DNA of 64,000 nucleotides from Thiobacillaceae bacterium (GTDB lineage Bacteria; Pseudomonadota; Gammaproteobacteria; Burkholderiales; Thiobacillaceae), in assembly GCA_025458005.1 (NCBI GenBank), contig JALOTG010000001.1, positions 10,521 to 74,520 on the forward strand, in the 5' to 3' direction. The notes under the pieces are model-generated. The model worked only from the letters and a program-made list of their open reading frames with translations, made no database searches and had not been told where the DNA came from. Positions 1 to 64,000 of the stretch are shown here, one piece after another (positions within the stretch are counted from its first letter, which is position 1; every line of letters starts with the position of its first letter). A program made the translations under genes and the position numbers.

Positions 1-229
1 GCTGCCCGGAGATGCTCGCCAGGTCCTCGCCGAACAGGCTCACCCGCCCCTCGGTGGGCCGTTCCAGGCCGACCAGTTCGCGCAGCAGCACGGTCTTGCC
101 GGTGCCGCTGCCGCCGATCAGGGCGGTGATCTCGCCGCGGCGCAGGGCAAAGGATACGCCGTCGTGCACCCAGCGGCCGCCCAGCCGGGTGCGCACGTTC
201 GTCGCCTCGACGATGGGACGGTCGCTCAC
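1..229 (-). CDS. ABC transporter ATP-binding protein (MlaF-like). Only the N-terminal ~76 codons are present; the gene runs off the left edge.
   Basis: The minus-strand translation from a GTG at 229 reads VSDRPIVEATNVRTRLGGRWVHDGVSFALRRGEITALIGGSGTGKTVLLRELVGLERPTEGRVSLFGEDL, which contains a Walker A motif (GGSGTGKT). The start overlaps the stop of the upstream permease gene. Confidence 0.75.
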   Translation of the reverse strand, partial: MSDRPIVEATNVRTRLGGRWVHDGVSFALRRGEITALIGGSGTGKTVLLRELVGLERPTEGRVSLFGEDLASISGQ

Positions 230-1365
230 ATCAGCTCCGGATAGGCCACCGCGAAGGCGGAATCGATGAGGATCACGGCGACGATGCTGCGCACCACGGT
301 GGCGGTGGTGCGCAGGCCCACGCTGCGCGCGTCGCGCGCCACGGAAAAGCCGTTGTGGCAGGCGATCAGGGCGATGGCCAGGGCGAATACCGGCGTCTTC
401 ATCAGGCCGAACAGCACCGTGTCAGTGGACAGCACGTCCTGCAGGCGATCGAAGAAGGTGTGCGGCGTGACGCCCAGGTGCAGGCTCGCCACCTGGGCGG
501 CGCCGAGGATGCCGGCGATGTCCGCCACGGCGGTGAGCAGGGGCATCAGCAGGACCAGGGCGAGCAGGCGGGGCAGCACCAGCACCTGCCAGGGCGACAG
601 GCCCAGGCTGGCGATGGCGTCGATCTCCTGGTTCACCTTCATCGCCCCCAGGTGGGCGGTGAAGGCGGCGCCGGAGCGGCCGGCCACGATCACCGCCGTC
701 ATCAGCGGGGCCAGCTCGCGGGTGATGGCCAGGCCGACGCCGTCGACCACGAACACGTTGGCGCCGTACTTCTTGGCCTGCAGGCCGAGCAGGTAGGCGA
801 TGACGATGCCGATCAGGTAGCTCATCAGCATCACGATGGGCACGGCGCGCAGGCCCACCATCTCCAGCTGCACGAAGAACTCGCGCGCGCGGAACAGGCC
901 CGGACGGCGCAGCAACTGGGCGAAGGCCTGGCCGGTCTGGCCGATGAAGGTCAGGATGGACAGGGTGGCGTGACCGACCCGCATGACGTGCCAGCCGATC
1001 GCCTGGCCAAAGCCGCGCCGGGCGAGCGGCGCGGTGGCGGGCAAGGCGTGCCGCCCCGCCACCAGATGCAGCAGCGCCATGCCTTGCGCGCCGAAGCCGC
1101 TCAGGCGCAGACGCGGGAAGCGCAGGCCCAGCCCGTCCAGGTGGGCGATCAGCCGGTTCGCCCCGGCGCTGTCCAGGGCGTCGAGGGCCGCCCCGTCGAC
1201 AGTGAGGGGCGCGCCCGGATCGATGGGCAGCCGGGCCAGGGCGTCGCGCAGCGCCGCCAGGTTGGCCAGGGTCCAGGCTCCCCTCAGGCTCAGCGCGGCC
1301 CCTTCGGGTCCGGCGTCCAGGCTGCAGAACGCGTCGGTGCCGACTGGCGGGGGCGGGGCGCTCAT
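226..1365 (-). CDS. MlaE-family ABC transporter permease with an N-terminal STAS-like extension
   Basis: 379-aa ORF. The C-terminal ~250 aa match the MlaE/YrbE permease pattern (FFVQLEMVGLRAVPIV..., ITRELAPLMTAVIVAGRSGAAFTAHLGAMKVNQEIDA). The start overlaps the mpl stop (ATGA). Confidence 0.85.
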   Translation of the reverse strand: MSAPPPPVGTDAFCSLDAGPEGAALSLRGAWTLANLAALRDALARLPIDPGAPLTVDGAALDALDSAGANRLIAHLDGLGLRFPRLRLSGFGAQGMALLHLVAGRHALPATAPLARRGFGQAIGWHVMRVGHATLSILTFIGQTGQAFAQLLRRPGLFRAREFFVQLEMVGLRAVPIVMLMSYLIGIVIAYLLGLQAKKYGANVFVVDGVGLAITRELAPLMTAVIVAGRSGAAFTAHLGAMKVNQEIDAIASLGLSPWQVLVLPRLLALVLLMPLLTAVADIAGILGAAQVASLHLGVTPHTFFDRLQDVLSTDTVLFGLMKTPVFALAIALIACHNGFSVARDARSVGLRTTATVVRSIVAVILIDSAFAVAYPELM

Positions 1366-2711
1366 TTCCCGGCCAGGCGGGCAAGCAGCCGGTCGTGGAT
1401 GCCGCCGAAGCCGCCGTTGCTCATGATCAGCACGTGGTCGCCGGGGCGTGCCGCGGCGGCGATCGCCTCGACCAGGGCGTCGAGGTCCTCGTGCACGCTG
1501 GCCCGCTCGCCCAGGGGCGCGAACACCGGCGCCGCGTCCCAGCCCAGCCCGCCGGCGTAGCAGTAGACCCGGTCGGCGCCGGCCAGGCTGCCGGCCAGGG
1601 CGGCCTTCATCACGCCCAGCTTCATGGTGTTGGAGCGCGGCTCCAGGACGGCGAGGATGCGTGCGTCACCCACCTTGTCGCGCAGCCCAGCCAGGGTGGT
1701 CGCGATGGCCGTGGGATGGTGGGCGAAGTCGTCGTAGACGGTCACGCCCGCCGCCGTGCCGCGCACCTCGAGACGGCGCTTGACGTTCTCGAAGCGGGCC
1801 AGGGCGGCGATGGCCGCGGCCGGCGGCACGCCGGCGTGGCGGGCGGCGGCGATGGCGGCCAGGGCGTTCAGGCGGTTGTGCTCGCCGACCAGGCTCCATG
1901 CCACCCGGCCCAGGGGCTCGCCGTCGAGCAGCACGTCGAAGGCGGATTCGCCGTCCGGCACGGCCTGCCAGCCGTCCCCTGTCCCGAATGCCTCCACCGG
2001 CGTCCAGCAGCCGCGTTCCAGCACGCGCCCGAGGGCGGCCTCGCGGCCGTTGGCCACGATCAGGCCGTTGCCCGGCACGGTGCGCACCAAGTGGTGGAAC
2101 TGGGTCTCGATGGCGGCCAGGTCGGGGAAGATATCGGCGTGGTCGAACTCCAGGTTGTTGAGGATGGCGGTGCGCGGCCGGTAGTGGACGAACTTGGAGC
2201 GCTTGTCGAAGAAGGCGGTGTCGTATTCGTCCGCCTCGATGACGAAGAAGGGGCTGTCGGTCAGCCGCGCCGAGACGCCGAAGTTCAGCGGCACGCCGCC
2301 GATCAGGTAGCCGGGATCGAGCCCGGCGTCGCGCAGGATCCAGGCCAGCATGGCCGAGGTGGTGGTCTTGCCGTGGGTGCCGGCCACCGCCAGCACCCAC
2401 TTCTCGCGCAGCACGTTCTCGAACAGCCACTGCGGGCCGGAGACATAGGGCAGGCCGCGGTCGAGGATCGCCTCCATGAGCGGCTGCCTGCCGCGCGCCA
2501 CCACGTTGCCGATCACGTAGATGTCCGGGGCGAGGTCGATCTGGTCGGCCGAGAAGCCCTCGGTGAGGGCGATGCCCTGGGCCTCGAGCTGGGTGCTCAT
2601 GGGCGGGTAGACGTTGGCGTCGCAGCCGGTGACCCGGTGGCCGGCCTGCTGGGCGATGACGGCGATGCCGCCCATGAAGGTGCCGCAGATGCCGAGGATG
2701 TGGATATGCAT
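1362..2711 (-). CDS. mpl: UDP-N-acetylmuramate:L-alanyl-gamma-D-glutamyl-meso-diaminopimelate ligase (murein peptide ligase)
   Basis: Starts MHIHILGICGTFMGGIAVIAQQAGHRVTGCDANVYPPMSTQLEAQGI and carries the Mur-ligase P-loop AVAGTHGKTTTSAML. The real start is the in-frame ATG at 2711; the upstream part of the 770-aa track ORF is a GC artefact. Confidence 0.9.
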   Translation of the reverse strand: MHIHILGICGTFMGGIAVIAQQAGHRVTGCDANVYPPMSTQLEAQGIALTEGFSADQIDLAPDIYVIGNVVARGRQPLMEAILDRGLPYVSGPQWLFENVLREKWVLAVAGTHGKTTTSAMLAWILRDAGLDPGYLIGGVPLNFGVSARLTDSPFFVIEADEYDTAFFDKRSKFVHYRPRTAILNNLEFDHADIFPDLAAIETQFHHLVRTVPGNGLIVANGREAALGRVLERGCWTPVEAFGTGDGWQAVPDGESAFDVLLDGEPLGRVAWSLVGEHNRLNALAAIAAARHAGVPPAAAIAALARFENVKRRLEVRGTAAGVTVYDDFAHHPTAIATTLAGLRDKVGDARILAVLEPRSNTMKLGVMKAALAGSLAGADRVYCYAGGLGWDAAPVFAPLGERASVHEDLDALVEAIAAAARPGDHVLIMSNGGFGGIHDRLLARLAGK

Positions 2712-2807
2712 CGGGAAGAGCGCTCTGAAGACAGGAGGATTATCGCCCCAGTTAAACTTCGCCGCCATTTGGCCGATATCCGCATCATCCGCCGTCTCCT
2801 CAACCCC

Positions 2808-3749
2808 ATGGCCCAAACCCCCAACGTCATCGGTCATCTCGTCATGCAGCGCTTGAAGGAGCGCGGCCTGGCGGCGACGCCCGAGAACTACGAGCGCCTC
2901 TACTACGAGGTCGCGGGCCTGCCCCCGCCCAAACCCGAACCGGAACCGGAGCCGGAGCCGGTGGTGCAGAACAACCCCTTCTGCATGGAGCTGCTGGTGA
3001 CCCTGCGCGAGATGTTGCGGGAGGTCACCGACAAGACCGACCACCTGGCGCGCGAACTGGGCGAGAAGAACGAGGACCTGCGGGCGAGCGTCAGCGGCCT
3101 GAAGAAAAGCCGCGAGAAGTCGGAGGTCGTGCGCCTGCTGGGGCTGATCGTCGCCCAGGCCGGCGGCATCCAGGACAGCGTGCAGAACAGCCATCGCGAC
3201 CTCGTCGAGACGCGCCATTCCCTCAAGGCGATGCAGGACGAGCTGGCCGAGACCCGCCAGCTGCTCAACGAGGACGCCCTGACCGGGGCGCTCAACCGGC
3301 GCGGCCTGGACCAGAACCTCCAGCGCGAGATCGCCCGCGCCCAGCGCGCCGGCACCACCCTCACCGTGGCCATGGTCGACCTCGACCACTTCAAGCGGGT
3401 GAACGACCAGCACGGCCACGAGACGGGCGACCAGCTGCTGGTGCACTTCACCCGCCTGATGCGCTCGGTGATGCGGAAATCTGATGCCCTGGCCCGCTAC
3501 GGCGGCGAGGAGTTCACCCTGATCCTGCCGGAAACCGACGCGCGCGGCGCCCACAAGCTGCTCGACCGGTTGCGCGAGGTGCACCGTCAAAGCCCCCTGC
3601 TGTTCGAGGGCAAGGCGGTCGCCACCACGTTCAGCGCCGGCATCGCCACCCTGCAGGGGGAGGACAACGGCCACGCCCTGCTGCGCCGCGCCGACGGCGC
3701 CCTGTTCGCGGCCAAGGACGCCGGTCGCGACACCATCCAGATCGCCTGA
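2808..3749 (+). CDS. Diguanylate cyclase (coiled-coil N-terminus plus GGDEF domain)
   Basis: The C-terminal domain has an intact GGEEF active site (ARYGGEEFTLIL) with an RxxD I-site (RKSD) five residues upstream. The start is the in-frame ATG at 2808; a PEPEPEPEP linker follows. Confidence 0.85.
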   Translation: MAQTPNVIGHLVMQRLKERGLAATPENYERLYYEVAGLPPPKPEPEPEPEPVVQNNPFCMELLVTLREMLREVTDKTDHLARELGEKNEDLRASVSGLKKSREKSEVVRLLGLIVAQAGGIQDSVQNSHRDLVETRHSLKAMQDELAETRQLLNEDALTGALNRRGLDQNLQREIARAQRAGTTLTVAMVDLDHFKRVNDQHGHETGDQLLVHFTRLMRSVMRKSDALARYGGEEFTLILPETDARGAHKLLDRLREVHRQSPLLFEGKAVATTFSAGIATLQGEDNGHALLRRADGALFAAKDAGRDTIQIA

Positions 3750-3768
3750 GTCGGCGCGCCCCCGATCC

Positions 3769-4377
3769 GTGCCCAGACAGCTCTACCTCGCCTCGCAGAG
3801 TCCGCGCCGCCTGGAACTGCTGCGCCAGGTCGGCCTGCGACCCACCGTGCTGCCCCTGCGCCATGCGCCGCCGCGCGCCGAGGTGGACGAGGCGCCGCTG
3901 GCGGGGGAACGGGCCTGGGATTACGTCAGCCGCCTGGCGCGCATGAAGGCCGCCACCGGCCGCGCCGCCGTCCAGGCCCGCCGGCTGCTGGACTGGCCGA
4001 TCCTGGCGGCGGACACCACCGTCACCCTGGACGGCGACATCCTCGGCAAGCCGCGCGACGCGGCCGAAGCGGCGGCCATGCTGAGGCGCTACGCGGGGCG
4101 CTCGCACACGGTGCTGACGGCGGTGGCGGTGGCCCACGGCGACGCGCTGCTGGAGGCCGTCAGCGAGAGCACGGTCACCTTCGGAGCGCTCAGCGAGCCG
4201 GACATCACCGCCTACGTCGCCAGCGGCGAGCCCTTCGACAAGGCCGGCGGCTATGGCATCCAGGGCCGCGCCGCGGCCTTCGTCGCGCATCTGTCGGGCA
4301 GCTACTCGGGCGTCATGGGGCTGCCGCTGCACGAAACCGTTGAACTGCTGAAGAGAGTCGGTTTCAATCCGTTCTGA
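3769..4377 (+). CDS. maf: Maf-like nucleoside triphosphate pyrophosphatase
   Basis: 202 aa starting [19 protein letters not shown], with GGYGIQG near the C-terminus. These are typical Maf/YhdE motifs. Confidence 0.85.
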
Positions 4378-4458
4378 CCCCGGTTGGAAAGTCGCCGCTC
4401 CTCAGTCCGTTGTCCCGCCAGCGGGTTGAGGACCGCCAACTTTCCTTTCCCCGCCGCC

Positions 4459-5910
4459 ATGAGCGAAGAGATCCTCATCAACATCACCCCCCAGGAAACG
4501 CGGGTGGCCGTCATCTACCTGGGCGCCGTGCAGGAGCTGCACATCGAGCGGGCCAGCCAGCGCGGCCTGGTCGGCAACATCTACCTGGGCCGGGTGTCGC
4601 GGGTGCTGCCCGGCATGCAGTCGGCGTTCATCGACATCGGCCTGGAGCGGGCCGCCTTCCTGCACGTGGCGGACATCTGGGAGACGCGCCAGCAGGAGCC
4701 GGGCCGGCCGATCGAGAAGATCCTGCACGAGGGCCAGGGCCTGCTGGTGCAGGTGATCAAGGACCCCATCGGCACCAAGGGGGCGCGCCTGTCCACCCAG
4801 CTGTCCATGGCCGGCCGCTTCCTGGTCTACCTGCCCCAGGAGACGCGCATCGGCATCTCGCAGAAGATCGAGGACGAGGCCGAGCGCGAGATGCTGCGCG
4901 ACCGCCTCACCCGCGTGCTGCCCCAGGACGAGCACGGCGGCTTCATCATCCGCACCATGGCCAACGTGGCCGAGGACATGGAGCTGGCCGCCGACGTCGA
5001 ATACCTGCACGCCATCTGGGACGCCATCCAGGCCCGCGCCGGGTCGAGCGGCGCGCCCTGCCTGATCTACCAGGAGCTGGACCTCGCCCACCGCGTGCTG
5101 CGCGACATGGCCACCGCCGAGACGGTGCGCATCCAGATCGACTCGCGCGAGACCTACCAGCGCATGCTGGCCTTCGCCCAGGACTTCACCCGCAACGTGG
5201 CCGACCGGCTCGGCCACTACACCATGGAGCGCCCCCTGTTCGACCTCTACGGCGTGGAGGAGGAGGTGGAGCGCGCGCTGGCCCGGCGCGTCGACCTGAA
5301 GTCGGGCGGCTACCTGATCATCGACCAGACCGAGGCGCTCACCACCATCGATGTGAACACCGGCGCCTACACCGGGGTGCGCAACTTCGACGACACCATC
5401 TTCAAGACCAACCTGGAGGCGTCCCAGGCCATCGCCCGGCAGCTGCGGCTGCGCAACCTGGGCGGCATCATCATCATCGACTTCATCGACATGGACAACC
5501 CGGAGCACAAGGAGGCGGTGCTCGCCGAGCTGTCGCGCGCGCTGACCCGCGACCGCACGCGCATGACCATCAACGGCTTCACCTCCCTGGGGCTGGTGGA
5601 GATGACCCGCAAGCGCACCCGCGAGAGCCTGGCCCGCGTGATGTGCGAGCCCTGCCCCACCTGCCAGGGCCGCGGCCAGGTGAAGACCGCCCAGACCACC
5701 TGCTACGAGATCCTGCGCGGCATCATCCGCGAGTCGCGCCAGTTCAACGCGCGCGAATACCGCATCCTGGCCTCCCAGCAGGTCGTCGACCTGTTCCTCG
5801 ACGAGGAGTCGCAGAACCTCGCCCAGCTGTCCGACTTCGTCGGCAAGCCGGTCTCGCTGCAGGTGGAGAGCCTGTTCAGCCAGGAGCAGTACGACATCAT
5901 CCTGCTCTAG
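4459..5910 (+). CDS. rng: Ribonuclease G
   Basis: [61 protein letters not shown] shows the S1 domain followed by the RNase E/G catalytic core. The ~483-aa size fits RNase G, and it sits next to maf as in many proteobacteria. Confidence 0.9.
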
Positions 5911-5957
5911 GCGGGCGGGTTAGAATTCGGCGTCCCTCATCATTCAAGGAACCTCCC

Positions 5958-6353
5958 ATGAGCAGCTACGGCTTTTCCACCCAGGTCCGACTCCCCTTCG
6001 CCGCCGCCGTCGAGAAGACCATCGAGGCCCTCAAGGCCGAGGGCTTCGGCGTGCTCACCGACATCGACGTGCAGGCCACCCTGAAGGCCAAGCTGGGCGT
6101 CGAGAAGCGCCCCTACCGCATCCTCGGCGCCTGCAACCCGCCCCTGGCGAACCGCGCCCTGGACGCCGAGGACGAGGTGGGCCTGCTGCTGCCCTGCAAC
6201 GTGGTGGTGAAGGAGGACGCCGACGGGGGCGTCACGGTGGCCTTCCTGGACCCGGGCGTGATGTCGCGGCTGGTGGACAACCCGCAGATGGCCGAGGTGG
6301 CCAGCGAGGCCCGCGCCCGCCTGGAGCGGGTGCGCGACAGCCTGGCGGGCTGA
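5958..6353 (+). CDS. DUF302 domain protein
   Basis: 131 aa. [35 protein letters not shown] is the characteristic DUF302 core. An AAGGAA ribosome-binding site lies upstream. Confidence 0.75.
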
Positions 6354-6400
6354 TCGCCCTCCGCCCCGCGGGAGGCCCGCTCGCGGGGCGAACCGGCGCC

Positions 6401-6426
6401 CGGACACGGCCGAACGGCCGTGTCCG
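6401..6426. terminator. GC-rich hairpin (11-bp perfect stem) between the convergent DUF302 gene and corA
   Basis: CGGACACGGCC-GAAC-GGCCGTGTCCG lies directly after the corA stop. There is no U-tract on either strand, so its role as a terminator is uncertain. Confidence 0.35.
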
Positions 6427-6427
6427 C

Positions 6428-7489
6428 TCAGAGCCAGCGCCGGCGCCGGAAGAAGACCACCAGCGCCAGCGCCACCGCCAGCATCCCGCCCAGCACCGCG
6501 AAATAGCCCCAGCGCCACTCCAGCTCGGGCATGTGGCGGAAGTTCATGCCGTACACCCCGGCGATGAAGGTGAGCGGGATGAAGATGGTGGAGATGATGG
6601 TGAGCAGCTTCATGATCTCGTTCATGCGGTTGGACAGGGACGAGAGGTAGACGTCCAGGAGCCCCGACAGGGTGTCGCGGTAGCTCTCCACGGTGTCGAT
6701 GACGTGGATGGTGTGGTCGTACACGTCGCGCAGGTAGAGCTCCACGCCGGGGGAAAGCAGGGTCGAGTCGCTGCGGTCCAGGCCGCCGATCACCTCGCGC
6801 AGCGGCCAGACCGACCGGCGCAGGGCGATCAGTTCCCGCTTCAGGCGGTGCAGGGTGCGCATGGCCACCGGCGAGGGCCGGTCGAGGATCTGTTCCTCCA
6901 GGCGCTCGATCTCCTCGCCGACCTGCTCCAGCACGCCGAAATACTCGTCCACCACGCAGTCGATCAGGGCATGCAGCAGGAAGTCCGGCCCGAGCTTGCG
7001 CAGCCGGCCGCGGGTGCCGCGGATGCGCTGGCGCACCGGCTCGAACAGGGGCCCGCCGGACTCCTGGAAGGACAGCACGAAGCCCGCGCCCAGCACGATG
7101 CTGACCTGGGACTCGCTCACCCGGCCCTCGCGCCGGTCGAAGCCAAGACGCTTGAGGACCACGAACAGGTAGCCCTCGTAGTCCTCCAGCTTGGGCCGCT
7201 GCTCGGTGTTGAGCACGTCCTCCATGAGCAGGGGATGCAGGGCGAAGGCCTGGCCGATCTTCTCCAGCAGCAGCGGGGCGTGCACGCCCAGCACGTCCAG
7301 CCATAGCACGCCGCCCTGGCGCGGGGGGACGACCTCCCCGATCCCCTCCACCTGGCGTTCCTCGACCCGCTCGGCGTCGTAGTCCAGCAGCCGCATCAGC
7401 ACCGGCGCCGCCGAGGCCTCGCCGACGTGCATCAGGGTGCCCGGCGGCAGGCCGGCCTTCTCCGAGCGTCGGTGGCTGCGCTTCTTCAT
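6428..7489 (-). CDS. corA: Magnesium/cobalt transporter CorA
   Basis: 353 aa with the signature GVYGMNF motif immediately before the last transmembrane helix. Confidence 0.9.
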   Translation of the reverse strand: MKKRSHRRSEKAGLPPGTLMHVGEASAAPVLMRLLDYDAERVEERQVEGIGEVVPPRQGGVLWLDVLGVHAPLLLEKIGQAFALHPLLMEDVLNTEQRPKLEDYEGYLFVVLKRLGFDRREGRVSESQVSIVLGAGFVLSFQESGGPLFEPVRQRIRGTRGRLRKLGPDFLLHALIDCVVDEYFGVLEQVGEEIERLEEQILDRPSPVAMRTLHRLKRELIALRRSVWPLREVIGGLDRSDSTLLSPGVELYLRDVYDHTIHVIDTVESYRDTLSGLLDVYLSSLSNRMNEIMKLLTIISTIFIPLTFIAGVYGMNFRHMPELEWRWGYFAVLGGMLAVALALVVFFRRRRWL

Positions 7490-7505
7490 CCCGATCGCGC
7501 CCCGC

Positions 7506-8603
7506 TCAGGCCTCCAGCAGGCCGCGCACCACCTGATTGAAGGGCGCGATCCATTCGGCGGCGAACTGTTGCTCGGCGGCGTTCACCTCGGCCGCCGCGC
7601 GCAGCATGGAGCGGCTCTGGCCGCGGTGGGTCTGCTTCAGGGTGACCGCCTCGAAGGCGTCGACGATGGCCATCAGCTTGGCGCCCGGGCAGATCGCGTC
7701 GCCCGCGAGGGCGCGCGGATAGCCCTGGCCGCTGGGCATCTCGTGGTGCTGGGCGACGATGCGCGCCGCCTCGTCCCAGCCGCTCATGCGCTCCAGCAGG
7801 CCGGCGGCGTAGGCCGGGTGGCGGCGCAGCTCGGCCAGGTCGGCGGGGCTCAGCCGGCCAGGCTTCAGCCAGACCGGCTCGGCCAGGAACATCATGCCCA
7901 CGTCGTGCATGTAGACCGCCGCCTCCAGCTGCAGGGGGTCGACCGGCCGGCCGGCCACCTCGTTGATGGAACGGGCCAGGTGCAGCACGCGGGCGGTGCG
8001 CCCCTGGAACAGCGGCGAGCGCTGCTCCAGCTGCAGGGCCAGCCCGCTGAAGAAGGTCAGGTCGGCGCCGCGGCTGGCCGGGGTCGGCGCCGCCGGCGCC
8101 TCCCGCCCGGCCTGGGCGGGCCGGAAGCCGGACACCCGCTCGATCATCCGCGCGGCGGCGTCCTCCACCGCCTCGGCGCGGGCCTCGGCCATCGCCCGCA
8201 GCTCCTCCAGCAGGACGGGCAGGCGCAGGCCGACCACCGGCTCCCGGTCGTAATGGGCCTGCGCGGCCCGCTCCAGGCGGTCCAGCGCCAGCAGCATGGC
8301 CTCGGCAAGCATGGCCGTGAAGCGCAGCCGCCCCTCGCGCACCCGCATCAGCAGGGTCTCCAGCTGGTGCGCCACCTCCACGCCGAAGGGGTAGCGGCAC
8401 AGGGCGGCGTCGCCCTTCAGGTTGTGGAAGGCGCGGAACAGGCCGGCCACCAGCTCCAGGTCGTTCGGCGCGGCGCGCAGCATGCCGACGTAGCGTTCGA
8501 TGCGCGGCGCGCGCTCCTCCAGCTCGTCCAGATAGTCCCGGAACAGCTCCCGGTCCAGGGTCCGGATCGCGTCTGCCCGTCCTTCATCCGCTCCCATCGA
8601 CAC
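7506..8603 (-). CDS. Hpt-domain / HD-GYP-domain protein (putative c-di-GMP phosphodiesterase)
   Basis: The N-terminus has an Hpt-like motif (FRAFHNLKGDAALC). The C-terminus has HD (YMHDVGM) and HHE...GQGYP motifs typical of HD-GYP. Confidence 0.8.
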   Translation of the reverse strand: MSMGADEGRADAIRTLDRELFRDYLDELEERAPRIERYVGMLRAAPNDLELVAGLFRAFHNLKGDAALCRYPFGVEVAHQLETLLMRVREGRLRFTAMLAEAMLLALDRLERAAQAHYDREPVVGLRLPVLLEELRAMAEARAEAVEDAAARMIERVSGFRPAQAGREAPAAPTPASRGADLTFFSGLALQLEQRSPLFQGRTARVLHLARSINEVAGRPVDPLQLEAAVYMHDVGMMFLAEPVWLKPGRLSPADLAELRRHPAYAAGLLERMSGWDEAARIVAQHHEMPSGQGYPRALAGDAICPGAKLMAIVDAFEAVTLKQTHRGQSRSMLRAAAEVNAAEQQFAAEWIAPFNQVVRGLLEA

Positions 8604-8816
8604 TCCTCGCCGCCTCGCTCGCCCGCCCCGCGGGCAACGGGGTGGATGCTACGCCAGATGCGGCGCGGAGGGCAGCTCGGCGATGGCGCGACGCGCCCCG
8701 CGCAAGACATCCGCCGCCCACGTACTACAGTGACATCTGTGCAACCCACGCGTGCGAACGGGCCCGGGCGGGTGCGCGCCGGGCCCGGGCCACGCGGAAA
8801 ACGAAGGAGGACGACG

Positions 8817-9248
8817 ATGCCCACGCGCAGAGACCACGACCACCTCGGCAGCGGCAAGTTCAGGATCGAGATCGAGGGCGTCACGCAGGGCGCCTTCACC
8901 GCCGTGAGCGGCCTGGAGGCGAGCACCGACGTCATCGCCTATGTGGACGGCGACGACATGCTGGTGCGCAAGCGCCCGGGCCGCACCAGCTACGCCAACA
9001 TCGTCCTCAAGCGCGGCTACGTGAATACCGACGAGCTGTGGAACTGGTACAGGCTGGTCATGGACGGCCAGGTGGAACGCCGGTCCGGCTCCATCATCGT
9101 GCTGGACGAGACGCTGAAGGAGATCCTGCGCTACAACTTCTTCGAGGCCTGGCCCTGCCGCTGGAAGAGCTTCGCCCTGGACGCCAGCACCGCCGACACC
9201 CTGGTGGAGGAGCTGGAGATCGTCGTCGAGAAGATCGAGCGGGCCTGA
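8817..9248 (+). CDS. Phage/eCIS-type tail tube protein (T4 gp19 / Afp1-like; 'conserved hypothetical phage tail region protein' family)
   Basis: 143 aa. FRIEIEGVTQGAFTAVSGLEASTDVIAYVDG...RPGRTSYANIVLKRGYVNTDELWNWY...ERRSGSIIVLDE...FFEAWPCRWK matches the family pattern almost position for position. A strong ribosome-binding site (AAGGAGG) lies upstream. Confidence 0.85.
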   Translation: MPTRRDHDHLGSGKFRIEIEGVTQGAFTAVSGLEASTDVIAYVDGDDMLVRKRPGRTSYANIVLKRGYVNTDELWNWYRLVMDGQVERRSGSIIVLDETLKEILRYNFFEAWPCRWKSFALDASTADTLVEELEIVVEKIERA

Positions 9249-9275
9249 TGCCGGCACACCGGGCCGGATGAGCCG

Positions 9276-10184
9276 ATGAAACTCGGCGCGATCGAGACCC
9301 TGTTGCTGCCCGCCGCGCGGCGGGCAGTCGGGCAGCTGGCCAGCGTGCATGCCGGGCCGCCGGTGATCACCCCGGCCACCGGGCTGAAGCCCCAGGTCTT
9401 CCTGCACGCCGCGCGCTACGAGGACCTGGGCGGCGTCACCGCCGACGGCGCCCGGGTCGCACGCCGGCCGCTCAGGCTCCCCGCCAATCTCGAGGGCTAC
9501 GCCGTGGAGCGGCCGGCCCGCCTCGTCGTCGAGGCGACCTGCTTCGGCCCGACCCACGAACTGCTCGGGCGCCTGTGCGCCGAGCTGACGCCCGACCTGC
9601 TGCTGGGCCTGGAGACCCTGCCCGACCCGGTCCTCGCCGTCCTGTCCAACGACAGCGTCCGCCTGCAGTTCGCCGACTTCGCCGCCGTGCTGCGGAGCGC
9701 GGAGACCCACTGGCGGCGGGAGGGGGATGCGGCCTACTACGTCGCCCGGCTCGTCTTCCATCTGGACGGCTTCCTGCACGTGCGCCTCACCCGGCGCGGC
9801 GGCCTCGCCCCACGCCCGGCCGTCGCGCCGAGGCTGAGCATCGCCCACGACCCGGAAGGCGCCGACCTGCCCGCCGAGCACGTCCTGCTCAGCAACGACA
9901 CCGCCGAGCCGATGCCGCTGGCCGGCTGGGTGCTCCAGGACGCCGCCCGCCGGCCGCACCGCTATGTCTTCCCCGACTTCACCCTCGCCCCCGGCGCCTC
10001 GGTGCGGCTGTGGACCCGGCAGGGCCGGGACGACGCTGAAAACCTGCACTGGGGCCGCCGGCAGGCGGTGTGGAACAACACCGGCGACACGGCCGTGCTG
10101 CTGGACGGCAACGGCTTCGAGGTGGCGCGGGTGGGTTACGCGCCGAATGGGGCACGCCGCAAGAAGGGGAGGCCGGAGGAGTAG
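9276..10184 (+). CDS. Hypothetical protein with a C-terminal lamin tail domain (LTD). The function of the N-terminal ~190 aa is unknown; it may be tail-terminator (DUF4255/Pvc16)-like.
   Basis: The C-terminus (EHVLLSNDTAEPMPLAGWVLQDAARRPHRYVFPDFTLAPGASVRLWTRQG...AVWNNTGDTAVLLDGNGFEVARV) fits the LTD pattern. The gene starts 27 nt after the tail tube gene. Confidence 0.7.
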   Translation: MKLGAIETLLLPAARRAVGQLASVHAGPPVITPATGLKPQVFLHAARYEDLGGVTADGARVARRPLRLPANLEGYAVERPARLVVEATCFGPTHELLGRLCAELTPDLLLGLETLPDPVLAVLSNDSVRLQFADFAAVLRSAETHWRREGDAAYYVARLVFHLDGFLHVRLTRRGGLAPRPAVAPRLSIAHDPEGADLPAEHVLLSNDTAEPMPLAGWVLQDAARRPHRYVFPDFTLAPGASVRLWTRQGRDDAENLHWGRRQAVWNNTGDTAVLLDGNGFEVARVGYAPNGARRKKGRPEE

Positions 10185-10219
10185 GCCAATGGTGAGTCCG
10201 CGGTGGGTGATAAAGATGT

Positions 10220-10255
10220 AAAAAAAGCCGACACGACCACGTGTCGGCTTTTTTT
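10220..10255. terminator. Bidirectional rho-independent terminator
   Basis: AAAAAAA-GCCGACACG-ACCA-CGTGTCGGC-TTTTTTT sits between the convergent LTD gene and the PEP-CTERM gene. Confidence 0.75.
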
Positions 10256-10268
10256 CGAGGGGCGACGC

Positions 10269-11084
10269 TTAAGCGCGCCGGCCTCGCGCCAGACCCAGGC
10301 CCAGCAGGCCCAGGCCAAGCAGGGCCAGGACGCCCGGCTCGGGGATGACAGTCACCTTGATGTTGTCCAGACCAATGGAGGAACTGCCAAGATTACTGCC
10401 CTCGAGCAGGCGGAAGTTAAGGAAGACAGGGTCGTCCGCCAGCCCGGAGAAAGCAAGGACGTTGCTGTACGTACCGCGCGTCGTAGCCGTGGGCGCGCCG
10501 ATGTTGACCAGGTTGACCGTGCTGGCGTCGGCCAGGATCAGTTCGGCAATGAAGTCGTCCGGGTTGGCCGTGTTGTTGGCGTCGAAGACATAATCGAACA
10601 CGACGCTGAGCTTGCGCGGGTCGACCAGGCTGATGGGATCGAGGGCGAAACGGATGGCCATGGTGGAGGAGGCCGTGGCGTTGGTGCCGCCATTAGGGTT
10701 ATCGCCCAGGTTGCCGCTGTTGTCGCCCATGACCAGGAACTGGTTCGGACTGCCGCCGAAGAAGTTGTCGAAGGTGTTGTTGCCCAGCGTGGGCGAACCG
10801 CTGTTGCCGTCGATGGCGTTGTCCCAGCGGCGCACGTTGAACGACAGAGCCGATGCGTTGCCATTGCCCGTGTTGACGAAGGCGGTGGTCGGGGCACCAT
10901 CCAGCTGGCTGGGGTTGTTGGTGTTGATGTCCGCCACCGTGCGCACCGTGGTGGCGGCGGCGATGCCGGTCACGTCCTGTAAGTCCTCGTCCAGCAACAC
11001 CTGCATGGGGCCGGCGCCGGCCTGCCCCGCCAGCAACAACGCCGACGTGCCGATCAGGAGGGCCAACGGTCTTTTCGCGAACAT
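10269..11084 (-). CDS. PEP-CTERM sorting-domain exoprotein
   Basis: Signal peptide MFAKRPLALLIGTSALLLAGQAGAG. The C-terminus VIPEPGVLALLGLGLLGLGLARGRRA has the PEP motif, a transmembrane helix and a basic tail. The start is the in-frame ATG at 11084. Confidence 0.8.
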   Translation of the reverse strand: MFAKRPLALLIGTSALLLAGQAGAGPMQVLLDEDLQDVTGIAAATTVRTVADINTNNPSQLDGAPTTAFVNTGNGNASALSFNVRRWDNAIDGNSGSPTLGNNTFDNFFGGSPNQFLVMGDNSGNLGDNPNGGTNATASSTMAIRFALDPISLVDPRKLSVVFDYVFDANNTANPDDFIAELILADASTVNLVNIGAPTATTRGTYSNVLAFSGLADDPVFLNFRLLEGSNLGSSSIGLDNIKVTVIPEPGVLALLGLGLLGLGLARGRRA

Positions 11085-11162
11085 GCTCGACTCCTGTTTG
11101 CGCGGCCACGCATACCCATGACAGAGGCCCGCTGGTAAATGAAAGATTGCTCGCCATTTATA

Positions 11163-11178
11163 AGCACGATGCGTGCCA
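11163..11178 (-). promoter_or_regulatory. Putative sigma-54 (-24/-12) promoter for the PEP-CTERM gene
   Basis: The minus strand reads TGGCACGCATCGTGCT, with GG and GC at the canonical 10-nt spacing, about 80 nt upstream of the ATG. Confidence 0.55.
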
Positions 11179-11302
11179 GCAGCCAAACATGACGGTGATA
11201 TTCACATCAATACAATGAGTTATTGAAACGTTTCACAGTCTGAGCCAGGGCGTCGGCACGCCGTACTGTAAAAAAAATCGACAAGCCGGGCGTTCCCGCC
11301 CC

Positions 11303-14102
11303 TCACCCGCACGCCCCCACCGCCCCGCAGGCGGTGCAGAAATCGCAGCCGTCCTTGCGGATCACCGTGTCGTTGCCGCACTCCTTGCAGCGCGCGCCCT
11401 TCATCGCCGGCAGCGCCTGGGCGGGCTGGTCGGGGGCGGGGGCCTGCAGGATGCCCATCTGCTGGATGGGGTAGCCGTCCTCGGTGAGGATGCCCAGCAT
11501 GGCGTAGCGGTGGATGATCAGCCGCGCCACGTAGGCCACCGTCGAGGGCCAGGTCTGGCTCTTCTCGGAGCCCGGCAGCTTGGCCATGAAGTCGCCGAGG
11601 GGTTCGGGGTAGTCGAGCAGCTTCCTCAGCTTCATGCCGATCCAGGCCGGGTCCATCACCCGCATGTCCAGCGACAGCAGCTTGCACAGGCCGTCCAGGG
11701 CGCGCGGGTACTCGCCGGACAGCCACACCGAGTAGGGGCGGTTCTGGCCGTCGGGCATGCGGATCTCCTTGAGGCCGAGGACGAAGTCGTCCTCCGAGGC
11801 GGGGTTGAGCACATCCACGGTCCAGGACAGGGTGCCGTCGGTGCCGGTCTTGGGCTCCTTCGGGCTCATCAGCGCGTCGAGCACCGGCGTCGGGCCGGGG
11901 TGCGCCGACGCCGGCGACGATGCTGGGCACCGGCCTGGGCTCGCCGTCGGGCGGGAAGGGGATGGAGCAGGCGTCGTCGCCGCGCGTCTTCGCCAGGCTG
12001 TCCAGCTTGAGCCTGAGCCAGGCGCGATCGTTGGCGCGCATGTCCATGGACAGGCTCTTGGCCAGCGCGCCCAGGCCGCGCGGCTGCTCGGCGCCGTTGA
12101 CCCACACCTCGAACGGAAACACCCGGCCCTCGCTCTCGACGTGGCCGACGAACAGGGCGAAGCTGCCCTGCGGGTACTCGATCATGTAGCTCCAGGCCGG
12201 GTTGCCGCCGGGCAGGCGCGGCCGGCCGGGCCACTTGAGGCTCTCCAGCACCGGGGCGGGCAGGTGCTTGATCTCGATGCGGCGGTTGACGTCGGTGGTC
12301 TCGAAGTCCTGCGGCGCGGCCTTCTCCGGCTCGACCGACAGCACGCTGCCGAGCACGGCGTTCGGCCGGTAGGTGGCCAGCCCCTTGAGACCCGCCTTCC
12401 AGGCGGCCAGGTAGAGGTCCTCGAACTCGGTGTAGGGGTAGTCGGCCGGCACGTTGACGGTCTTGGAAATGCTCGAGTCGACATAGGGCATCACCGCCGC
12501 CACCGCGTCCATGTGCGCCTTGGCGGAGATCTCCAGGGCGGTGACGAAGGCCGGCGGCAGGTGCTCCACATCCCCCTCCTGCTCCTTGTACAGACGGTAG
12601 GCGTGGTCCTCCACCTGGTATTCCTTGAAGCCGCCGTCGGCCTGCCGCTTCTTGCGCGTGTAGGTCCAGGAGAAGGGCGGCTCGATGCCGTTGCTGGCGT
12701 TGTCGGCGAAGGCGAGCGAGATGGTGCCGGTGGGGGCGATGGACAGCAGGTGCGAGTTGCGGATGCCGTGCTGGCGGATCTGCGCCTTGATCTCGGCGGG
12801 CAGGCGCGAGGCGAAGCTGCCGCCGGCCAGGTAGAGGTCGGCGTTGAACAGCGGGAAGGCGCCGCGCTCCTTGGCCAGGTCCACCGAAGCCAGGTAGGCG
12901 CTGTCGCGCATGAACTCGGCGATGCGGCTGGAGAAGGCCAGGGCCGCCGACGTGTCGTAGCGCAGCCCGAGCATGACCAGGGTGTCGCCCAGGCCGGTGA
13001 AGCCCAGCCCGACGCGGCGCTTGGACTGCGCCTCGGCGTGCTGCTTATCGAGCGGCCAGGCGGTCAGTTCCAGGACGTTGTCCAGCATGCGCACCGACAC
13101 CGGCACCACCTTGCCGAGCGCCTCGAAATCGAACTCGGCCTCGTTCGTGAAGGCGGATCTCACGAAGCGGGTCAGGTTGATCGAGCCCAGGCAGCAGCAG
13201 CCGTAGGGCGGCAGCGGCTGCTCGGCGCAGGGGTTGGTGGCCTCGATGGTCTCGCAGTAATACAGGTTGTTGTCCTTGTTGATGCGGTCCAGGAACAGCA
13301 CGCCGGGCTCGGCGTGGTCGTAGGTGGACTGCATGATCTGCTCCCACAGGTCGCGCGCCCGGATCTTGCGATAGACCCACAGGCCGTCGGCGCGCTGGTA
13401 GGCGCCCTGGGCCATCTGCTCGTCGCCGGGCCGGGCGCGGTGCACCAGCTCCGCCTCGCCGTCCGCCTCCACCGCCGCCATGAAGGCGTCGGTCACCGCC
13501 ACGGAGATGTTGAAGTTCCTCAGGTCGCCCTCGTCCTTGGCATGGATGAAGGCCTCCACGTCCGGGTGATCGCAGCGCAGCACGCCCATCTGCGCGCCGC
13601 GCCGGCTGCCGGCGGATTCCACCGTCTCGCAGGAGCGGTCGAACACGCGCATGTAGGACACCGGCCCGCTCGCCTTGGAGTGGGTGCCCTTCACCAGGGA
13701 TCCCTTGGGACGGATGCTGGAGAAGTCGTAGCCGACGCCGCCGCCGCGGCGCATGGTCTCGGCCGCCTCCTCCAGGGCGACGTAGATGCCCGGCCGGCCG
13801 TCGACCTCGCCCGAGATGGCGTCGCCCACCGGCTGCACGAAGCAGTTGATCAGGGTCGCCTGCAGGTCGGTGCCGGCGGCCGAGTTGATGCGCCCGGCCG
13901 GGATGAAGCCGGCCTCCATGGCATCGAAGAAGCGCTTTTCCCAGTGCGCCCGCAGCCGCTTGTCCTCCACCCCGGCCAGGGCCTGGGCCACCCGGCGTCG
14001 CACGTCCAGGGCGGTCTGTTCATTGCCCTTGGCGTATTTCTCGATGAGCACCTCGGTGGAAATGTGCTGCTCGGCCAGTTCGGGAAAAAGCATGTCCTGC
14101 AT
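11303..14102 (-). CDS. nrdJ: Class II (adenosylcobalamin-dependent) ribonucleotide reductase NrdJ. The reading frame is interrupted near 11,900: the N-terminal ~734 codons are in one frame and the C-terminal 193 codons (11303..11884) are in another.
   Basis: N-terminal part: [25 protein letters not shown]...[22 protein letters not shown]. The C-terminal piece ends with a CxxC...CxxC zinc ribbon ([24 protein letters not shown]). The 960-aa track ORF continues out of frame into Arg/Pro-rich nonsense. Confidence 0.85.
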
Positions 14103-14171
14103 CGACGTCTCCTGAATGAATGGTTATGCGGCGCGGGGCCCGCGTCCCCGCGGGTAGAGAAAACTGGGAGG

Positions 14172-14225
14172 ATTGTACCCCTGCATTTAGCGTTGGCAAT
14201 ACGCATCCAACACTATATCTAGTTG
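14172..14225 (-). promoter_or_regulatory. nrdJ sigma-70 promoter overlapped by two NrdR boxes
   Basis: Minus strand: CAACTAGATATAGTGT (13/16 match to the NrdR box acaCwAtATaTwGtgt), then TTGCCA (-35), a 16-nt spacer containing a weaker box (10/16), then TACAAT (-10). The box centres are 32 bp apart. Confidence 0.55.
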
Positions 14226-14397
14226 ATATCCGCAATCGCCCGCTCCGCCTGCCCTGCCGCCCTCGAAGCCGCCTGTGCGGATATTCGTCACCCTTGACGT
14301 CGCATCGTGGTCGGGGACTCGCCCGCCCCGCGCGGATACAGATATGTAATTCATACAGATCAACAGGTTAGCGAAGCGTGGGCGTGGTCGACGGGGC

Positions 14398-14413
14398 TGG
14401 CATGGGGATTGCT
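14398..14413 (+). promoter_or_regulatory. Putative sigma-54 (-24/-12) promoter for the second PEP-CTERM gene
   Basis: TGGCATGGGGATTGCT lies 38 nt upstream of the ATG at 14451. An IHF-like ATCAAcaggTTA site lies at 14359..14370. Confidence 0.6.
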
Positions 14414-14450
14414 GTAGATAGGCATCTTCAACACGCAAAGGAAACCACCC

Positions 14451-15161
14451 ATGTACCGTCTCTCCGTCCCCGCCCTGCTCCTCGGCCTCGGCATGGCCGG
14501 CAACGCCCTGGCCATGCTGCCGCCCGGCACCGTCAGCGTGAACGGGACCCTCACCGCCGACAATCACTACGGCCTCTACGTCGGCCAGGCGGACGGCAGC
14601 GGCCTGCGCTTCATCGGCCGCAACGAGAAAGGCGACGCCGGCGCGCCCGGCGTGTACAACTGGTCGCAGCCCGAGACCTGGAACTTCCTGGTCACGCCCG
14701 GCGAGCATCTGTACGTGATGGCCTGGGACGATGGCGGCCCACAGGGCTGGATCGGCAATTTCACCTGGACCGGCGGCGGCATCGCCTCCCAGGCCCCCGA
14801 CTGGCGGGCGGCCGTCGCCCCCGGCGGCAATCCCGGCGGCAGCGGTGATCTGCCCGCGACGGCGACCCTGGGCGGCTACATCGTCATGGCCGACTGGCAG
14901 GCCCCGGCGGCCTCCGCGCCCAACGGCGCCAGCCCCTGGGGCGCCATCCCCGGCGTGGGGACTGGGCACTGGTTGTGGCACGACAGCCTGGACAGCACCA
15001 GCCTGAGCGACGCCCATTTCGCCATGTTCCGCACCGCCAACCCCCTGGTGAGCGCGGTGCCGGAACCCTCCACCTACGCCATGCTCGGCCTGGGGGCGCT
15101 GCTGGTGCTGACCGTCACCCGGCGCGTCGCGCGCGACCAGCGGAAACAGTGGCTCGGCTGA
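14451..15161 (+). CDS. PEP-CTERM sorting-domain exoprotein
   Basis: Signal peptide MYRLSVPALLLGLGMAGNALA. C-terminus VPEPSTYAMLGLGALLVLTVTRR. Confidence 0.8.
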   Translation: MYRLSVPALLLGLGMAGNALAMLPPGTVSVNGTLTADNHYGLYVGQADGSGLRFIGRNEKGDAGAPGVYNWSQPETWNFLVTPGEHLYVMAWDDGGPQGWIGNFTWTGGGIASQAPDWRAAVAPGGNPGGSGDLPATATLGGYIVMADWQAPAASAPNGASPWGAIPGVGTGHWLWHDSLDSTSLSDAHFAMFRTANPLVSAVPEPSTYAMLGLGALLVLTVTRRVARDQRKQWLG

Positions 15162-15187
15162 GCGCCTGACGTCGCGGCCCGCCGGCG

Positions 15188-15952
15188 TCAGACAAACTCG
15201 GCGACCACCGGGGCGTGGTCCGAAGGCCGTTCCCAGCCGCGGGGCGTCCTGTCGATGACGCAGGCGCGGCAGGCGGCGGCCAGTTCGGGGCTGAGCAGGA
15301 TGTGGTCGATCCTCAGCCCCAGGTTGCGGCGGAAAGCGGCCATGCGGTAGTCCCACCAGGAAAAGCTCTTCTCCGGCTGCTCGAACAGCCGGAAGGCGTC
15401 GCGCAGTCCCAGGTCCAGCAGGCCACGGAAGCGCCCCCGCTCCTCCGGGGACACCAGCACCTGCCCGGCCCAGACCGCCGGGTCGTGCACGTCGGCGTCC
15501 TCGGGGGCGATGTTGTAGTCGCCCAGCACCGCCAAGCGGGGATGGCGCCGCAGCTCGTCCCGCAGCCAGGCGGTCAGGGCGTCCAGCCAGTCCAGCTTGT
15601 AGAGGTACTTGTCGGAGTCGAGGCTCTGGCCGTTCGGCACGTACAGGCAGATCACGCGCACGCCGTCCACGCTGGCCGCCAGCACCCGCTTCTGCGCGTC
15701 GTCGAAACCCGGGAGGGCGGTCACCGGGTCGGTCGCCGGCGTCCGGCTCAGCAGGGCCACGCCGTTGTAGGTCTTCTGCCCGGCGTAGAGGGCGTGGTAG
15801 CCGGCCGCCTCGACCTGCGCGACGGGGAAGTTGGCGTCCTCCAGCTTGGTCTCCTGCAGGCAGACCACATCGGGCCCCTGCGCCGCCAGCCAGTCCTGCA
15901 GATGGGGCAGGCGGACCTTGAGGGAGTTCACGTTCCAGGTGGCGATCTTCAT
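15188..15952 (-). CDS. xthA: Exodeoxyribonuclease III
   Basis: [36 protein letters not shown]...[10 protein letters not shown]. The start is the in-frame ATG at 15952 and overlaps the queA stop (ATGA). Confidence 0.9.
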
Positions 15953-16992
15953 GGCTGTCTCCCGGGTTCGGCGCGCTCGATGAGCATGGCGTCGCCGTAG
16001 CTGAAGAAGCGGTAGCGCTGCGCCACCGCGTGGGCGTAGGCCCGCCGCATCAGGTCCGTGCCGGCGAAGGCGCCGACCAGCATGAGCAGGGTGGACTGGG
16101 GCAGGTGGAAGTTGGTGACGAGCCGATCGACCACCCGGAAGCGGTAGCCGGGGGTGATGAAGAGATCCGTCTCGCCGCCGCCGGCGACCAGCTGGCCGGA
16201 CCGGGCGGCGGACTCCAGGGCGCGCAGGCTGGTGGTGCCCACCGCGCAGACCCGCCCGCCCGCCACCCGGGCGCGAGCCACGGCGGCGACCGTGGCCGCG
16301 GGGATGTCGTAGCGCTCGCTGTGCATGCGGTGCGCCGCGAGGTCCTCCACGCGCACCGGCTGCCAGGTCCCCGCCCCCACGTGCAGCGTCACCCGCGCCA
16401 GTTCCACGCCCCGCTCGCGCAGGGCCTGAAACAGCGCCGCGTCGAAATGCAGGCCCGCCGTGGGCGCCGCCACCGCGCCGGGCTTGTCGGCATAGACGGT
16501 CTGGTAGCGGGTCACGTCGTCCGCGCCCACCGGGCGGTCGATGTAGGGCGGCAGGGGCACCTCGCCGTATTCCTCCAGCCATTCCAGCACCGGGCGCGCC
16601 GGGTCGAAGGCCAGCCGAAACAGGTCGCCCTGGCGCTCCAGCAGCGTGGCGCGCAGGGCGCCGGCCAGGGTAAGGCTCATGCCGATCCGTGGCGGCTTGC
16701 TGAAGCGCATGAACACCAGGGCCTCGTGGTCGCCGAGCAGTCGCTCCACCATCACCTCCACCTGGCCGCCGGTCTCCTTCACCCCCTGCAGGCGGGCCTT
16801 GATCACCCGGGTGTCGTTCATCACCAGCAGGTCGCCGGGCCGGAACAGCCCGGGCAGGTCGCGGAAGGCCCGGTCGGCGTAACCGCCCGCCACCCCGTCC
16901 ACGTGCAGCAGACGGCTGGCGGAGCGCTCCGGGAGCGGGAAGCGGGCGATCAGTTCGTCGGGCAGGAAGTAGTCGAAGTCGCTGGTCTTCAT
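15949..16992 (-). CDS. queA: S-adenosylmethionine:tRNA ribosyltransferase-isomerase
   Basis: [31 protein letters not shown]...[13 protein letters not shown]...[14 protein letters not shown] are typical QueA motifs. Confidence 0.9.
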
Positions 16993-17082
16993 GGCGGTGC
17001 AACCGGTGGCCGGCCTGGCCGGGCGGCGCATTGTAACCTTGCCGGGCGGTCGGCCATTGGCGATAATCGCCACCCCCTACCC

Positions 17083-17167
17083 GCCCGGGTGGCGGAATTG
17101 GTAGACGCACGGGACTCAAAATCCCGCGCCGCAAGGCGTGCCGGTTCGACCCCGGCCCCGGGCACCA
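17083..17167 (+). tRNA. tRNA-Leu (anticodon CAA)
   Basis: An 85-nt cloverleaf. The acceptor stem pairs GCCCGGG with CCCGGGC, the anticodon loop is CTCAAAA, there is a long variable arm and a GGTTCGA T-loop, and CCA is encoded. Confidence 0.9.
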
Positions 17168-17222
17168 CCCCATGATCTGCGGCGATCCAGGCGCGAACGG
17201 CGGCCGGGATCGAGCTTGCCTG

Positions 17223-17480
17223 CTACAGCACCACCTTCACCGCCGGGTGACTCGACAGTTCCCGATACAGGGCGTCCAGCTGGGCCTTGGACACGGCGCG
17301 GATGGTGCAGGTAAGGGACAGGTAGTTGCCCGCGGCGGAGGCGCGCATCTCCACCGTCTCGGGACGGAAGTCGGGGGCGTGGCGCAGGACGATGTCCACC
17401 ACGCCCTGGGCGAAGCCCTCGGCGCGCGCGCCCATGATCTTCAATGGAAAGTCGCAGGGGAATTCCAGCAGGCTGTCCAT
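17223..17480 (-). CDS. ybeD: YbeD-family (DUF493) protein
   Basis: 85 aa. [11 protein letters not shown] is the family hallmark. It sits in the conserved dacA-dat-ybeD context. Confidence 0.8.
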
Positions 17481-17493
17481 GGCCAGCCTCGCC

Positions 17494-18348
17494 TCAGCCG
17501 CCGCGCATGACGGTGCGCTTGTATTCCTGGTAGGCGGCGTGCATGCGCCGGAACCGCGGACCGGGGCGGCCGTCGCCCACCGGCCGGTCGTCGAGGCGGG
17601 TGACGGCCAGCACCTCCTTGGTGGAGGAGGTCAGCCAGACCTCGTCGGCGGCGCGCAGCTCGGCCTCGGTAACCGGCCGCACCTGGCAGGGCAGGCCGAG
17701 CCGGGCGGCCAGTTCCAGGACCACGTCGTAGGTGATGCCCGGCAGCATGAGGTGGGACTTGGGCGGGGCGAGGAGGGTGCCGGCACGGACGATGAAGACG
17801 TTGCTGGCGGAACCCTCGGTGAGGAAACCGTCGCGCAGCAGCAGGGTCTCGGCGCAGCCGGCGTCGACCGACAGCTGGCGCAGCAGGACGTTGGCCAACA
17901 GCGAGACGGCCTTGATGTCGCAGCGCAGCCAGCGGTTGTCGGCGGCGGTGATGGCGGCCACCCCCTCGTCCACCGCCGCCTCGGGCGGGGCGGTGAGCTC
18001 CATGGGCATCACGAATACAGTCGCTTGCGCGACCTTGGGGAAGGCGTGGTCGCGCGGGGCCGGGCCGCGCGTGACCTGCAGATAGACGCCCTGGTCCGGC
18101 CATTCGGCCGCGGCCACGATGCGTTCGATCAGGGCCGTCCACTCCGCCTCGCCATGCGGGTTGGCCAGCCGGACGGCGTCCAGGCTGTGCTGCAGGCGGG
18201 CCAGGTGTTCGTGCAGGCGGAATGGCCGGCGCGAGTAGACCGGGATGACCTCGTACACCCCGTCGCCGAAGATGAAGCCGCGGTCGAGGACCGGGACGCG
18301 CGCCTCTTCCAGGGGGAGGAACTGGCCGTTGAGGTAGACGGTGGGCAT
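17494..18348 (-). CDS. dat: Class IV aminotransferase, probably D-amino-acid (D-alanine) transaminase
   Basis: MPTVYLNGQFLPLEEARVPVLDRGFIFGDGVYEVIPVY matches the fold-type IV PLP aminotransferase N-terminus. It lies downstream of dacA. Confidence 0.8.
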   Translation of the reverse strand: MPTVYLNGQFLPLEEARVPVLDRGFIFGDGVYEVIPVYSRRPFRLHEHLARLQHSLDAVRLANPHGEAEWTALIERIVAAAEWPDQGVYLQVTRGPAPRDHAFPKVAQATVFVMPMELTAPPEAAVDEGVAAITAADNRWLRCDIKAVSLLANVLLRQLSVDAGCAETLLLRDGFLTEGSASNVFIVRAGTLLAPPKSHLMLPGITYDVVLELAARLGLPCQVRPVTEAELRAADEVWLTSSTKEVLAVTRLDDRPVGDGRPGPRFRRMHAAYQEYKRTVMRGG

Positions 18349-18354
18349 GGTGGC

Positions 18355-18394
18355 GGTGAGGGGTGAGGGGTGAGGGGTGAGGGGTGAGGGGTGA
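18355..18394. repeat. Tandem heptanucleotide repeat (GGTGAGG) x5 plus a partial copy. It forms five GGGG tracts separated by TGA.
   Basis: Read directly from the sequence: GGTGAGGGGTGAGGGGTGAGGGGTGAGGGGTGAGGGGTGA. It begins 7 nt upstream of the dat start codon, in the dacA-dat intergenic region. Confidence 0.95.
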
Positions 18395-18442
18395 AAGTTT
18401 AAGCGGTTTCTGCTCGCCGCTCACCGCTTCCCGCTCCCGGCC

Positions 18443-19585
18443 TTACTCGAACATCAGCAGGATGCTGTCCCAGGCCCGGCCGATCAGACCGGCCACGCCG
18501 ACGTTGTCCAGGGCGCGCAGGGGATAGTCGCCGATCGGCCGGCCGTCCAGGGTCAGGCGCAGCGTGCCGACCTGCTGGCCGCGGCTGATCGGCGCGAGCA
18601 TGGGCTGCCGGGTGTGCAGTTCGGCCTTGACACGCTGGGCGGCGCCGCGCGGCAGGGTGACGTGGAAGTCGCCGGTGAAGCCGGCCGCCAGCTCCGACTG
18701 CTTGCCCTTGAAGACCTTCAGGCGGGCGACCGGCTGGTTGCCCTTGTACAGGCGCACCGTCTCGTGGAACTGGAAGCCGTAGTTGAGCAGCTTCTGGCTT
18801 TCCATGGCGCGGGCGCTGTCGGAGCGGGTGCCCAGCACCACCGACAGCAGGCGCCGCTCGCCGCGCCGGGCGGAGGCGATCAGACAGTAGCCGGCGCTCT
18901 CGGTGTGGCCTGTCTTGACGCCGTCGACATTGGGATCCATCCACAGCAGGCGGTTGCGGTTGGGCTGGGTGATGCCGTTGTAGGTGTATTCCTTGAGGGC
19001 GTAATACTGGTAGTACCTGGGATGTTCGCGGATCAGGGCGGTGGCCAGCCGGGCCAGGTCGCGGGCGGTGGTGTAGTGCTGCGGGTGGGGCAGCCCGGTG
19101 CTGTTCATGTAGTGGGTGCCGGTCATGCCCAGCTTCCTGGCCATCGCGTTCATCATGGCGGCGAAGCCTTCCTCGGATCCGGCGATGCCCTCGGCCAGCA
19201 CGACGCAGGCATCATTGCCGGACTGCACGATCATGCCCTTGAGCAGTTCCTCCACCTTGGCCGGCCGACGCGGGTCGAGAAACATGCGCGAGCCCTCCGC
19301 CTTCCAGGCCTGTTCCGAGACCGGCAGGGTCTGGTCCAGGCTGAGTCGGCCTTCCTTGAGGGCGACGAAGACGAGATAGGCGGTCATCAGCTTGGTCAGC
19401 GAGGCCGGTTCGACCCGGGCATCGGGGGTCTTTTCCGCCAGCGACTGGCCGGAGAGCATGTCGGTGAGCAGCCAGGCGCGCGCGTCAATGGCCGGCGGGG
19501 GTGGCACCGGCAGGCTGGAGGCCGCGGCGGGCAGGGCGACGAGCAGGGCGAGCAGGCAGGCCAGATGGCGGAGCGGGCTTTTCAT
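18443..19585 (-). CDS. dacA: D-alanyl-D-alanine carboxypeptidase (PBP5/6 family)
   Basis: Has a signal peptide and the SxxK (SLTKLMT), SGN and KTGHT motifs. Confidence 0.9.
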   Translation of the reverse strand: MKSPLRHLACLLALLVALPAAASSLPVPPPPAIDARAWLLTDMLSGQSLAEKTPDARVEPASLTKLMTAYLVFVALKEGRLSLDQTLPVSEQAWKAEGSRMFLDPRRPAKVEELLKGMIVQSGNDACVVLAEGIAGSEEGFAAMMNAMARKLGMTGTHYMNSTGLPHPQHYTTARDLARLATALIREHPRYYQYYALKEYTYNGITQPNRNRLLWMDPNVDGVKTGHTESAGYCLIASARRGERRLLSVVLGTRSDSARAMESQKLLNYGFQFHETVRLYKGNQPVARLKVFKGKQSELAAGFTGDFHVTLPRGAAQRVKAELHTRQPMLAPISRGQQVGTLRLTLDGRPIGDYPLRALDNVGVAGLIGRAWDSILLMFE

Positions 19586-19710
19586 GGGTTCACGATTTCT
19601 GGTGCGAGGGCGCCGGCCGGCGCGGGCAGGCGAAGATCCTCGGATTATAGAGTGAACATGCTGGACCGGTCGCGCCGCGGCCGGGTTCCCCGTCGCCCGC
19701 CCGGACCGCG

Positions 19711-20973
19711 TCAGCGCACCAGCCGATAAGGCTTGTGGCCGAGGGCGTCGGCCAGCACCAGGGCAGCCTGGTCGGCCAGGGCGGCGTTGGCATAGGGGCC
19801 GGCCTGGATCTTGATCAGGCCGGCGTCGGCCACCTTCTCCAGGCCGGGCAGGTCCGCGCGCGTCCGGAACTGGTCATACAGGCGCTCGGCGGACTGGGGG
19901 TTGCCGTAGGCGGCCAGCTGCAGCCAGTGGGCGGGCGCCGGCGGGGCCACGGTCTCACCGTCCCGGGCCGGACTCGGGGCGGCCGGCGGCGCGGGCTCGT
20001 CCCGCCTGACGCTCACCTTGTAGGGCTTCACGCCGAAGCGCTCGGCCAGATGGCGGGCGGCCTGGTCGGCCTCGGCGGCGTCGGCGTAGGGACCGGCCTG
20101 GACCTTGATCAGGCCGCCGGCCTCCTGGCGGAGCACGCCGGGCACCTGGCGGCCGAGGTCCTGGGCCACCCTGGCCATCAGGGACTCCGCCGCCTCCGGG
20201 CTGGCAAAGGCGCCCAACTGCAGATAAAGGACGCCGGCGCCGCGCGCGGGTTCGGCCGCCGGCAGGGGCCTCTCCACCATCTCCGGCCGGGACAAGGCGG
20301 CGACTATCACCTTGCCGCCCTCGTCCAGGGCGCCGGCGGCGAACGAGGTGGGGGCGTCGCCGGCGTCCGGGAACAGCCGTTCCACCTCCACCATGCTCAC
20401 CCCCTTGAGGAGGTCGAGCTTGTAGGCCCCGGTGTAGGACAGGTCGATGATGCGCTCGGGATGGAAGGGGCCGCGGTCGTTGATGCGCACGACGATGCTG
20501 CGGCCGTTTTCCGGGTTGGTGACGCGGGCGTAGCTGGGGATGGGCAGCGTCTTGTGCGCCGCGGTCATCGCATACATGTCGTAGGGCTCGCCCGAGGAGG
20601 TTGGGCGGTCGTGGAACTTGCGCCCGTACCAGGAGGCCAGGCCGCGTTCCCGGTAGGGTTCGCCGGAGGTATCCGGCACGTAGCGCCGCCCCTTCACCCG
20701 GTAGGCGTCGTTGGCGAAGCGGTGCAGGGATTCCTGGCGGGGCACGGCGTCGGGCACGGCGTGCAGGTTGGGCGGCGGATTGGCGCCGGGGCCGTCGTCC
20801 TTGTAGTAGCCGCCGCCCTTGAAGGGAGGCAGCAGCGTCGGCTGCGCGACCTCCGCGCTGGCGGACGGGAGGCGGTCCTGGGGCTGTTCGGCGGTCCGGC
20901 TGCCCACGCCGGCGCAACCGGCGAGAAGGGCGCCAATCCCAGAAATCACGAGAACTTTATTTGGCAAACTCAT
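19711..20973 (-). CDS. rlpA: Septal ring lytic transglycosylase RlpA with C-terminal SPOR repeats
   Basis: Lipoprotein signal (LLAGCAG), a DPBB core (GLASWYGRKFHDRPTSSGEPYDMYAMTAAHKTLPIPSYARVTN...VRINDRGPF), and repeated SPOR-like segments (LQLGAF..., LQLAAY...). Confidence 0.85.
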   Translation of the reverse strand: MSLPNKVLVISGIGALLAGCAGVGSRTAEQPQDRLPSASAEVAQPTLLPPFKGGGYYKDDGPGANPPPNLHAVPDAVPRQESLHRFANDAYRVKGRRYVPDTSGEPYRERGLASWYGRKFHDRPTSSGEPYDMYAMTAAHKTLPIPSYARVTNPENGRSIVVRINDRGPFHPERIIDLSYTGAYKLDLLKGVSMVEVERLFPDAGDAPTSFAAGALDEGGKVIVAALSRPEMVERPLPAAEPARGAGVLYLQLGAFASPEAAESLMARVAQDLGRQVPGVLRQEAGGLIKVQAGPYADAAEADQAARHLAERFGVKPYKVSVRRDEPAPPAAPSPARDGETVAPPAPAHWLQLAAYGNPQSAERLYDQFRTRADLPGLEKVADAGLIKIQAGPYANAALADQAALVLADALGHKPYRLVR

Positions 20974-22067
20974 GTTTTGACCAATTTTTTGTGGGTCGCA
21001 ACACTCATGACAATACCAAACCCGAACAGCACTGTCACCATCGAGGTGCCTCCGTAGCTCACCAGGGGCAGCGGCACCCCCACTACCGGCAGGATGCCGG
21101 AGACCATGCCCATGTTGACGAAGGCGTAGATGAAGAAGGTGAGCACCAGGGACGCCGACATGAGGCGACCGAACAGCGTGGGGGCACCCGCGGCCAGGAC
21201 CAGGCCGCGGAAGATGATGGCGCCATAGAGCAGCAGCAGCAGGAAGTTGCCGATCAGGCCGAATTCCTCGGAGTAGACCGCGAAGATGAAGTCGGTGGTG
21301 CGCTCGGGCAGGAAGTCCAGGTGGGTCTGGGTGCCGTTCATCCACCCCTTCCCCGCCACGCCGCCCGAGCCGACGGCGATGGTCGACTGGATGATGTGGT
21401 AGCCCGCGCCCAGCGGGTCGCTGCTGGGGTCGAGCATGGTCAGGATGCGCTGCCGCTGGTAGCCGTGCAGCAGGTGCCAGGCGAACGGGGCGGCCAGCAC
21501 CAACAGGGCGGCGGCGCCGGCCAGCACCCTCCAGCTCAGGCCGCCCAGGTAGATGACGAAGAAGCCCGAGGTGGCGATGAGCAGGGCGGTGCCCAGGTCG
21601 GGCTGATGGATGATCAGGGCGACGGGCACCAGCAACAGGCCGATGGCCACGGCATGGTCGAGGGGGCGCAGGATCTCCTGCTTGTGGTGCAGGTACCAGG
21701 CGATCATCAGGGGCACCGCCAGACGCATCAGTTCGGAGGGCTGGATGCGCGTCACCCCCAGGTTGAGCCAGCGCTGCGCGCCGTTCACCACGTCGCCTAC
21801 CAGCTCCACCGCCACCAGCAGCAGCAGGCCCACGGCATAGGCCGGCAGGGCGAACTGCATCAGCCGCTGTGGCGGGATGTGGCTGGCCAGGAACAGCGCG
21901 GTCAGCGCCACGCCCATGTTGGTGAGATGGGCCAGCACCTTGTCCGGGTCGCCCCCCGAGGCGCTGTATACGGTGGCCAGGCTGAGCAGCAGCAGCAAGC
22001 CGAGCAGCCCGGCCAGGGGCGGGTCGAGATGGGCAACGCCGCGCTTGAGCAGACGCTTAACCAGCAT
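20970..22067 (-). CDS. rodA: Peptidoglycan glycosyltransferase RodA (SEDS family)
   Basis: MLVKRLLKRGVAHLDPPL...RIQPSELMRLAVPLMIAWYL...DFIFAVYSEEFGLIG...PLPLVSYGGTSM. The start is the in-frame ATG at 22067. Confidence 0.9.
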   Translation of the reverse strand: MLVKRLLKRGVAHLDPPLAGLLGLLLLLSLATVYSASGGDPDKVLAHLTNMGVALTALFLASHIPPQRLMQFALPAYAVGLLLLVAVELVGDVVNGAQRWLNLGVTRIQPSELMRLAVPLMIAWYLHHKQEILRPLDHAVAIGLLLVPVALIIHQPDLGTALLIATSGFFVIYLGGLSWRVLAGAAALLVLAAPFAWHLLHGYQRQRILTMLDPSSDPLGAGYHIIQSTIAVGSGGVAGKGWMNGTQTHLDFLPERTTDFIFAVYSEEFGLIGNFLLLLLYGAIIFRGLVLAAGAPTLFGRLMSASLVLTFFIYAFVNMGMVSGILPVVGVPLPLVSYGGTSMVTVLFGFGIVMSVATHKKLVKT

Positions 22068-24036
22068 GGGCGGCCCCCTCCTCGGCGGGTGTCGTGGCCG
22101 GGGCGTCCTCCAGGACGGGGCCGGTATCCTCGGATTCCTCGTCGACCGGGGCCTCCTGCGCGGGCGCGGCGGCGACCGGTGCGCCCGGCAGCTTGCCAAG
22201 CAGCCAGTAGTCGATCACCTTGCGGGCGATGGGGGCCGCCGTGGAGCTACCGTGGCCGCCGTTCTCCACCATCACCGCGACCGCGATCTTCGGGGCGTCG
22301 GCCGGCGCGAAGGCGATGAACAGGGCATGGTCGCGGTGGTGGGCGGCGATGCGTTTCTCGTCGTAGCGGGCACCCTGCTTGATGCCGATCACCTGGGCGG
22401 TGCCGGTCTTGCCGGCGAACCGGTAGGCGGCGCCGGCGCCGGCCACGGCCGCGGTGCCGCCGGGCAGCGTGACCTCCACCATGGCCTGCTTGACCACCGC
22501 CACATGCCTGGACTTCAGGGGGATGCGGCCGACGACCTGGGGCGCGGCGTAGTGCATCCGGCCCGTCTCGGCGTCCTGCCAGGCGCGCAACAGCATGGGC
22601 CGGTACACGACCCCGTCGTTGGCCAGGGCCATGGTGGCCACCGCCAGCTGCATGGGAGTGGCCAGGGTGTAGCCCTGGCCGATGCCGGCGATCACCGTCT
22701 CGCCCGGCCACCAGGGCTGTCGGAAGCGTCGCTTCTTCCATGCCGGGCTGGGCAGCAGGCCGGCCAGCTCCCCGTCCAGGTCGACGCCGCTGCGCTCGCC
22801 GAAGCCGAACTGGCCGAGGAAGCGGTGCATGTTCTCGATGCCCATCTGATTGGCCAGCCGGTAGTAATAGGTATCGCACGACACGACCACCGACTTCTTC
22901 AGGTCGACGATGCCGTGGCCGTCCTTCTTCCAGTCCCGATAGCGATGACGGCTGCCGGGCAGGGAAAAATAGCCCGGGTCGACGATGCTGTCGCCCGGCT
23001 GGCGCAGCCCCAGCTCCAGGCCGGCCAGGGCCATGAACGGCTTGATGGTGGAGCCGGGCGGGTAGACCCCGCGCAGCGCCCGGTTGATCAGGGGGCGCTC
23101 GAAGGCGTCGTTGAGCTCCTTCCAGTTGGCCGCGTCGATGCCGTCGATGAACAGGTTGGGGTCGAAGCCGGGCTTCGACATCAGGGCCAGCACGCCGCCG
23201 TTCCTCGGGTCCAGGGCCACCAGGGCGCCCCGGTAATCGCCGAACACCTCCGCCGCCACCTGCTGCAGCCGCGCATCCAGGTGCAGATGGATATTGCTGC
23301 CCGAGGTGGGCGGATCGCGCGACAGGACGCGCACGGCGCGGCCGCCCGAGTCGGTCTCCACCCGCTCGACGCCGGTGCGGCCGTGCAGCCAGTGCTCGTA
23401 GCTGGCCTCCACGCCGGCCTTGCCGATGTGATCCGTGCCCCGGTAATTGGCGTCCTGCCCGTCGGCCTGGAGCTGATCCTTGTCCTGCTGGTTGATGCGC
23501 CCGATGTAGCCCACCACGTGGGCCAGGGTGTCGCTGTAGGGATACTGGCGGAACAGCCGGGCGCGCACCTCGACGCCGGGGAAGCGGTAGCGGTTGACGG
23601 CGAACCGCGCCACTTCCTCCTCGCTCAGGCGCGAGCGCACCGCCACGCTCTCGAAGCCCTTGCTCTCGCCCAGCAGCCGGCGGAAGCGCCTCAGGTCGCC
23701 GGGAGTGATCTCCACCAATTCCGCCAGGCGCGCCAGGGTCTCCTCCAGGTCGCCGGCCTTGTCCGGGGTGATCTCCAGGGTATAGGCGGAATAGTTCTGC
23801 GCCAGCACCGCGCCGTTGCGGTCGTAGATGACGCCGCGCGGCGGCGGGGCCGGCACCAGGGCGATGCGGTTGTTCTCCGCCATGGACTGGTAGCGGTCGT
23901 ACTGCAGGACCTGCAGCCAGAAGAAGCGGCCCAGCAGCACCATGAACAGCAAGGCGGCGATGTAGCCGGCCAGCTCCAGGCGGCGGCGGTAGCGCAGGAA
24001 CTCCAGCTCCGGATTGATCAGGCGCAGCGTTTTCAC
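22057..24036 (-). CDS. mrdA: Penicillin-binding protein 2 (elongasome transpeptidase)
   Basis: 659 aa with RGVIYDRNG, an STIKP active-site motif and KTGTAQ. It lies between mreD and rodA. Confidence 0.9.
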   Translation of the reverse strand: MKTLRLINPELEFLRYRRRLELAGYIAALLFMVLLGRFFWLQVLQYDRYQSMAENNRIALVPAPPPRGVIYDRNGAVLAQNYSAYTLEITPDKAGDLEETLARLAELVEITPGDLRRFRRLLGESKGFESVAVRSRLSEEEVARFAVNRYRFPGVEVRARLFRQYPYSDTLAHVVGYIGRINQQDKDQLQADGQDANYRGTDHIGKAGVEASYEHWLHGRTGVERVETDSGGRAVRVLSRDPPTSGSNIHLHLDARLQQVAAEVFGDYRGALVALDPRNGGVLALMSKPGFDPNLFIDGIDAANWKELNDAFERPLINRALRGVYPPGSTIKPFMALAGLELGLRQPGDSIVDPGYFSLPGSRHRYRDWKKDGHGIVDLKKSVVVSCDTYYYRLANQMGIENMHRFLGQFGFGERSGVDLDGELAGLLPSPAWKKRRFRQPWWPGETVIAGIGQGYTLATPMQLAVATMALANDGVVYRPMLLRAWQDAETGRMHYAAPQVVGRIPLKSRHVAVVKQAMVEVTLPGGTAAVAGAGAAYRFAGKTGTAQVIGIKQGARYDEKRIAAHHRDHALFIAFAPADAPKIAVAVMVENGGHGSSTAAPIARKVIDYWLLGKLPGAPVAAAPAQEAPVDEESEDTGPVLEDAPATTPAEEGAAHAG

Positions 24037-24578
24037 TTCTCTTCGCCGGCGGACGCCTGGACGCTCACCGGCCGGCCGCCGAGACGGCCGAACAGCAGGC
24101 AGGCCGGGATCCAGAGCAGGGTGGCCAGCAGCCCGGAGGCCAGCTCGCCCCAGTCGATGGCGATGCGGCCGAAGGCCAGCCCGACCAGCAGCACCAGGGC
24201 CTCCTTGCCGACGAACACCGGGCCCAGCTGCAGCGCCTGGGCCGCCGGGGAGAATTTCTCCAGGCGGCGGCGCAGGCTCAGGGCAAGGTAGGCAGCGATG
24301 ACATAGACCAGGGCGTGCAGGCCGAACAGCACGCCCTGGGCGGCGTCCACCAGCAGGCCGAGCAGGAAGGCGACGCCGAGGCCGGCGCGATGCGGCTCGT
24401 TGATGTTCCAGTAAAGCAGCACCAGGAAGGCGAAGTCCGGCACCAGCCAGTGCCAGCCCACCGGCCAGGGCAGCAGGCCGAGCAGGAAGGCGAAGGCGAT
24501 GCTGCCGATGACCAGGGCGGCGCCCGCCGGGGCGGCCAGCTGGGGGCCGCGCGGGGCGAGGGACTTTTCGCGCTTCAT
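24033..24578 (-). CDS. mreD: Rod shape-determining protein MreD
   Basis: A polytopic ~181-aa membrane protein directly downstream of mreC. The start is the in-frame ATG at 24578 (MKREKS...). Confidence 0.8.
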   Translation of the reverse strand: MKREKSLAPRGPQLAAPAGAALVIGSIAFAFLLGLLPWPVGWHWLVPDFAFLVLLYWNINEPHRAGLGVAFLLGLLVDAAQGVLFGLHALVYVIAAYLALSLRRRLEKFSPAAQALQLGPVFVGKEALVLLVGLAFGRIAIDWGELASGLLATLLWIPACLLFGRLGGRPVSVQASAGEEK

Positions 24579-25495
24579 GGCCGATCCGCCGGCCGGGTGC
24601 CCGCCGCCGCGGGGGGGGTAGCCGCCGCTCCCGACCGCGTCGTGGTGGCGGCCGCGGGCGCCAGCTGCCGCTGCAGCACCATCAGCTGCCGGTGCTGGCC
24701 GACGCCCGCCACCGGCAGGCATAGGGCGCGGGCAAACGGGGTATGCCGCGGCGGCTCGGTGCGCAGCACCCGGGCCACCGGAATGCCGGGCGGATAGACC
24801 CCATCCAGCCCGGAGGTGACCAGCTCGTCGCCGTCCTGCAGGTCGGCGTGCATGTCCAGGAAGCGCACCTCCAGCAGGCGGTCCTGGCCGGAGCCCGAGA
24901 CGATCAGGCGCAGACCGTTGCGTACCACCTGCACCGGCACCGCCTGCTCGCGGGAGGTGATCAGGGTAACCTCGCTGCTGGCCGGGAAGACCCGGGTCAC
25001 CTGGCCCACCAGCCCCCGCTCGTCCACCACCGGCCAGCCGGCCGCCAGCCCCTGCAGGCTGCCGCTGCCGATCACCACCTTGCGCGCGAAGGGGTTGCTC
25101 ATGGCCTGGACGATCTCCACCGGCTGGCCGACGAAACCGGCCGGCTGGGGCAATCCGAGCAGGCCGCGCAGGTGGGCATTCTCCGCCCGCAGCATGTCCT
25201 GGGCCTGCAGGGCGTGGCCCTGGCGCCGGGCGTTCTCGCGCAGGCGGGCGTTCTCCCGCAGCAGTTCGGCGTGCACGGCGAAGAAGGCGAACGCCTCCTC
25301 GAGATGGAGAAACGGCCGCGCCAGGCCGGCCTGCACCGGATGCAGCACGGAGACGATGCCCGAGCGCAGGAAATGCAGGGTGTTGTAGCGCGCGTCGAGG
25401 CCCATCAGGATCAGGCAGGCGATCAGATAGAGGGCCAGGCGCAGGGGCAGGCCCATCTCCCGGACGAACATGTGGGCCTGGGGCGCGGTGGCCAT
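24575..25495 (-). CDS. mreC: Rod shape-determining protein MreC
   Basis: An N-terminal transmembrane helix, a coiled coil (LRENARLRENARRQ...), and beta-barrel motifs (GLVGQVTRV, VTSGLDGVYPPGIPVARV). Confidence 0.85.
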   Translation of the reverse strand: MATAPQAHMFVREMGLPLRLALYLIACLILMGLDARYNTLHFLRSGIVSVLHPVQAGLARPFLHLEEAFAFFAVHAELLRENARLRENARRQGHALQAQDMLRAENAHLRGLLGLPQPAGFVGQPVEIVQAMSNPFARKVVIGSGSLQGLAAGWPVVDERGLVGQVTRVFPASSEVTLITSREQAVPVQVVRNGLRLIVSGSGQDRLLEVRFLDMHADLQDGDELVTSGLDGVYPPGIPVARVLRTEPPRHTPFARALCLPVAGVGQHRQLMVLQRQLAPAAATTTRSGAAATPPAAAGTRPADRP

Positions 25496-25585
25496 GGGGT
25501 CAGGCGGGGAGGTTCACGGGGCAAGGCTCAAGGCGCAAGGCAATCCGTCCTGGCGCCTCGAGCCCTGTACCTTGCACCGGTCGCG

Positions 25586-26647
<1,062 letters not shown>

Positions 26648-26707
26648 TCAGAAAGTTAAGCGGCGTATGATAACCTAGGCGGCTTGACGAAATAAGGTGT
26701 TGAAGCC

Positions 26708-26995
26708 ATGTCCCTTTCCACCGATGACGTTAAGCGCATCGCCCACCTCGCCCGGATCCGCGTCGACGAGGCGGAGGCCGCCCACTACCAGACCCAGCTC
26801 AACGGCATCTTCCGGCTCATCGAGGAGATGCAGGCGGTGGACACCGCCGGCATCGAACCCATGGCCCACGCCCGCGACCTCCAGCAGCGCCTGCGCGAGG
26901 ACGCGGTGAGCGAGGCGGACCGCCGCGAGGCCTTCCAGGCCATCGCCCCCCAGGTGGAGGCGGGGCTCTACCTGGTGCCCAAGGTGATCGAGTGA
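26708..26995 (+). CDS. gatC: Asp/Glu-tRNA amidotransferase subunit C
   Basis: 95 aa starting [24 protein letters not shown]. It diverges from mreB, as in many proteobacteria. Confidence 0.9.
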
Positions 26996-27056
26996 GCCCG
27001 TATGGCTTCTCTTCCGGCCCGCGAGCGGGCCTCCTACCCGCTGACCGCCTGCCAAC

Positions 27057-28508
<1,452 letters not shown>

Positions 28509-28520
28509 GGGAGTCGGGAC

Positions 28521-29138
28521 ATGGGCCACGCACAGCCGCACGCGGAACACTACACAGTCGCCGACTACCTGACCTGGCCGGACGATGTCCGCTGCGAGCT
28601 GATCCACGGCGTGGTCTACGACATGTCGCCGGCGCCGGTGATCGAGCATCAGGTGCTGGTTGGCAAGCTGCACCTGACCCTGGCCAGCTGCGTCGACAAA
28701 AACGGAGGGGGGGGCGGTTCGGGCTGCGCCATGCTGTTGTCCCCCGTGGATGTGGTGCTGGCCGCAGACACGGTGGTCCAGCCCGATCTGATCGTGGTCT
28801 GCGACCCGGCCAAGCTTGCCAACGGCAAGAATGTTCAGGGCGCCCCGGACTTCGTGCTGGAGGTGCTCTCCCCCGCCACCGCCGCCAAGGACAAGCGCGA
28901 GAAGCGCGCCCTGTACGAATCGGCCGGGGTGCGCGAATACCTGATCGTCGACCCCATCGGCCGCTACGCGGAATTGCACACCCTGGGCGCGGACGGCCGC
29001 TATCCCGCCCCAGCCGTGCTGGCCGCCGAGGATGCGCTCCGCCTGGCCGTCGCCCCGGAGCTGTCCCTCACCCTACACGAACTGTTCGACTGGCCGCTGC
29101 CCCAGGCCGTCAGACAACCGCTCGCACGCTATGGATAA
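28521..29138 (+). CDS. Uma2-family (DUF820) PD-(D/E)xK-like endonuclease
   Basis: [29 protein letters not shown]...[10 protein letters not shown]...[37 protein letters not shown] matches the Uma2 family pattern. It is inserted between gatA and gatB. Confidence 0.75.
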
Positions 29139-29142
29139 CGCC

Positions 29143-30603
29143 ATGCAATGGGAAACCGTCATCGGGCTAGAGGTGCACACCCAGCTCACCACCCGATCCA
29201 AGATCTTTTCCGGGGCATCGACAGAATTCGGCGCCGCGCCCAACACCCAGGCCTGCGCGGTGGACCTCGCCCTGCCGGGGGTGCTGCCGGTATTGAACAA
29301 GGGGGCGGTGGAACGCGCCATCCGCTTCGGCCTGGCGATCGGCGCCCGGCTCAACCGCGTCAACGTGTTCGCGCGCAAGAACTACTTCTACCCCGACCTC
29401 CCCAAGGGCTACCAGATCAGCCAGTTCGAGCTGCCCATCGTCGAGGCGGGCGAGCTGCCGATCCAGGTCGGCGAGGGCGACAAAGCGGTGACCAAGGTCA
29501 TCCGCATCACGCGCGCCCATCTGGAGGAGGATGCCGGCAAGAGCCTGCACGAGGACTTCCACGGCGAGGATGGGAAGCCCCTCAGCGGCATCGATCTGAA
29601 CCGCGCCGGCACGCCGCTCCTGGAGATCGTCTCCGAGCCGGACATGAGAAGCGCCAAGGAGGCGGTGGCCTACGCCCGGGCGCTGCACACCCTGGTCACC
29701 TGGATCGGCATCTGCGACGGCAACATGCAGGAGGGCAGCTTCCGCGTCGACGCCAACGTCTCGGTGCGGCCCAAGGGCTCGGACAAGTTCGGCACCCGCC
29801 GCGAGATCAAGAACCTCAACTCCTTCCGCTTCCTGGAGCAGGCCATCGAGTACGAGGCGCGCTGGCAGATCGAGCGGATCGAGGATGGCCACGAGATCGT
29901 GCAGGCCACCGTGCTGTTCGACCCGGACACCGGCGAGACGCGCATGATGCGCACCAAGGAGGAGGCGCACGACTACCGTTATTTCCCCGATCCGGACCTG
30001 TTGCCGGTGAAGCTGGACGAGCCCTGGATCGAGCAGGTGCGCGCCGCCCTGCCGGAGCTGCCGCAGCAGAAGCAGGCCCGCTACCAGCGCGACTACGGCC
30101 TGTCAGCCTACGATGCCGTCACCCTGACCGCCTCGCGCGAGATGGCCGATTATTTCGAGGCTACCCTGGCCGCCGCGGGGGTGCCGGCCAAGCTGGCCGC
30201 CAACTGGGTGATGGGCGACCTGGCCGCCGCCCTCAACAAGGAGGGCCTGGCGATCGGGCAGGACCGCATCCCGCCCGCCCGGCTGGCGGGGCTGCTCAAG
30301 CGCGTCGACGACAGCACCCTGTCCAGCAAGCTGGCCAAGGAGGTTTTCGCCGCCATGTGGGCGGGCGAAGGCGAGGCCGACGCCATCATCGAGGCAAAGG
30401 GTCTCAGGCAGATGTCCGACACGGGGGAGATCGAGCGCATCGTCGACGAGGTGCTGGCGGCCCACCCGAAGTCCGTCGAGGAATTCCGCGCCGGCAAGGA
30501 CAAGGCATTCAATGCCCTGGTCGGCCAGGTGATGAAGGCCACCCGCGGCAAGGCCAACCCGCAGCAGGTCAACGAACTGCTGAAGAAGAAGCTGGCCGGC
30601 TGA
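29143..30603 (+). CDS. gatB: Asp/Glu-tRNA amidotransferase subunit B
   Basis: [24 protein letters not shown]... An alternative ATG at 29131 would overlap the Uma2 stop codon. Confidence 0.9.
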
Positions 30604-30691
30604 GGACCGCCCTCGAGCGCGGCGGGCAGCCCCGTGTGCCATAGGCAACAGCCCCGAGGCGCGCCATCGGGCGAGGCAAGAAATGGGCCTT

Positions 30692-30720
30692 TTCTGAATA
30701 TTAATATTTGCTAATATTAT
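30692..30720 (+). promoter_or_regulatory. AT-rich putative promoter with a palindromic operator upstream of the radical SAM gene
   Basis: TTCTGA, a 17-nt spacer, then TATTAT. The spacer holds a perfect 12-bp palindrome, AATATTAATATT (30697..30708), followed by the TAATATTA palindrome (30712..30719). This is a sharp AT island in GC-rich DNA. Confidence 0.35.
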
Positions 30721-30765
30721 TTCAGGGCCCCTGCCGCAACGCCCAGAACAACAGGAAACCACATC

Positions 30766-32343
30766 ATGTCCACCGCCGCCCGATCCGTGCTCTATGTCCG
30801 CCTGCCGGTGTGGAAGATCTACCCCGGCGGCGTCATCTATGTCGCCGACTACGTGCACAAGCAGCGGCCGCACGTCGACCAGCACCTGCTCGACCTGGCC
30901 CTGGTCAGCCCCGCCGAGCGCAAGCGGGTGCTGCGGGAACGCATCGAGGCCATGCGACCCGACGTGGTGGCCTTCTCCTGGCGCAACATGCAGTCCTTCG
31001 GGCCCCACCCGGAGGACGACGCACTGGACGTGGTGATGAACTTCGACCATGCCAGGAATCCCCTGCGCCGGCTCCAGGCGGCCAAGGACGCCCTGCGCAT
31101 CATCTGGAACTACTCCGCCAGCCGCCTGAACAACTTCGCCTACATGCGCCTGGCGCGCCGTCTGCTCCCCGACGCGCGCATCGTGGTGGGCGGCACGGCG
31201 GTGTCCATCTTCGGCCAGTACGTGGTCGAGAAGTGCCCCGAGGACACGGTGGTGGTGGTGGGCGAGGGCGAGGACGCCATGCTGTCCATCGTCGACGGCT
31301 TCGAGCAGCCGGTCGGCGACCTCTGGTACAAGGACCGCGACGGCCGCGTCACGCAACACAAGCGGGCCGAGAACTTCGACCTCGCCCGGCTCACGGCGGT
31401 GGACTTCGCCTACGTGGAATCCATCTTCCCGGACTTCCACCAGTACCTGGACGACCAGTACATCGGCGTGAACACCAAGCGCGGCTGCCCGTTCCAGTGC
31501 CACTTCTGCCTGTACAACAAGATCGAGGGGGCGCACCAGCGCTACCGCGACCCGGCCGAGATCGGCCAGGAGATCGAGACGCTCAACAAGCGCTACGGGG
31601 TGAGGAAGATCTGGTTCACCGACGCCCAGTTCTGCTCGACGCGGCGCAGCACCGAGCACGTCGACCGCGTGCTCGATCAGCTGCTGGCCCGTCGCACGGA
31701 CATCTCCTGGTCCGGCTACCTGCGACTCAACTTCCTCACCCCCGAGATCGCCCGCAAGATGCTGGACACCGGCCTGGCCAGCATCGACCTGTCGTTCACC
31801 GGCACCCAGGAGATCATCGACAACCTCACCCTGGGCTACAAGCTGGACCAGCAGATGGCCGCCTTCCGCATGTTCAAGGACGCCGGCATGACCGACCAGA
31901 AGGTCAAGTTGTACATGCCCTTGAACGCCCCCGGCGAGTCGGTGCAGACCCTGCAGCGCACCATCGCCAAGATCAAGGAGCTCTACGAGCTGTTCGGGCG
32001 CGAGAACGTGCTGCCGTTCATCTTCTTCATCGGCATTCAGCCGAGGACGCCGGTGGAGCGGCTGCTCATCAGCCAGGGCTATCTCAAGCCGGACTACGAC
32101 CCGCTGACGCTGAACCCCTTCATCATCAAGAAGCTGCTCTACAACCCCAGGCCGCTCGGGACGGTGATCGGTCGCGCCTACCTGGAGGCGGTGGAAACCA
32201 TGGACGCGGGCAGCGAGTACATCGGCCGCGCCACCATGGACATCCTGGAGCGCGAGCTGCGCAAGCCGGAAGTGCTGAAGGCCTGCAGGACGGACCGCAT
32301 CCCCATCTATCCGGCACCGCGCGCGGGGGAGACCACGCGCTAG
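30766..32343 (+). CDS. Class B (B12-binding domain) radical SAM protein, substrate unknown
   Basis: 525 aa. An N-terminal Rossmann-like B12-binding region (DVVAFSWRN...IVVGGTAVS) is followed by a CxxxCxxC cluster (KRGCPFQCHFCLY). Confidence 0.8.
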   Translation: MSTAARSVLYVRLPVWKIYPGGVIYVADYVHKQRPHVDQHLLDLALVSPAERKRVLRERIEAMRPDVVAFSWRNMQSFGPHPEDDALDVVMNFDHARNPLRRLQAAKDALRIIWNYSASRLNNFAYMRLARRLLPDARIVVGGTAVSIFGQYVVEKCPEDTVVVVGEGEDAMLSIVDGFEQPVGDLWYKDRDGRVTQHKRAENFDLARLTAVDFAYVESIFPDFHQYLDDQYIGVNTKRGCPFQCHFCLYNKIEGAHQRYRDPAEIGQEIETLNKRYGVRKIWFTDAQFCSTRRSTEHVDRVLDQLLARRTDISWSGYLRLNFLTPEIARKMLDTGLASIDLSFTGTQEIIDNLTLGYKLDQQMAAFRMFKDAGMTDQKVKLYMPLNAPGESVQTLQRTIAKIKELYELFGRENVLPFIFFIGIQPRTPVERLLISQGYLKPDYDPLTLNPFIIKKLLYNPRPLGTVIGRAYLEAVETMDAGSEYIGRATMDILERELRKPEVLKACRTDRIPIYPAPRAGETTR

Positions 32344-32363
32344 CCGGCGGCAGGGTTAGCCCG

Positions 32364-33023
32364 CTAGCGGGCGGCGGGCGGCGGCGTGACGCCGGGCACG
32401 GCAGGTCGCGCCTGCGCCTCGGCCGACTTGAGTTCCCGGAAGCGCTGCTTGTCCGCCTCGTAGCGGCCGGTGATGGTCTCCACTACCTTGTTGCTGCGCA
32501 GGATCAGCTCGCTCAGGCGGACGATGTCCTCCTGGGCCTCCTTCTTCATCTGCGTCACCGGACCGGGCACGCGGCGGCCGCCCTTGCGATAGTCCTCGAT
32601 CTCCGCGTTGAGTCGCCCGAGGCGGGCGGTGGCGCCGTCCAGGCGCTTCTGCAGGCCGTCCAGGTTGGCCTGCTCCAGGATCAGGGCGCGGTCGCGGGCC
32701 AGGTCGATCTCCGCCTCGTTCACGTAGGTGGACAGCAGGGCCCGATCGTAACGCTGGCGCTGCTCCTCCTCCGCCTGCCTGCTTGCCGCGGCCTTCGGGT
32801 CCGGCTTGGCCGCTTGCTGGCGGCGCAGTTGCTTGACCGTGCGCCCCTGCTTGTCGAGAACGTCCGGCTCGGCGCGCTCGGGCGGGCGGGCGTCGCCATA
32901 ATGGACGCGCCCCTTCTCGTCCACCCAGCGATAGGTGGTGGTGGTGGTGGACCAGGCCGCCTGGCTGACAAGCAGGGCGACCAGCAAGGAGGTCAGGAAG
33001 GCTGGCGTCATGCGGCGCGGCAT
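32364..33023 (-). CDS. DUF4124-domain periplasmic protein with a coiled-coil C-terminus
   Basis: A signal peptide followed by YRWVDEKGRVHYGDARP, the DUF4124 hallmark. Confidence 0.65.
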   Translation of the reverse strand: MPRRMTPAFLTSLLVALLVSQAAWSTTTTTYRWVDEKGRVHYGDARPPERAEPDVLDKQGRTVKQLRRQQAAKPDPKAAASRQAEEEQRQRYDRALLSTYVNEAEIDLARDRALILEQANLDGLQKRLDGATARLGRLNAEIEDYRKGGRRVPGPVTQMKKEAQEDIVRLSELILRSNKVVETITGRYEADKQRFRELKSAEAQARPAVPGVTPPPAAR

Positions 33024-33066
33024 CTCCGCCAGGGCATCCGGGCAGGGTCGGACCCGATGGGCCTCC

Positions 33067-33708
33067 TCACCGGACCCCGTAGCGTTCGCGGTAGGCGCGG
33101 ATGGCCGCCAGCGTGGCGGCCAGCTCGGGATGGCCGGTCAGATAGCCGACCAGGTCGTCCAGGTTGACGATGCTCACCACCGGCATGGCGAAGTCGCGGC
33201 CCACTTCCTGCACCGCCGACAGTTCGCCGCTGCCACGCTCCTGGCGGTCCAGGGCGATGGCCACGCCGCAGGGCGTGGCGCCGGCGGCGCGGATCAGCCG
33301 CACCGACTCGCGCACCGAGGTGCCCGCCGAGATGACGTCGTCGACGATCAGCACACGGCCGGCCAGCGGCGCGCCGACGATGCAGCCGCCCTCGCCGTGG
33401 TCCTTGGCCTCCTTGCGGTTGTAGCTGTAGGGGACGTTGCGGCCCATCCGGTCGAGGGCGATGGCCACGCTGGCCGCCAGGGGGATGCCCTTGTAGGCCG
33501 GGCCGAACAGGCCGTCGAAGGCCAGCCCGGAGTCGAGGATGGCCTTGGCGTAGAATTCGCCCAGCTGCCGCAGGGCCTCGCCGTCGTTGAACAGGCCGGC
33601 GTTGAAGAAATAGGGGGACAGGCGCCCCGCCTTGGTCTTGAATTCGCCGAACAGCAGCACCTCGCGGCGAATCGCGAAGTCGAGGAACGCCTCCTTGAAT
33701 CCGGTCAT
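33067..33708 (-). CDS. pyrE: Orotate phosphoribosyltransferase
   Basis: [23 protein letters not shown] plus the PRPP-binding loop [13 protein letters not shown]. Confidence 0.9.
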
Positions 33709-33731
33709 TTTTCAGCACTGAATCCTTAACC

Positions 33732-34511
33732 ATGCGCATTCTAACCCTGAACCTCAACGGCATCCGCTCGGCCAGCAACAAGGGGCTCTATCCCTGGCTG
33801 GCCCGGCAGGGCGCCGACCTGGTCTGCCTGCAGGAACTCAAGGCCCAGACCGCCGACATGACCGCGGAGATGCTCAACCCCGACGGCTACCACGGCTACT
33901 TCCACTACGCCGATAAGAAGGGCTACAGCGGGGTGGGTCTCTACGCCCGTCGCCAGCCCGACCAGATCATCGAGGGGCTGGGCATAGCAGATATCGACCA
34001 GGAAGGACGATATCTTGAGGCCCGCTTCGGCGACCTCTCCGTGGTGTCCGTCTACCTGCCCTCGGGCTCCAGCGGCGAGCACCGCCAGGCCGCCAAGTTC
34101 ACCTTCATGGACCACTTCTACCCGCACCTGGAACGACTGGCGAGATCGGGCCGCGAGCTGATCCTGTGCGGCGACTGGAACATCGCCCACACCGAGCGCG
34201 ACCTCAGGAACTGGAAGTCCAACCGGAAGAACTCCGGCTTCCTGCCCGAGGAACGGGCCTGGATCGGCCGGGTGTTCGACGAGCTCGGCCTGGTCGACGT
34301 CTACCGCCGCCTGCATCCGGAGGCCGAGGGCGAGGGCTACACCTGGTGGAGCAACCGCGGCCAGGCCTGGGCCAACAACGTGGGCTGGCGCATCGACTAC
34401 CAGATCGCCACCCCGGGCATCGCCGCCACGGCCAAGTCGGCCAGCGTCTACAAGCAGCAGCGGTTCAGCGATCATGCCCCGCTGACGGTGGATTACGAAC
34501 CTTCCCTGTGA
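33732..34511 (+). CDS. xth: Exodeoxyribonuclease III family nuclease (second paralogue in the window)
   Basis: MRILTLNLNGIRSASNKGLYPWLARQGADLVCLQELK...WRIDYQI...SDHAPLTVDY. Confidence 0.9.
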   Translation: MRILTLNLNGIRSASNKGLYPWLARQGADLVCLQELKAQTADMTAEMLNPDGYHGYFHYADKKGYSGVGLYARRQPDQIIEGLGIADIDQEGRYLEARFGDLSVVSVYLPSGSSGEHRQAAKFTFMDHFYPHLERLARSGRELILCGDWNIAHTERDLRNWKSNRKNSGFLPEERAWIGRVFDELGLVDVYRRLHPEAEGEGYTWWSNRGQAWANNVGWRIDYQIATPGIAATAKSASVYKQQRFSDHAPLTVDYEPSL

Positions 34512-34557
34512 GCATTGCAGCAGTCGGTCATCGCGACTAACATGTTGTTATACGTGT

Positions 34558-34788
34558 ATGGCACAGGAGTCGCTCATGCTGGCCGTACGTCTACCCGATG
34601 ACGTGGAGAAACGCGTCGAGGCCCTTGCCCGCCAGACGGGCCGAACCAAGAGCTTCTACGTGCGCGAGGCCCTGATCCAATACCTGGACGACCTGGAAGA
34701 CTACTACCTGGCCGAAGCGCGTCGGAAACAGCCCCTGTCCCCCATACCCCTCGAAGACATAGAGCGCGAGCTTGGCCTGGCGGATTGA
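34558..34788 (+). CDS. relB: Ribbon-helix-helix (CopG/RelB-type) antitoxin
   Basis: LAVRLPDDVEKRVEALARQTGRTKSFYVREALIQYLDDLEDYYLAE. The stop overlaps the toxin start. An alternative start lies at 34576. Confidence 0.75.
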   Translation: MAQESLMLAVRLPDDVEKRVEALARQTGRTKSFYVREALIQYLDDLEDYYLAEARRKQPLSPIPLEDIERELGLAD

Positions 34789-35041
34789 AGCCGATCCGCG
34801 CGCGCTGGATGAGTTGAGGCGGCTTGACAAGCCGGTCCAGCTGCGCCTCGTCAACGTGCTGCGGGAGCGCATCGCGCTCCTGGCCGACCCGCGCAGCCTG
34901 GCCCAGGCGCTGCGCGGCGAGGAACTGGGCCGTTACTGGAAATATCGCATCGGCGACTATCGGCTTGTCTGTGATATCCGTGACGAGGTCATCACCATCC
35001 TGGTCCTGCGCATAGGCCACCGTCGCGAGGTGTATCGGTGA
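34772..35041 (+). CDS. relE: RelE/StbE-family mRNA interferase toxin
   Basis: 89 aa with a TTG start. WKYRIGDYRLVCDIRDEVITILVLRIGHRREVY is the typical RelE/ParE C-terminal core. Confidence 0.8.
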   Translation: MAWRIEADPRALDELRRLDKPVQLRLVNVLRERIALLADPRSLAQALRGEELGRYWKYRIGDYRLVCDIRDEVITILVLRIGHRREVYR

Positions 35042-35255
35042 CCGCTCGGCACGGTGATCGTTGCGCAGCCGACGCGGAAGGGCATTGATGCCCCGGACCT
35101 GGATCGATATGCGCGGCCGCAACCCGGCCCTGGTCCGGGAATCGGTGGAGGAGGCCGTGGCCAGGCGCGTCCGGGAGGGCTTCTTCGGCATGCCCTCGCC
35201 GACGGCCTGGGCAGCGAGCACGGTCGGTTCGGAATCGACCACTAAATAGCCCGTC

Positions 35256-36761
35256 ATGCCATCCAGCCTGGCCGCCGCCCGCCGCCTCTTCGCCGTCCTC
35301 TTCCTCGGCTTCGCCTCCGGCCTGCCCCTGGCCCTGACCGGCCAGGCCATGCAGGCCTGGCTGACGGTGGACGGGGTGGACATCGCCACCATCGGCTTCC
35401 TGGGCCTGGTGGGCATCCCCTACACCTTCAAGTTCCTCTGGGCGCCGCTCATGGACCGCTTCGAACCGCCCTTCCTCGGCCGCCGGCGAGGTTGGTTGGT
35501 GCTCACTCAACTGGCCCTGGCCGCGGGATTGGCCTGGATGGCGGGCCTGTCGGTCCAGGACAACGCCGCCCTGTTCGCCGTGGCCGCCCTGGCCATCGCC
35601 TTCCTGTCCGCCTCCCAGGACATCGTCATCGACGCCTACCGCACCGACGTGCTGGCGGCAAAGGAGCGCGGCCTGGGCGGGTCCCTGTCGGTGTTCGGCT
35701 ATCGCCTGGCGATGATCCTGTCCGGCGGCGTCAGCCTGATCTGGGCCGAGCAGTGGGGCAGCTGGCCCCGGGTATACCTGACCATGGCCGTCATCATGGT
35801 GGTGGCGGCCGCGGTCTCGCTGACCCTCATCCCCGCGGTGAGCAGCGCATCCAGACCGCTGGCCTCCGACCCCAGGAAGGAGCTGGCCGGCTTCCTGGCC
35901 ATGCTGGCCGGCTTCGCCGGCGGCTGGTTCGCCGCCCGCCTCGGGCTGCTGGCCGTTGGCCTCGACCCGGACAGCCCCAGCAAATGGCTGCAGCTGGCAT
36001 TCATCCTCGCCCAGCTGGCGGCGGCCCTGCCCCTGGGCTACTGGGCGGCGCGCCGGGCGGGCTTCGTCACCCTCAACCAGTCCCTGGACAGCTACTTCGC
36101 CCAGTCCGGCGCCTGGGCCTTCCTGCTCCTGATCATCCTCTACAAGCTGGGCGACGCCTTCGCCGGGGTGCTCACCACCCCCTTCCTGATCAAGGGGCTG
36201 GCCTTCACGCAGGCGGAGGTGGGCATCGTCAACAAGATCATCGGCATCTGGCTGACCATCCTCGGCGCCCTGGCGGCGGGGGCGGTCATGCTGCGCATCT
36301 CGCTCTACCAGGCCCTGCTCGCCTTCGGGGTGCTGCAGCTGGTGTCCAACTTCGGCTTCTACGTCCTGGCCCTGCTGGGCAAGGGCGCCTGGGGCAGCCT
36401 CACCCTGCCGCCCTTCGATCTGGGCTTCGTCGCCCTGGACGCCGCCACCGAGATCGACCGCCTGCTGATGACCGCCATCGCCTTCGAGAACGTCTCCGGC
36501 GGCATGGGCACCGCCGCCTTCGTCGCACTGCTCATGGGCCTCTGCAACCACCGCTTCACCGCCACCCACTACGCCCTGCTGTCCGCCTTCGCGGCGGTCG
36601 GGCGGATCTATGTCAGCCCCCTGTCGGGCGTGCTGTCGGAGGCGATCGGCTGGCCGAGCTTCTTCCTGTTCTCGGTGGCCATGGCCGTGCCGGGGCTGCT
36701 GGCGGTGTGGTGGATGCGGGCGCACATCCAGTCGCTGAACGACGAGCCCGGCCGCGCGTGA
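35256..36761 (+). CDS. ampG: AmpG-family muropeptide MFS permease
   Basis: LFLGFASGLPLALTGQAMQAWL...IPYTFKFLWAPLMDR are characteristic AmpG motifs. The protein is polytopic. Confidence 0.85.
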   Translation: MPSSLAAARRLFAVLFLGFASGLPLALTGQAMQAWLTVDGVDIATIGFLGLVGIPYTFKFLWAPLMDRFEPPFLGRRRGWLVLTQLALAAGLAWMAGLSVQDNAALFAVAALAIAFLSASQDIVIDAYRTDVLAAKERGLGGSLSVFGYRLAMILSGGVSLIWAEQWGSWPRVYLTMAVIMVVAAAVSLTLIPAVSSASRPLASDPRKELAGFLAMLAGFAGGWFAARLGLLAVGLDPDSPSKWLQLAFILAQLAAALPLGYWAARRAGFVTLNQSLDSYFAQSGAWAFLLLIILYKLGDAFAGVLTTPFLIKGLAFTQAEVGIVNKIIGIWLTILGALAAGAVMLRISLYQALLAFGVLQLVSNFGFYVLALLGKGAWGSLTLPPFDLGFVALDAATEIDRLLMTAIAFENVSGGMGTAAFVALLMGLCNHRFTATHYALLSAFAAVGRIYVSPLSGVLSEAIGWPSFFLFSVAMAVPGLLAVWWMRAHIQSLNDEPGRA

Positions 36762-36803
36762 TCAAAATCCCTATTGATCAGCAATGCAAGTAAGCACTCA
36801 CAA

Positions 36804-38078
36804 ATGATCAGGCTCAAGCTGCACTGGCAGATCCTCCTCGCCGTCGGCCTGGCGGTCGGCGCGGGCCTTGCCACGGCGCCTGGCGCCACCCTGCTGGGCG
36901 TCGAGGTCCTGGCGATCTATGACTTCCTCGGCACCCTGTTCCTCAACGCCCTGAAGATGCTCATCGTGCCCCTGGTGGTGTCGTCCATCATCGTCGGCGT
37001 GGCCGGCAAGGGCGGCGTGGCGGGGCTGGGTCGGCTGGGGGGCAAGACCCTCGCCTATTACCTGGCCACCAGCCTGCTGGCCATCCTGATCGGCCTGGCC
37101 CTGGCCAACCTGGTCCGGCCCGGCGAGGTCGACGGTCAGCCGGCCCGCGACCTGCTGGGCCTGTCGGCCGATACCGGCGCGGTGCTGGAGAAGGTGTCCG
37201 AGCGTGGCGGCGGCGACCTGGTGGAGATCTTCCTGCGCATGGTGCCCACCAACGTGGTGGCCGCCGCCGCCGAGGGGCAGATGCTGGGGCTGATCACCTT
37301 CAGCCTGCTGTTCGGCTACTTCGTCACCCGCCTCGACGGCGACCTGGCCGGGACCATGACGCGCTTCTGGCGGGGCATGGCCGAGGTGATGCTGGGCATC
37401 ACCGAGCTGGTGATGCGCTTCGCCCCCCTCGGCGTGTTCGCGCTGGTGGCGAAGATGGTGGGCACCTCCGGCCTGGAGGCCTTCCGCCCCCTGGCCGGCT
37501 TCTTCCTCACCGTGCTGGCCGGCCTGGCCCTGCACATGTTCGTGGTGCTGCCCATGATAATAATGCTTGTAGCGAGAGTGAGCCCTTACAGACACTTCCG
37601 CGCCATGGCCCCCGCCCTGCTCACCGCCTTCTCCACCGCCTCCTCCTCGGCCACCCTGCCCCTGACCATGGACTGCGCCGAGAAGAACGCCGGGGTGTCC
37701 GAACGGGTGTCGAGCTTCGTGCTGCCCCTGGGGGCGACCATCAACATGGACGGCACCGCACTGTACGAGTGCGTCGCGGTGCTGTTCATCGCCCAGGCCT
37801 ACGGGCTCGACCTGACGGTGGCCCAGCAGGTGGCCATCGTCCTGCTCGCCCTGCTCACCTCCATCGGCGTGGCCGGCATCCCCGCCGCCAGCCTGGTGGC
37901 CATCGTCCTGATCCTGGCCTACGTCGGCCTGCCCGCCGAGGCGATCGGCCTGATCCTGGCCGTGGACCGGGTGCTGGACATGTGCCGCACCAGCGTCAAC
38001 GTGTTCAGCGACGCCTGCGGGGCGGTGGTGATCGGGCGCAGCGAGGGCGAGTCCGGCATCCTGCGGGAAGAAAGATAA
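36804..38078 (+). CDS. Dicarboxylate/amino acid:cation symporter (DAACS, GltP-like)
   Basis: LKMLIVPLVVSSII, SSSATLP and ATINMDGTALYE motifs. The start is the in-frame ATG at 36804; the TTG at 36774 is also possible. Confidence 0.85.
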   Translation: MIRLKLHWQILLAVGLAVGAGLATAPGATLLGVEVLAIYDFLGTLFLNALKMLIVPLVVSSIIVGVAGKGGVAGLGRLGGKTLAYYLATSLLAILIGLALANLVRPGEVDGQPARDLLGLSADTGAVLEKVSERGGGDLVEIFLRMVPTNVVAAAAEGQMLGLITFSLLFGYFVTRLDGDLAGTMTRFWRGMAEVMLGITELVMRFAPLGVFALVAKMVGTSGLEAFRPLAGFFLTVLAGLALHMFVVLPMIIMLVARVSPYRHFRAMAPALLTAFSTASSSATLPLTMDCAEKNAGVSERVSSFVLPLGATINMDGTALYECVAVLFIAQAYGLDLTVAQQVAIVLLALLTSIGVAGIPAASLVAIVLILAYVGLPAEAIGLILAVDRVLDMCRTSVNVFSDACGAVVIGRSEGESGILREER

Positions 38079-38134
38079 CTGCAACATTTCCCGGCTAATC
38101 TAATGGGTTACCCGAGCAGCCCCGCGCCCCATCC

Positions 38135-40000
38135 ATGGCCAAGCGTCACCTCACCCGGCATCTCATTCCCGCCCTGGAGTCCCTGCGCGACCACCTCCTG
38201 GCGGTGGAGCGCGGCCATCGCAAGGCAATCCGCGCGGCGCACCCGCAGCACCGCGACAGCGCGCGCAACCTGCTGCACTACCTGGCCCTGCGCCAGAGCG
38301 ACCTGCGCGACCTGCAGCGGGAGCTGGGCCTGCTCGGCCTGAGCCGACTGGGCCGCGCCGAGGCGCATACCCTGTCCAGCCTGGACGCCGTGCTCGCCGC
38401 GCTGCATGCGCTGGCGGGCGACCCGCCGCGGGCGCGCCGCAAGCGCAAGGACTCGGTCGACCTGAGCACCGGCGATATGCGCCTGGAGGAACACGCCCGC
38501 GCCCTCCTCGGCCAGCCCGCCGGCAAGCGTGCCACGCGCGTCATGGTGACCATGCCCGGCGAGGCCGCCGTCCGGCCGGAGCTGATCCGCGACCTGCTCC
38601 TCGCCGGCATGGACGTGATGCGCATCAACTGCGCCCACGACGACGCCGAGGCCTGGCTGGCCATGATCCGCCACCTGCGCGCGGCGGAGGCGGAGACCGG
38701 GCGCGGCTGCAAGGTCTACGCCGACCTGGCCGGGCCCAAGCTGCGCACCGGCGCCCTGAAGCCGGCCGGCCGCCTGGCGGAGTTCGGACCCCGGCGCGAC
38801 GTCTGGGGCACGGTGATCGAGCCCGCGTCGGTTTGGCTGACGCCGCGCGGCTCGACCGCGCCGCCGCCCGAGGCGGCCGGCACGGTCCTCCCCGTCGACG
38901 ACGCGCTGCTGGCCCGGGCGCGCAAGGGCGACGTCCTGGAGGTGGAGGACTGCCGCGGCATGCGCCGGGAACTGCGCGTCGTCGGGCGCCAGGGCGACGC
39001 CTGGCTCGCCCATGCCCACCAGCACGTCTACCTGCGGGAGGACGCCGCCTGTTTCCTGCGCCGGGATGACGCCCAGCTCGCCGCCGGCCGCGTCGGTCCC
39101 CTGCCGGAGGTGGTCCTGCCCCTGCTGCTGCGGCCCGGCGACCGGCTGCTGCTGACCGGAGAGGAACAGCCGGGCGAGGCCGCCCGTCTCGATCATCGCG
39201 GCAAGTTGCTGCGGCCCGCCGCCATCCCCTGCACCCTGGACGCGGTGTTCGCGGCGGCCGCCCCCGGCCAGCGCGTCTGGTTCGACGACGGCCGCATCGG
39301 CGGGCGCATCCTGGCCAACACCGAGCGCGTCATCAGCGTGGAGATCGACCATGCCGCGCCCCAGGGCAGCAAGCTCAGGCCGGAGAAGGGCATCAACCTG
39401 CCCGACACGCGCCTCGCCATCCCCGCCCTGACCGACAAGGACCGGGCCGACCTGGGCGCCCTGGCGGCGCACGTGGACGTGGTCGGCCTGTCCTTCGTGC
39501 GCGAGCCGGACGACGTCCTCGCCCTGGAGGAAGCGCTCGCCGGGCTGGACGCCGAGCACCTGGGCATCGTGCTCAAGATCGAGACCCGGCAGGCCTTCGA
39601 GAACCTGCCCTTGATCCTGCTCGCCAGCCTGCGCAGCCCGCCGGTGGGGCTGATGGTGGCGCGCGGCGACCTGGCGGTGGAGATCGGCTTCGAACGGCTG
39701 GCGGAGGTGCAGGAGGAGATCCTCTGGCTGGCCGAGGCCGCCCACGTCCCGGTCATCTGGGCGACCCAGGTCCTGGAGAGCATGGCCAAGCGGGGCGCGC
39801 CGTCCCGGGCCGAGGTGTCGGACGCGGCGCTAGGCGTGCGCGCCGAGTGCGTCATGCTCAACAAGGGCCCCTACATCGTCGAGACGGTGCGCTTCCTCGC
39901 CGACATCCTGGAGCGCATGAGCGCCCACCGCAAGAAGAGCCGCCCCACCATGCGCCGCCTGGCGGTCTCGCAGCTGGGCGGCAAGGGCGGCCGGAAGTAA
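38135..40000 (+). CDS. Divergent pyruvate-kinase-family protein with a ~130-aa N-terminal extension
   Basis: A PK barrel-like core (ATRVMVTMPGEAA...GMDVMRINCAHD...ADLAGPKLRTG...MVARGDLAVEIG...MLNKGPY). 621 aa, longer than canonical PK. Confidence 0.7.
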   Translation: MAKRHLTRHLIPALESLRDHLLAVERGHRKAIRAAHPQHRDSARNLLHYLALRQSDLRDLQRELGLLGLSRLGRAEAHTLSSLDAVLAALHALAGDPPRARRKRKDSVDLSTGDMRLEEHARALLGQPAGKRATRVMVTMPGEAAVRPELIRDLLLAGMDVMRINCAHDDAEAWLAMIRHLRAAEAETGRGCKVYADLAGPKLRTGALKPAGRLAEFGPRRDVWGTVIEPASVWLTPRGSTAPPPEAAGTVLPVDDALLARARKGDVLEVEDCRGMRRELRVVGRQGDAWLAHAHQHVYLREDAACFLRRDDAQLAAGRVGPLPEVVLPLLLRPGDRLLLTGEEQPGEAARLDHRGKLLRPAAIPCTLDAVFAAAAPGQRVWFDDGRIGGRILANTERVISVEIDHAAPQGSKLRPEKGINLPDTRLAIPALTDKDRADLGALAAHVDVVGLSFVREPDDVLALEEALAGLDAEHLGIVLKIETRQAFENLPLILLASLRSPPVGLMVARGDLAVEIGFERLAEVQEEILWLAEAAHVPVIWATQVLESMAKRGAPSRAEVSDAALGVRAECVMLNKGPYIVETVRFLADILERMSAHRKKSRPTMRRLAVSQLGGKGGRK

Positions 40001-40300
40001 GCGGCCGCTTAGATGATCCGGGCCTATCCGTGACGCAGTGAAGAGAGCCGAGGGAACACCCTGAAAGCCGCCGTCGCCGAGCCACCCAGCTACGGACCGC
40101 AACCTTCAACCAAGGCGCAGGCGATGCGATGAATCAGGACATCACGTCCGGGGATACGATCCCCAGGGGACGTGAAAACCCCATGCAAGTCAGGCCATGA
40201 CTGTGGAAGACATGGCGGAGGCGCGGGTTCGCAAGATGCGAGAGGCTGCTCTAACGACTTCGGCCCGGACGACAATATAGTCACCATCTAGTCACGGGCG

Positions 40301-40333
40301 AAACAAGAAAACGGCTTGCATTGCCGCAAGCCG
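40301..40333 (-). terminator. Rho-independent terminator of the tRNA-Ala/tRNA-Glu operon
   Basis: The minus strand, immediately after tRNA-Glu, reads CGGCTTGC-GGCAAT-GCAAGCCG followed by TTTTCTTGTTT. Confidence 0.55.
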
Positions 40334-40342
40334 CTATTTTAC

Positions 40343-40418
40343 TGGCGTCCCCTAGGGGATTCGAACCCCTGTTACCGCCGTGAAAGGGCGGTGTCCTAGG
40401 CCTCTAGACGAAGGGGAC
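40343..40418 (-). tRNA. tRNA-Glu (anticodon UUC)
   Basis: The reverse complement, GTCCCCTTCGTCTAGAGGCCTAGGACACCGCCCTTTCACGGCGGTAACAGGGGTTCGAATCCCCTAGGGGACGCCA, is essentially the canonical proteobacterial tRNA-Glu. Confidence 0.92.
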
Positions 40419-40460
40419 CTAAGAGAAAGGCACGTCTTCCGACGCGCCTCAAGAACCCTG

Positions 40461-40536
<76 letters not shown>

Positions 40537-40551
40537 ACAAGAGAGACGCGG

Positions 40552-40580
40552 ATGATACTGAGGCACGTCCTCGTTGTAAA
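40552..40580 (-). promoter_or_regulatory. Putative sigma-70 promoter of the tRNA operon
   Basis: The minus strand reads TTTACA, a 17-nt spacer, TATCAT, then a GC-rich discriminator (CCGCGTC), about 15 nt upstream of tRNA-Ala. Confidence 0.4.
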
Positions 40581-40704
40581 GAGGGGTTCACGCTCTTGGG
40601 CCAGATCGTTCGCGGGGCCGCGGCCGCTTGCCATTCTCCCCTCCTCAAGTAAACTGGAGCCGGTGCCGATACACGGCTCACCAGAATAACCGGGCATTCC
40701 GAGC

Positions 40705-41400
40705 GTGCGTTCCTCCCTGTCCCTACTCCTCCTCGCCGCGGCGGCGTTCCTGAGCGGTTGCGCCAGCAACGGCGACCCGCGCGATCCCCTTGAGCCGATG
40801 AACCGCGGCATCCATGCCTTCAACGAAAAAGTCGACCAGTACGCGATGAAGCCGCTCGCCCAGGGCTACCGGGCCATCGCGCCACAATTCGTGGAAACGG
40901 GGGTACGTAACTTCTTCTCCAACCTGGACGACGTGACGGTGATGGCCAATAACCTGCTGCAGTTCAAGATCGCGCAGGGGACGAGCGATTTCATGCGCCT
41001 GGCGGTGAACTCCACCCTGGGCTTCGCCGGCCTGCTGGACATCGCCTCGGAGATGGGGCTGAGAAAGCACAACGAGGACTTCGGCCAGACGCTGGGGCAC
41101 TGGGGCCTGGGCTCGGGTCCCTATCTCGTTCTTCCCCTCCTGGGCCCGAGCAGCTTCCGCGACACGGCCGGCCTGGTCGTCGACAACTATTACGCTGAAC
41201 CGGTGCGCTGGATCAACGACAGCGGCACGCGCGACCGCACCCGCGCCTTGCGCGTGGTGAGCCGTCGCGCCGACCTGCTGGACGCTAAGGAGGCCGTGGA
41301 CGCCGCGGCCCTGGACAACTACGAGTTCACCCGCGACTTCACTCTGGAACGGCGCCGCGCGCTGGTCTACGACGGCCGACCGCCCCAGCTGGAAGAATGA
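40705..41400 (+). CDS. mlaA: Outer-membrane lipoprotein MlaA (VacJ family)
   Basis: A lipobox (FLSGCAS) followed by DPLEPMNRGIHAFNEKVDQYAMKPLAQGY...NLLQ...STLGFAGLLD. Confidence 0.85.
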   Translation: MRSSLSLLLLAAAAFLSGCASNGDPRDPLEPMNRGIHAFNEKVDQYAMKPLAQGYRAIAPQFVETGVRNFFSNLDDVTVMANNLLQFKIAQGTSDFMRLAVNSTLGFAGLLDIASEMGLRKHNEDFGQTLGHWGLGSGPYLVLPLLGPSSFRDTAGLVVDNYYAEPVRWINDSGTRDRTRALRVVSRRADLLDAKEAVDAAALDNYEFTRDFTLERRRALVYDGRPPQLEE

Positions 41401-41957
41401 ACAAGGCCTTCGTTCGCGAAGATGCCCCTGAAATCGAGGACGACGAGGAGGAAGGCGGCAGCCCCCTTCCCGCGGGCAGCGGCAACTACATGACGCCCGC
41501 CGGCCATGCCCGCATGACGGCCGAGCTCGCCCACCTGGTCAAGGTGGAGCGACCCGAGGTGGTCAATGTCGTGGCCTGGGCCGCCGGCAACGGCGACCGC
41601 TCGGAGAACGGCGATTACATTTACGGCAAGAAGCGCCTGCGCGAGATCGACCGGCGCATCCGTTTCCTCAGCAAGCGCATCGAGGCCGCCGTGGTGGTGG
41701 ATCCCGAGCGGCGGGAATCCACCGACCAGGTGTTCTTCGGGGCCACCGTCACGGTCCTGGACGAATCCGGCGCAGAGGCGACCTATAGCATCGTCGGCAT
41801 CGACGAGGCGGATCCCTCTCGCGGCCGCGTCTCCTGGATCTCGCCCCTGGCCCGCGCCCTGCTCAAGGCGCGCGAGGGCGACACGGTGCGTTGCCAGATA
41901 CCCGGCGGCGTGCGCGAGCTGGAGATCGTCGCGGTGGCCTACCGGGCCCTGGACTGA
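41397..41957 (+). CDS. greB: Transcription elongation factor GreB
   Basis: GDRSENGDYIYGKKRLREIDRRIRFL... and ISWISPLARALLKAREGD. The start overlaps the mlaA stop. Confidence 0.85.
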   Translation: MNKAFVREDAPEIEDDEEEGGSPLPAGSGNYMTPAGHARMTAELAHLVKVERPEVVNVVAWAAGNGDRSENGDYIYGKKRLREIDRRIRFLSKRIEAAVVVDPERRESTDQVFFGATVTVLDESGAEATYSIVGIDEADPSRGRVSWISPLARALLKAREGDTVRCQIPGGVRELEIVAVAYRALD

Positions 41958-42059
41958 TCCGGCGCCCGCCCCCCAAGGGATTCTTCCACGCCCGATATGG
42001 CGACTCGGGGGGGATGCCGCTATGATTGGTACAAATCCACCAAGAATGGGACCAAGGAC

Positions 42060-42701
42060 ATGGAGACCATGAAGCCCGTGCGCGTGCTGATCCTCGACGA
42101 TCACCCCCTCCTGAGGCTGGGCCTCAAGCGCGCACTGGAGGGCGAGGAGGGCTTCGAGGTGGTGGTCGACTGCGCCGACCTGGGCGCGTTGCGCGGCTGG
42201 CTCCAGGACGGCGGCCAGGCCAACGTGGCCATCGTCGACCGCTCCCTCCCGGACGGGGACGGCCTGGACATCGTGCCCGAGCTCAAGGCAAGGGGCATGA
42301 AGGTGATCATCCTCACCGTGGAGGACGACGACGCGGAGATCCGCGCCGCCATCGACACCGGCGTGGACGGCTATCTGCTCAAGTCGTCGGACTCGGATCA
42401 GATCATGCACGCCATCGGCATCGTCATGCAGGACGCCGGCGCCTTCCCGCCCCACGTGCTGCAGAAGATCTCGCGCGGCGACAGCAGCGACCCCCTGGCC
42501 AAGCTGTCCCAGCGCGAGATGGAGATCGCCGAGCTGGTGGCTCAGGGCTACAGCAACAAGGTCATCGGCGGCAAGCTGAACCTGTCGGACAACACCGTGC
42601 GCAACCACCTGGCCAACATCATGCAGAAGCTCGGCTTCCACAACCGGGTGCAGGTGGCCACCCTGGTGCTGCAGCACCTCAAGCGGCACAAGCGCATCTG
42701 A
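42060..42701 (+). CDS. NarL/FixJ (LuxR-type HTH) response regulator, with no cognate kinase adjacent
   Basis: The receiver domain (RVLILDDHPLLRLGL...IVDRSLPDGDG...) is followed by LSQREMEIAELVAQGYSNKVIGGKLNLSDNTVRNHLANIMQKLG. Confidence 0.8.
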   Translation: METMKPVRVLILDDHPLLRLGLKRALEGEEGFEVVVDCADLGALRGWLQDGGQANVAIVDRSLPDGDGLDIVPELKARGMKVIILTVEDDDAEIRAAIDTGVDGYLLKSSDSDQIMHAIGIVMQDAGAFPPHVLQKISRGDSSDPLAKLSQREMEIAELVAQGYSNKVIGGKLNLSDNTVRNHLANIMQKLGFHNRVQVATLVLQHLKRHKRI

Positions 42702-42737
42702 CCGCCGCCGCCGCCAGGCGGTCGCGGCCCACCCGCC

Positions 42738-45700
42738 TCAGGCCTTCGACAGGCCCCGGCCGCGCCAGAGCAGGTAGGCCACGGGGATGACGAACATCGA
42801 CAGCAGCGGCGCGGTCACCATCCCCCCGACCATGGGCGCGGCAATGCGCTGCATGACCTCCGCGCCGGTGCCGCCGCCCAGCATGATGGGCAGCAGGCCG
42901 GCGAGGATGGTCAGCACGGTCATCGCCTTGGGCCGCACGCGCAGGGCGGCGCCCTCGATGATGGCCGCGAGCAGGTCGGCCCGGCTGCGCAGCCGTCCCT
43001 CCGCCTGCCACCTGGCCACCGACTGGTTCAGGTAGATCATCATCACCACCCCGAATTCCGCCGCCACGCCGGCCAGGGCGATGAAGCCCACCGCCACCGC
43101 CACGGACATGTTGAAGTCCAGCAGGTAGAGCAGCCAGTAGCCGCCGATCAGGGCGAAGGGCAGGGTGGCCATGATCAGCAGGGGCTGCCAGAGGTCGCGG
43201 AAGGTGAGGTAGAGCAGCACGAAGATGATGGCCAGGGTCAGCGGCACCACCAGCTTGAGGCGGGCCTGGGCGCGTTCCAGGTATTCGTACTGGCCCGACC
43301 AGGCGATGGAGTAGCCGGGCGGCAGGTCGATGCCTTGCGCCACCGCCTGCTGCGCCTTTTTCACGTAGCTGGCCAGGTCCTTGTCCTTGATGTCGACGAA
43401 GATCCAGCCGTTCGGACGGGCGTTCTCGCTGCGCAGCATGGGCGGGCCGTCGGCGATCTCCAGCCGGGCCACCGCCGCCAGCGGCACCGTCGCCCCGTCC
43501 ATGGTGATGAGCGGCAACTGGCCGAGGTCCGCGACGCTGTCGCGCAACTCGCGCGGGAAGCGGATCTGCACCGGGTAGCGCTCCAGGCCCTCCACCGTCT
43601 CGGTCACCGTCTCGCCGCCCACCGCCATGCCGATCAGGTCCTGCACGTCGGCGATGTTGAGCCCGTAGCGTGCCGCCGCCTCGCGGTCGATATCGACATT
43701 GAGATAGCGGCCGGTGGCTACCCGCTCGAAATAGGCGCTGGCGGTGCCGGGCACCGTCTTGAGCAGGGCCTCGACGTCCGCGCCCAGGCGCTCGATCTCG
43801 GTCAGGTCGGGGCCGGCGATCTTCACGCCGACCGGGCTGCGGATGCCAGTGGCGAGCATGTCGATGCGCGTGCGGATGGGCTGGATCCAGAGGTTGGACA
43901 GGCTGGGGATCCGCACCGCCCGGTCCAGTTCGGCGATGATCCCGTCCAGGGTCATGCCCGGCCGCCACTCGGAGGGGTCCTTGAGCTGGATGGTGGTCTC
44001 GATCATGGTCATCGGCGCCGGGTCGGTGGCGGTCTCGGCGCGGCCGATCTTGCCGAACACGCTCTTCACCTCCGGCACCGTCTTGATCATGCGGTCGGAG
44101 AGCTGCAGGATCTCCGCCGCCTTGGCCGCCGAAAGGCCGGGCATGGCGGTGGGCATGTAGAGGAGATCGCCCTCGTCCAGCGGCGGGATGAACTCGCTGC
44201 CAATGCGGCTGACCGGATACCAGGTGAGCGCCAGGCCCACCGCGGCCAGCAGCAGCAGCTTCCCGGGGTGGGCCAGGGCCAGGCGAATGAAGGGCAGGTA
44301 GAGGTGGATCAGCAGCCGGTTGAGGGGGTTCTTCGCCTCGGGGGGGATGCGGCCGCGGATGAAATAGCCCATCAGCACCGGCACCAGGGTCACCGCCAGA
44401 CCGGCCGCCGCCGCCATGGCGTAGGTCTTGGTGTAGGCCAGGGGGGCGAACAGGCGGCCCTCCTGGGCCTCCAGTGTGAACACCGGCAGGAAGCTGACGG
44501 TGATGATGAGCAGGCTGAAGAACAGGGCCGGGCCCACTTCGGCCGCCGCCGCGCCGGACAGGCGGAAGTATTCCGCGCCGTCCGGTTCCCGGCCGGGGTT
44601 GCGCTCGCGCCAGTGTTCCAGGTGCTTGTGGGCGTTCTCGATCATGACGATGGCCGCGTCCACCATGGCGCCGATGGCGATGGCGATGCCGCCCAGGGAC
44701 ATGATGTTGGCGTTGATGCCCTGCTGGTGCATGACGATGAAGGCCACCAGCACGCCAATGGGGAGGGAGACGATGGCGACGAAGGAGGAGCGCAGGTGGA
44801 ACAGGAAGGCGACGCAGATCAGGGCGACGACGATGAATTCCTCCACCAGCTTCTGGGCGAGGGTGTCCACCGAGCGCTGGATCAGCCCGGAGCGGTCGTA
44901 GGTGGGCACGATTTCAACGCCCTTCGGCAGCCCCTGCTTCAGCTCTTCCAGCTTGGCCTTCACCGCGGCGATGGTCTCCATGGCGTTGGCGCCGTGGCGC
45001 ATGACGATGATGCCGCCGACCACCTCGCCCTCGCCGTCCAGCTCGGCGATGCCGGTCCGGAGCTGGGGGCCGATCCGCACCCGGGCGACGTCGCGCACGA
45101 AGATGGGCGTGCCTGCCTCGCCCAGCCCCACCGGGATGCGCTCGATATCCTCGATGGAGCGCAGATAGCCGGTGGCGCGCACCATGTACTCCGCCTCGGC
45201 CATCTCCAGGACCGATCCGCCGGTCTCCCGGTTGGCCCGCTGCACGGCGGTCATCACCCGGTCCAGGCCGATGCCATGGGCGCGCAGGCGTGCCGGGTCG
45301 ACCAGGATCTGGTACTGCTTGACCATGCCGCCCACCGTCGCCACCTCCGCCACGTTGGGCAGGGCCTGCAGCTCGTACTTGAGGAACCAGTCCTGCAGGG
45401 CGCGCAACTGGGAAAGGTCATGCCGGCCACCGCGGTCCACCAGGGCGTACTCGTAGATCCAGCCCACGCCGGTGGCGTCCGGCCCGATGGCCGGCCGGAC
45501 CCCCTCGGGCAGGCGCTCGGCGGCGCTGTTGAGGTACTCCAGCACGCGCGAGCGCGCCCAGTACAGGTCGGTGCCGTCCTCGAACAGGACATAGATGAAC
45601 GAGTCGCCGAACATGGAATAGCCGCGCACCGCCTTGGCGCCGGGCACCGACATCATGGTGGTGGCAAGCGGGTAGGTGACCTGGTCCTCCACCACGCGGG

Positions 45701-45872
45701 GCGCCTGGCCCTCGAACGGGGTGCGGATGATGACCTGCACGTCGGACAGGTCGGGGATGGCGTCCACCGGCGTGCGCAGCACGGACACCACGCCCCAGGC
45801 GGTGGCCAGGAGGGTGGCGATCAGCACTAGGACACGGTTGGCGATGGACCAGTGGATGAGCCTGGCGACCAT
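42738..45872 (-). CDS. cusA: Heavy-metal efflux RND pump (CusA/CzcA family)
   Basis: 1044 aa with HME-RND conservation throughout (MVARLIHWSIANRVLVLIATLL..., 12 transmembrane helices). Confidence 0.9.
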   Translation of the reverse strand: MVARLIHWSIANRVLVLIATLLATAWGVVSVLRTPVDAIPDLSDVQVIIRTPFEGQAPRVVEDQVTYPLATTMMSVPGAKAVRGYSMFGDSFIYVLFEDGTDLYWARSRVLEYLNSAAERLPEGVRPAIGPDATGVGWIYEYALVDRGGRHDLSQLRALQDWFLKYELQALPNVAEVATVGGMVKQYQILVDPARLRAHGIGLDRVMTAVQRANRETGGSVLEMAEAEYMVRATGYLRSIEDIERIPVGLGEAGTPIFVRDVARVRIGPQLRTGIAELDGEGEVVGGIIVMRHGANAMETIAAVKAKLEELKQGLPKGVEIVPTYDRSGLIQRSVDTLAQKLVEEFIVVALICVAFLFHLRSSFVAIVSLPIGVLVAFIVMHQQGINANIMSLGGIAIAIGAMVDAAIVMIENAHKHLEHWRERNPGREPDGAEYFRLSGAAAAEVGPALFFSLLIITVSFLPVFTLEAQEGRLFAPLAYTKTYAMAAAAGLAVTLVPVLMGYFIRGRIPPEAKNPLNRLLIHLYLPFIRLALAHPGKLLLLAAVGLALTWYPVSRIGSEFIPPLDEGDLLYMPTAMPGLSAAKAAEILQLSDRMIKTVPEVKSVFGKIGRAETATDPAPMTMIETTIQLKDPSEWRPGMTLDGIIAELDRAVRIPSLSNLWIQPIRTRIDMLATGIRSPVGVKIAGPDLTEIERLGADVEALLKTVPGTASAYFERVATGRYLNVDIDREAAARYGLNIADVQDLIGMAVGGETVTETVEGLERYPVQIRFPRELRDSVADLGQLPLITMDGATVPLAAVARLEIADGPPMLRSENARPNGWIFVDIKDKDLASYVKKAQQAVAQGIDLPPGYSIAWSGQYEYLERAQARLKLVVPLTLAIIFVLLYLTFRDLWQPLLIMATLPFALIGGYWLLYLLDFNMSVAVAVGFIALAGVAAEFGVVMMIYLNQSVARWQAEGRLRSRADLLAAIIEGAALRVRPKAMTVLTILAGLLPIMLGGGTGAEVMQRIAAPMVGGMVTAPLLSMFVIPVAYLLWRGRGLSKA

Positions 45873-45873
45873 G

Positions 45874-47337
45874 TCAGCGCCCCCTCGGCCGGATGGCCGT
45901 CACGACGTAGCCATCGCCTTCCCGGACCAGGTCGAACTCGACCTTCTGGCCCTTCGCGAGGCCCCGGAGCAGGGCCGGGTCCCGGACGTCGAAGGGCATG
46001 GTCATGGCCGGCCACTGGATGGCGGGTATCGGGTCGTGGGCCATCTCCAGTTCGCCCTTGGCGGCGTCCACCGCCGTGATCTCGGCGGTACCCGTCCAGG
46101 TCTCGTCCGGACCCTGGAGCCGGGCCAGGGCGCCCTGCAGGTTGGCCTCCGACTCGATCAGGAACTGGCCGGACACCACCACCCGGTCACCCGCCCGCAG
46201 ACCGGCCAGGATCTGGGTCCGGCCCTCGTTCTCGATGCCGGTGCGCACCGCCACCGGTCGGAACTTGCCTTCTCCCTCGGCGACGATGACCAGGCTGCGC
46301 TTGCCGGTGGCGATGACCGCCTCGCTGGGCACCAGCACCGCCGCGTCGCTGGCGCCGCCATAGAGGGTGACGCTGGCGTACATGCCGGGCTTCAGCACCA
46401 GGCCCGGATTGGCCAGGACGATGCGGACCTGCAGCGTGCGGGCGGTCCGGTTGTATTCCGGGTAGATGTAGTCCACGCGCCCCTCCAGCACCTGGTCCGG
46501 ACGCGAGGCCAGGCGCACCTCGGCGGACTTGCCGGTGTTGATCCAGGCCGCCTGGTCCTCCGGCACCTGGGCGATGACCCAGACCCGGCCCAGGTCGGTG
46601 AGGGTCATCAGGGGCATGCCATCCGAGACGCTCGCGCCTTCCCTTGCCGCGATCTCGCTCACCACGCCGGAGATGGGGGCATGGTAGGCCACCCGGCGCT
46701 GGGATGGGGCACCCCCTTCCAGCCGTGCGACCTGGGACTCGGACAGGCCCAGCAGCAGGAGCTTCTGGCGCGCGGCGGCGATCCAGGCGGGATCGTCCTT
46801 GGCCTTCAGGGCGAGGCGGAACTCCTCCTGGGCGGTGTACAGCGCCGGGCTGTAGACCTCCGCCAGCAGCTGGCCGCGCCGCACCGGGTCGTTCATCGCC
46901 CGCACGTGCAGCCGCTCGATGAAACCCGCCGCGCGCGCCTGCACCACCTCAACGCGATTCTCGTCCTGCATCACCATGCCGACGGTGTCGATGCGCCGCC
47001 ACAGCCTGCCCTGCTCGGCCTCCGCGGTGCGCACGCCCAGATTCTGCAGGGTGCGCGGGTCGATGCTGACCGTGCCTTCCGCCACCTCGTCGGCGTACTT
47101 GGGCACCAGGTCCATGTCCATGAAGGGTGACTTGCCCGGCTTGTCGAAGTGCTGGTCCGGCACCATGGGATCGTACCAGTACAGGACCTTGCGCTCGGCC
47201 GCGCCGGATGGGGCTGGGGCCGTCGCGTGGTGGCCAGCGACCTTGCCACGCGCCAGCCAGTAACCCGCGGCGCCGATGCCGACGCCGATGGCCAGGCCGA
47301 CGACCAGGGCCACGCCAATCTGGGTGCGCTTGTTCAT
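45874..47337 (-). CDS. cusB: Efflux RND periplasmic adaptor (CusB-like) with an N-terminal metal-binding motif and a C-terminal CusF-like domain
   Basis: The N-terminus has YWYDPMVPDQHFDKPGKSPFMDMDLVP. The C-terminal ~70 aa (AEITAVDAAKGELEMAHDPIPAIQWPAMTMPFDV...KVEFDL) resembles the CusF beta-barrel with its M-x-M motif. Confidence 0.85.
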   Translation of the reverse strand: MNKRTQIGVALVVGLAIGVGIGAAGYWLARGKVAGHHATAPAPSGAAERKVLYWYDPMVPDQHFDKPGKSPFMDMDLVPKYADEVAEGTVSIDPRTLQNLGVRTAEAEQGRLWRRIDTVGMVMQDENRVEVVQARAAGFIERLHVRAMNDPVRRGQLLAEVYSPALYTAQEEFRLALKAKDDPAWIAAARQKLLLLGLSESQVARLEGGAPSQRRVAYHAPISGVVSEIAAREGASVSDGMPLMTLTDLGRVWVIAQVPEDQAAWINTGKSAEVRLASRPDQVLEGRVDYIYPEYNRTARTLQVRIVLANPGLVLKPGMYASVTLYGGASDAAVLVPSEAVIATGKRSLVIVAEGEGKFRPVAVRTGIENEGRTQILAGLRAGDRVVVSGQFLIESEANLQGALARLQGPDETWTGTAEITAVDAAKGELEMAHDPIPAIQWPAMTMPFDVRDPALLRGLAKGQKVEFDLVREGDGYVVTAIRPRGR

Positions 47338-47358
47338 GCTCCTCTCCTCCCTCGTGGG

Positions 47359-48696
47359 TTAGCCTTGGCTTGCCGGTTGGGGGGCGGGCGACGACCCCTG
47401 TTCGGCCAGGTAGTAACGCAGCTCCACCGCAGCCCGCGCCCTTGCCACTTCATGTCCGAGCCGCTGCAGACGGGCCTCCAGTTCGGCGCGCCGGGCCTCC
47501 AGCACGGCGGCGAACTCGGTCTTGCCGGTCCGGTAGGCCGCAAGCGCGCTGTCCACCCGGCGCTGGGCAAGGGGGATAAGGGTGGCGTCGAAGTGCGCGA
47601 CGCGGCGGTCGGCGGCCTGCCAGTCGGCCAGGGCGGCGCCGAGTCGCGCCGCGAGCTGGCGGCGGCGGTCCTCCAGCTCGCTCTCGGCCCCTTCCGCCGC
47701 CGCCAGACGGGCGGCCACGCGCCGGTCCTGGCGTTGCTTGGGAAAGATGGGCAGCTCGACCCCCACCTGTACCGAGAACATGTCGGTGCGTCCGCCACCG
47801 CGCAGGCCGTAGCCCATGTCCACGCTCCAGTCCGGCTTGTAGGATTCCCTTGCCAGGTCCGTTTCGGCGCGGGCCAGGGCGACCGCCTGGGCGAGGGTAT
47901 CCAGTTCCGGGTGGCTGCGCAGGGCCGCCTCCCGGCTGGCCGGGTCCATGGCCGGGGCGGCGGGCAACGGACCGCCCGCCGGTGGACGCGCGGCCGCCTC
48001 GCCCACCCAGCGCGCCAGCTGCAGCCGCGCGCGCGCCTCGTCGCGTTGCAGCTCCGCCTGCTGGTCGATGACGTACTCCCGCGTCAACCGCGCGGCCAGC
48101 GCGTCGGCCTGGCTGAGACCCCCGCTTGCCAGGGCGACGCTGGCCCACTCCACCTGACGGGAGATCTCCTGCTCGATGCGCCCGAGCAATTCCAGGGCCT
48201 GGCGCGGGTAATACAGGTCCAGCCAGGCCAGCGACACCTCGCGGGTGATCTGCAGGCGCGCCTCCGCCAGTTCCGACCGCATCCTGTCCGCCTCCACGCT
48301 CGTGCGCCGGCTGGCCAGCCGGCGCTTGTCCCCGCCGGGCACCATCTGGCTGACACCGACCATGAACTGGGTCATGTCCTCCTGGGTGAAGGAGAAGGTG
48401 TCCACCGGCAGGTTGGTTAGGCCCAGGGTCAGGCGGGGGTCCGGCAGTTCTCCCTCGGCCCTGGCCTCCTCCTCCAGGCCGCGCAGGCGCGCCGCGAGGC
48501 GCGCGATCTGCGGCTGGGCCTCCAGGGCAAGGCCTAGGGCCTCGTCCAGGTCGAGGGGAGCGTCGTTCGCTGTCATGGCGGCTGCAGGTCGCGCGGCCAG
48601 GGAGAGGGCCTGGGACAGGGTGAGACCCTGGCCCTGGGCCAGGGATGGCAGGGGCGGCATGAGAGCCGCCGCCAGCAGGACATGGGCAAGTCGCAT
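47359..48696 (-). CDS. cusC: TolC-family outer-membrane efflux protein (CusC/CzcC-like)
   Basis: 445 aa with a signal peptide and a two-repeat OEP architecture. It is the first large gene of the RND operon. Confidence 0.8.
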   Translation of the reverse strand: MRLAHVLLAAALMPPLPSLAQGQGLTLSQALSLAARPAAAMTANDAPLDLDEALGLALEAQPQIARLAARLRGLEEEARAEGELPDPRLTLGLTNLPVDTFSFTQEDMTQFMVGVSQMVPGGDKRRLASRRTSVEADRMRSELAEARLQITREVSLAWLDLYYPRQALELLGRIEQEISRQVEWASVALASGGLSQADALAARLTREYVIDQQAELQRDEARARLQLARWVGEAAARPPAGGPLPAAPAMDPASREAALRSHPELDTLAQAVALARAETDLARESYKPDWSVDMGYGLRGGGRTDMFSVQVGVELPIFPKQRQDRRVAARLAAAEGAESELEDRRRQLAARLGAALADWQAADRRVAHFDATLIPLAQRRVDSALAAYRTGKTEFAAVLEARRAELEARLQRLGHEVARARAAVELRYYLAEQGSSPAPQPASQG

Positions 48697-48781
48697 GATG
48701 ACCTCGTGAACCTAGCGGCGCGGCGTGCCTGCCGCGCGGATCACCACCGTCGGTGGGACGGCGGCGCGTTCATGTGCGGGT

Positions 48782-49141
48782 TCAGGAGATCGGGACGAGG
48801 GGGGGTCGACCGGGCTGCTCCGGGATATGGGAGCGGTAGAAGGAATTGTGGAAGGGCAGATCGTCGCCCCCCAGCACGGGACAACAGACCGGCGCCGGGC
48901 AGATGGGGGCGGCCGTGCTGGCCATGTGGCATAGCACGCAGCCATCGCAGTCTGAATGACCCGCCTGTTGGCCCGTCTCCGCCTCGTTCGCCTGGTCCGA
49001 AAGTACGCCATGGCAGGGCATGGCCTCCGCCGGCTGGATAGGCTCATGCTGGCAGAAGGGCATGAGGGGCGCGGCAAAGCCCTGCAGCGGTAGCCACAGC
49101 GCAATGAACAGCACGACAACGCGGATCAGGCGATCGGACAT
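48782..49141 (-). CDS. Small secreted Cys/His-rich protein (DUF2946-like?) heading the cus operon
   Basis: 119 aa with a signal peptide (VVVLFIALWLPLQGFAAP), then about 9 Cys and 6 His (PFCQHE, MPCHG, HSDCDGCVLCHM, ICPAPVCCP). No confident family assignment. Confidence 0.55.
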   Translation of the reverse strand: MSDRLIRVVVLFIALWLPLQGFAAPLMPFCQHEPIQPAEAMPCHGVLSDQANEAETGQQAGHSDCDGCVLCHMASTAAPICPAPVCCPVLGGDDLPFHNSFYRSHIPEQPGRPPLVPIS

Positions 49142-49293
49142 GGGCTCATTCTAGGCAATTCAATCTCTCTGACAAGCAGGCGCGGGATGCGTTCGTCCAT
49201 CAGGTCAAGGCAGGCCTGGACGAGTAGAATCCCGATATCCACGCAGCGAGGCTACTCTCGCCCTTACCGCCCCATGTTCGCGACACTCGACCC

Positions 49294-49827
49294 ATGCTGA
49301 AGTCCATATCCCTCCTGCTCATCCTCGCCGGCCTGCTGATGGGGCCGGGCTACTGGATCTATGTCGTCTATTTCACCGGCAGGACGGCGCAGACCCTTAC
49401 CCTGACCCCCGACGGACAGGGAGGCTGGACCTCGGCGGCCTTTCGCCTGTCACCCGACATGGGCGCCGTGGGACTGATCCTCACGGCCAGCGGCGGCTTC
49501 TCCCCCAACATGGAGGAGAACAGGCCGCCCAGGGACCGCTATCAGGCTACCCTCTACCACGGCGATCAGGCCGCGTCGCCGATTTGGCTGGACTTCTCCG
49601 CCGGCTCGGTCGCCAACTCCAATCCCCAGTTCCGGGAACGCCTGGTGCTGATGAGCAACCCCCAGGATATGAGCTACCGCCTGGAACTCAATCCGGCCGC
49701 GCCACCGCAGATCACGCTCGACAGGGTCGAGCTCCAGCTGCGGGTCGATGTCCGGCAGACCGACAATCGCGTCGTCGCGGCCGGCATCATCCTGATCGCC
49801 GTGGGTGTCCTGGCCCTGCTGATGTAA
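49294..49827 (+). CDS. Hypothetical bitopic membrane protein (transmembrane helices at both ends, periplasmic middle)
   Basis: 177 aa. Hydrophobic N-terminal (SISLLLILAGLLMGPGYWIYVVYF) and C-terminal (VVAAGIILIAVGVLALLM) segments. No recognisable motif. Confidence 0.5.
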   Translation: MLKSISLLLILAGLLMGPGYWIYVVYFTGRTAQTLTLTPDGQGGWTSAAFRLSPDMGAVGLILTASGGFSPNMEENRPPRDRYQATLYHGDQAASPIWLDFSAGSVANSNPQFRERLVLMSNPQDMSYRLELNPAAPPQITLDRVELQLRVDVRQTDNRVVAAGIILIAVGVLALLM

Positions 49828-49847
49828 CGACGACGGGGAAGCAGAAC

Positions 49848-50225
49848 ATGAGCGAACGCAAGACCCTGCTGGCCGTCGTCGAATTCCTCGCCCACAGCGG
49901 GCTGCGCTCCCTCTATGCGCGCCTCGGCTATGAGGTGTCCTGCGAGTTCACGGTGCGCAAGGCCATCGCACGGGTGCGCAAGTCGCCGCCTGGGGTGATC
50001 GCTGCGGACTTCTACTTCCAGCCGGATTTCCGCGATCGGGTCAGCAACCTGGAATCGCTGCTGGCATCGGTCCAGTCCCAGAATGATGTGAAGGTGCTGG
50101 TCTTCTACGACCCGGCCCACCAGGCCGCCCTGGACAAGGTGCGGCAGCGCTTCCGGATCGACGCCGCCTTGCCCACGCCGGTGAAGGAAGCGGACCTGGA
50201 GGCCGTCCTCAAGGCCTGGCTGTAA
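49848..50225 (+). CDS. Hypothetical receiver-like (pseudo-receiver?) protein
   Basis: 125 aa with a flavodoxin/CheY-like alternating pattern (LLAVVEF..., VIAADFYF, VLVFYD) but without the canonical DD pair or the conserved Lys. The start is the in-frame ATG 20 nt after the preceding gene. Confidence 0.45.
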   Translation: MSERKTLLAVVEFLAHSGLRSLYARLGYEVSCEFTVRKAIARVRKSPPGVIAADFYFQPDFRDRVSNLESLLASVQSQNDVKVLVFYDPAHQAALDKVRQRFRIDAALPTPVKEADLEAVLKAWL

Positions 50226-50229
50226 GCGT

Positions 50230-50682
50230 TCACTTGCGGATACGGGCCGAGAGGAAGCGGTCCAGCTGATTGGCGAAGGCCTGACGGTCGGCCTGGCCGT
50301 AACTCGCCGGGCCGGACACTTGTGTCCCCGCCCCGCGCAGCTCCGCCAGGAAATTGCGCATGGTCAGCCGTTCGCCGATGTTCTCGGCGCTGTAGAACTC
50401 GCCGCGTGGATCCAGGGCGTGCCCGCCCTTGTCGATGACCTCCGCCGCCAGCGGGATGTCCGCCGTCACCACCAGGTCGCCCGCCGCCACCCGCCGCAAG
50501 ATCTCGCTGTCCGCCACGTCGAAGCCGCCGGGCACCTGGAGGGCGCGGATATGGGGCGAGGGAGGCACCCGCTGAAGCCGGTTGGCCACCAGGGTCAATT
50601 CCAGCCCCAACCGGTCCGCGGCGCGGAACAGGATCTCCTTGATGACCGCCGGGCAGGCGTCGGCGTCGACCCAGATGCGCAT
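50230..50682 (-). CDS. yaiI: YaiI/YqxD-family protein (UPF0178/DUF188)
   Basis: [22 protein letters not shown]...[16 protein letters not shown] is the family hallmark. Confidence 0.8.
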
Positions 50683-50689
50683 GCGCGCC

Positions 50690-51232
50690 TCAGGCTGCCA
50701 GGGAGGGTGGATTGGCGCCCACCGCGCGCCGCCAGTAGTCCAGGGTCAGGGGACTGACCGTCCCGTTCGCAGTCGCGGCGATGCGCTCCAGGCAGTCGAG
50801 CAGCATGCGCGCATCCGATGCAAGCCCCAGCAGGGCGAGGGATTTCAGGATGCGGGTCAGGCGCAGGTGGTTGTGGTTATGCGCTGTCAGCCAGTGGCGA
50901 CCACGCTCGGAGAACTCCTTCGCCGGAGCGATCGAGGGCGTGTTCCCGCCGCCCTGGCAAGACAGGCCATAGAAGGCCAGCATCACCTGCATCGCCTCGC
51001 GCAGCCGGGCGCGCAGTCCGGGCTCGGCACGGAGGGCGGCGATGTCCTCGGCGCTCAGGGTCGGTGCCCAGGGGTTGTAGGCGCTCGGCTCGGCGAGCGG
51101 AAACAGCCATTGTATGTAGTCGTGCACGTTCTCCAGCTCCTCGGCTCCCCAGGCCAGCATGTCCTCCAGACGCCGGCCCGCGTGATCCGTGCCGGTGCCG
51201 CGGTAGAAGGCCAGCAGGGCGGAAGAGGTCAA
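50690..51232 (-). CDS. Opioid-growth-factor-receptor (OGFr) conserved-region-like protein
   Basis: [40 protein letters not shown]...[14 protein letters not shown] matches the bacterial OGFr_N-like pattern as I recall it. Confidence 0.6.
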
Positions 51233-51249
51233 TCCATCCCCCGCCGCGC

Positions 51250-51834
51250 CTACCTCGCCGTCGGCTTCATGACCTCGACGCGGGTGATCAGCACATCCCT
51301 GCTTGGCACGTTCTCATGGTAGCCGGCGCTGGTGGTAGGCACCACGGCGATGCGGTTGACCACGTCCATGCCCCGCACGACCCTACCGAACACGGCGTAG
51401 CCCCAGCCCTGCTGGGTCTTGCCGGTATGGTCCAGCATGGGGTTGTCCACCAGGTTGATGAAGAACTGCACCGAGGCGGAATGGGGATCGGGGGTGCGCG
51501 CCATGGCGATGTTGCCGGCGACGTTCTTCAGCCCGTTGTCCGCCTCGTTGCGGATCGACGCGCCCTTGGGTTTCTCCTTCATGCCCGCCTCGAAGCCGCC
51601 ACCCTGGATCATGAAGCCGGGGATGACGCGGTGGAACAGGGTGCCCTCGTAGAAGCGCGCCTCGGTGTTCGCCAGGAAGTTCTTCACGGTTGCCGGCGCC
51701 TTGTCCGGGTATAGTTCGATCTCCACCGTGCCCAGGCTGGTGGTCATCTTCACCAGCGGGTTGGCGGCCAGGGCGGGCAATGCCAGACCCAGCAGGGCGG
51801 TCAGCACCAAGGTACGAGTTTTTATTGCGGTCAT
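51250..51834 (-). CDS. ppiA: Periplasmic cyclophilin-type peptidyl-prolyl isomerase
   Basis: A signal peptide followed by [15 protein letters not shown] and the [17 protein letters not shown] motifs. Confidence 0.9.
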
Positions 51835-51883
51835 GTCGGATATCCGGAGGTCAGGTAGGTTTCACGTGGAACAGGGCATACGC

Positions 51884-52573
51884 TCAACGGTCGCCCACGG
51901 TCAGCGACCGGCCATTGTCCGCCGGTCCGAGATCAAGAAGGTAGGGCACCGCCGTCGCGGCCCATGCCGCGGCCGTGGGGTAGTTGCCGGCCTCGGCGCC
52001 GAAGCAGCTGCGCAGCATGTCGGTATCGATGATACCCGGAGACAGTGGGATCGCCGCCATGCCAGCCGGCAGTTCCTGGGCGAGGGCCTTGGTCAGTCCC
52101 TCGATGGCCCACTTGCTGGCGCAATAGGGCGCCACCCGGGGATCGGTTTCCCGCCCCCAGCCGGAACTGATGTTGACGACGACGCCACGACCGCGTTCCA
52201 CCATGGCCGGCAGGAAATGGCGGATGACGTTCGCCACCCCCTTGATGTTGACGTTCACCACGGCGTCGAACTCAGCCGCCGACACCTTCCACAATTCGGC
52301 GTTGCGGTTGATGAGGGCGGCATTGTTGATGAGCAGGTCCGGCGGGCCGGGCGCATTCAGGATCTGGGCGGCCCAGCCTGACACCTGGTCATCGCCGGTC
52401 ACGTCCACCACGTCGAAGCGGTGCGGCGAGCCGTATCTCATGCGCAGTTCCGCGATGCTCGCCGCGTCGCGGGCGCAGCCGATCACCGTGTGGCCCAGGG
52501 CGACGAAGCAGTCGGCCATGGCTCGCCCCAGGCCGCGGCTGACGCCGGTGACGAGAACAATCCTAGCGTCCAT
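51884..52573 (-). CDS. Short-chain dehydrogenase/reductase (SDR)
   Basis: IVLVTGVSRGLGRA (a TGxxxGxG variant), NNAA, and the YxxxK catalytic motif (YCASK). The start is the in-frame ATG at 52573. Confidence 0.85.
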   Translation of the reverse strand: MDARIVLVTGVSRGLGRAMADCFVALGHTVIGCARDAASIAELRMRYGSPHRFDVVDVTGDDQVSGWAAQILNAPGPPDLLINNAALINRNAELWKVSAAEFDAVVNVNIKGVANVIRHFLPAMVERGRGVVVNISSGWGRETDPRVAPYCASKWAIEGLTKALAQELPAGMAAIPLSPGIIDTDMLRSCFGAEAGNYPTAAAWAATAVPYLLDLGPADNGRSLTVGDR

Positions 52574-52769
52574 CGCTAGCCTTATCCTGTGGCTGTTCCG
52601 GCATGATGCCCCAGACATCCGGCCAATCCTCGCCGAGCAGTTCCATCGGGTGCTGGGTGCGGTCGGCGCCATTCCCGCAGGCCATGGCGCCCACGGCGCA
52701 GTATTTGTCGCAGCCCCAGCAGATGCGCTCGGGGTGGGCGGGATGCAGAGGAAACTTCCTGGCCATCAC
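52563..52769 (-). CDS. DUF3079-family small Cys-rich protein
   Basis: 68 aa. FPLHPAHPERICWGCDKYC is the DUF3079 signature as I recall it. It overlaps the SDR start by 11 nt. Confidence 0.6.
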   Translation of the reverse strand: MMARKFPLHPAHPERICWGCDKYCAVGAMACGNGADRTQHPMELLGEDWPDVWGIMPEQPQDKASDGR

Positions 52770-52793
52770 CCTCGTCTCGGCAACGTGGACGCG

Positions 52794-55259
<2,466 letters not shown>

Positions 55260-55352
55260 TCACGTGGAACAAAAGTCGGCGGCGAGGATGCCGGGCGGGG
55301 AAGAGGCCCGGGGTCAAGCCCCGGGCTGCTGCGTGCTTCCCCTGCGGATCGG

Positions 55353-56459
55353 TCAGATGCGCATCGGCATCACGACATAACGGAAATTATCCTCGCCGGG
55401 CACGGTGATCAGCATGGAACTGGTGGCGTCGCCGAAGGAGCAGAGCACGGATTCGCAATCCAGGTTGTTCAGCACGTCCTGCAGGTACTGGACGTTGAAG
55501 CCAATGTCCAGGGGCTCCTGGTTGTAATCGATGTCGAGCTCCTCCTGGGCCTCTTCCTGCTCGTTGTTGCTGCAGGCCAGGCGCAGGCTGCCGGCGGTCA
55601 GGGCCAGCCGCACACCGCGGTACTTCTCGTTGGTCAGGATGGCGGCGCGCGCCAGGGCCTGGTTGAGCCGTTGCCGGGAAATGGCAACGTGCTTTTCGTA
55701 ACCGCTGGGCACCACGCGCTGGTAGTCGGGAAACTTGCCGTCCACCACCTTGCTGCGCAGTTCGAAGGCGGGGTGACGAAACATGACTTGGCCGCTGGAC
55801 AACTGGACATGCAGCGGCTCGTCGCTGTCGTCCAGCAGCTTGATCAGTTCCTGCACCGTCTTGCGCGGCAGGATCAGGTCCATGCCCTGCTCGACAGGAT
55901 CGTCCAGAGCGGTGGCGTCCAGGGCCAGGCGATGACCGTCGGTGGCGGCGGCAAGCAGGCGTCCCTGCTGCAGCGACAGCAGCATGCCGTTGAGATAGTA
56001 GCGAATGTCCTGCACGGCCATGGCGTATTGCACCCGGGCGAGCAGGCGGCGCAGGCGTCCCTGGGGCAGGGCGATGCTTACCCCCTCGCCTTCCGCGATC
56101 TGTAGGCGTGGAAAGTCGCGCGCCGGGAGCGTCTGCAGGCTGAAGCGGCTCTTGCCGGCCTTCACCTTGAGCAGATCTCCGTCGAGTTCGAGTTGGATTC
56201 CCTCGCCTTCGGGCAGGGCGCGACAGATATCCAGCAGTTTTTTCGCCGACACGGTGAAGGCGGCCTGGGCCTGGGTTTCCTCACCCATCCAGGTCGTGAT
56301 CTGCAGTTCCAGGTCGGTGGCGACCAGGGCGGTGCGGTTCGCTTCCACCTCGATCAGCACGTTGGAGAGTATGGGCAGAGTGTGCTTGCGCTCCACGACG
56401 CCGACGGCAGCCTGCAGCGGCTTGAGCAGGGTGTCCTTGCGGGTTTTGAGAACGAGCAT
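55353..56459 (-). CDS. dnaN: DNA polymerase III beta sliding clamp
   Basis: MLVLKTRKDTLLKPLQAAVGVVERKHTLPILSNVLIEVEANRTALVATDLE...VVMPMRI. The start is the in-frame ATG at 56459. Confidence 0.95.
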   Translation of the reverse strand: MLVLKTRKDTLLKPLQAAVGVVERKHTLPILSNVLIEVEANRTALVATDLELQITTWMGEETQAQAAFTVSAKKLLDICRALPEGEGIQLELDGDLLKVKAGKSRFSLQTLPARDFPRLQIAEGEGVSIALPQGRLRRLLARVQYAMAVQDIRYYLNGMLLSLQQGRLLAAATDGHRLALDATALDDPVEQGMDLILPRKTVQELIKLLDDSDEPLHVQLSSGQVMFRHPAFELRSKVVDGKFPDYQRVVPSGYEKHVAISRQRLNQALARAAILTNEKYRGVRLALTAGSLRLACSNNEQEEAQEELDIDYNQEPLDIGFNVQYLQDVLNNLDCESVLCSFGDATSSMLITVPGEDNFRYVVMPMRI

Positions 56460-56666
56460 ATATATCTTCCTGTTGATGTTGTTTAGTCCCGGCTCAAATC
56501 CGGGATAACGCCAATAATCCCTTTTCAATCATCAGATTGTCCAGCCCGAAAGGCTGTGGAAAAGTGGCCGGGAAGCCTGTTGATTATTGTGGACAAGTCT
56601 AGTCCGAGCGCATATGGCCGATGCTTATCCCCATTTCATACCGGAGTTGTCCAAGACTTATCCCGT
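56460..56666. promoter_or_regulatory. Cluster of DnaA-box-like 9-mers in the dnaA-dnaN intergenic region (candidate oriC segment or DnaA-regulated dnaN promoter)
   Basis: Three 8/9 matches to TTATCCACA: TTTTCCACA (complement of 56555..56563), TTGTCCACA (complement of 56588..56596) and TTATCCCCA (56625..56633). At least four 6/9 matches: 56502, 56537, 56647 and 56658. Confidence 0.5.
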
Positions 56667-58031
56667 CAGTACCTGAACCAGCAGATTATGGTCGCGGCGC
56701 AGGGTTAGGTCGCTGTTGCGCAGCTCCTCGATCTTGCGGCAGGCGTGCAGCACCGTGGTGTGATCGCGGCCGCCGAAGGCCTGACCGATCTCCGGCAGGG
56801 ACAGGTCGGTCAGTTCCTTGGCCAGGAACATGGCCATCTGCCGGGGTCGCGCCAGGTTTCTGGTGCGTTTCTTGGAGAACATGTCGGCCACCTTGATCTT
56901 GTAGAAATCGGCCACCGTCTTCTGAATGTTCTCGATGGAGATCTGCCGGTTCTGCACCGCCAGCAGGTCCTTCAGGGCCTCCTTGGCCAGTTCCACGCTG
57001 ATCGGCAGCTTGTGGAAGCGGGCGTAGGCGATGACGCGCTTGAGCGCCCCCTCCAGTTCGCGAACGTTGGAGCGGATCTGCTTGGCGATGAAGAAGGCGG
57101 TGGCCTCGTCCACGCGCTCGCCTTCCTGCCTCGCCTTGTCCAGCAGGATGGCCACGCGCATCTCCAGCTCGGGCGGCTCCAGCATGACGGTGAGCCCCCA
57201 GCTGAAGCGTGATTTCAGCCGTTCCTCGATGCCCTCCATGTCCTTGGGGAATGTGTCGCTGGTGATGATCACCTGCTTGTGGGCCTCGATCAGGCTGTTG
57301 AAGGTGTAGAAGAACTCCTCCTGGGTGCGGTCCTTGTTGGCGAAGAACTGGATGTCGTCGATGAGCAGCACGTCCAGGGAATCATAGCGGCGCTTGAAAT
57401 CCTCGAAAGACTTGGTGCGGATGGCCCGCACCATGTCCGAGAAATAGCGCTCGGCATGGATGTAGCGCACGTTGGCGGCGGGGTCGTACTCCTTGACCTT
57501 GTTGCCGATTGCCTGGATCAGGTGCGTTTTGCCCAGACCGACGCCACCGTAGACGAAGAGGGGGTTGTATCCGGCACCCGGATTGTCCGCCACCTGCAGG
57601 GCGGCCGCCCTGGCCAGATCGTTGGCCTTGCCGCGCACGAAGCTGTCGAAGTTGAACAAGGGGTTCAGGCGGCTGTCTTGCGGGGGCTGTGCCTGACGAG
57701 CCTTGCGCGGCGTCGGCACGGGATCCGCGGGCTCTAGGACGGAGACGGGACTGGCGCTGTCCGGTTCGACGCGCGTGGGCGAGGGCTTTTGGCCCTCCTC
57801 GCCCACGGTCAGCACCACCGGACGCTTCTTCTCGAAGTACTGTTCCGCCAGCAGCTCAATGTCCTGCAGAAACCTGTCCTTGATCCACTGTGCGACGAAG
57901 CGGTTCGGCGCGGTGACTCGCACATGCGACCCTTCCTCCTCGACGCTGAGGGGCTTCAGCCAAGTGTTGAGTTGTTGCGTGTTGACCGTCTGCGCGAAAT
58001 GGGCGAGACAATGGGTCCAGAAACCACTCAT
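56658..58031 (-). CDS. dnaA: Chromosomal replication initiator DnaA
   Basis: MSGFWTHCLAHFAQTV...NPLFVYGGVGLGKTHLIQAIGN...DRTQEEFFYTFNSL...GGRDHTTVLHACRKI. The start is the in-frame ATG at 58031. Confidence 0.95.
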   Translation of the reverse strand: MSGFWTHCLAHFAQTVNTQQLNTWLKPLSVEEEGSHVRVTAPNRFVAQWIKDRFLQDIELLAEQYFEKKRPVVLTVGEEGQKPSPTRVEPDSASPVSVLEPADPVPTPRKARQAQPPQDSRLNPLFNFDSFVRGKANDLARAAALQVADNPGAGYNPLFVYGGVGLGKTHLIQAIGNKVKEYDPAANVRYIHAERYFSDMVRAIRTKSFEDFKRRYDSLDVLLIDDIQFFANKDRTQEEFFYTFNSLIEAHKQVIITSDTFPKDMEGIEERLKSRFSWGLTVMLEPPELEMRVAILLDKARQEGERVDEATAFFIAKQIRSNVRELEGALKRVIAYARFHKLPISVELAKEALKDLLAVQNRQISIENIQKTVADFYKIKVADMFSKKRTRNLARPRQMAMFLAKELTDLSLPEIGQAFGGRDHTTVLHACRKIEELRNSDLTLRRDHNLLVQVLTG

Positions 58032-58184
58032 GGCTAAGCGGGGAGAATTCGAGTCAGGGAAAGCGTTGTAGGGGAGATACGTGTCGATTGTAGCATGCGC
58101 CGGATGACCGGCCAGCAATAGAATTTATTGACAAATTAGTGAGTTACAAGTTTAAATTTCGTGTTTTAAAGACGAGGTCTGAAA

Positions 58185-58319
58185 ATGAAACGCACCTACC
58201 AGCCCTCCGTGGTCCGTCGCAAGCGCACCCACGGTTTTCGTGCCCGCATGAAGACCAAGAGCGGCCGGGCCATCATCAACGCTCGCCGCGCCAAGGGCCG
58301 CAAGCGTCTGGCCGTTTGA
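58185..58319 (+). CDS. rpmH: 50S ribosomal protein L34
   Basis: Not in the ORF track because it is only 44 aa. It translates to [51 protein letters not shown] / 17-nt spacer / TTTAAA promoter-like sequence lies upstream (58128..58156). Confidence 0.92.
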
Positions 58320-58328
58320 CGCCGGGGG

Positions 58329-58727
58329 TTGACTCCCGATACGGGCCGGCCTCTTCGTCTGGGCCGGGACAGGAAGCTGCGAACAACGGATGACTTCTCA
58401 TCCGTTTTTCGTTTCAAACGGGTCATGCGTGGCGCCTGCGTCGACATCTATGCGCGTCCCAATGGGCTGCCTCACGCCCGACTGGGGATGATCGTCTCGC
58501 GTCGGGTGGCGAGACACGCGGTGGCGCGCAACCTCTACAAGCGCCTGATGCGCGAGATGTTCAGGCTGCGGCAGCATGAACTGGCGTCCTTGGACCTGGT
58601 GGCGCGCCTCAAGGCGGCCTGCCCCAGGGATCGGTTCAGGGAAGAATTCAACCGCTTGCTTGCCCTCTGCCAGGCAAGCCAATGGGGGCGGCCGGACGCG
58701 CCGACCCCGGATGCGAGCACGTCATAG
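58329..58727 (+). CDS. rnpA: Ribonuclease P protein component
   Basis: RLGRDRKLRTTDDFSSVFRF...ARLGMIVSRRVARHAVARNLYKRLMRE (the RNR motif region). It lies directly after rpmH. The start codon is uncertain (TTG at 58329). Confidence 0.85.
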   Translation: MTPDTGRPLRLGRDRKLRTTDDFSSVFRFKRVMRGACVDIYARPNGLPHARLGMIVSRRVARHAVARNLYKRLMREMFRLRQHELASLDLVARLKAACPRDRFREEFNRLLALCQASQWGRPDAPTPDASTS

Positions 58728-58730
58728 AAC

Positions 58731-60395
58731 ATGGACACGCAACGCCTGATCGCCTTCGTCGTTTTCTCCTTCTCCCTCCTGTTGCTCTGGGAGGCCTGGC
58801 AGGACTACAACCGTCCTAAGACCGAGACGCACGCCATCCAGTCCGGGCAGCAAGCTGGGGCGCCGGCGCCCGCCGACACGGCCGCCGCCTTGCCCAAGCC
58901 GGGCGCGGGGCTCAGGCCGGCCTCGCCCCAGACCGGCAAGCTGGATCAGGGCGAGCGGCTGGTGGTGAAGACCGACGTCCTCACCGCGGTCATCGATACT
59001 CATGGCGGCGACATCCGTCAGCTCACCCTGGACGGCTATCGGCAGAACGAGGACAAGACCAAGCCCTATCAGCTGTTCGAGGAACGCGGCGGCCGCAACT
59101 ACCTGGCCCAGTCGGGCTTCATCGGCCAGGGACTGCCTTCGCACAAGACGCTCTATGAGCTGCCTTCAGGCGACTACACGCTCAAGCCTGGCCAGGACGA
59201 GATTCGCCTGAGCATGAAGGCGGTCTCCGAGAACGCTCAGGTGGTCAAGACCTACGTCTTCCGCCGCGGCAGCTATGTGGTGCAGGTCCGGCACGAGGTG
59301 ACCAATACCGGCCAGAGCCCGCTCGAGGGCTATCCCTATTACCAGCTAGTGCGCCACGGCGAGGCCCCCGAAGGCGAATCCGCCTTCGTCCACACCTTCA
59401 CCGGCCCGGTCGTGTACACCGAGGTGGGCAAATACCAGAAGGTCAGTTTCGAGGACATCGCCAAGGGCAAGCAGGAACACGTCAAGGAAGCCCAGGACGG
59501 CTGGATCGGACTGGCCCAGCATCACTTCGTCGCCGTCTGGCTGACCCGTGACCCGCAGGATACTTCCAAGCGCGAGTTCTACACGCGAGACCTGGGCAAC
59601 GGCGAGTACGCTGCCGGCATGATCCTGCCCGCCGTGCAGGTTGCGCCCGGCGAGAGCCGGGAGATCGGCGTGCGACTCTATGCCGGTCCGCAGGAACTGG
59701 AAAAGATCCAGTCGCTCGCCCCCGGCATGGAATACGTGGTCGACTACGGCTGGTTGCACGTGCTCGCCTATCCCCTGTTCTGGCTGCTCAACCAGCTGAA
59801 CAAGCTGGTCGACAACTGGGGGGTTGCCATCATCCTGCTGACGGTGATCATCAAGCTGGTCTTCTATCCCCTGTCGGCCGCCAGCTACAAGTCCATGGCG
59901 CACATGCGCAAGCTGGCCCCGCGCCTGCAGCAGCTCAAGGAAACCTACGGCGACGACCGGCAGAAGCTGCACGAGAACATGATGAAGATCTACCAGGAGG
60001 AGAAGATCAATCCGCTCGGCGGCTGCCTGCCCATCCTGGTGCAGATCCCCGTGTTCATCGCCCTGTACTGGGTGCTGCTCGGCGCCGTGGAGCTCCGGCA
60101 GGCGCCGTTCGCCTTCTGGATCACCGACCTCTCGGCCAAGGATCCCTACTACATCCTGCCCTTGGTCATGGCCGCCACCATGTTCATCCAGATGAAGCTG
60201 AGCCCGACGCCGCCCGACCCGGTGCAGGCCAAGGTGATGATGGCGATGCCCATCGTCTTCTCGGTGTTCTTCTTCTTCTTCCCCGCCGGCCTGGTGCTCT
60301 ACTGGCTGGTCAACAACGTCCTGTCCATCCTGCAGCAGTGGCGCATCACTCAGGTGATCGAGCGCGCCGGCCATGGCAAGGCCGCCAAGAAATGA
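58731..60395 (+). CDS. yidC: Membrane protein insertase YidC
   Basis: [24 protein letters not shown]...[15 protein letters not shown]...[23 protein letters not shown]. Confidence 0.95.
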
Positions 60396-61713
60396 CATCA
60401 TCGCCGCCGTCGCCACCGCCCCGGGGCGGGGCGGCATCGGCGTCGTGCGGGTCTCCGGGCCGGACCTGAGGGAGATCGTCGCGGGGGTCCTGGGCAGGCC
60501 CCTGGAACCGCGCCGGGCGACCCACGCCCGCTTCCTGGACGAGAGCGGTGAGACCCTGGACGAGGGCATTGCCCTGTACTTTCGCGCGCCGCATTCCTTC
60601 ACCGGCGAGGAGGTGCTCGAATTGCAGGGCCACGGCGGTCCCCAGGTGCTGGCCATGATCCTGCAGCGTTGCGTGGCACTGGGCGCGCGGCCGGCGGAGC
60701 CCGGCGAGTTCAGCCGGCGCGCCTTCCTCAACGACAAGCTCGACCTCGCCCAGGCCGAGGCCATCGCCGACCTGATCGACGCGCAGAGCCAGGCGGCGGC
60801 ACGCTCCGCGGTGCGGTCCCTGACCGGCGAGCTCTCGCGCGAAGTGCACGACTTGGTGGAGGCCCTGATCCGCCTGCGCATGCTGGTGGAGGCCACCCTG
60901 GACTTTCCCGAGGAGGAGATCGACTTCCTGCGCCAGGCCGATGCCTTCGGCCAACTCGACGGCATCGACGCCAGACTCGCGGCGCTGCGGGCCCGGGCCC
61001 ACCAAGGCGCGCTGTTGCGGGAAGGCCTGACGGTGGTACTGATCGGCCAGCCCAACGTCGGCAAGTCCTCGCTGCTCAACCGCCTGGCCGGCTACGAGGC
61101 GGCCATCGTCACGGAGATCGCCGGCACCACCCGCGATACGGTCCGCGAGGCGATCCAGATCGAGGGCGTGCCGATCCACGTGGTCGACACCGCCGGCCTG
61201 CGCGACACCGACGACCCGGTGGAGGCCCAGGGCATTGCCCGCACCTGGGCGGCGCTGGACAGGGCGGACGTCGCGCTGCTGCTGGTGGATGCCGCCCATG
61301 GTGTCGGTGACCGGGAGGCCGGCATCCTGGAGCGCCTGCCCGATATTCCCTTGCTGACGGTGCACAACAAGATCGATCTGACCGGGGAAGCGCCGCGCCT
61401 GTCAGAGGACGGTCGGGAAATCTGGCTGTCCGCCAGGGAAGGCCACGGCATCGAACTGCTGACCCGACGCCTGCTGGATCTGGCCGGCTGGCAGGCGGCC
61501 GGGGAAGGCGGCTTCATGGCGCGCGGTCGCCACCTCGCCGCGCTGCGCGAGGCGGCAGCGCACCTCGGGCTCGCACGCGAACAGGCCGGCCAGCTGGAAC
61601 TGTTCGCCGAGGAGCTGCGCCTGGCTCAGGAGGCCCTGTCGAACATCACCGGAGAATTCACATCCGACGACCTCCTTGGGGTCATCTTCAGCCAGTTTTG
61701 CATCGGAAAGTAA
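60373..61713 (+). CDS. mnmE: tRNA uridine-5-carboxymethylaminomethyl modification GTPase MnmE (TrmE)
   Basis: [22 protein letters not shown]..., the G-domain motifs [12 protein letters not shown] and DTAGLR, and the C-terminal FCIGK. Confidence 0.9.
61696..61713 (+). other. Candidate attL core (last 18 bp of mnmE) for the downstream integrative element
   Basis: TTTTGCATCGGAAAGTAA. The element's int gene starts 345 bp downstream. The 3' end of mnmE/trmE is a known attachment site for SGI1-family and related islands. The exact crossover is not determinable without attR. Confidence 0.3.
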
Positions 61714-61826
61714 GACTGCTTCCTGGGCAGTCCTAAGCCGTCCACAATCCACTTTATCAGACAATGAGTTACGTGAGCTTGTGAGCCCGTAACGTCCATT
61801 GCATACCCTGGGAATCCGGCCTAAAA

Positions 61827-62046
61827 TGTTCCCAGATTTGTTCCCAAGTCCTGATGAAGTGTTCCCAAGTAGGGTCCGGGAAGTGTTCCCAAGCCTGCAA
61901 AACGGGCGGCATCTTCGGGATAATTTGGGAACATCCGGCGGGAACGATTCGGCTGTAAGCAAGCATCCATGCTATTTACGGGCATTTGTTCCCAAGTATT
62001 TTGATGTACCCGAGTCGGCGGACCGATTTTGGGAACATGGGAACAA
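61827..62046. repeat. Array of at least 8 copies of a TGTTCCCAAG motif (5 direct, 3-4 inverted) upstream of int
   Basis: Direct copies at 61827, 61839, 61860, 61884 and 61987. Inverted TTTGGGAACAT at 61924 and 62028. Inverted GGGAACAA at 62039, and a partial GGGAACG at 61940. Confidence 0.85.
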
Positions 62047-62057
62047 AGGGGGTGAAC

Positions 62058-63398
62058 ATGGCGCTGTCCGATACCACACTGAGGAACCTGCCACCGGCCA
62101 GCATCAATTCCGACGGCGGCGGTCTGTTCATCGAGTCCAGCCCCGGCGGGAAAATGGTCTGGCGGCTGCGCTACCGGCTGGCGGGCAAGCAAGAAAAGCT
62201 CGCCTTGGGCGACTACCCGGCCTATGGGCTGTCCGAGGCCCGCAAGTGGCGTGAGGACTGCAAGGCGCTGGTAAAGCGTGGACTGTCGCCGATGGCCCTC
62301 AAGCGGGGCGATCCCATTCCCGAAGATGCCAAGCCCGAGGCGCGGGAAATGGCTACTCACTTCCTCAAGCAATGGTGCGGCAAGGCCATTGAGAAGATGA
62401 AGGCCAAGGAAGCCGAGGAACAGGCTAAGCAAGAGGCCAGGCAAGCCGAGGAAAGGGCCGCCGATAGCGTGGCCGCCTTTGCATGGCGCTGGTATGAAGA
62501 AGTCGCCGAGCCTGGCAACAGCAACCCCCGCAACGTCAAGCGGGTATTGGAAAAAGACATAATCCCGGCCATTGGCGACAAGCATATAAGCGAAGTCACG
62601 CCGGACGATGTTCTCGCCATAACCGACCGCATCAAGGCGCGGGGGGCCGATCAAATGGCGCTGGCCACGCGCAACGTGATGAAGCGGCTATTCGCCTATG
62701 CCATCGCACGGCAGAAAACCACATTCAATCCGGCGGCGGCCATCGAGGCGAAATACATCGCCACGGCGAAAAGTCGGGACGTGGCATTAACGCCGGATGA
62801 AGTGGGAATGCTGCTAAGGGCTATTTATCAATCCAGCGTGAAGCGTTCTCACAAGCTGGCCTTGCACCTGCTGATTCTCTGCATGGTGCGAAAGGGCGAA
62901 TTGATCGGGGCACGGTGGGAAGAAATCGACTTCGACAATGCCCTTTTTTCGATTCCCGGCGAGCGGATGAAGAAAGACAGGCCGCACCTGATCCCGTTGT
63001 CTAAACAGGCCCTGGCGATGTTCGAGGAATTGAAGGGACTGGCCAGCGGGTCCGAATGGGTATTCCCGAGCCGGGGCACCCTTGAGCAGCCCATCGCGCA
63101 CAGTACATTGAATCAGGCCGTCCGGTCCCTTGAGCTTGGCGTGAGGGATTTCGTCCTGCATGACTTCCGGCGGACAGCTAGCACTCACTTACATGAAGCC
63201 GGATTCAATTCGGACTGGATCGAGAAGGCATTAGCCCATGAAACGAAAGGGATTCGGGGCGTCTACAACCGGGCGCAATATCTTGAGCAACGCCGGGAAA
63301 TGCTGCAATGGTGGGCCGACTTCGTGGACAGCCAGATTGATGAAGGCAAGAACAACGTGATCATCGGTCGATTCGGCAAGGCGTATCAGGCCGCTTAG
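62058..63398 (+). CDS. int: P4-type tyrosine integrase (DUF4102 N-terminal arm-binding domain plus catalytic domain)
   Basis: MALSDTTLRNLPPASINSDGGGLFIESSPGGKMVWRLRYRLAGKQEKLALGDYP is DUF4102-like. The catalytic residues sit in RKGELIGARWEEID, HDFRRTAST and HETKGIRGVY. Confidence 0.9.
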   Translation: MALSDTTLRNLPPASINSDGGGLFIESSPGGKMVWRLRYRLAGKQEKLALGDYPAYGLSEARKWREDCKALVKRGLSPMALKRGDPIPEDAKPEAREMATHFLKQWCGKAIEKMKAKEAEEQAKQEARQAEERAADSVAAFAWRWYEEVAEPGNSNPRNVKRVLEKDIIPAIGDKHISEVTPDDVLAITDRIKARGADQMALATRNVMKRLFAYAIARQKTTFNPAAAIEAKYIATAKSRDVALTPDEVGMLLRAIYQSSVKRSHKLALHLLILCMVRKGELIGARWEEIDFDNALFSIPGERMKKDRPHLIPLSKQALAMFEELKGLASGSEWVFPSRGTLEQPIAHSTLNQAVRSLELGVRDFVLHDFRRTASTHLHEAGFNSDWIEKALAHETKGIRGVYNRAQYLEQRREMLQWWADFVDSQIDEGKNNVIIGRFGKAYQAA

Positions 63399-63417
63399 GC
63401 GGTGTTCCATGCAATGC

Positions 63418-63446
63418 TTGACAATGCCTTAAAGGTTTTATATCTT
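63418..63446 (+). promoter_or_regulatory. Putative sigma-70 promoter upstream of alpA
   Basis: TTGACA at 63418..63423, followed 15-17 nt later by TATATC/TATCTT. Confidence 0.3.
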
Positions 63447-63652
63447 AGAAACACATTCGCGGCTGATGCGTTAATTCGGCACTCGGAACACGCCCGAGTC
63501 TAAACAAAGGGTGATCCACCGCATTGTGCGGCTGGTGTTCGCGGATGATGCCAAGCGTTATGCATCGTAAATGGCGCAAGGGTAAACCTTGCATTGTTTA
63601 TGCTGCCCGCTTGGTTCTCTTCCGAGCGGTGCATGAATAAGGAGTTAGTTTC

Positions 63653-63880
63653 ATGTCCGCACAACTTCAAGCCGCACTCAACATCATCCGTCGTAAACAA
63701 CTTGAGAAGAAAATTGGTCTGTCACGGTCGGCGATATATGACAGGTTGAACCCGAAATCGCCCAATTTCGACCCCTCCTTTCCGAGGCCGATCCCGCTTG
63801 GCGCGAGGGCCGTCGGATTTGTCGAGTCGGAGTGCGATAGTTGGCTGGCCGCCCGCATAGAAAGCCGGAAATCGGCTTGA
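63653..63880 (+). CDS. alpA: AlpA-family transcriptional regulator / excisionase
   Basis: 75 aa. IIRRKQLEKKIGLSRSAIYDRLNPKSPNFDPSFPRPIPLGARAVGFVESECDSWLAARI is the classic AlpA/Xis HTH pattern. An AAGGAG ribosome-binding site lies upstream. Confidence 0.85.
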   Translation: MSAQLQAALNIIRRKQLEKKIGLSRSAIYDRLNPKSPNFDPSFPRPIPLGARAVGFVESECDSWLAARIESRKSA

Positions 63881-63892
63881 GGAGTGGCGGCA

Positions 63893-64000
63893 ATGACACT
63901 CAAAAAAATGGGGCGCGATGCCGCACCCCAAAAGACGATTTACGGCGTCAATTCTAGCATCCGGGCCGCAACCAAGGCATTAATCGTAGGCGGGTATTGC
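63893..64000 (+). CDS. Possible start of the next island gene (partial, unknown function)
   Basis: ATG at 63893 preceded by GGAG, open to the window edge (MTLKKMGRDAAPQKTIYGVNSSIRAATKALIVGGYC...). No recognisable motif. Confidence 0.25.
   Translation, partial: MTLKKMGRDAAPQKTIYGVNSSIRAATKALIVGGYC

What the first reader, a model, noticed from the sequence alone, without database searches (positions are those of the whole stretch)
8817..10184. Orphan contractile-injection-type tail-tube gene coupled to a lamin-tail-domain protein, with no sheath, baseplate or spike genes nearby
The 143-aa product of 8817..9248 matches the T4 gp19 / Afp1-type inner-tube family very clearly (FRIEIEGV..SGLE..RPGRTSYANIVLKRG..ELWNWY..GSIIVLDE..AWPCRWK). 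These genes normally sit inside 15-20-gene eCIS/PVC/phage-tail loci.

Here the only partner is a 302-aa protein that starts 27 nt downstream. Its C-terminus is a lamin tail (LTD, Ig-like) domain. Its N-terminal half is loosely reminiscent of tail-terminator (Pvc16/DUF4255-like) proteins (PQVFLHAARYEDL..., RLVVEATCFGPTHELLGRLCAEL), but that second point is only my pattern impression.

The pair is bracketed by housekeeping-type genes and ends at a strong bidirectional terminator. It is transcribed divergently from an Hpt/HD-GYP signalling gene and is followed by PEP-CTERM exoprotein genes. A two-gene tube-plus-cap/LTD module could be a minimal self-assembling tube or a surface/extracellular structure, not a remnant. 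I do not know of a described function for such a pair.
Basis: partly seen in the sequence, partly recalled or inferred. Interest (0 to 1): 0.7.

Follow-up and report, generated by a model that had tools for sequence, protein, structure and literature searches.

The report
Orphan tail-tube plus tail-cap gene pair
A bacterium carries just two parts of a phage-tail-like injection machine, the inner-tube protein and a cap-like protein, as a tight gene pair; the same pair recurs in at least five bacterial phyla among unrelated housekeeping genes, so it is a conserved stand-alone module whose job is unknown.

Summary

**The two genes**
- 8817-9248 encodes an intact 143-aa CIS-type inner-tube protein (PF06841, E 1.8e-35).
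- 9276-10184 encodes a 302-aa protein. Residues 191-288 are a lamin-tail domain. AlphaFold2 (pLDDT 93.8) plus Foldseek assign residues 1-176 to the tail-terminator (cap) fold: T4 gp15, lambda gpU, T5 p142, Pvc16.

**What is conserved**
- The conserved unit is tube plus terminator-like domain. The LTD is a betaproteobacterial add-on.
- Other lineages carry 170-230-aa partners, mostly with polybasic tails.
- The pair, with 0-41 nt between the genes, occurs in Beta- and Gammaproteobacteria, Nitrospirota, Chloroflexota and Planctomycetota, always with different housekeeping flanks.
- No third gene recurs.

**What is absent**
- No sheath, baseplate or spike gene lies in the 64-kb window or within ±10 kb of 12 other pair loci.
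- The partner is absent from the phage, plasmid and viral-contig collections searched.

**Relationships**
- The partner family is small (59 clusters among 1.84 billion representatives).
- Pair-linked tubes sit outside the clade of tubes from true CIS loci, yet keep their conserved residues.

**Reading**
- Best reading: a domesticated, non-contractile tube-cap assembly.
- Function and assembly are inferred, not shown.
- A CIS elsewhere in the same genomes could not be excluded directly.

The parts
8817..9248 (+). Gene 1: 143-aa CIS-type inner tail-tube protein (Cis1/Afp1/Pvc1/gp19 family), acidic (pI 5.1)
   Evidence: PF06841 E 1.8e-35 and TIGR02241 113 bits. PDB sequence hits to Alg1, All3324, Pvc1 and Afp1. 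It is 55-63% identical to tubes inside real CIS loci and shares 59 near-invariant columns with them. pI.
9276..10184 (+). Gene 2: 302-aa partner protein (terminator-like domain + LTD + short basic tail)
   Evidence: ORF. Full-length homologues are listed. The gene lies directly downstream of a tube gene in at least 17 distinct loci.
9276..9803 (+). Partner aa 1-176: tail-terminator (cap)-fold domain, the conserved core of the partner family
   Evidence: AF2 pLDDT 93.8, pTM 0.86. The top 40 Foldseek PDB hits are all tail terminators (T4 gp15 5e-7; Pa193/E217 gateway TM 0.53-0.57; lambda gpU TMt 0.65; T5 p142; Pvc16 cap; S. coelicolor CIS cap). Among the top 50 BFVD hits, nearly all named ones are terminator, tail-completion or sheath-stabilizer proteins; two carry unrelated names (FHA-domain protein, tape-measure chaperone) and most have no name. 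hhalign against Pvc16_N proteins of real CIS loci gives 59% probability, E 9e-5, 153 colinear columns.
9846..10139 (+). Partner aa 191-288: lamin-tail (Ig-like) domain, a lineage-specific addition
   Evidence: PF00932 E 1.7e-18. Lamin Ig-fold hits by sequence and by structure. The domain is absent from the short-form partners.
10140..10181 (+). Partner aa 289-302: short disordered basic tail (ARRKKGRPEE)
   Evidence: pLDDT below 50 at aa 292-302. Net charge +2.8. Most family members end in K/R-rich tails of +6 to +20 net charge.
8803..8810 (+). Ribosome-binding site GAAGGAGG, 6 nt before the tube ATG
   Evidence: Read from the sequence. Similar GGAG-type sites precede most orthologous tube genes examined, though not all, e.g. 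L026 and L063.
8704..8731 (+). Possible weak sigma-70-type promoter (AAGACA, 16 nt, TACAGT); low confidence
   Evidence: Read from the sequence. TACAGT or TAGAGT sits at a similar distance in L012, L009 and L070. It is below the threshold of the promoter scan, which reported none.
10220..10255 (.). Bidirectional intrinsic-terminator-like hairpin that ends the pair (16-bp perfect stem flanked by A7 and T7)
   Evidence: I5.

Best explanation
This is a domesticated two-gene 'tube + cap' module derived from a contractile injection system. It appears to work on its own, without sheath, baseplate, spike or tape measure.

Shown:
- The two genes are co-oriented with a gap of 0-41 nt.
- They are co-inherited across at least five phyla.
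- They are the only genes that recur at these loci.
- Gene 1 is an intact CIS-type inner-tube protein that keeps the residues conserved in tubes of real CIS loci.
- The N-terminal domain of gene 2 is predicted with high confidence to have the tail-terminator fold.

Inferred from what these families do in phage tails and CIS:
- The tube protein forms hexameric rings that stack.
- The partner forms a hexamer that docks on the free end of the stack and stops growth.
- With no initiator, ruler or sheath, the product is then a short, non-contractile capped tube, or a ring-cap dodecamer, in the cytoplasm.
- The variable C-terminal appendages of the cap would project from the particle. These are an LTD plus basic tail in Betaproteobacteria, long polybasic K/R/P/A tails in most other members, and nothing in a few.
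- I guess they either tether the particle to a polyanionic partner (nucleic acid, anionic membrane) or plug the acidic tube.

The cellular purpose is not known.
For: Identity of the parts:
- Tube.
- Terminator-fold partner: with a weak profile-profile link to Pvc16_N.

Module conservation:
- The tube lies immediately upstream of the partner in the window, Rubrivivax, Gallionella, Nitrospirales, Chloroflexota, Brocadiaceae, a gammaproteobacterial MAG, a Paraglaciecola isolate and others. The flanks are unrelated housekeeping genes each time.
- Only these two families recur among 12 such loci.
- Tube and partner distance matrices correlate (r = 0.78, Mantel p = 2e-4).

Autonomy:
- HMMs for sheath, Pvc16_N, LysM-tube initiator, GPD hub and others, built from 42 real CIS loci, find nothing in the 64-kb window or within ±10 kb of 12 pair loci.
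- The window is housekeeping DNA near dnaA.
- None of the 7 pair-bearing species genomes shows a second tube of this clade in the genome scan, although the scan pattern YNFFEAWP is conserved in CIS-locus tubes.
- Pair-linked tubes fall outside the large clade of CIS-locus tubes and their recent solitary copies.
- In Geller et al. 2021, Supplementary Data 6, no genome of Gallionella (0/38), Polaromonas (0/10), Thiobacillus (0/9), Nitrospira (0/9), Paraglaciecola (0/8) or Rubrivivax (0/4) had an eCIS.

Not a phage or plasmid gene.

Intactness: 59 near-invariant columns are shared with CIS tubes, with only 3 conservative group-specific changes.

Appendages: polybasic tails on the partner and an acidic tube.
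Against: - No experiment and no multimer model shows that the two proteins bind each other or assemble.
- In phages and CIS, tube proteins normally need a baseplate hub or initiator to polymerise, and none is present.
- The whole genomes of the carriers could not be searched, so a CIS of another tube clade elsewhere cannot be excluded. Some relatives of Rubrivivax (Roseateles, Rhizobacter, Mitsuaria) do carry eCIS.
- One Polaromonas MAG has the partner without an adjacent tube.
- The tube keeps essentially all residues conserved in sheath-bearing systems. This would also fit continued use inside a full machine.
- Pvc16_N/DUF4255 membership is not met by HMM.
Confidence: 0.5

Rival explanations
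1. These are spare or variant parts for a contractile injection system (or prophage tail) encoded elsewhere in the same genome. On this reading the pair supplies an alternative tube subunit and an alternative, decorated cap to a full machine. This would be analogous to orphan hcp/vgrG islands of type VI secretion systems.
For: - The tube is 55-63% identical to tubes of true CIS loci and keeps their conserved residues.
- 31 of 80 related tube loci are solitary tube genes. They are nearly identical to CIS-locus tubes of the same lineages, so trans-encoded tube copies do exist.
- Whole genomes of the carriers could not be scanned.
Against: - Pair-linked tubes form separate deep branches that co-diverge with the partner. 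They do not sit next to CIS tubes.
- No second tube of this clade was found in the 7 pair-bearing species genomes.
- The genera concerned had no eCIS in a survey that identified eCIS loci in 1,249 genomes.
- No CIS gene lies in the 64-kb window or in 12 x 20 kb of other pair loci.
Confidence: 0.2
2. This is an anti-phage or tail-assembly-interference module. On this reading a host-encoded tube and terminator co-assemble with, or prematurely cap, the tails of infecting phages, or act as decoys for phage proteins.
For: - Both proteins are tail-assembly components, and a terminator by nature stops tube growth (fold).
- The cassette sits at variable chromosomal positions, as expected of horizontally moved accessory genes.
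- A ParE toxin-antitoxin pair lies next to it in the Rubrivivax locus.
Against: - PADLOC gives no hit apart from a weak LTD-only match.
- The flanks are housekeeping genes, not defence islands.
- The tube matches no GenBank phage at E <= 1e-5, and the partner matches none at E <= 0.01. There is therefore no obvious phage target with compatible interfaces.
- A decoy would not obviously need its own tube gene.
Confidence: 0.12
3. This is a ring chaperone plus client. The tube protein would act like Hcp, forming a hexameric ring that holds and stabilises the partner protein. The partner's basic tail or LTD would then be the actual effector part.
For: - The tube is acidic and the partner tails are strongly basic.
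- The two genes are tightly coupled and co-evolve.
- The analogy rests on established knowledge of Hcp-effector pairs.
Against: - The conserved part of the partner is a terminator-fold domain, which in all known cases docks on the end of a tube ring rather than inside it.
- Several partners have no tail at all.
- No toxin or enzyme domain is present.
Confidence: 0.08
4. This is a decaying remnant of a lost CIS or prophage tail locus with no present function.
For: The pair is isolated among housekeeping genes.
Against: - Both ORFs are intact in every locus examined.
- The tube is 55-93% identical and the partner N-domain 23-85% identical across phyla, with invariant motifs.
- The same two genes, and only these, are retained in unrelated genomic contexts.
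- The tube has a strong RBS.
Confidence: 0.03

Closest known systems
eCIS / CIS inner tube and cap (Afp1/Pvc1/Cis1 with Afp16/Pvc16/Cis16) of Afp, PVC, AlgoCIS, Anabaena tCIS and Streptomyces CIS
   Same: - The tube belongs to the same family, PF06841, and is most similar to Alg1 and All3324.
- The partner N-domain has the fold of the cap/terminator, including Pvc16 and the S. coelicolor cap among its Foldseek hits.
- In the real CIS loci that hold the closest tubes, Pvc16_N, sheath and tube genes are neighbours.
   Different: - There is no sheath, baseplate, spike, tape measure, LysM-tube initiator or AAA+ ATPase.
- The gene order is tube then cap.
- The partner does not reach the Pvc16_N HMM.
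- The cap carries an LTD or polybasic tails, or nothing.
- The tube scores far below the NCBIfam CIS1/CIS5 equivalog cut-offs.
Tail terminator proteins of non-contractile phage tails (lambda gpU, T5 p142) capping gpV/pb6 tubes
   Same: The arrangement is a single-domain terminator capping a sheath-less tube. Structurally gpU reaches TMt 0.65 and p142 is among the top hits.
   Different: - The tube here is of the contractile (gp19/CIS) type, not a siphovirus tube.
- There is no tape measure, tail tip, head or connector.
- The gene is not in any phage genome searched.
Orphan hcp / hcp-effector islands of type VI secretion systems
   Same: A tube-family gene lies away from the main machine and is tightly paired with one downstream gene.
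   Different: - The tube family is different (Hcp, not PF06841).
- The downstream gene here is a structural cap-fold protein, not an effector.
- No main machine was detectable near the pair or, by indirect evidence, in the carriers.
Bacterial LTD (PF00932) proteins such as the ExeM/NucH extracellular nucleases
   Same: The Ig-like lamin-tail domain scores above the Pfam cut-off. The closest LTDs by sequence include nuclease-linked proteins (P0024 endonuclease G + LTD; SNc+LTD).
   Different: - There is no signal peptide and no hydrolase domain.
- The LTD is fused to a terminator-fold domain.
- The role of bacterial LTDs is itself unresolved (PMC6085458).

Membership tests
PF06841 / TIGR02241 (T4 gp19-like, CIS inner tube) | Profile HMM score above the curated cut-off over the full domain | tested here: met
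   PF06841 122 bits against 28.2, covering profile positions 4-134 of 134. TIGR02241 113 bits against 62.4.
PF06841 / TIGR02241 (T4 gp19-like, CIS inner tube) | Keeps the residues conserved in tubes of demonstrable CIS loci (no disabling substitutions) | tested here: met
   59 near-invariant columns are shared with 41 CIS-locus tubes. Only E34/D, R115/K and A123/G differ between the groups. Sequences are full length with no indels.
NCBIfam CIS1_fam / CIS5_fam equivalogs (CIS inner tube / tube adaptor) | Score above the equivalog cut-off | tested here: not met
   CIS5_fam 68 bits against 260; CIS1_fam 50 bits against 220.
Pvc16_N / DUF4255 (PF14065), CIS cap / tail terminator | Profile HMM match | tested here: not met
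   No Pfam hit in aa 1-190 at E <= 0.1. The same Pfam model does detect the cap of real CIS loci (L062, 69 bits).
Pvc16_N / DUF4255 (PF14065), CIS cap / tail terminator | Remote homology by profile-profile comparison | tested here: inconclusive
   hhalign of the partner family against 34 Pvc16_N proteins: probability 59%, E 9e-5, 153 colinear columns, 12% identity.
Tail terminator fold (gp15 / gpU / p142 / Pvc16 class) | Three-dimensional fold | tested here: met
   AF2 pLDDT 93.8. The top 40 PDB Foldseek hits are all terminators at probability 0.91-1.00, with TM up to 0.57 (query-normalised) and 0.65 (target-normalised). Among the top 50 BFVD hits, nearly all named ones are terminator, tail-completion or sheath-stabilizer proteins; two carry unrelated names and most have no name. 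This rests on a predicted structure, not a solved one.
Tail terminator fold (gp15 / gpU / p142 / Pvc16 class) | Forms a hexamer that binds the last tube ring and stops polymerisation | not testable with these tools
   No multimer prediction or experiment was available. The only supporting facts are adjacency to, and co-divergence with, the tube gene.
Extracellular / cytoplasmic contractile injection system (eCIS, CIS) as a system | Sheath, baseplate (gp6/gp25/gpJ-like), spike/hub, tape measure and AAA+ ATPase genes clustered with the tube | tested here: not met
   None is present in the 64-kb window or within ±10 kb of 12 other pair loci.
Extracellular / cytoplasmic contractile injection system (eCIS, CIS) as a system | The same components encoded elsewhere in the same genome | not testable with these tools
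   Whole genomes could not be fetched. Indirect evidence only: no second same-clade tube in 7 carrier genomes, and no eCIS in those genera in Geller et al. 2021.
LTD (PF00932) | Profile HMM score above the cut-off, and Ig-like fold | tested here: met
   67.4 bits against 34.3. Lamin Ig domains are hit by sequence and by structure, TMt up to 0.75.
Known anti-phage defence systems (PADLOC-DB v2) | Match to a defence-system protein model | tested here: not met
   The tube gives no hit. The partner gives only a weak LTD-region match to an SNc+LTD candidate (E 2.3e-4).

The most novel reading that the evidence does not exclude
The pair builds an autonomous, non-contractile tube-cap nanostructure: a short capped tube or a 6:6 ring-cap particle. 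It would have been domesticated from an injection system for a new intracellular role. The cap's interchangeable C-terminal appendages (LTD or long polybasic tails) would bind nucleic acid, anionic membrane or another polyanion. That would be a previously undescribed class of phage-tail-derived cellular structure, spread by horizontal transfer across at least five phyla.
Probability: 0.4. Interest if true: 0.8.

Novelty: new variant of a known kind. Interest (0 to 1): 0.65.

Why it matters
Phage-tail-derived machines known so far all keep a baseplate or tail-tip complex. This applies to tailocins, eCIS, T6SS and cytoplasmic CIS. A module reduced to tube plus cap, conserved for long enough to co-diverge across phyla, would show that tail parts can be domesticated piecemeal for a function that needs neither contraction nor a baseplate.

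The pair would also be a very small self-limiting protein-tube system, of possible use for engineering. One carrier is a cultured isolate (Paraglaciecola sp. MB-3u-78), and the two proteins are small (16 and 19-33 kDa). Direct tests are therefore easy.

If the pair instead serves a distant CIS, it would be the first case of trans-encoded tube/cap variants for such systems.

Tried and rejected
- **Pfam and NCBIfam on the partner N-terminal half:** no hit, so DUF4255 membership by sequence is not met.
- **Partner profile against PDB sequences:** only lamins were found, no cap protein.
- **Word-indexed homologue search with the N-domain alone:** only 7 hits. The exhaustive HMM search was needed.
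- **Search for a third conserved gene:** none found. Only tube, partner and antisense shadow ORFs recur. HD-GYP genes sit next to the pair in 2 contexts only.
- **Cassette-bounding repeats or mobile-element signatures:** none found. The only integrase-type gene seen near a pair locus was a 56-aa rve_3 fragment about 6 kb away in L109.
- **Rfam:** no riboswitch or other RNA family near the pair, only three tRNAs in the window.
- **Conserved upstream motif:** none found beyond the RBS and a weak -10-like TACAGT/TAGAGT. The promoter scan reports none.
- **Stop-codon read-through fusion:** the two ORFs are in the same frame in the window, separated by TGA plus 9 codons. I rejected this idea because the frame relation is not kept in other loci (coordinates).
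- **Viral contigs, GenBank phages and plasmids:** no partner in any; no tube match in phages.
- **Literature:** four searches found no description of an orphan tube + terminator or tube + LTD pair.
- **Strain-level look-up:** the carrier strains are not in the held supplements of Geller et al., and Chen et al. 2019 has no held supplements.
- **Not possible here:** whole-genome scans of the carrier genomes and multimer structure prediction.
Full report
**1. What is in the sequence**

The window is about 70% G+C.
- At 8817-9248 (+) there is a 143-aa ORF. It is preceded by GAAGGAGG at 8803-8810.
- At 9276-10184 (+), 27 nt downstream, there is a 302-aa ORF.
- A 16-bp perfect hairpin flanked by A7 and T7 at 10220-10255 closes the pair.
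- Upstream, on the other strand, lies an Hpt + HD-GYP gene (7506-8603).
- Downstream lie a PEP-CTERM protein, a class II ribonucleotide reductase and a second PEP-CTERM protein.

The organism is a Thiobacillaceae MAG. The tube protein is 100% identical to an NCBI entry of that name, and the window is 99.8% identical to metagenome contigs.

**2. The tube gene**

- It matches PF06841 (E 1.8e-35) and TIGR02241 above their cut-offs. It scores far below the NCBIfam CIS1/CIS5 equivalog cut-offs.
- Its best solved relatives are CIS inner tubes: AlgoCIS Alg1, Anabaena tCIS All3324, Pvc1 and Afp1.
- It matches no GenBank phage at E <= 1e-5.
- Close homologues are very numerous and unusually conserved: 685 hits at E < 1e-10, and the top 120 are all 142-190 aa (almost all 143-145) and 61-100% identical, from several phyla.

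**3. The partner**

- Pfam finds only the LTD, at aa 191-288.
- An AlphaFold2 model of the whole protein has pLDDT 83.9. A model of aa 1-180 alone has pLDDT 93.8 and pTM 0.86. Both give a two-helix, long-stranded beta-sheet domain.
- Against the PDB, the top 40 Foldseek hits for this domain are exclusively tail terminators. They include T4 gp15, the 'gateway' proteins of phages E217 and Pa193 (TM 0.53-0.57), lambda gpU (TMt 0.65), T5 p142, the PVC cap Pvc16 and the S. coelicolor CIS cap.
- Against BFVD, nearly all named hits among the top 50 are terminator, tail-completion or sheath-stabilizer proteins. Two carry unrelated names and most are unnamed.
- A profile of the partner family aligns colinearly with the Pvc16_N proteins of real CIS loci, but only weakly (hhalign 59% probability, E 9e-5).

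I therefore treat the domain as having the terminator fold, on a strong but predicted basis. I do not treat it as a demonstrated member of PF14065.

**4. The conserved unit is tube + terminator-like domain, not tube + LTD**

- Full-length LTD forms occur in Burkholderiales and Nitrosomonadales relatives: Rubrivivax, Piscinibacter, Polaromonas, Gallionella.
- Downstream of the closest tube homologues in other lineages sit 139-206-aa proteins with no Pfam hit (the 139-aa L108 call looks N-terminally truncated). The lineages are Chloroflexota, Nitrospirales, Brocadiaceae, a gammaproteobacterial MAG, a Paraglaciecola isolate and an unassigned JGI metagenome contig. These proteins are clear homologues of aa 1-171 of the window protein: BLASTP E 7e-34 and 3e-24, and HMM scores of 83-225 bits.
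- An exhaustive HMM search of 1.84 billion representative proteins finds only 59 clusters. They are of two types, about 170-230 aa and about 290-310 aa. The family is small and discrete.
- Most short forms end in long K/R/P/A-rich tails with net charge +6 to +20. A few stop right after the domain. The LTD forms end in a short basic tail. The tube is acidic, pI 5.1.

**5. Gene neighbourhood**

- In at least 17 distinct loci the tube gene lies 0-41 nt upstream of the partner.
- The flanks differ every time. Examples are asparagine synthase with a ParE toxin-antitoxin pair, a TRAP transporter, an ABC-F protein, a P-type ATPase, oxaloacetate decarboxylase and multihaem cytochromes.
- All-against-all clustering of 12 such loci finds no third recurrent family.
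- Tube and partner pairwise distances correlate (r = 0.78, Mantel p = 2e-4).
- The single exception is a Polaromonas MAG. There the partner follows a LysR gene and no tube lies within the locus.

**6. Relation to real injection systems**

A scan of one genome per species (GTDB r232) with the tube returned 80 loci. They fall into three classes.
- 7 loci carry the pair.
- 42 loci are typical CIS loci. They have Pvc16_N, sheath (PF04984/PF17482), a second tube, a CIS_tube-LysM protein and a GPD hub.
- 31 loci hold solitary tube genes followed by ordinary metabolic genes.

In a neighbour-joining tree, the pair-linked tubes form basal groups outside the large clade that mixes CIS-locus tubes with their nearly identical solitary copies. 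Pair-linked tubes still share 59 near-invariant columns with CIS tubes. Only three conservative group-specific changes separate them. The tube gene is therefore not degraded.

**7. Is a full machine nearby or elsewhere?**

- HMMs built from the real CIS loci find none of these components in the 64-kb window or within ±10 kb of 12 pair loci. The components were sheath, cap, hub, LysM tube and others.
- Pfam annotation shows the window to be housekeeping DNA that ends at gyrB-dnaN-dnaA / yidC-mnmE, which is the origin region.
- Whole genomes could not be fetched, so the genome-wide question is answered only indirectly.
  - None of the 7 pair-bearing species genomes gave a second tube hit. The scan pattern YNFFEAWP is conserved in CIS-locus tubes, and such tubes rank within the listed range.
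  - In Geller et al. 2021 (PMC8213781, Supplementary Data 6), no genome of these genera carried an eCIS. The genera were Gallionella (38), Polaromonas (10), Thiobacillus (9), Nitrospira (9), Paraglaciecola (8) and Rubrivivax (4).
  - Some related Burkholderiales genera do carry eCIS.
- The partner is absent from IMG/VR contigs, GenBank phages and PLSDB plasmids.

**8. How it most likely works**

Shown: a two-gene operon-like unit under purifying selection, made of an intact CIS-type tube protein and a terminator-fold protein.

Inferred from the established roles of these families (gp19/gp15, gpV/gpU, Pvc1/Pvc16):
- The tube protein forms stacking hexameric rings.
- The partner forms a hexamer that docks on the open end and blocks further growth.
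- Without an initiator, ruler or sheath the result is a short, non-contractile capped tube or a ring-cap dodecamer in the cytoplasm. Neither protein has a signal peptide.

Speculative: the cap's interchangeable C-terminal appendages tether the particle to a polyanion or plug the acidic tube. The role of bacterial LTDs is unresolved. Membrane targeting or a contribution to DNA degradation have been suggested (PMC6085458).

I put about 0.5 on an autonomous tube-cap assembly. The rivals are:
- spare parts for a distant CIS (0.2);
- interference with phage tail assembly (0.12), with no PADLOC support;
- a ring chaperone plus client (0.08);
- a remnant (0.03), which conservation contradicts.

**9. 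Novelty**

Four literature searches found no description of such a pair. The components are known kinds. The reduced, conserved two-gene arrangement is not described. I rate it a new variant of a known kind, with interest 0.65.

Noticed in passing
window 11887-11906 (within the ribonucleotide reductase gene 11220-14102, - strand); compare L001 4782-4854: The class II ribonucleotide reductase reading frame breaks in the window. Residues 1-732 are in frame -3 and residues 757-950 are in frame -1. At this point 18 nt in the window replace 71 nt of the otherwise 99.8%-identical contig L001, which encodes an intact 950-aa protein. This is either an assembly artefact or a disrupted essential gene.
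   Followed up: partly
L046-L099 (31 of the 80 loci), e.g. L065 10001-10432, L083 10001-10432, L048 8344-8769: Many Myxococcota, Actinomycetota and other MAGs carry solitary 143-aa tube genes with no partner and no CIS gene within 10 kb. These are followed by ordinary genes (DUF4202, enoyl-CoA hydratase, metallo-beta-lactamase, signal peptidase II). They are nearly identical to tubes of CIS loci in related genomes, and some MAGs hold two such copies.
   Followed up: partly
L017 4406-5329 and 5862-7016; window 7506-8603: In a Polaromonas MAG the LTD-form partner occurs without an adjacent tube gene and next to a response-regulator HD-GYP gene. In the window the pair is next to an Hpt-HD-GYP gene. 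HD-GYP adjacency occurs in 2 of about 12 contexts. It may be chance, or a hint of c-di-GMP-linked control.
   Followed up: no
L019 12063-14414 (- strand): In the Chloroflexota locus the partner lacks an LTD. A 783-aa protein with an LTD, an SH3_3 domain and a faint tape-measure (TMP_2) hit lies about 1.1 kb downstream on the opposite strand.
   Followed up: no
window 8761-8796: A GC-rich palindrome (GGCCCGGGCGGGTGCGCGCCGGGCCCGGGCC) lies in the 5' leader of the tube gene, just before the RBS. It forms a strong hairpin in the predicted fold. No counterpart is obvious in the orthologous loci.
   Followed up: partly
window 9246-9278: The tube and partner ORFs are in the same reading frame, separated by one TGA and nine sense codons. 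This frame relation is not kept in other loci, so programmed read-through is unlikely.
   Followed up: yes
window 28521-29138: A Uma2-family putative restriction endonuclease gene sits between gatA (27057-28508) and gatB (29032-30603), interrupting the usual gatCAB arrangement.
   Followed up: no
window 52794-61713: gyrB, dnaN and dnaA lie on the - strand, then yidC and mnmE on the + strand. The chromosomal replication origin region is therefore probably around 58.1-58.7 kb, about 50 kb from the tube-cap pair.
   Followed up: partly
window 62001-64000: G+C drops to 0.57 in the last 2 kb, against about 0.69 for the rest of the window.
   Followed up: no
window 34772-35041: A ParE-family toxin gene is present. 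A ParE-like toxin-antitoxin pair also lies next to the tube-cap pair in the Rubrivivax loci (L010/L011).
   Followed up: no
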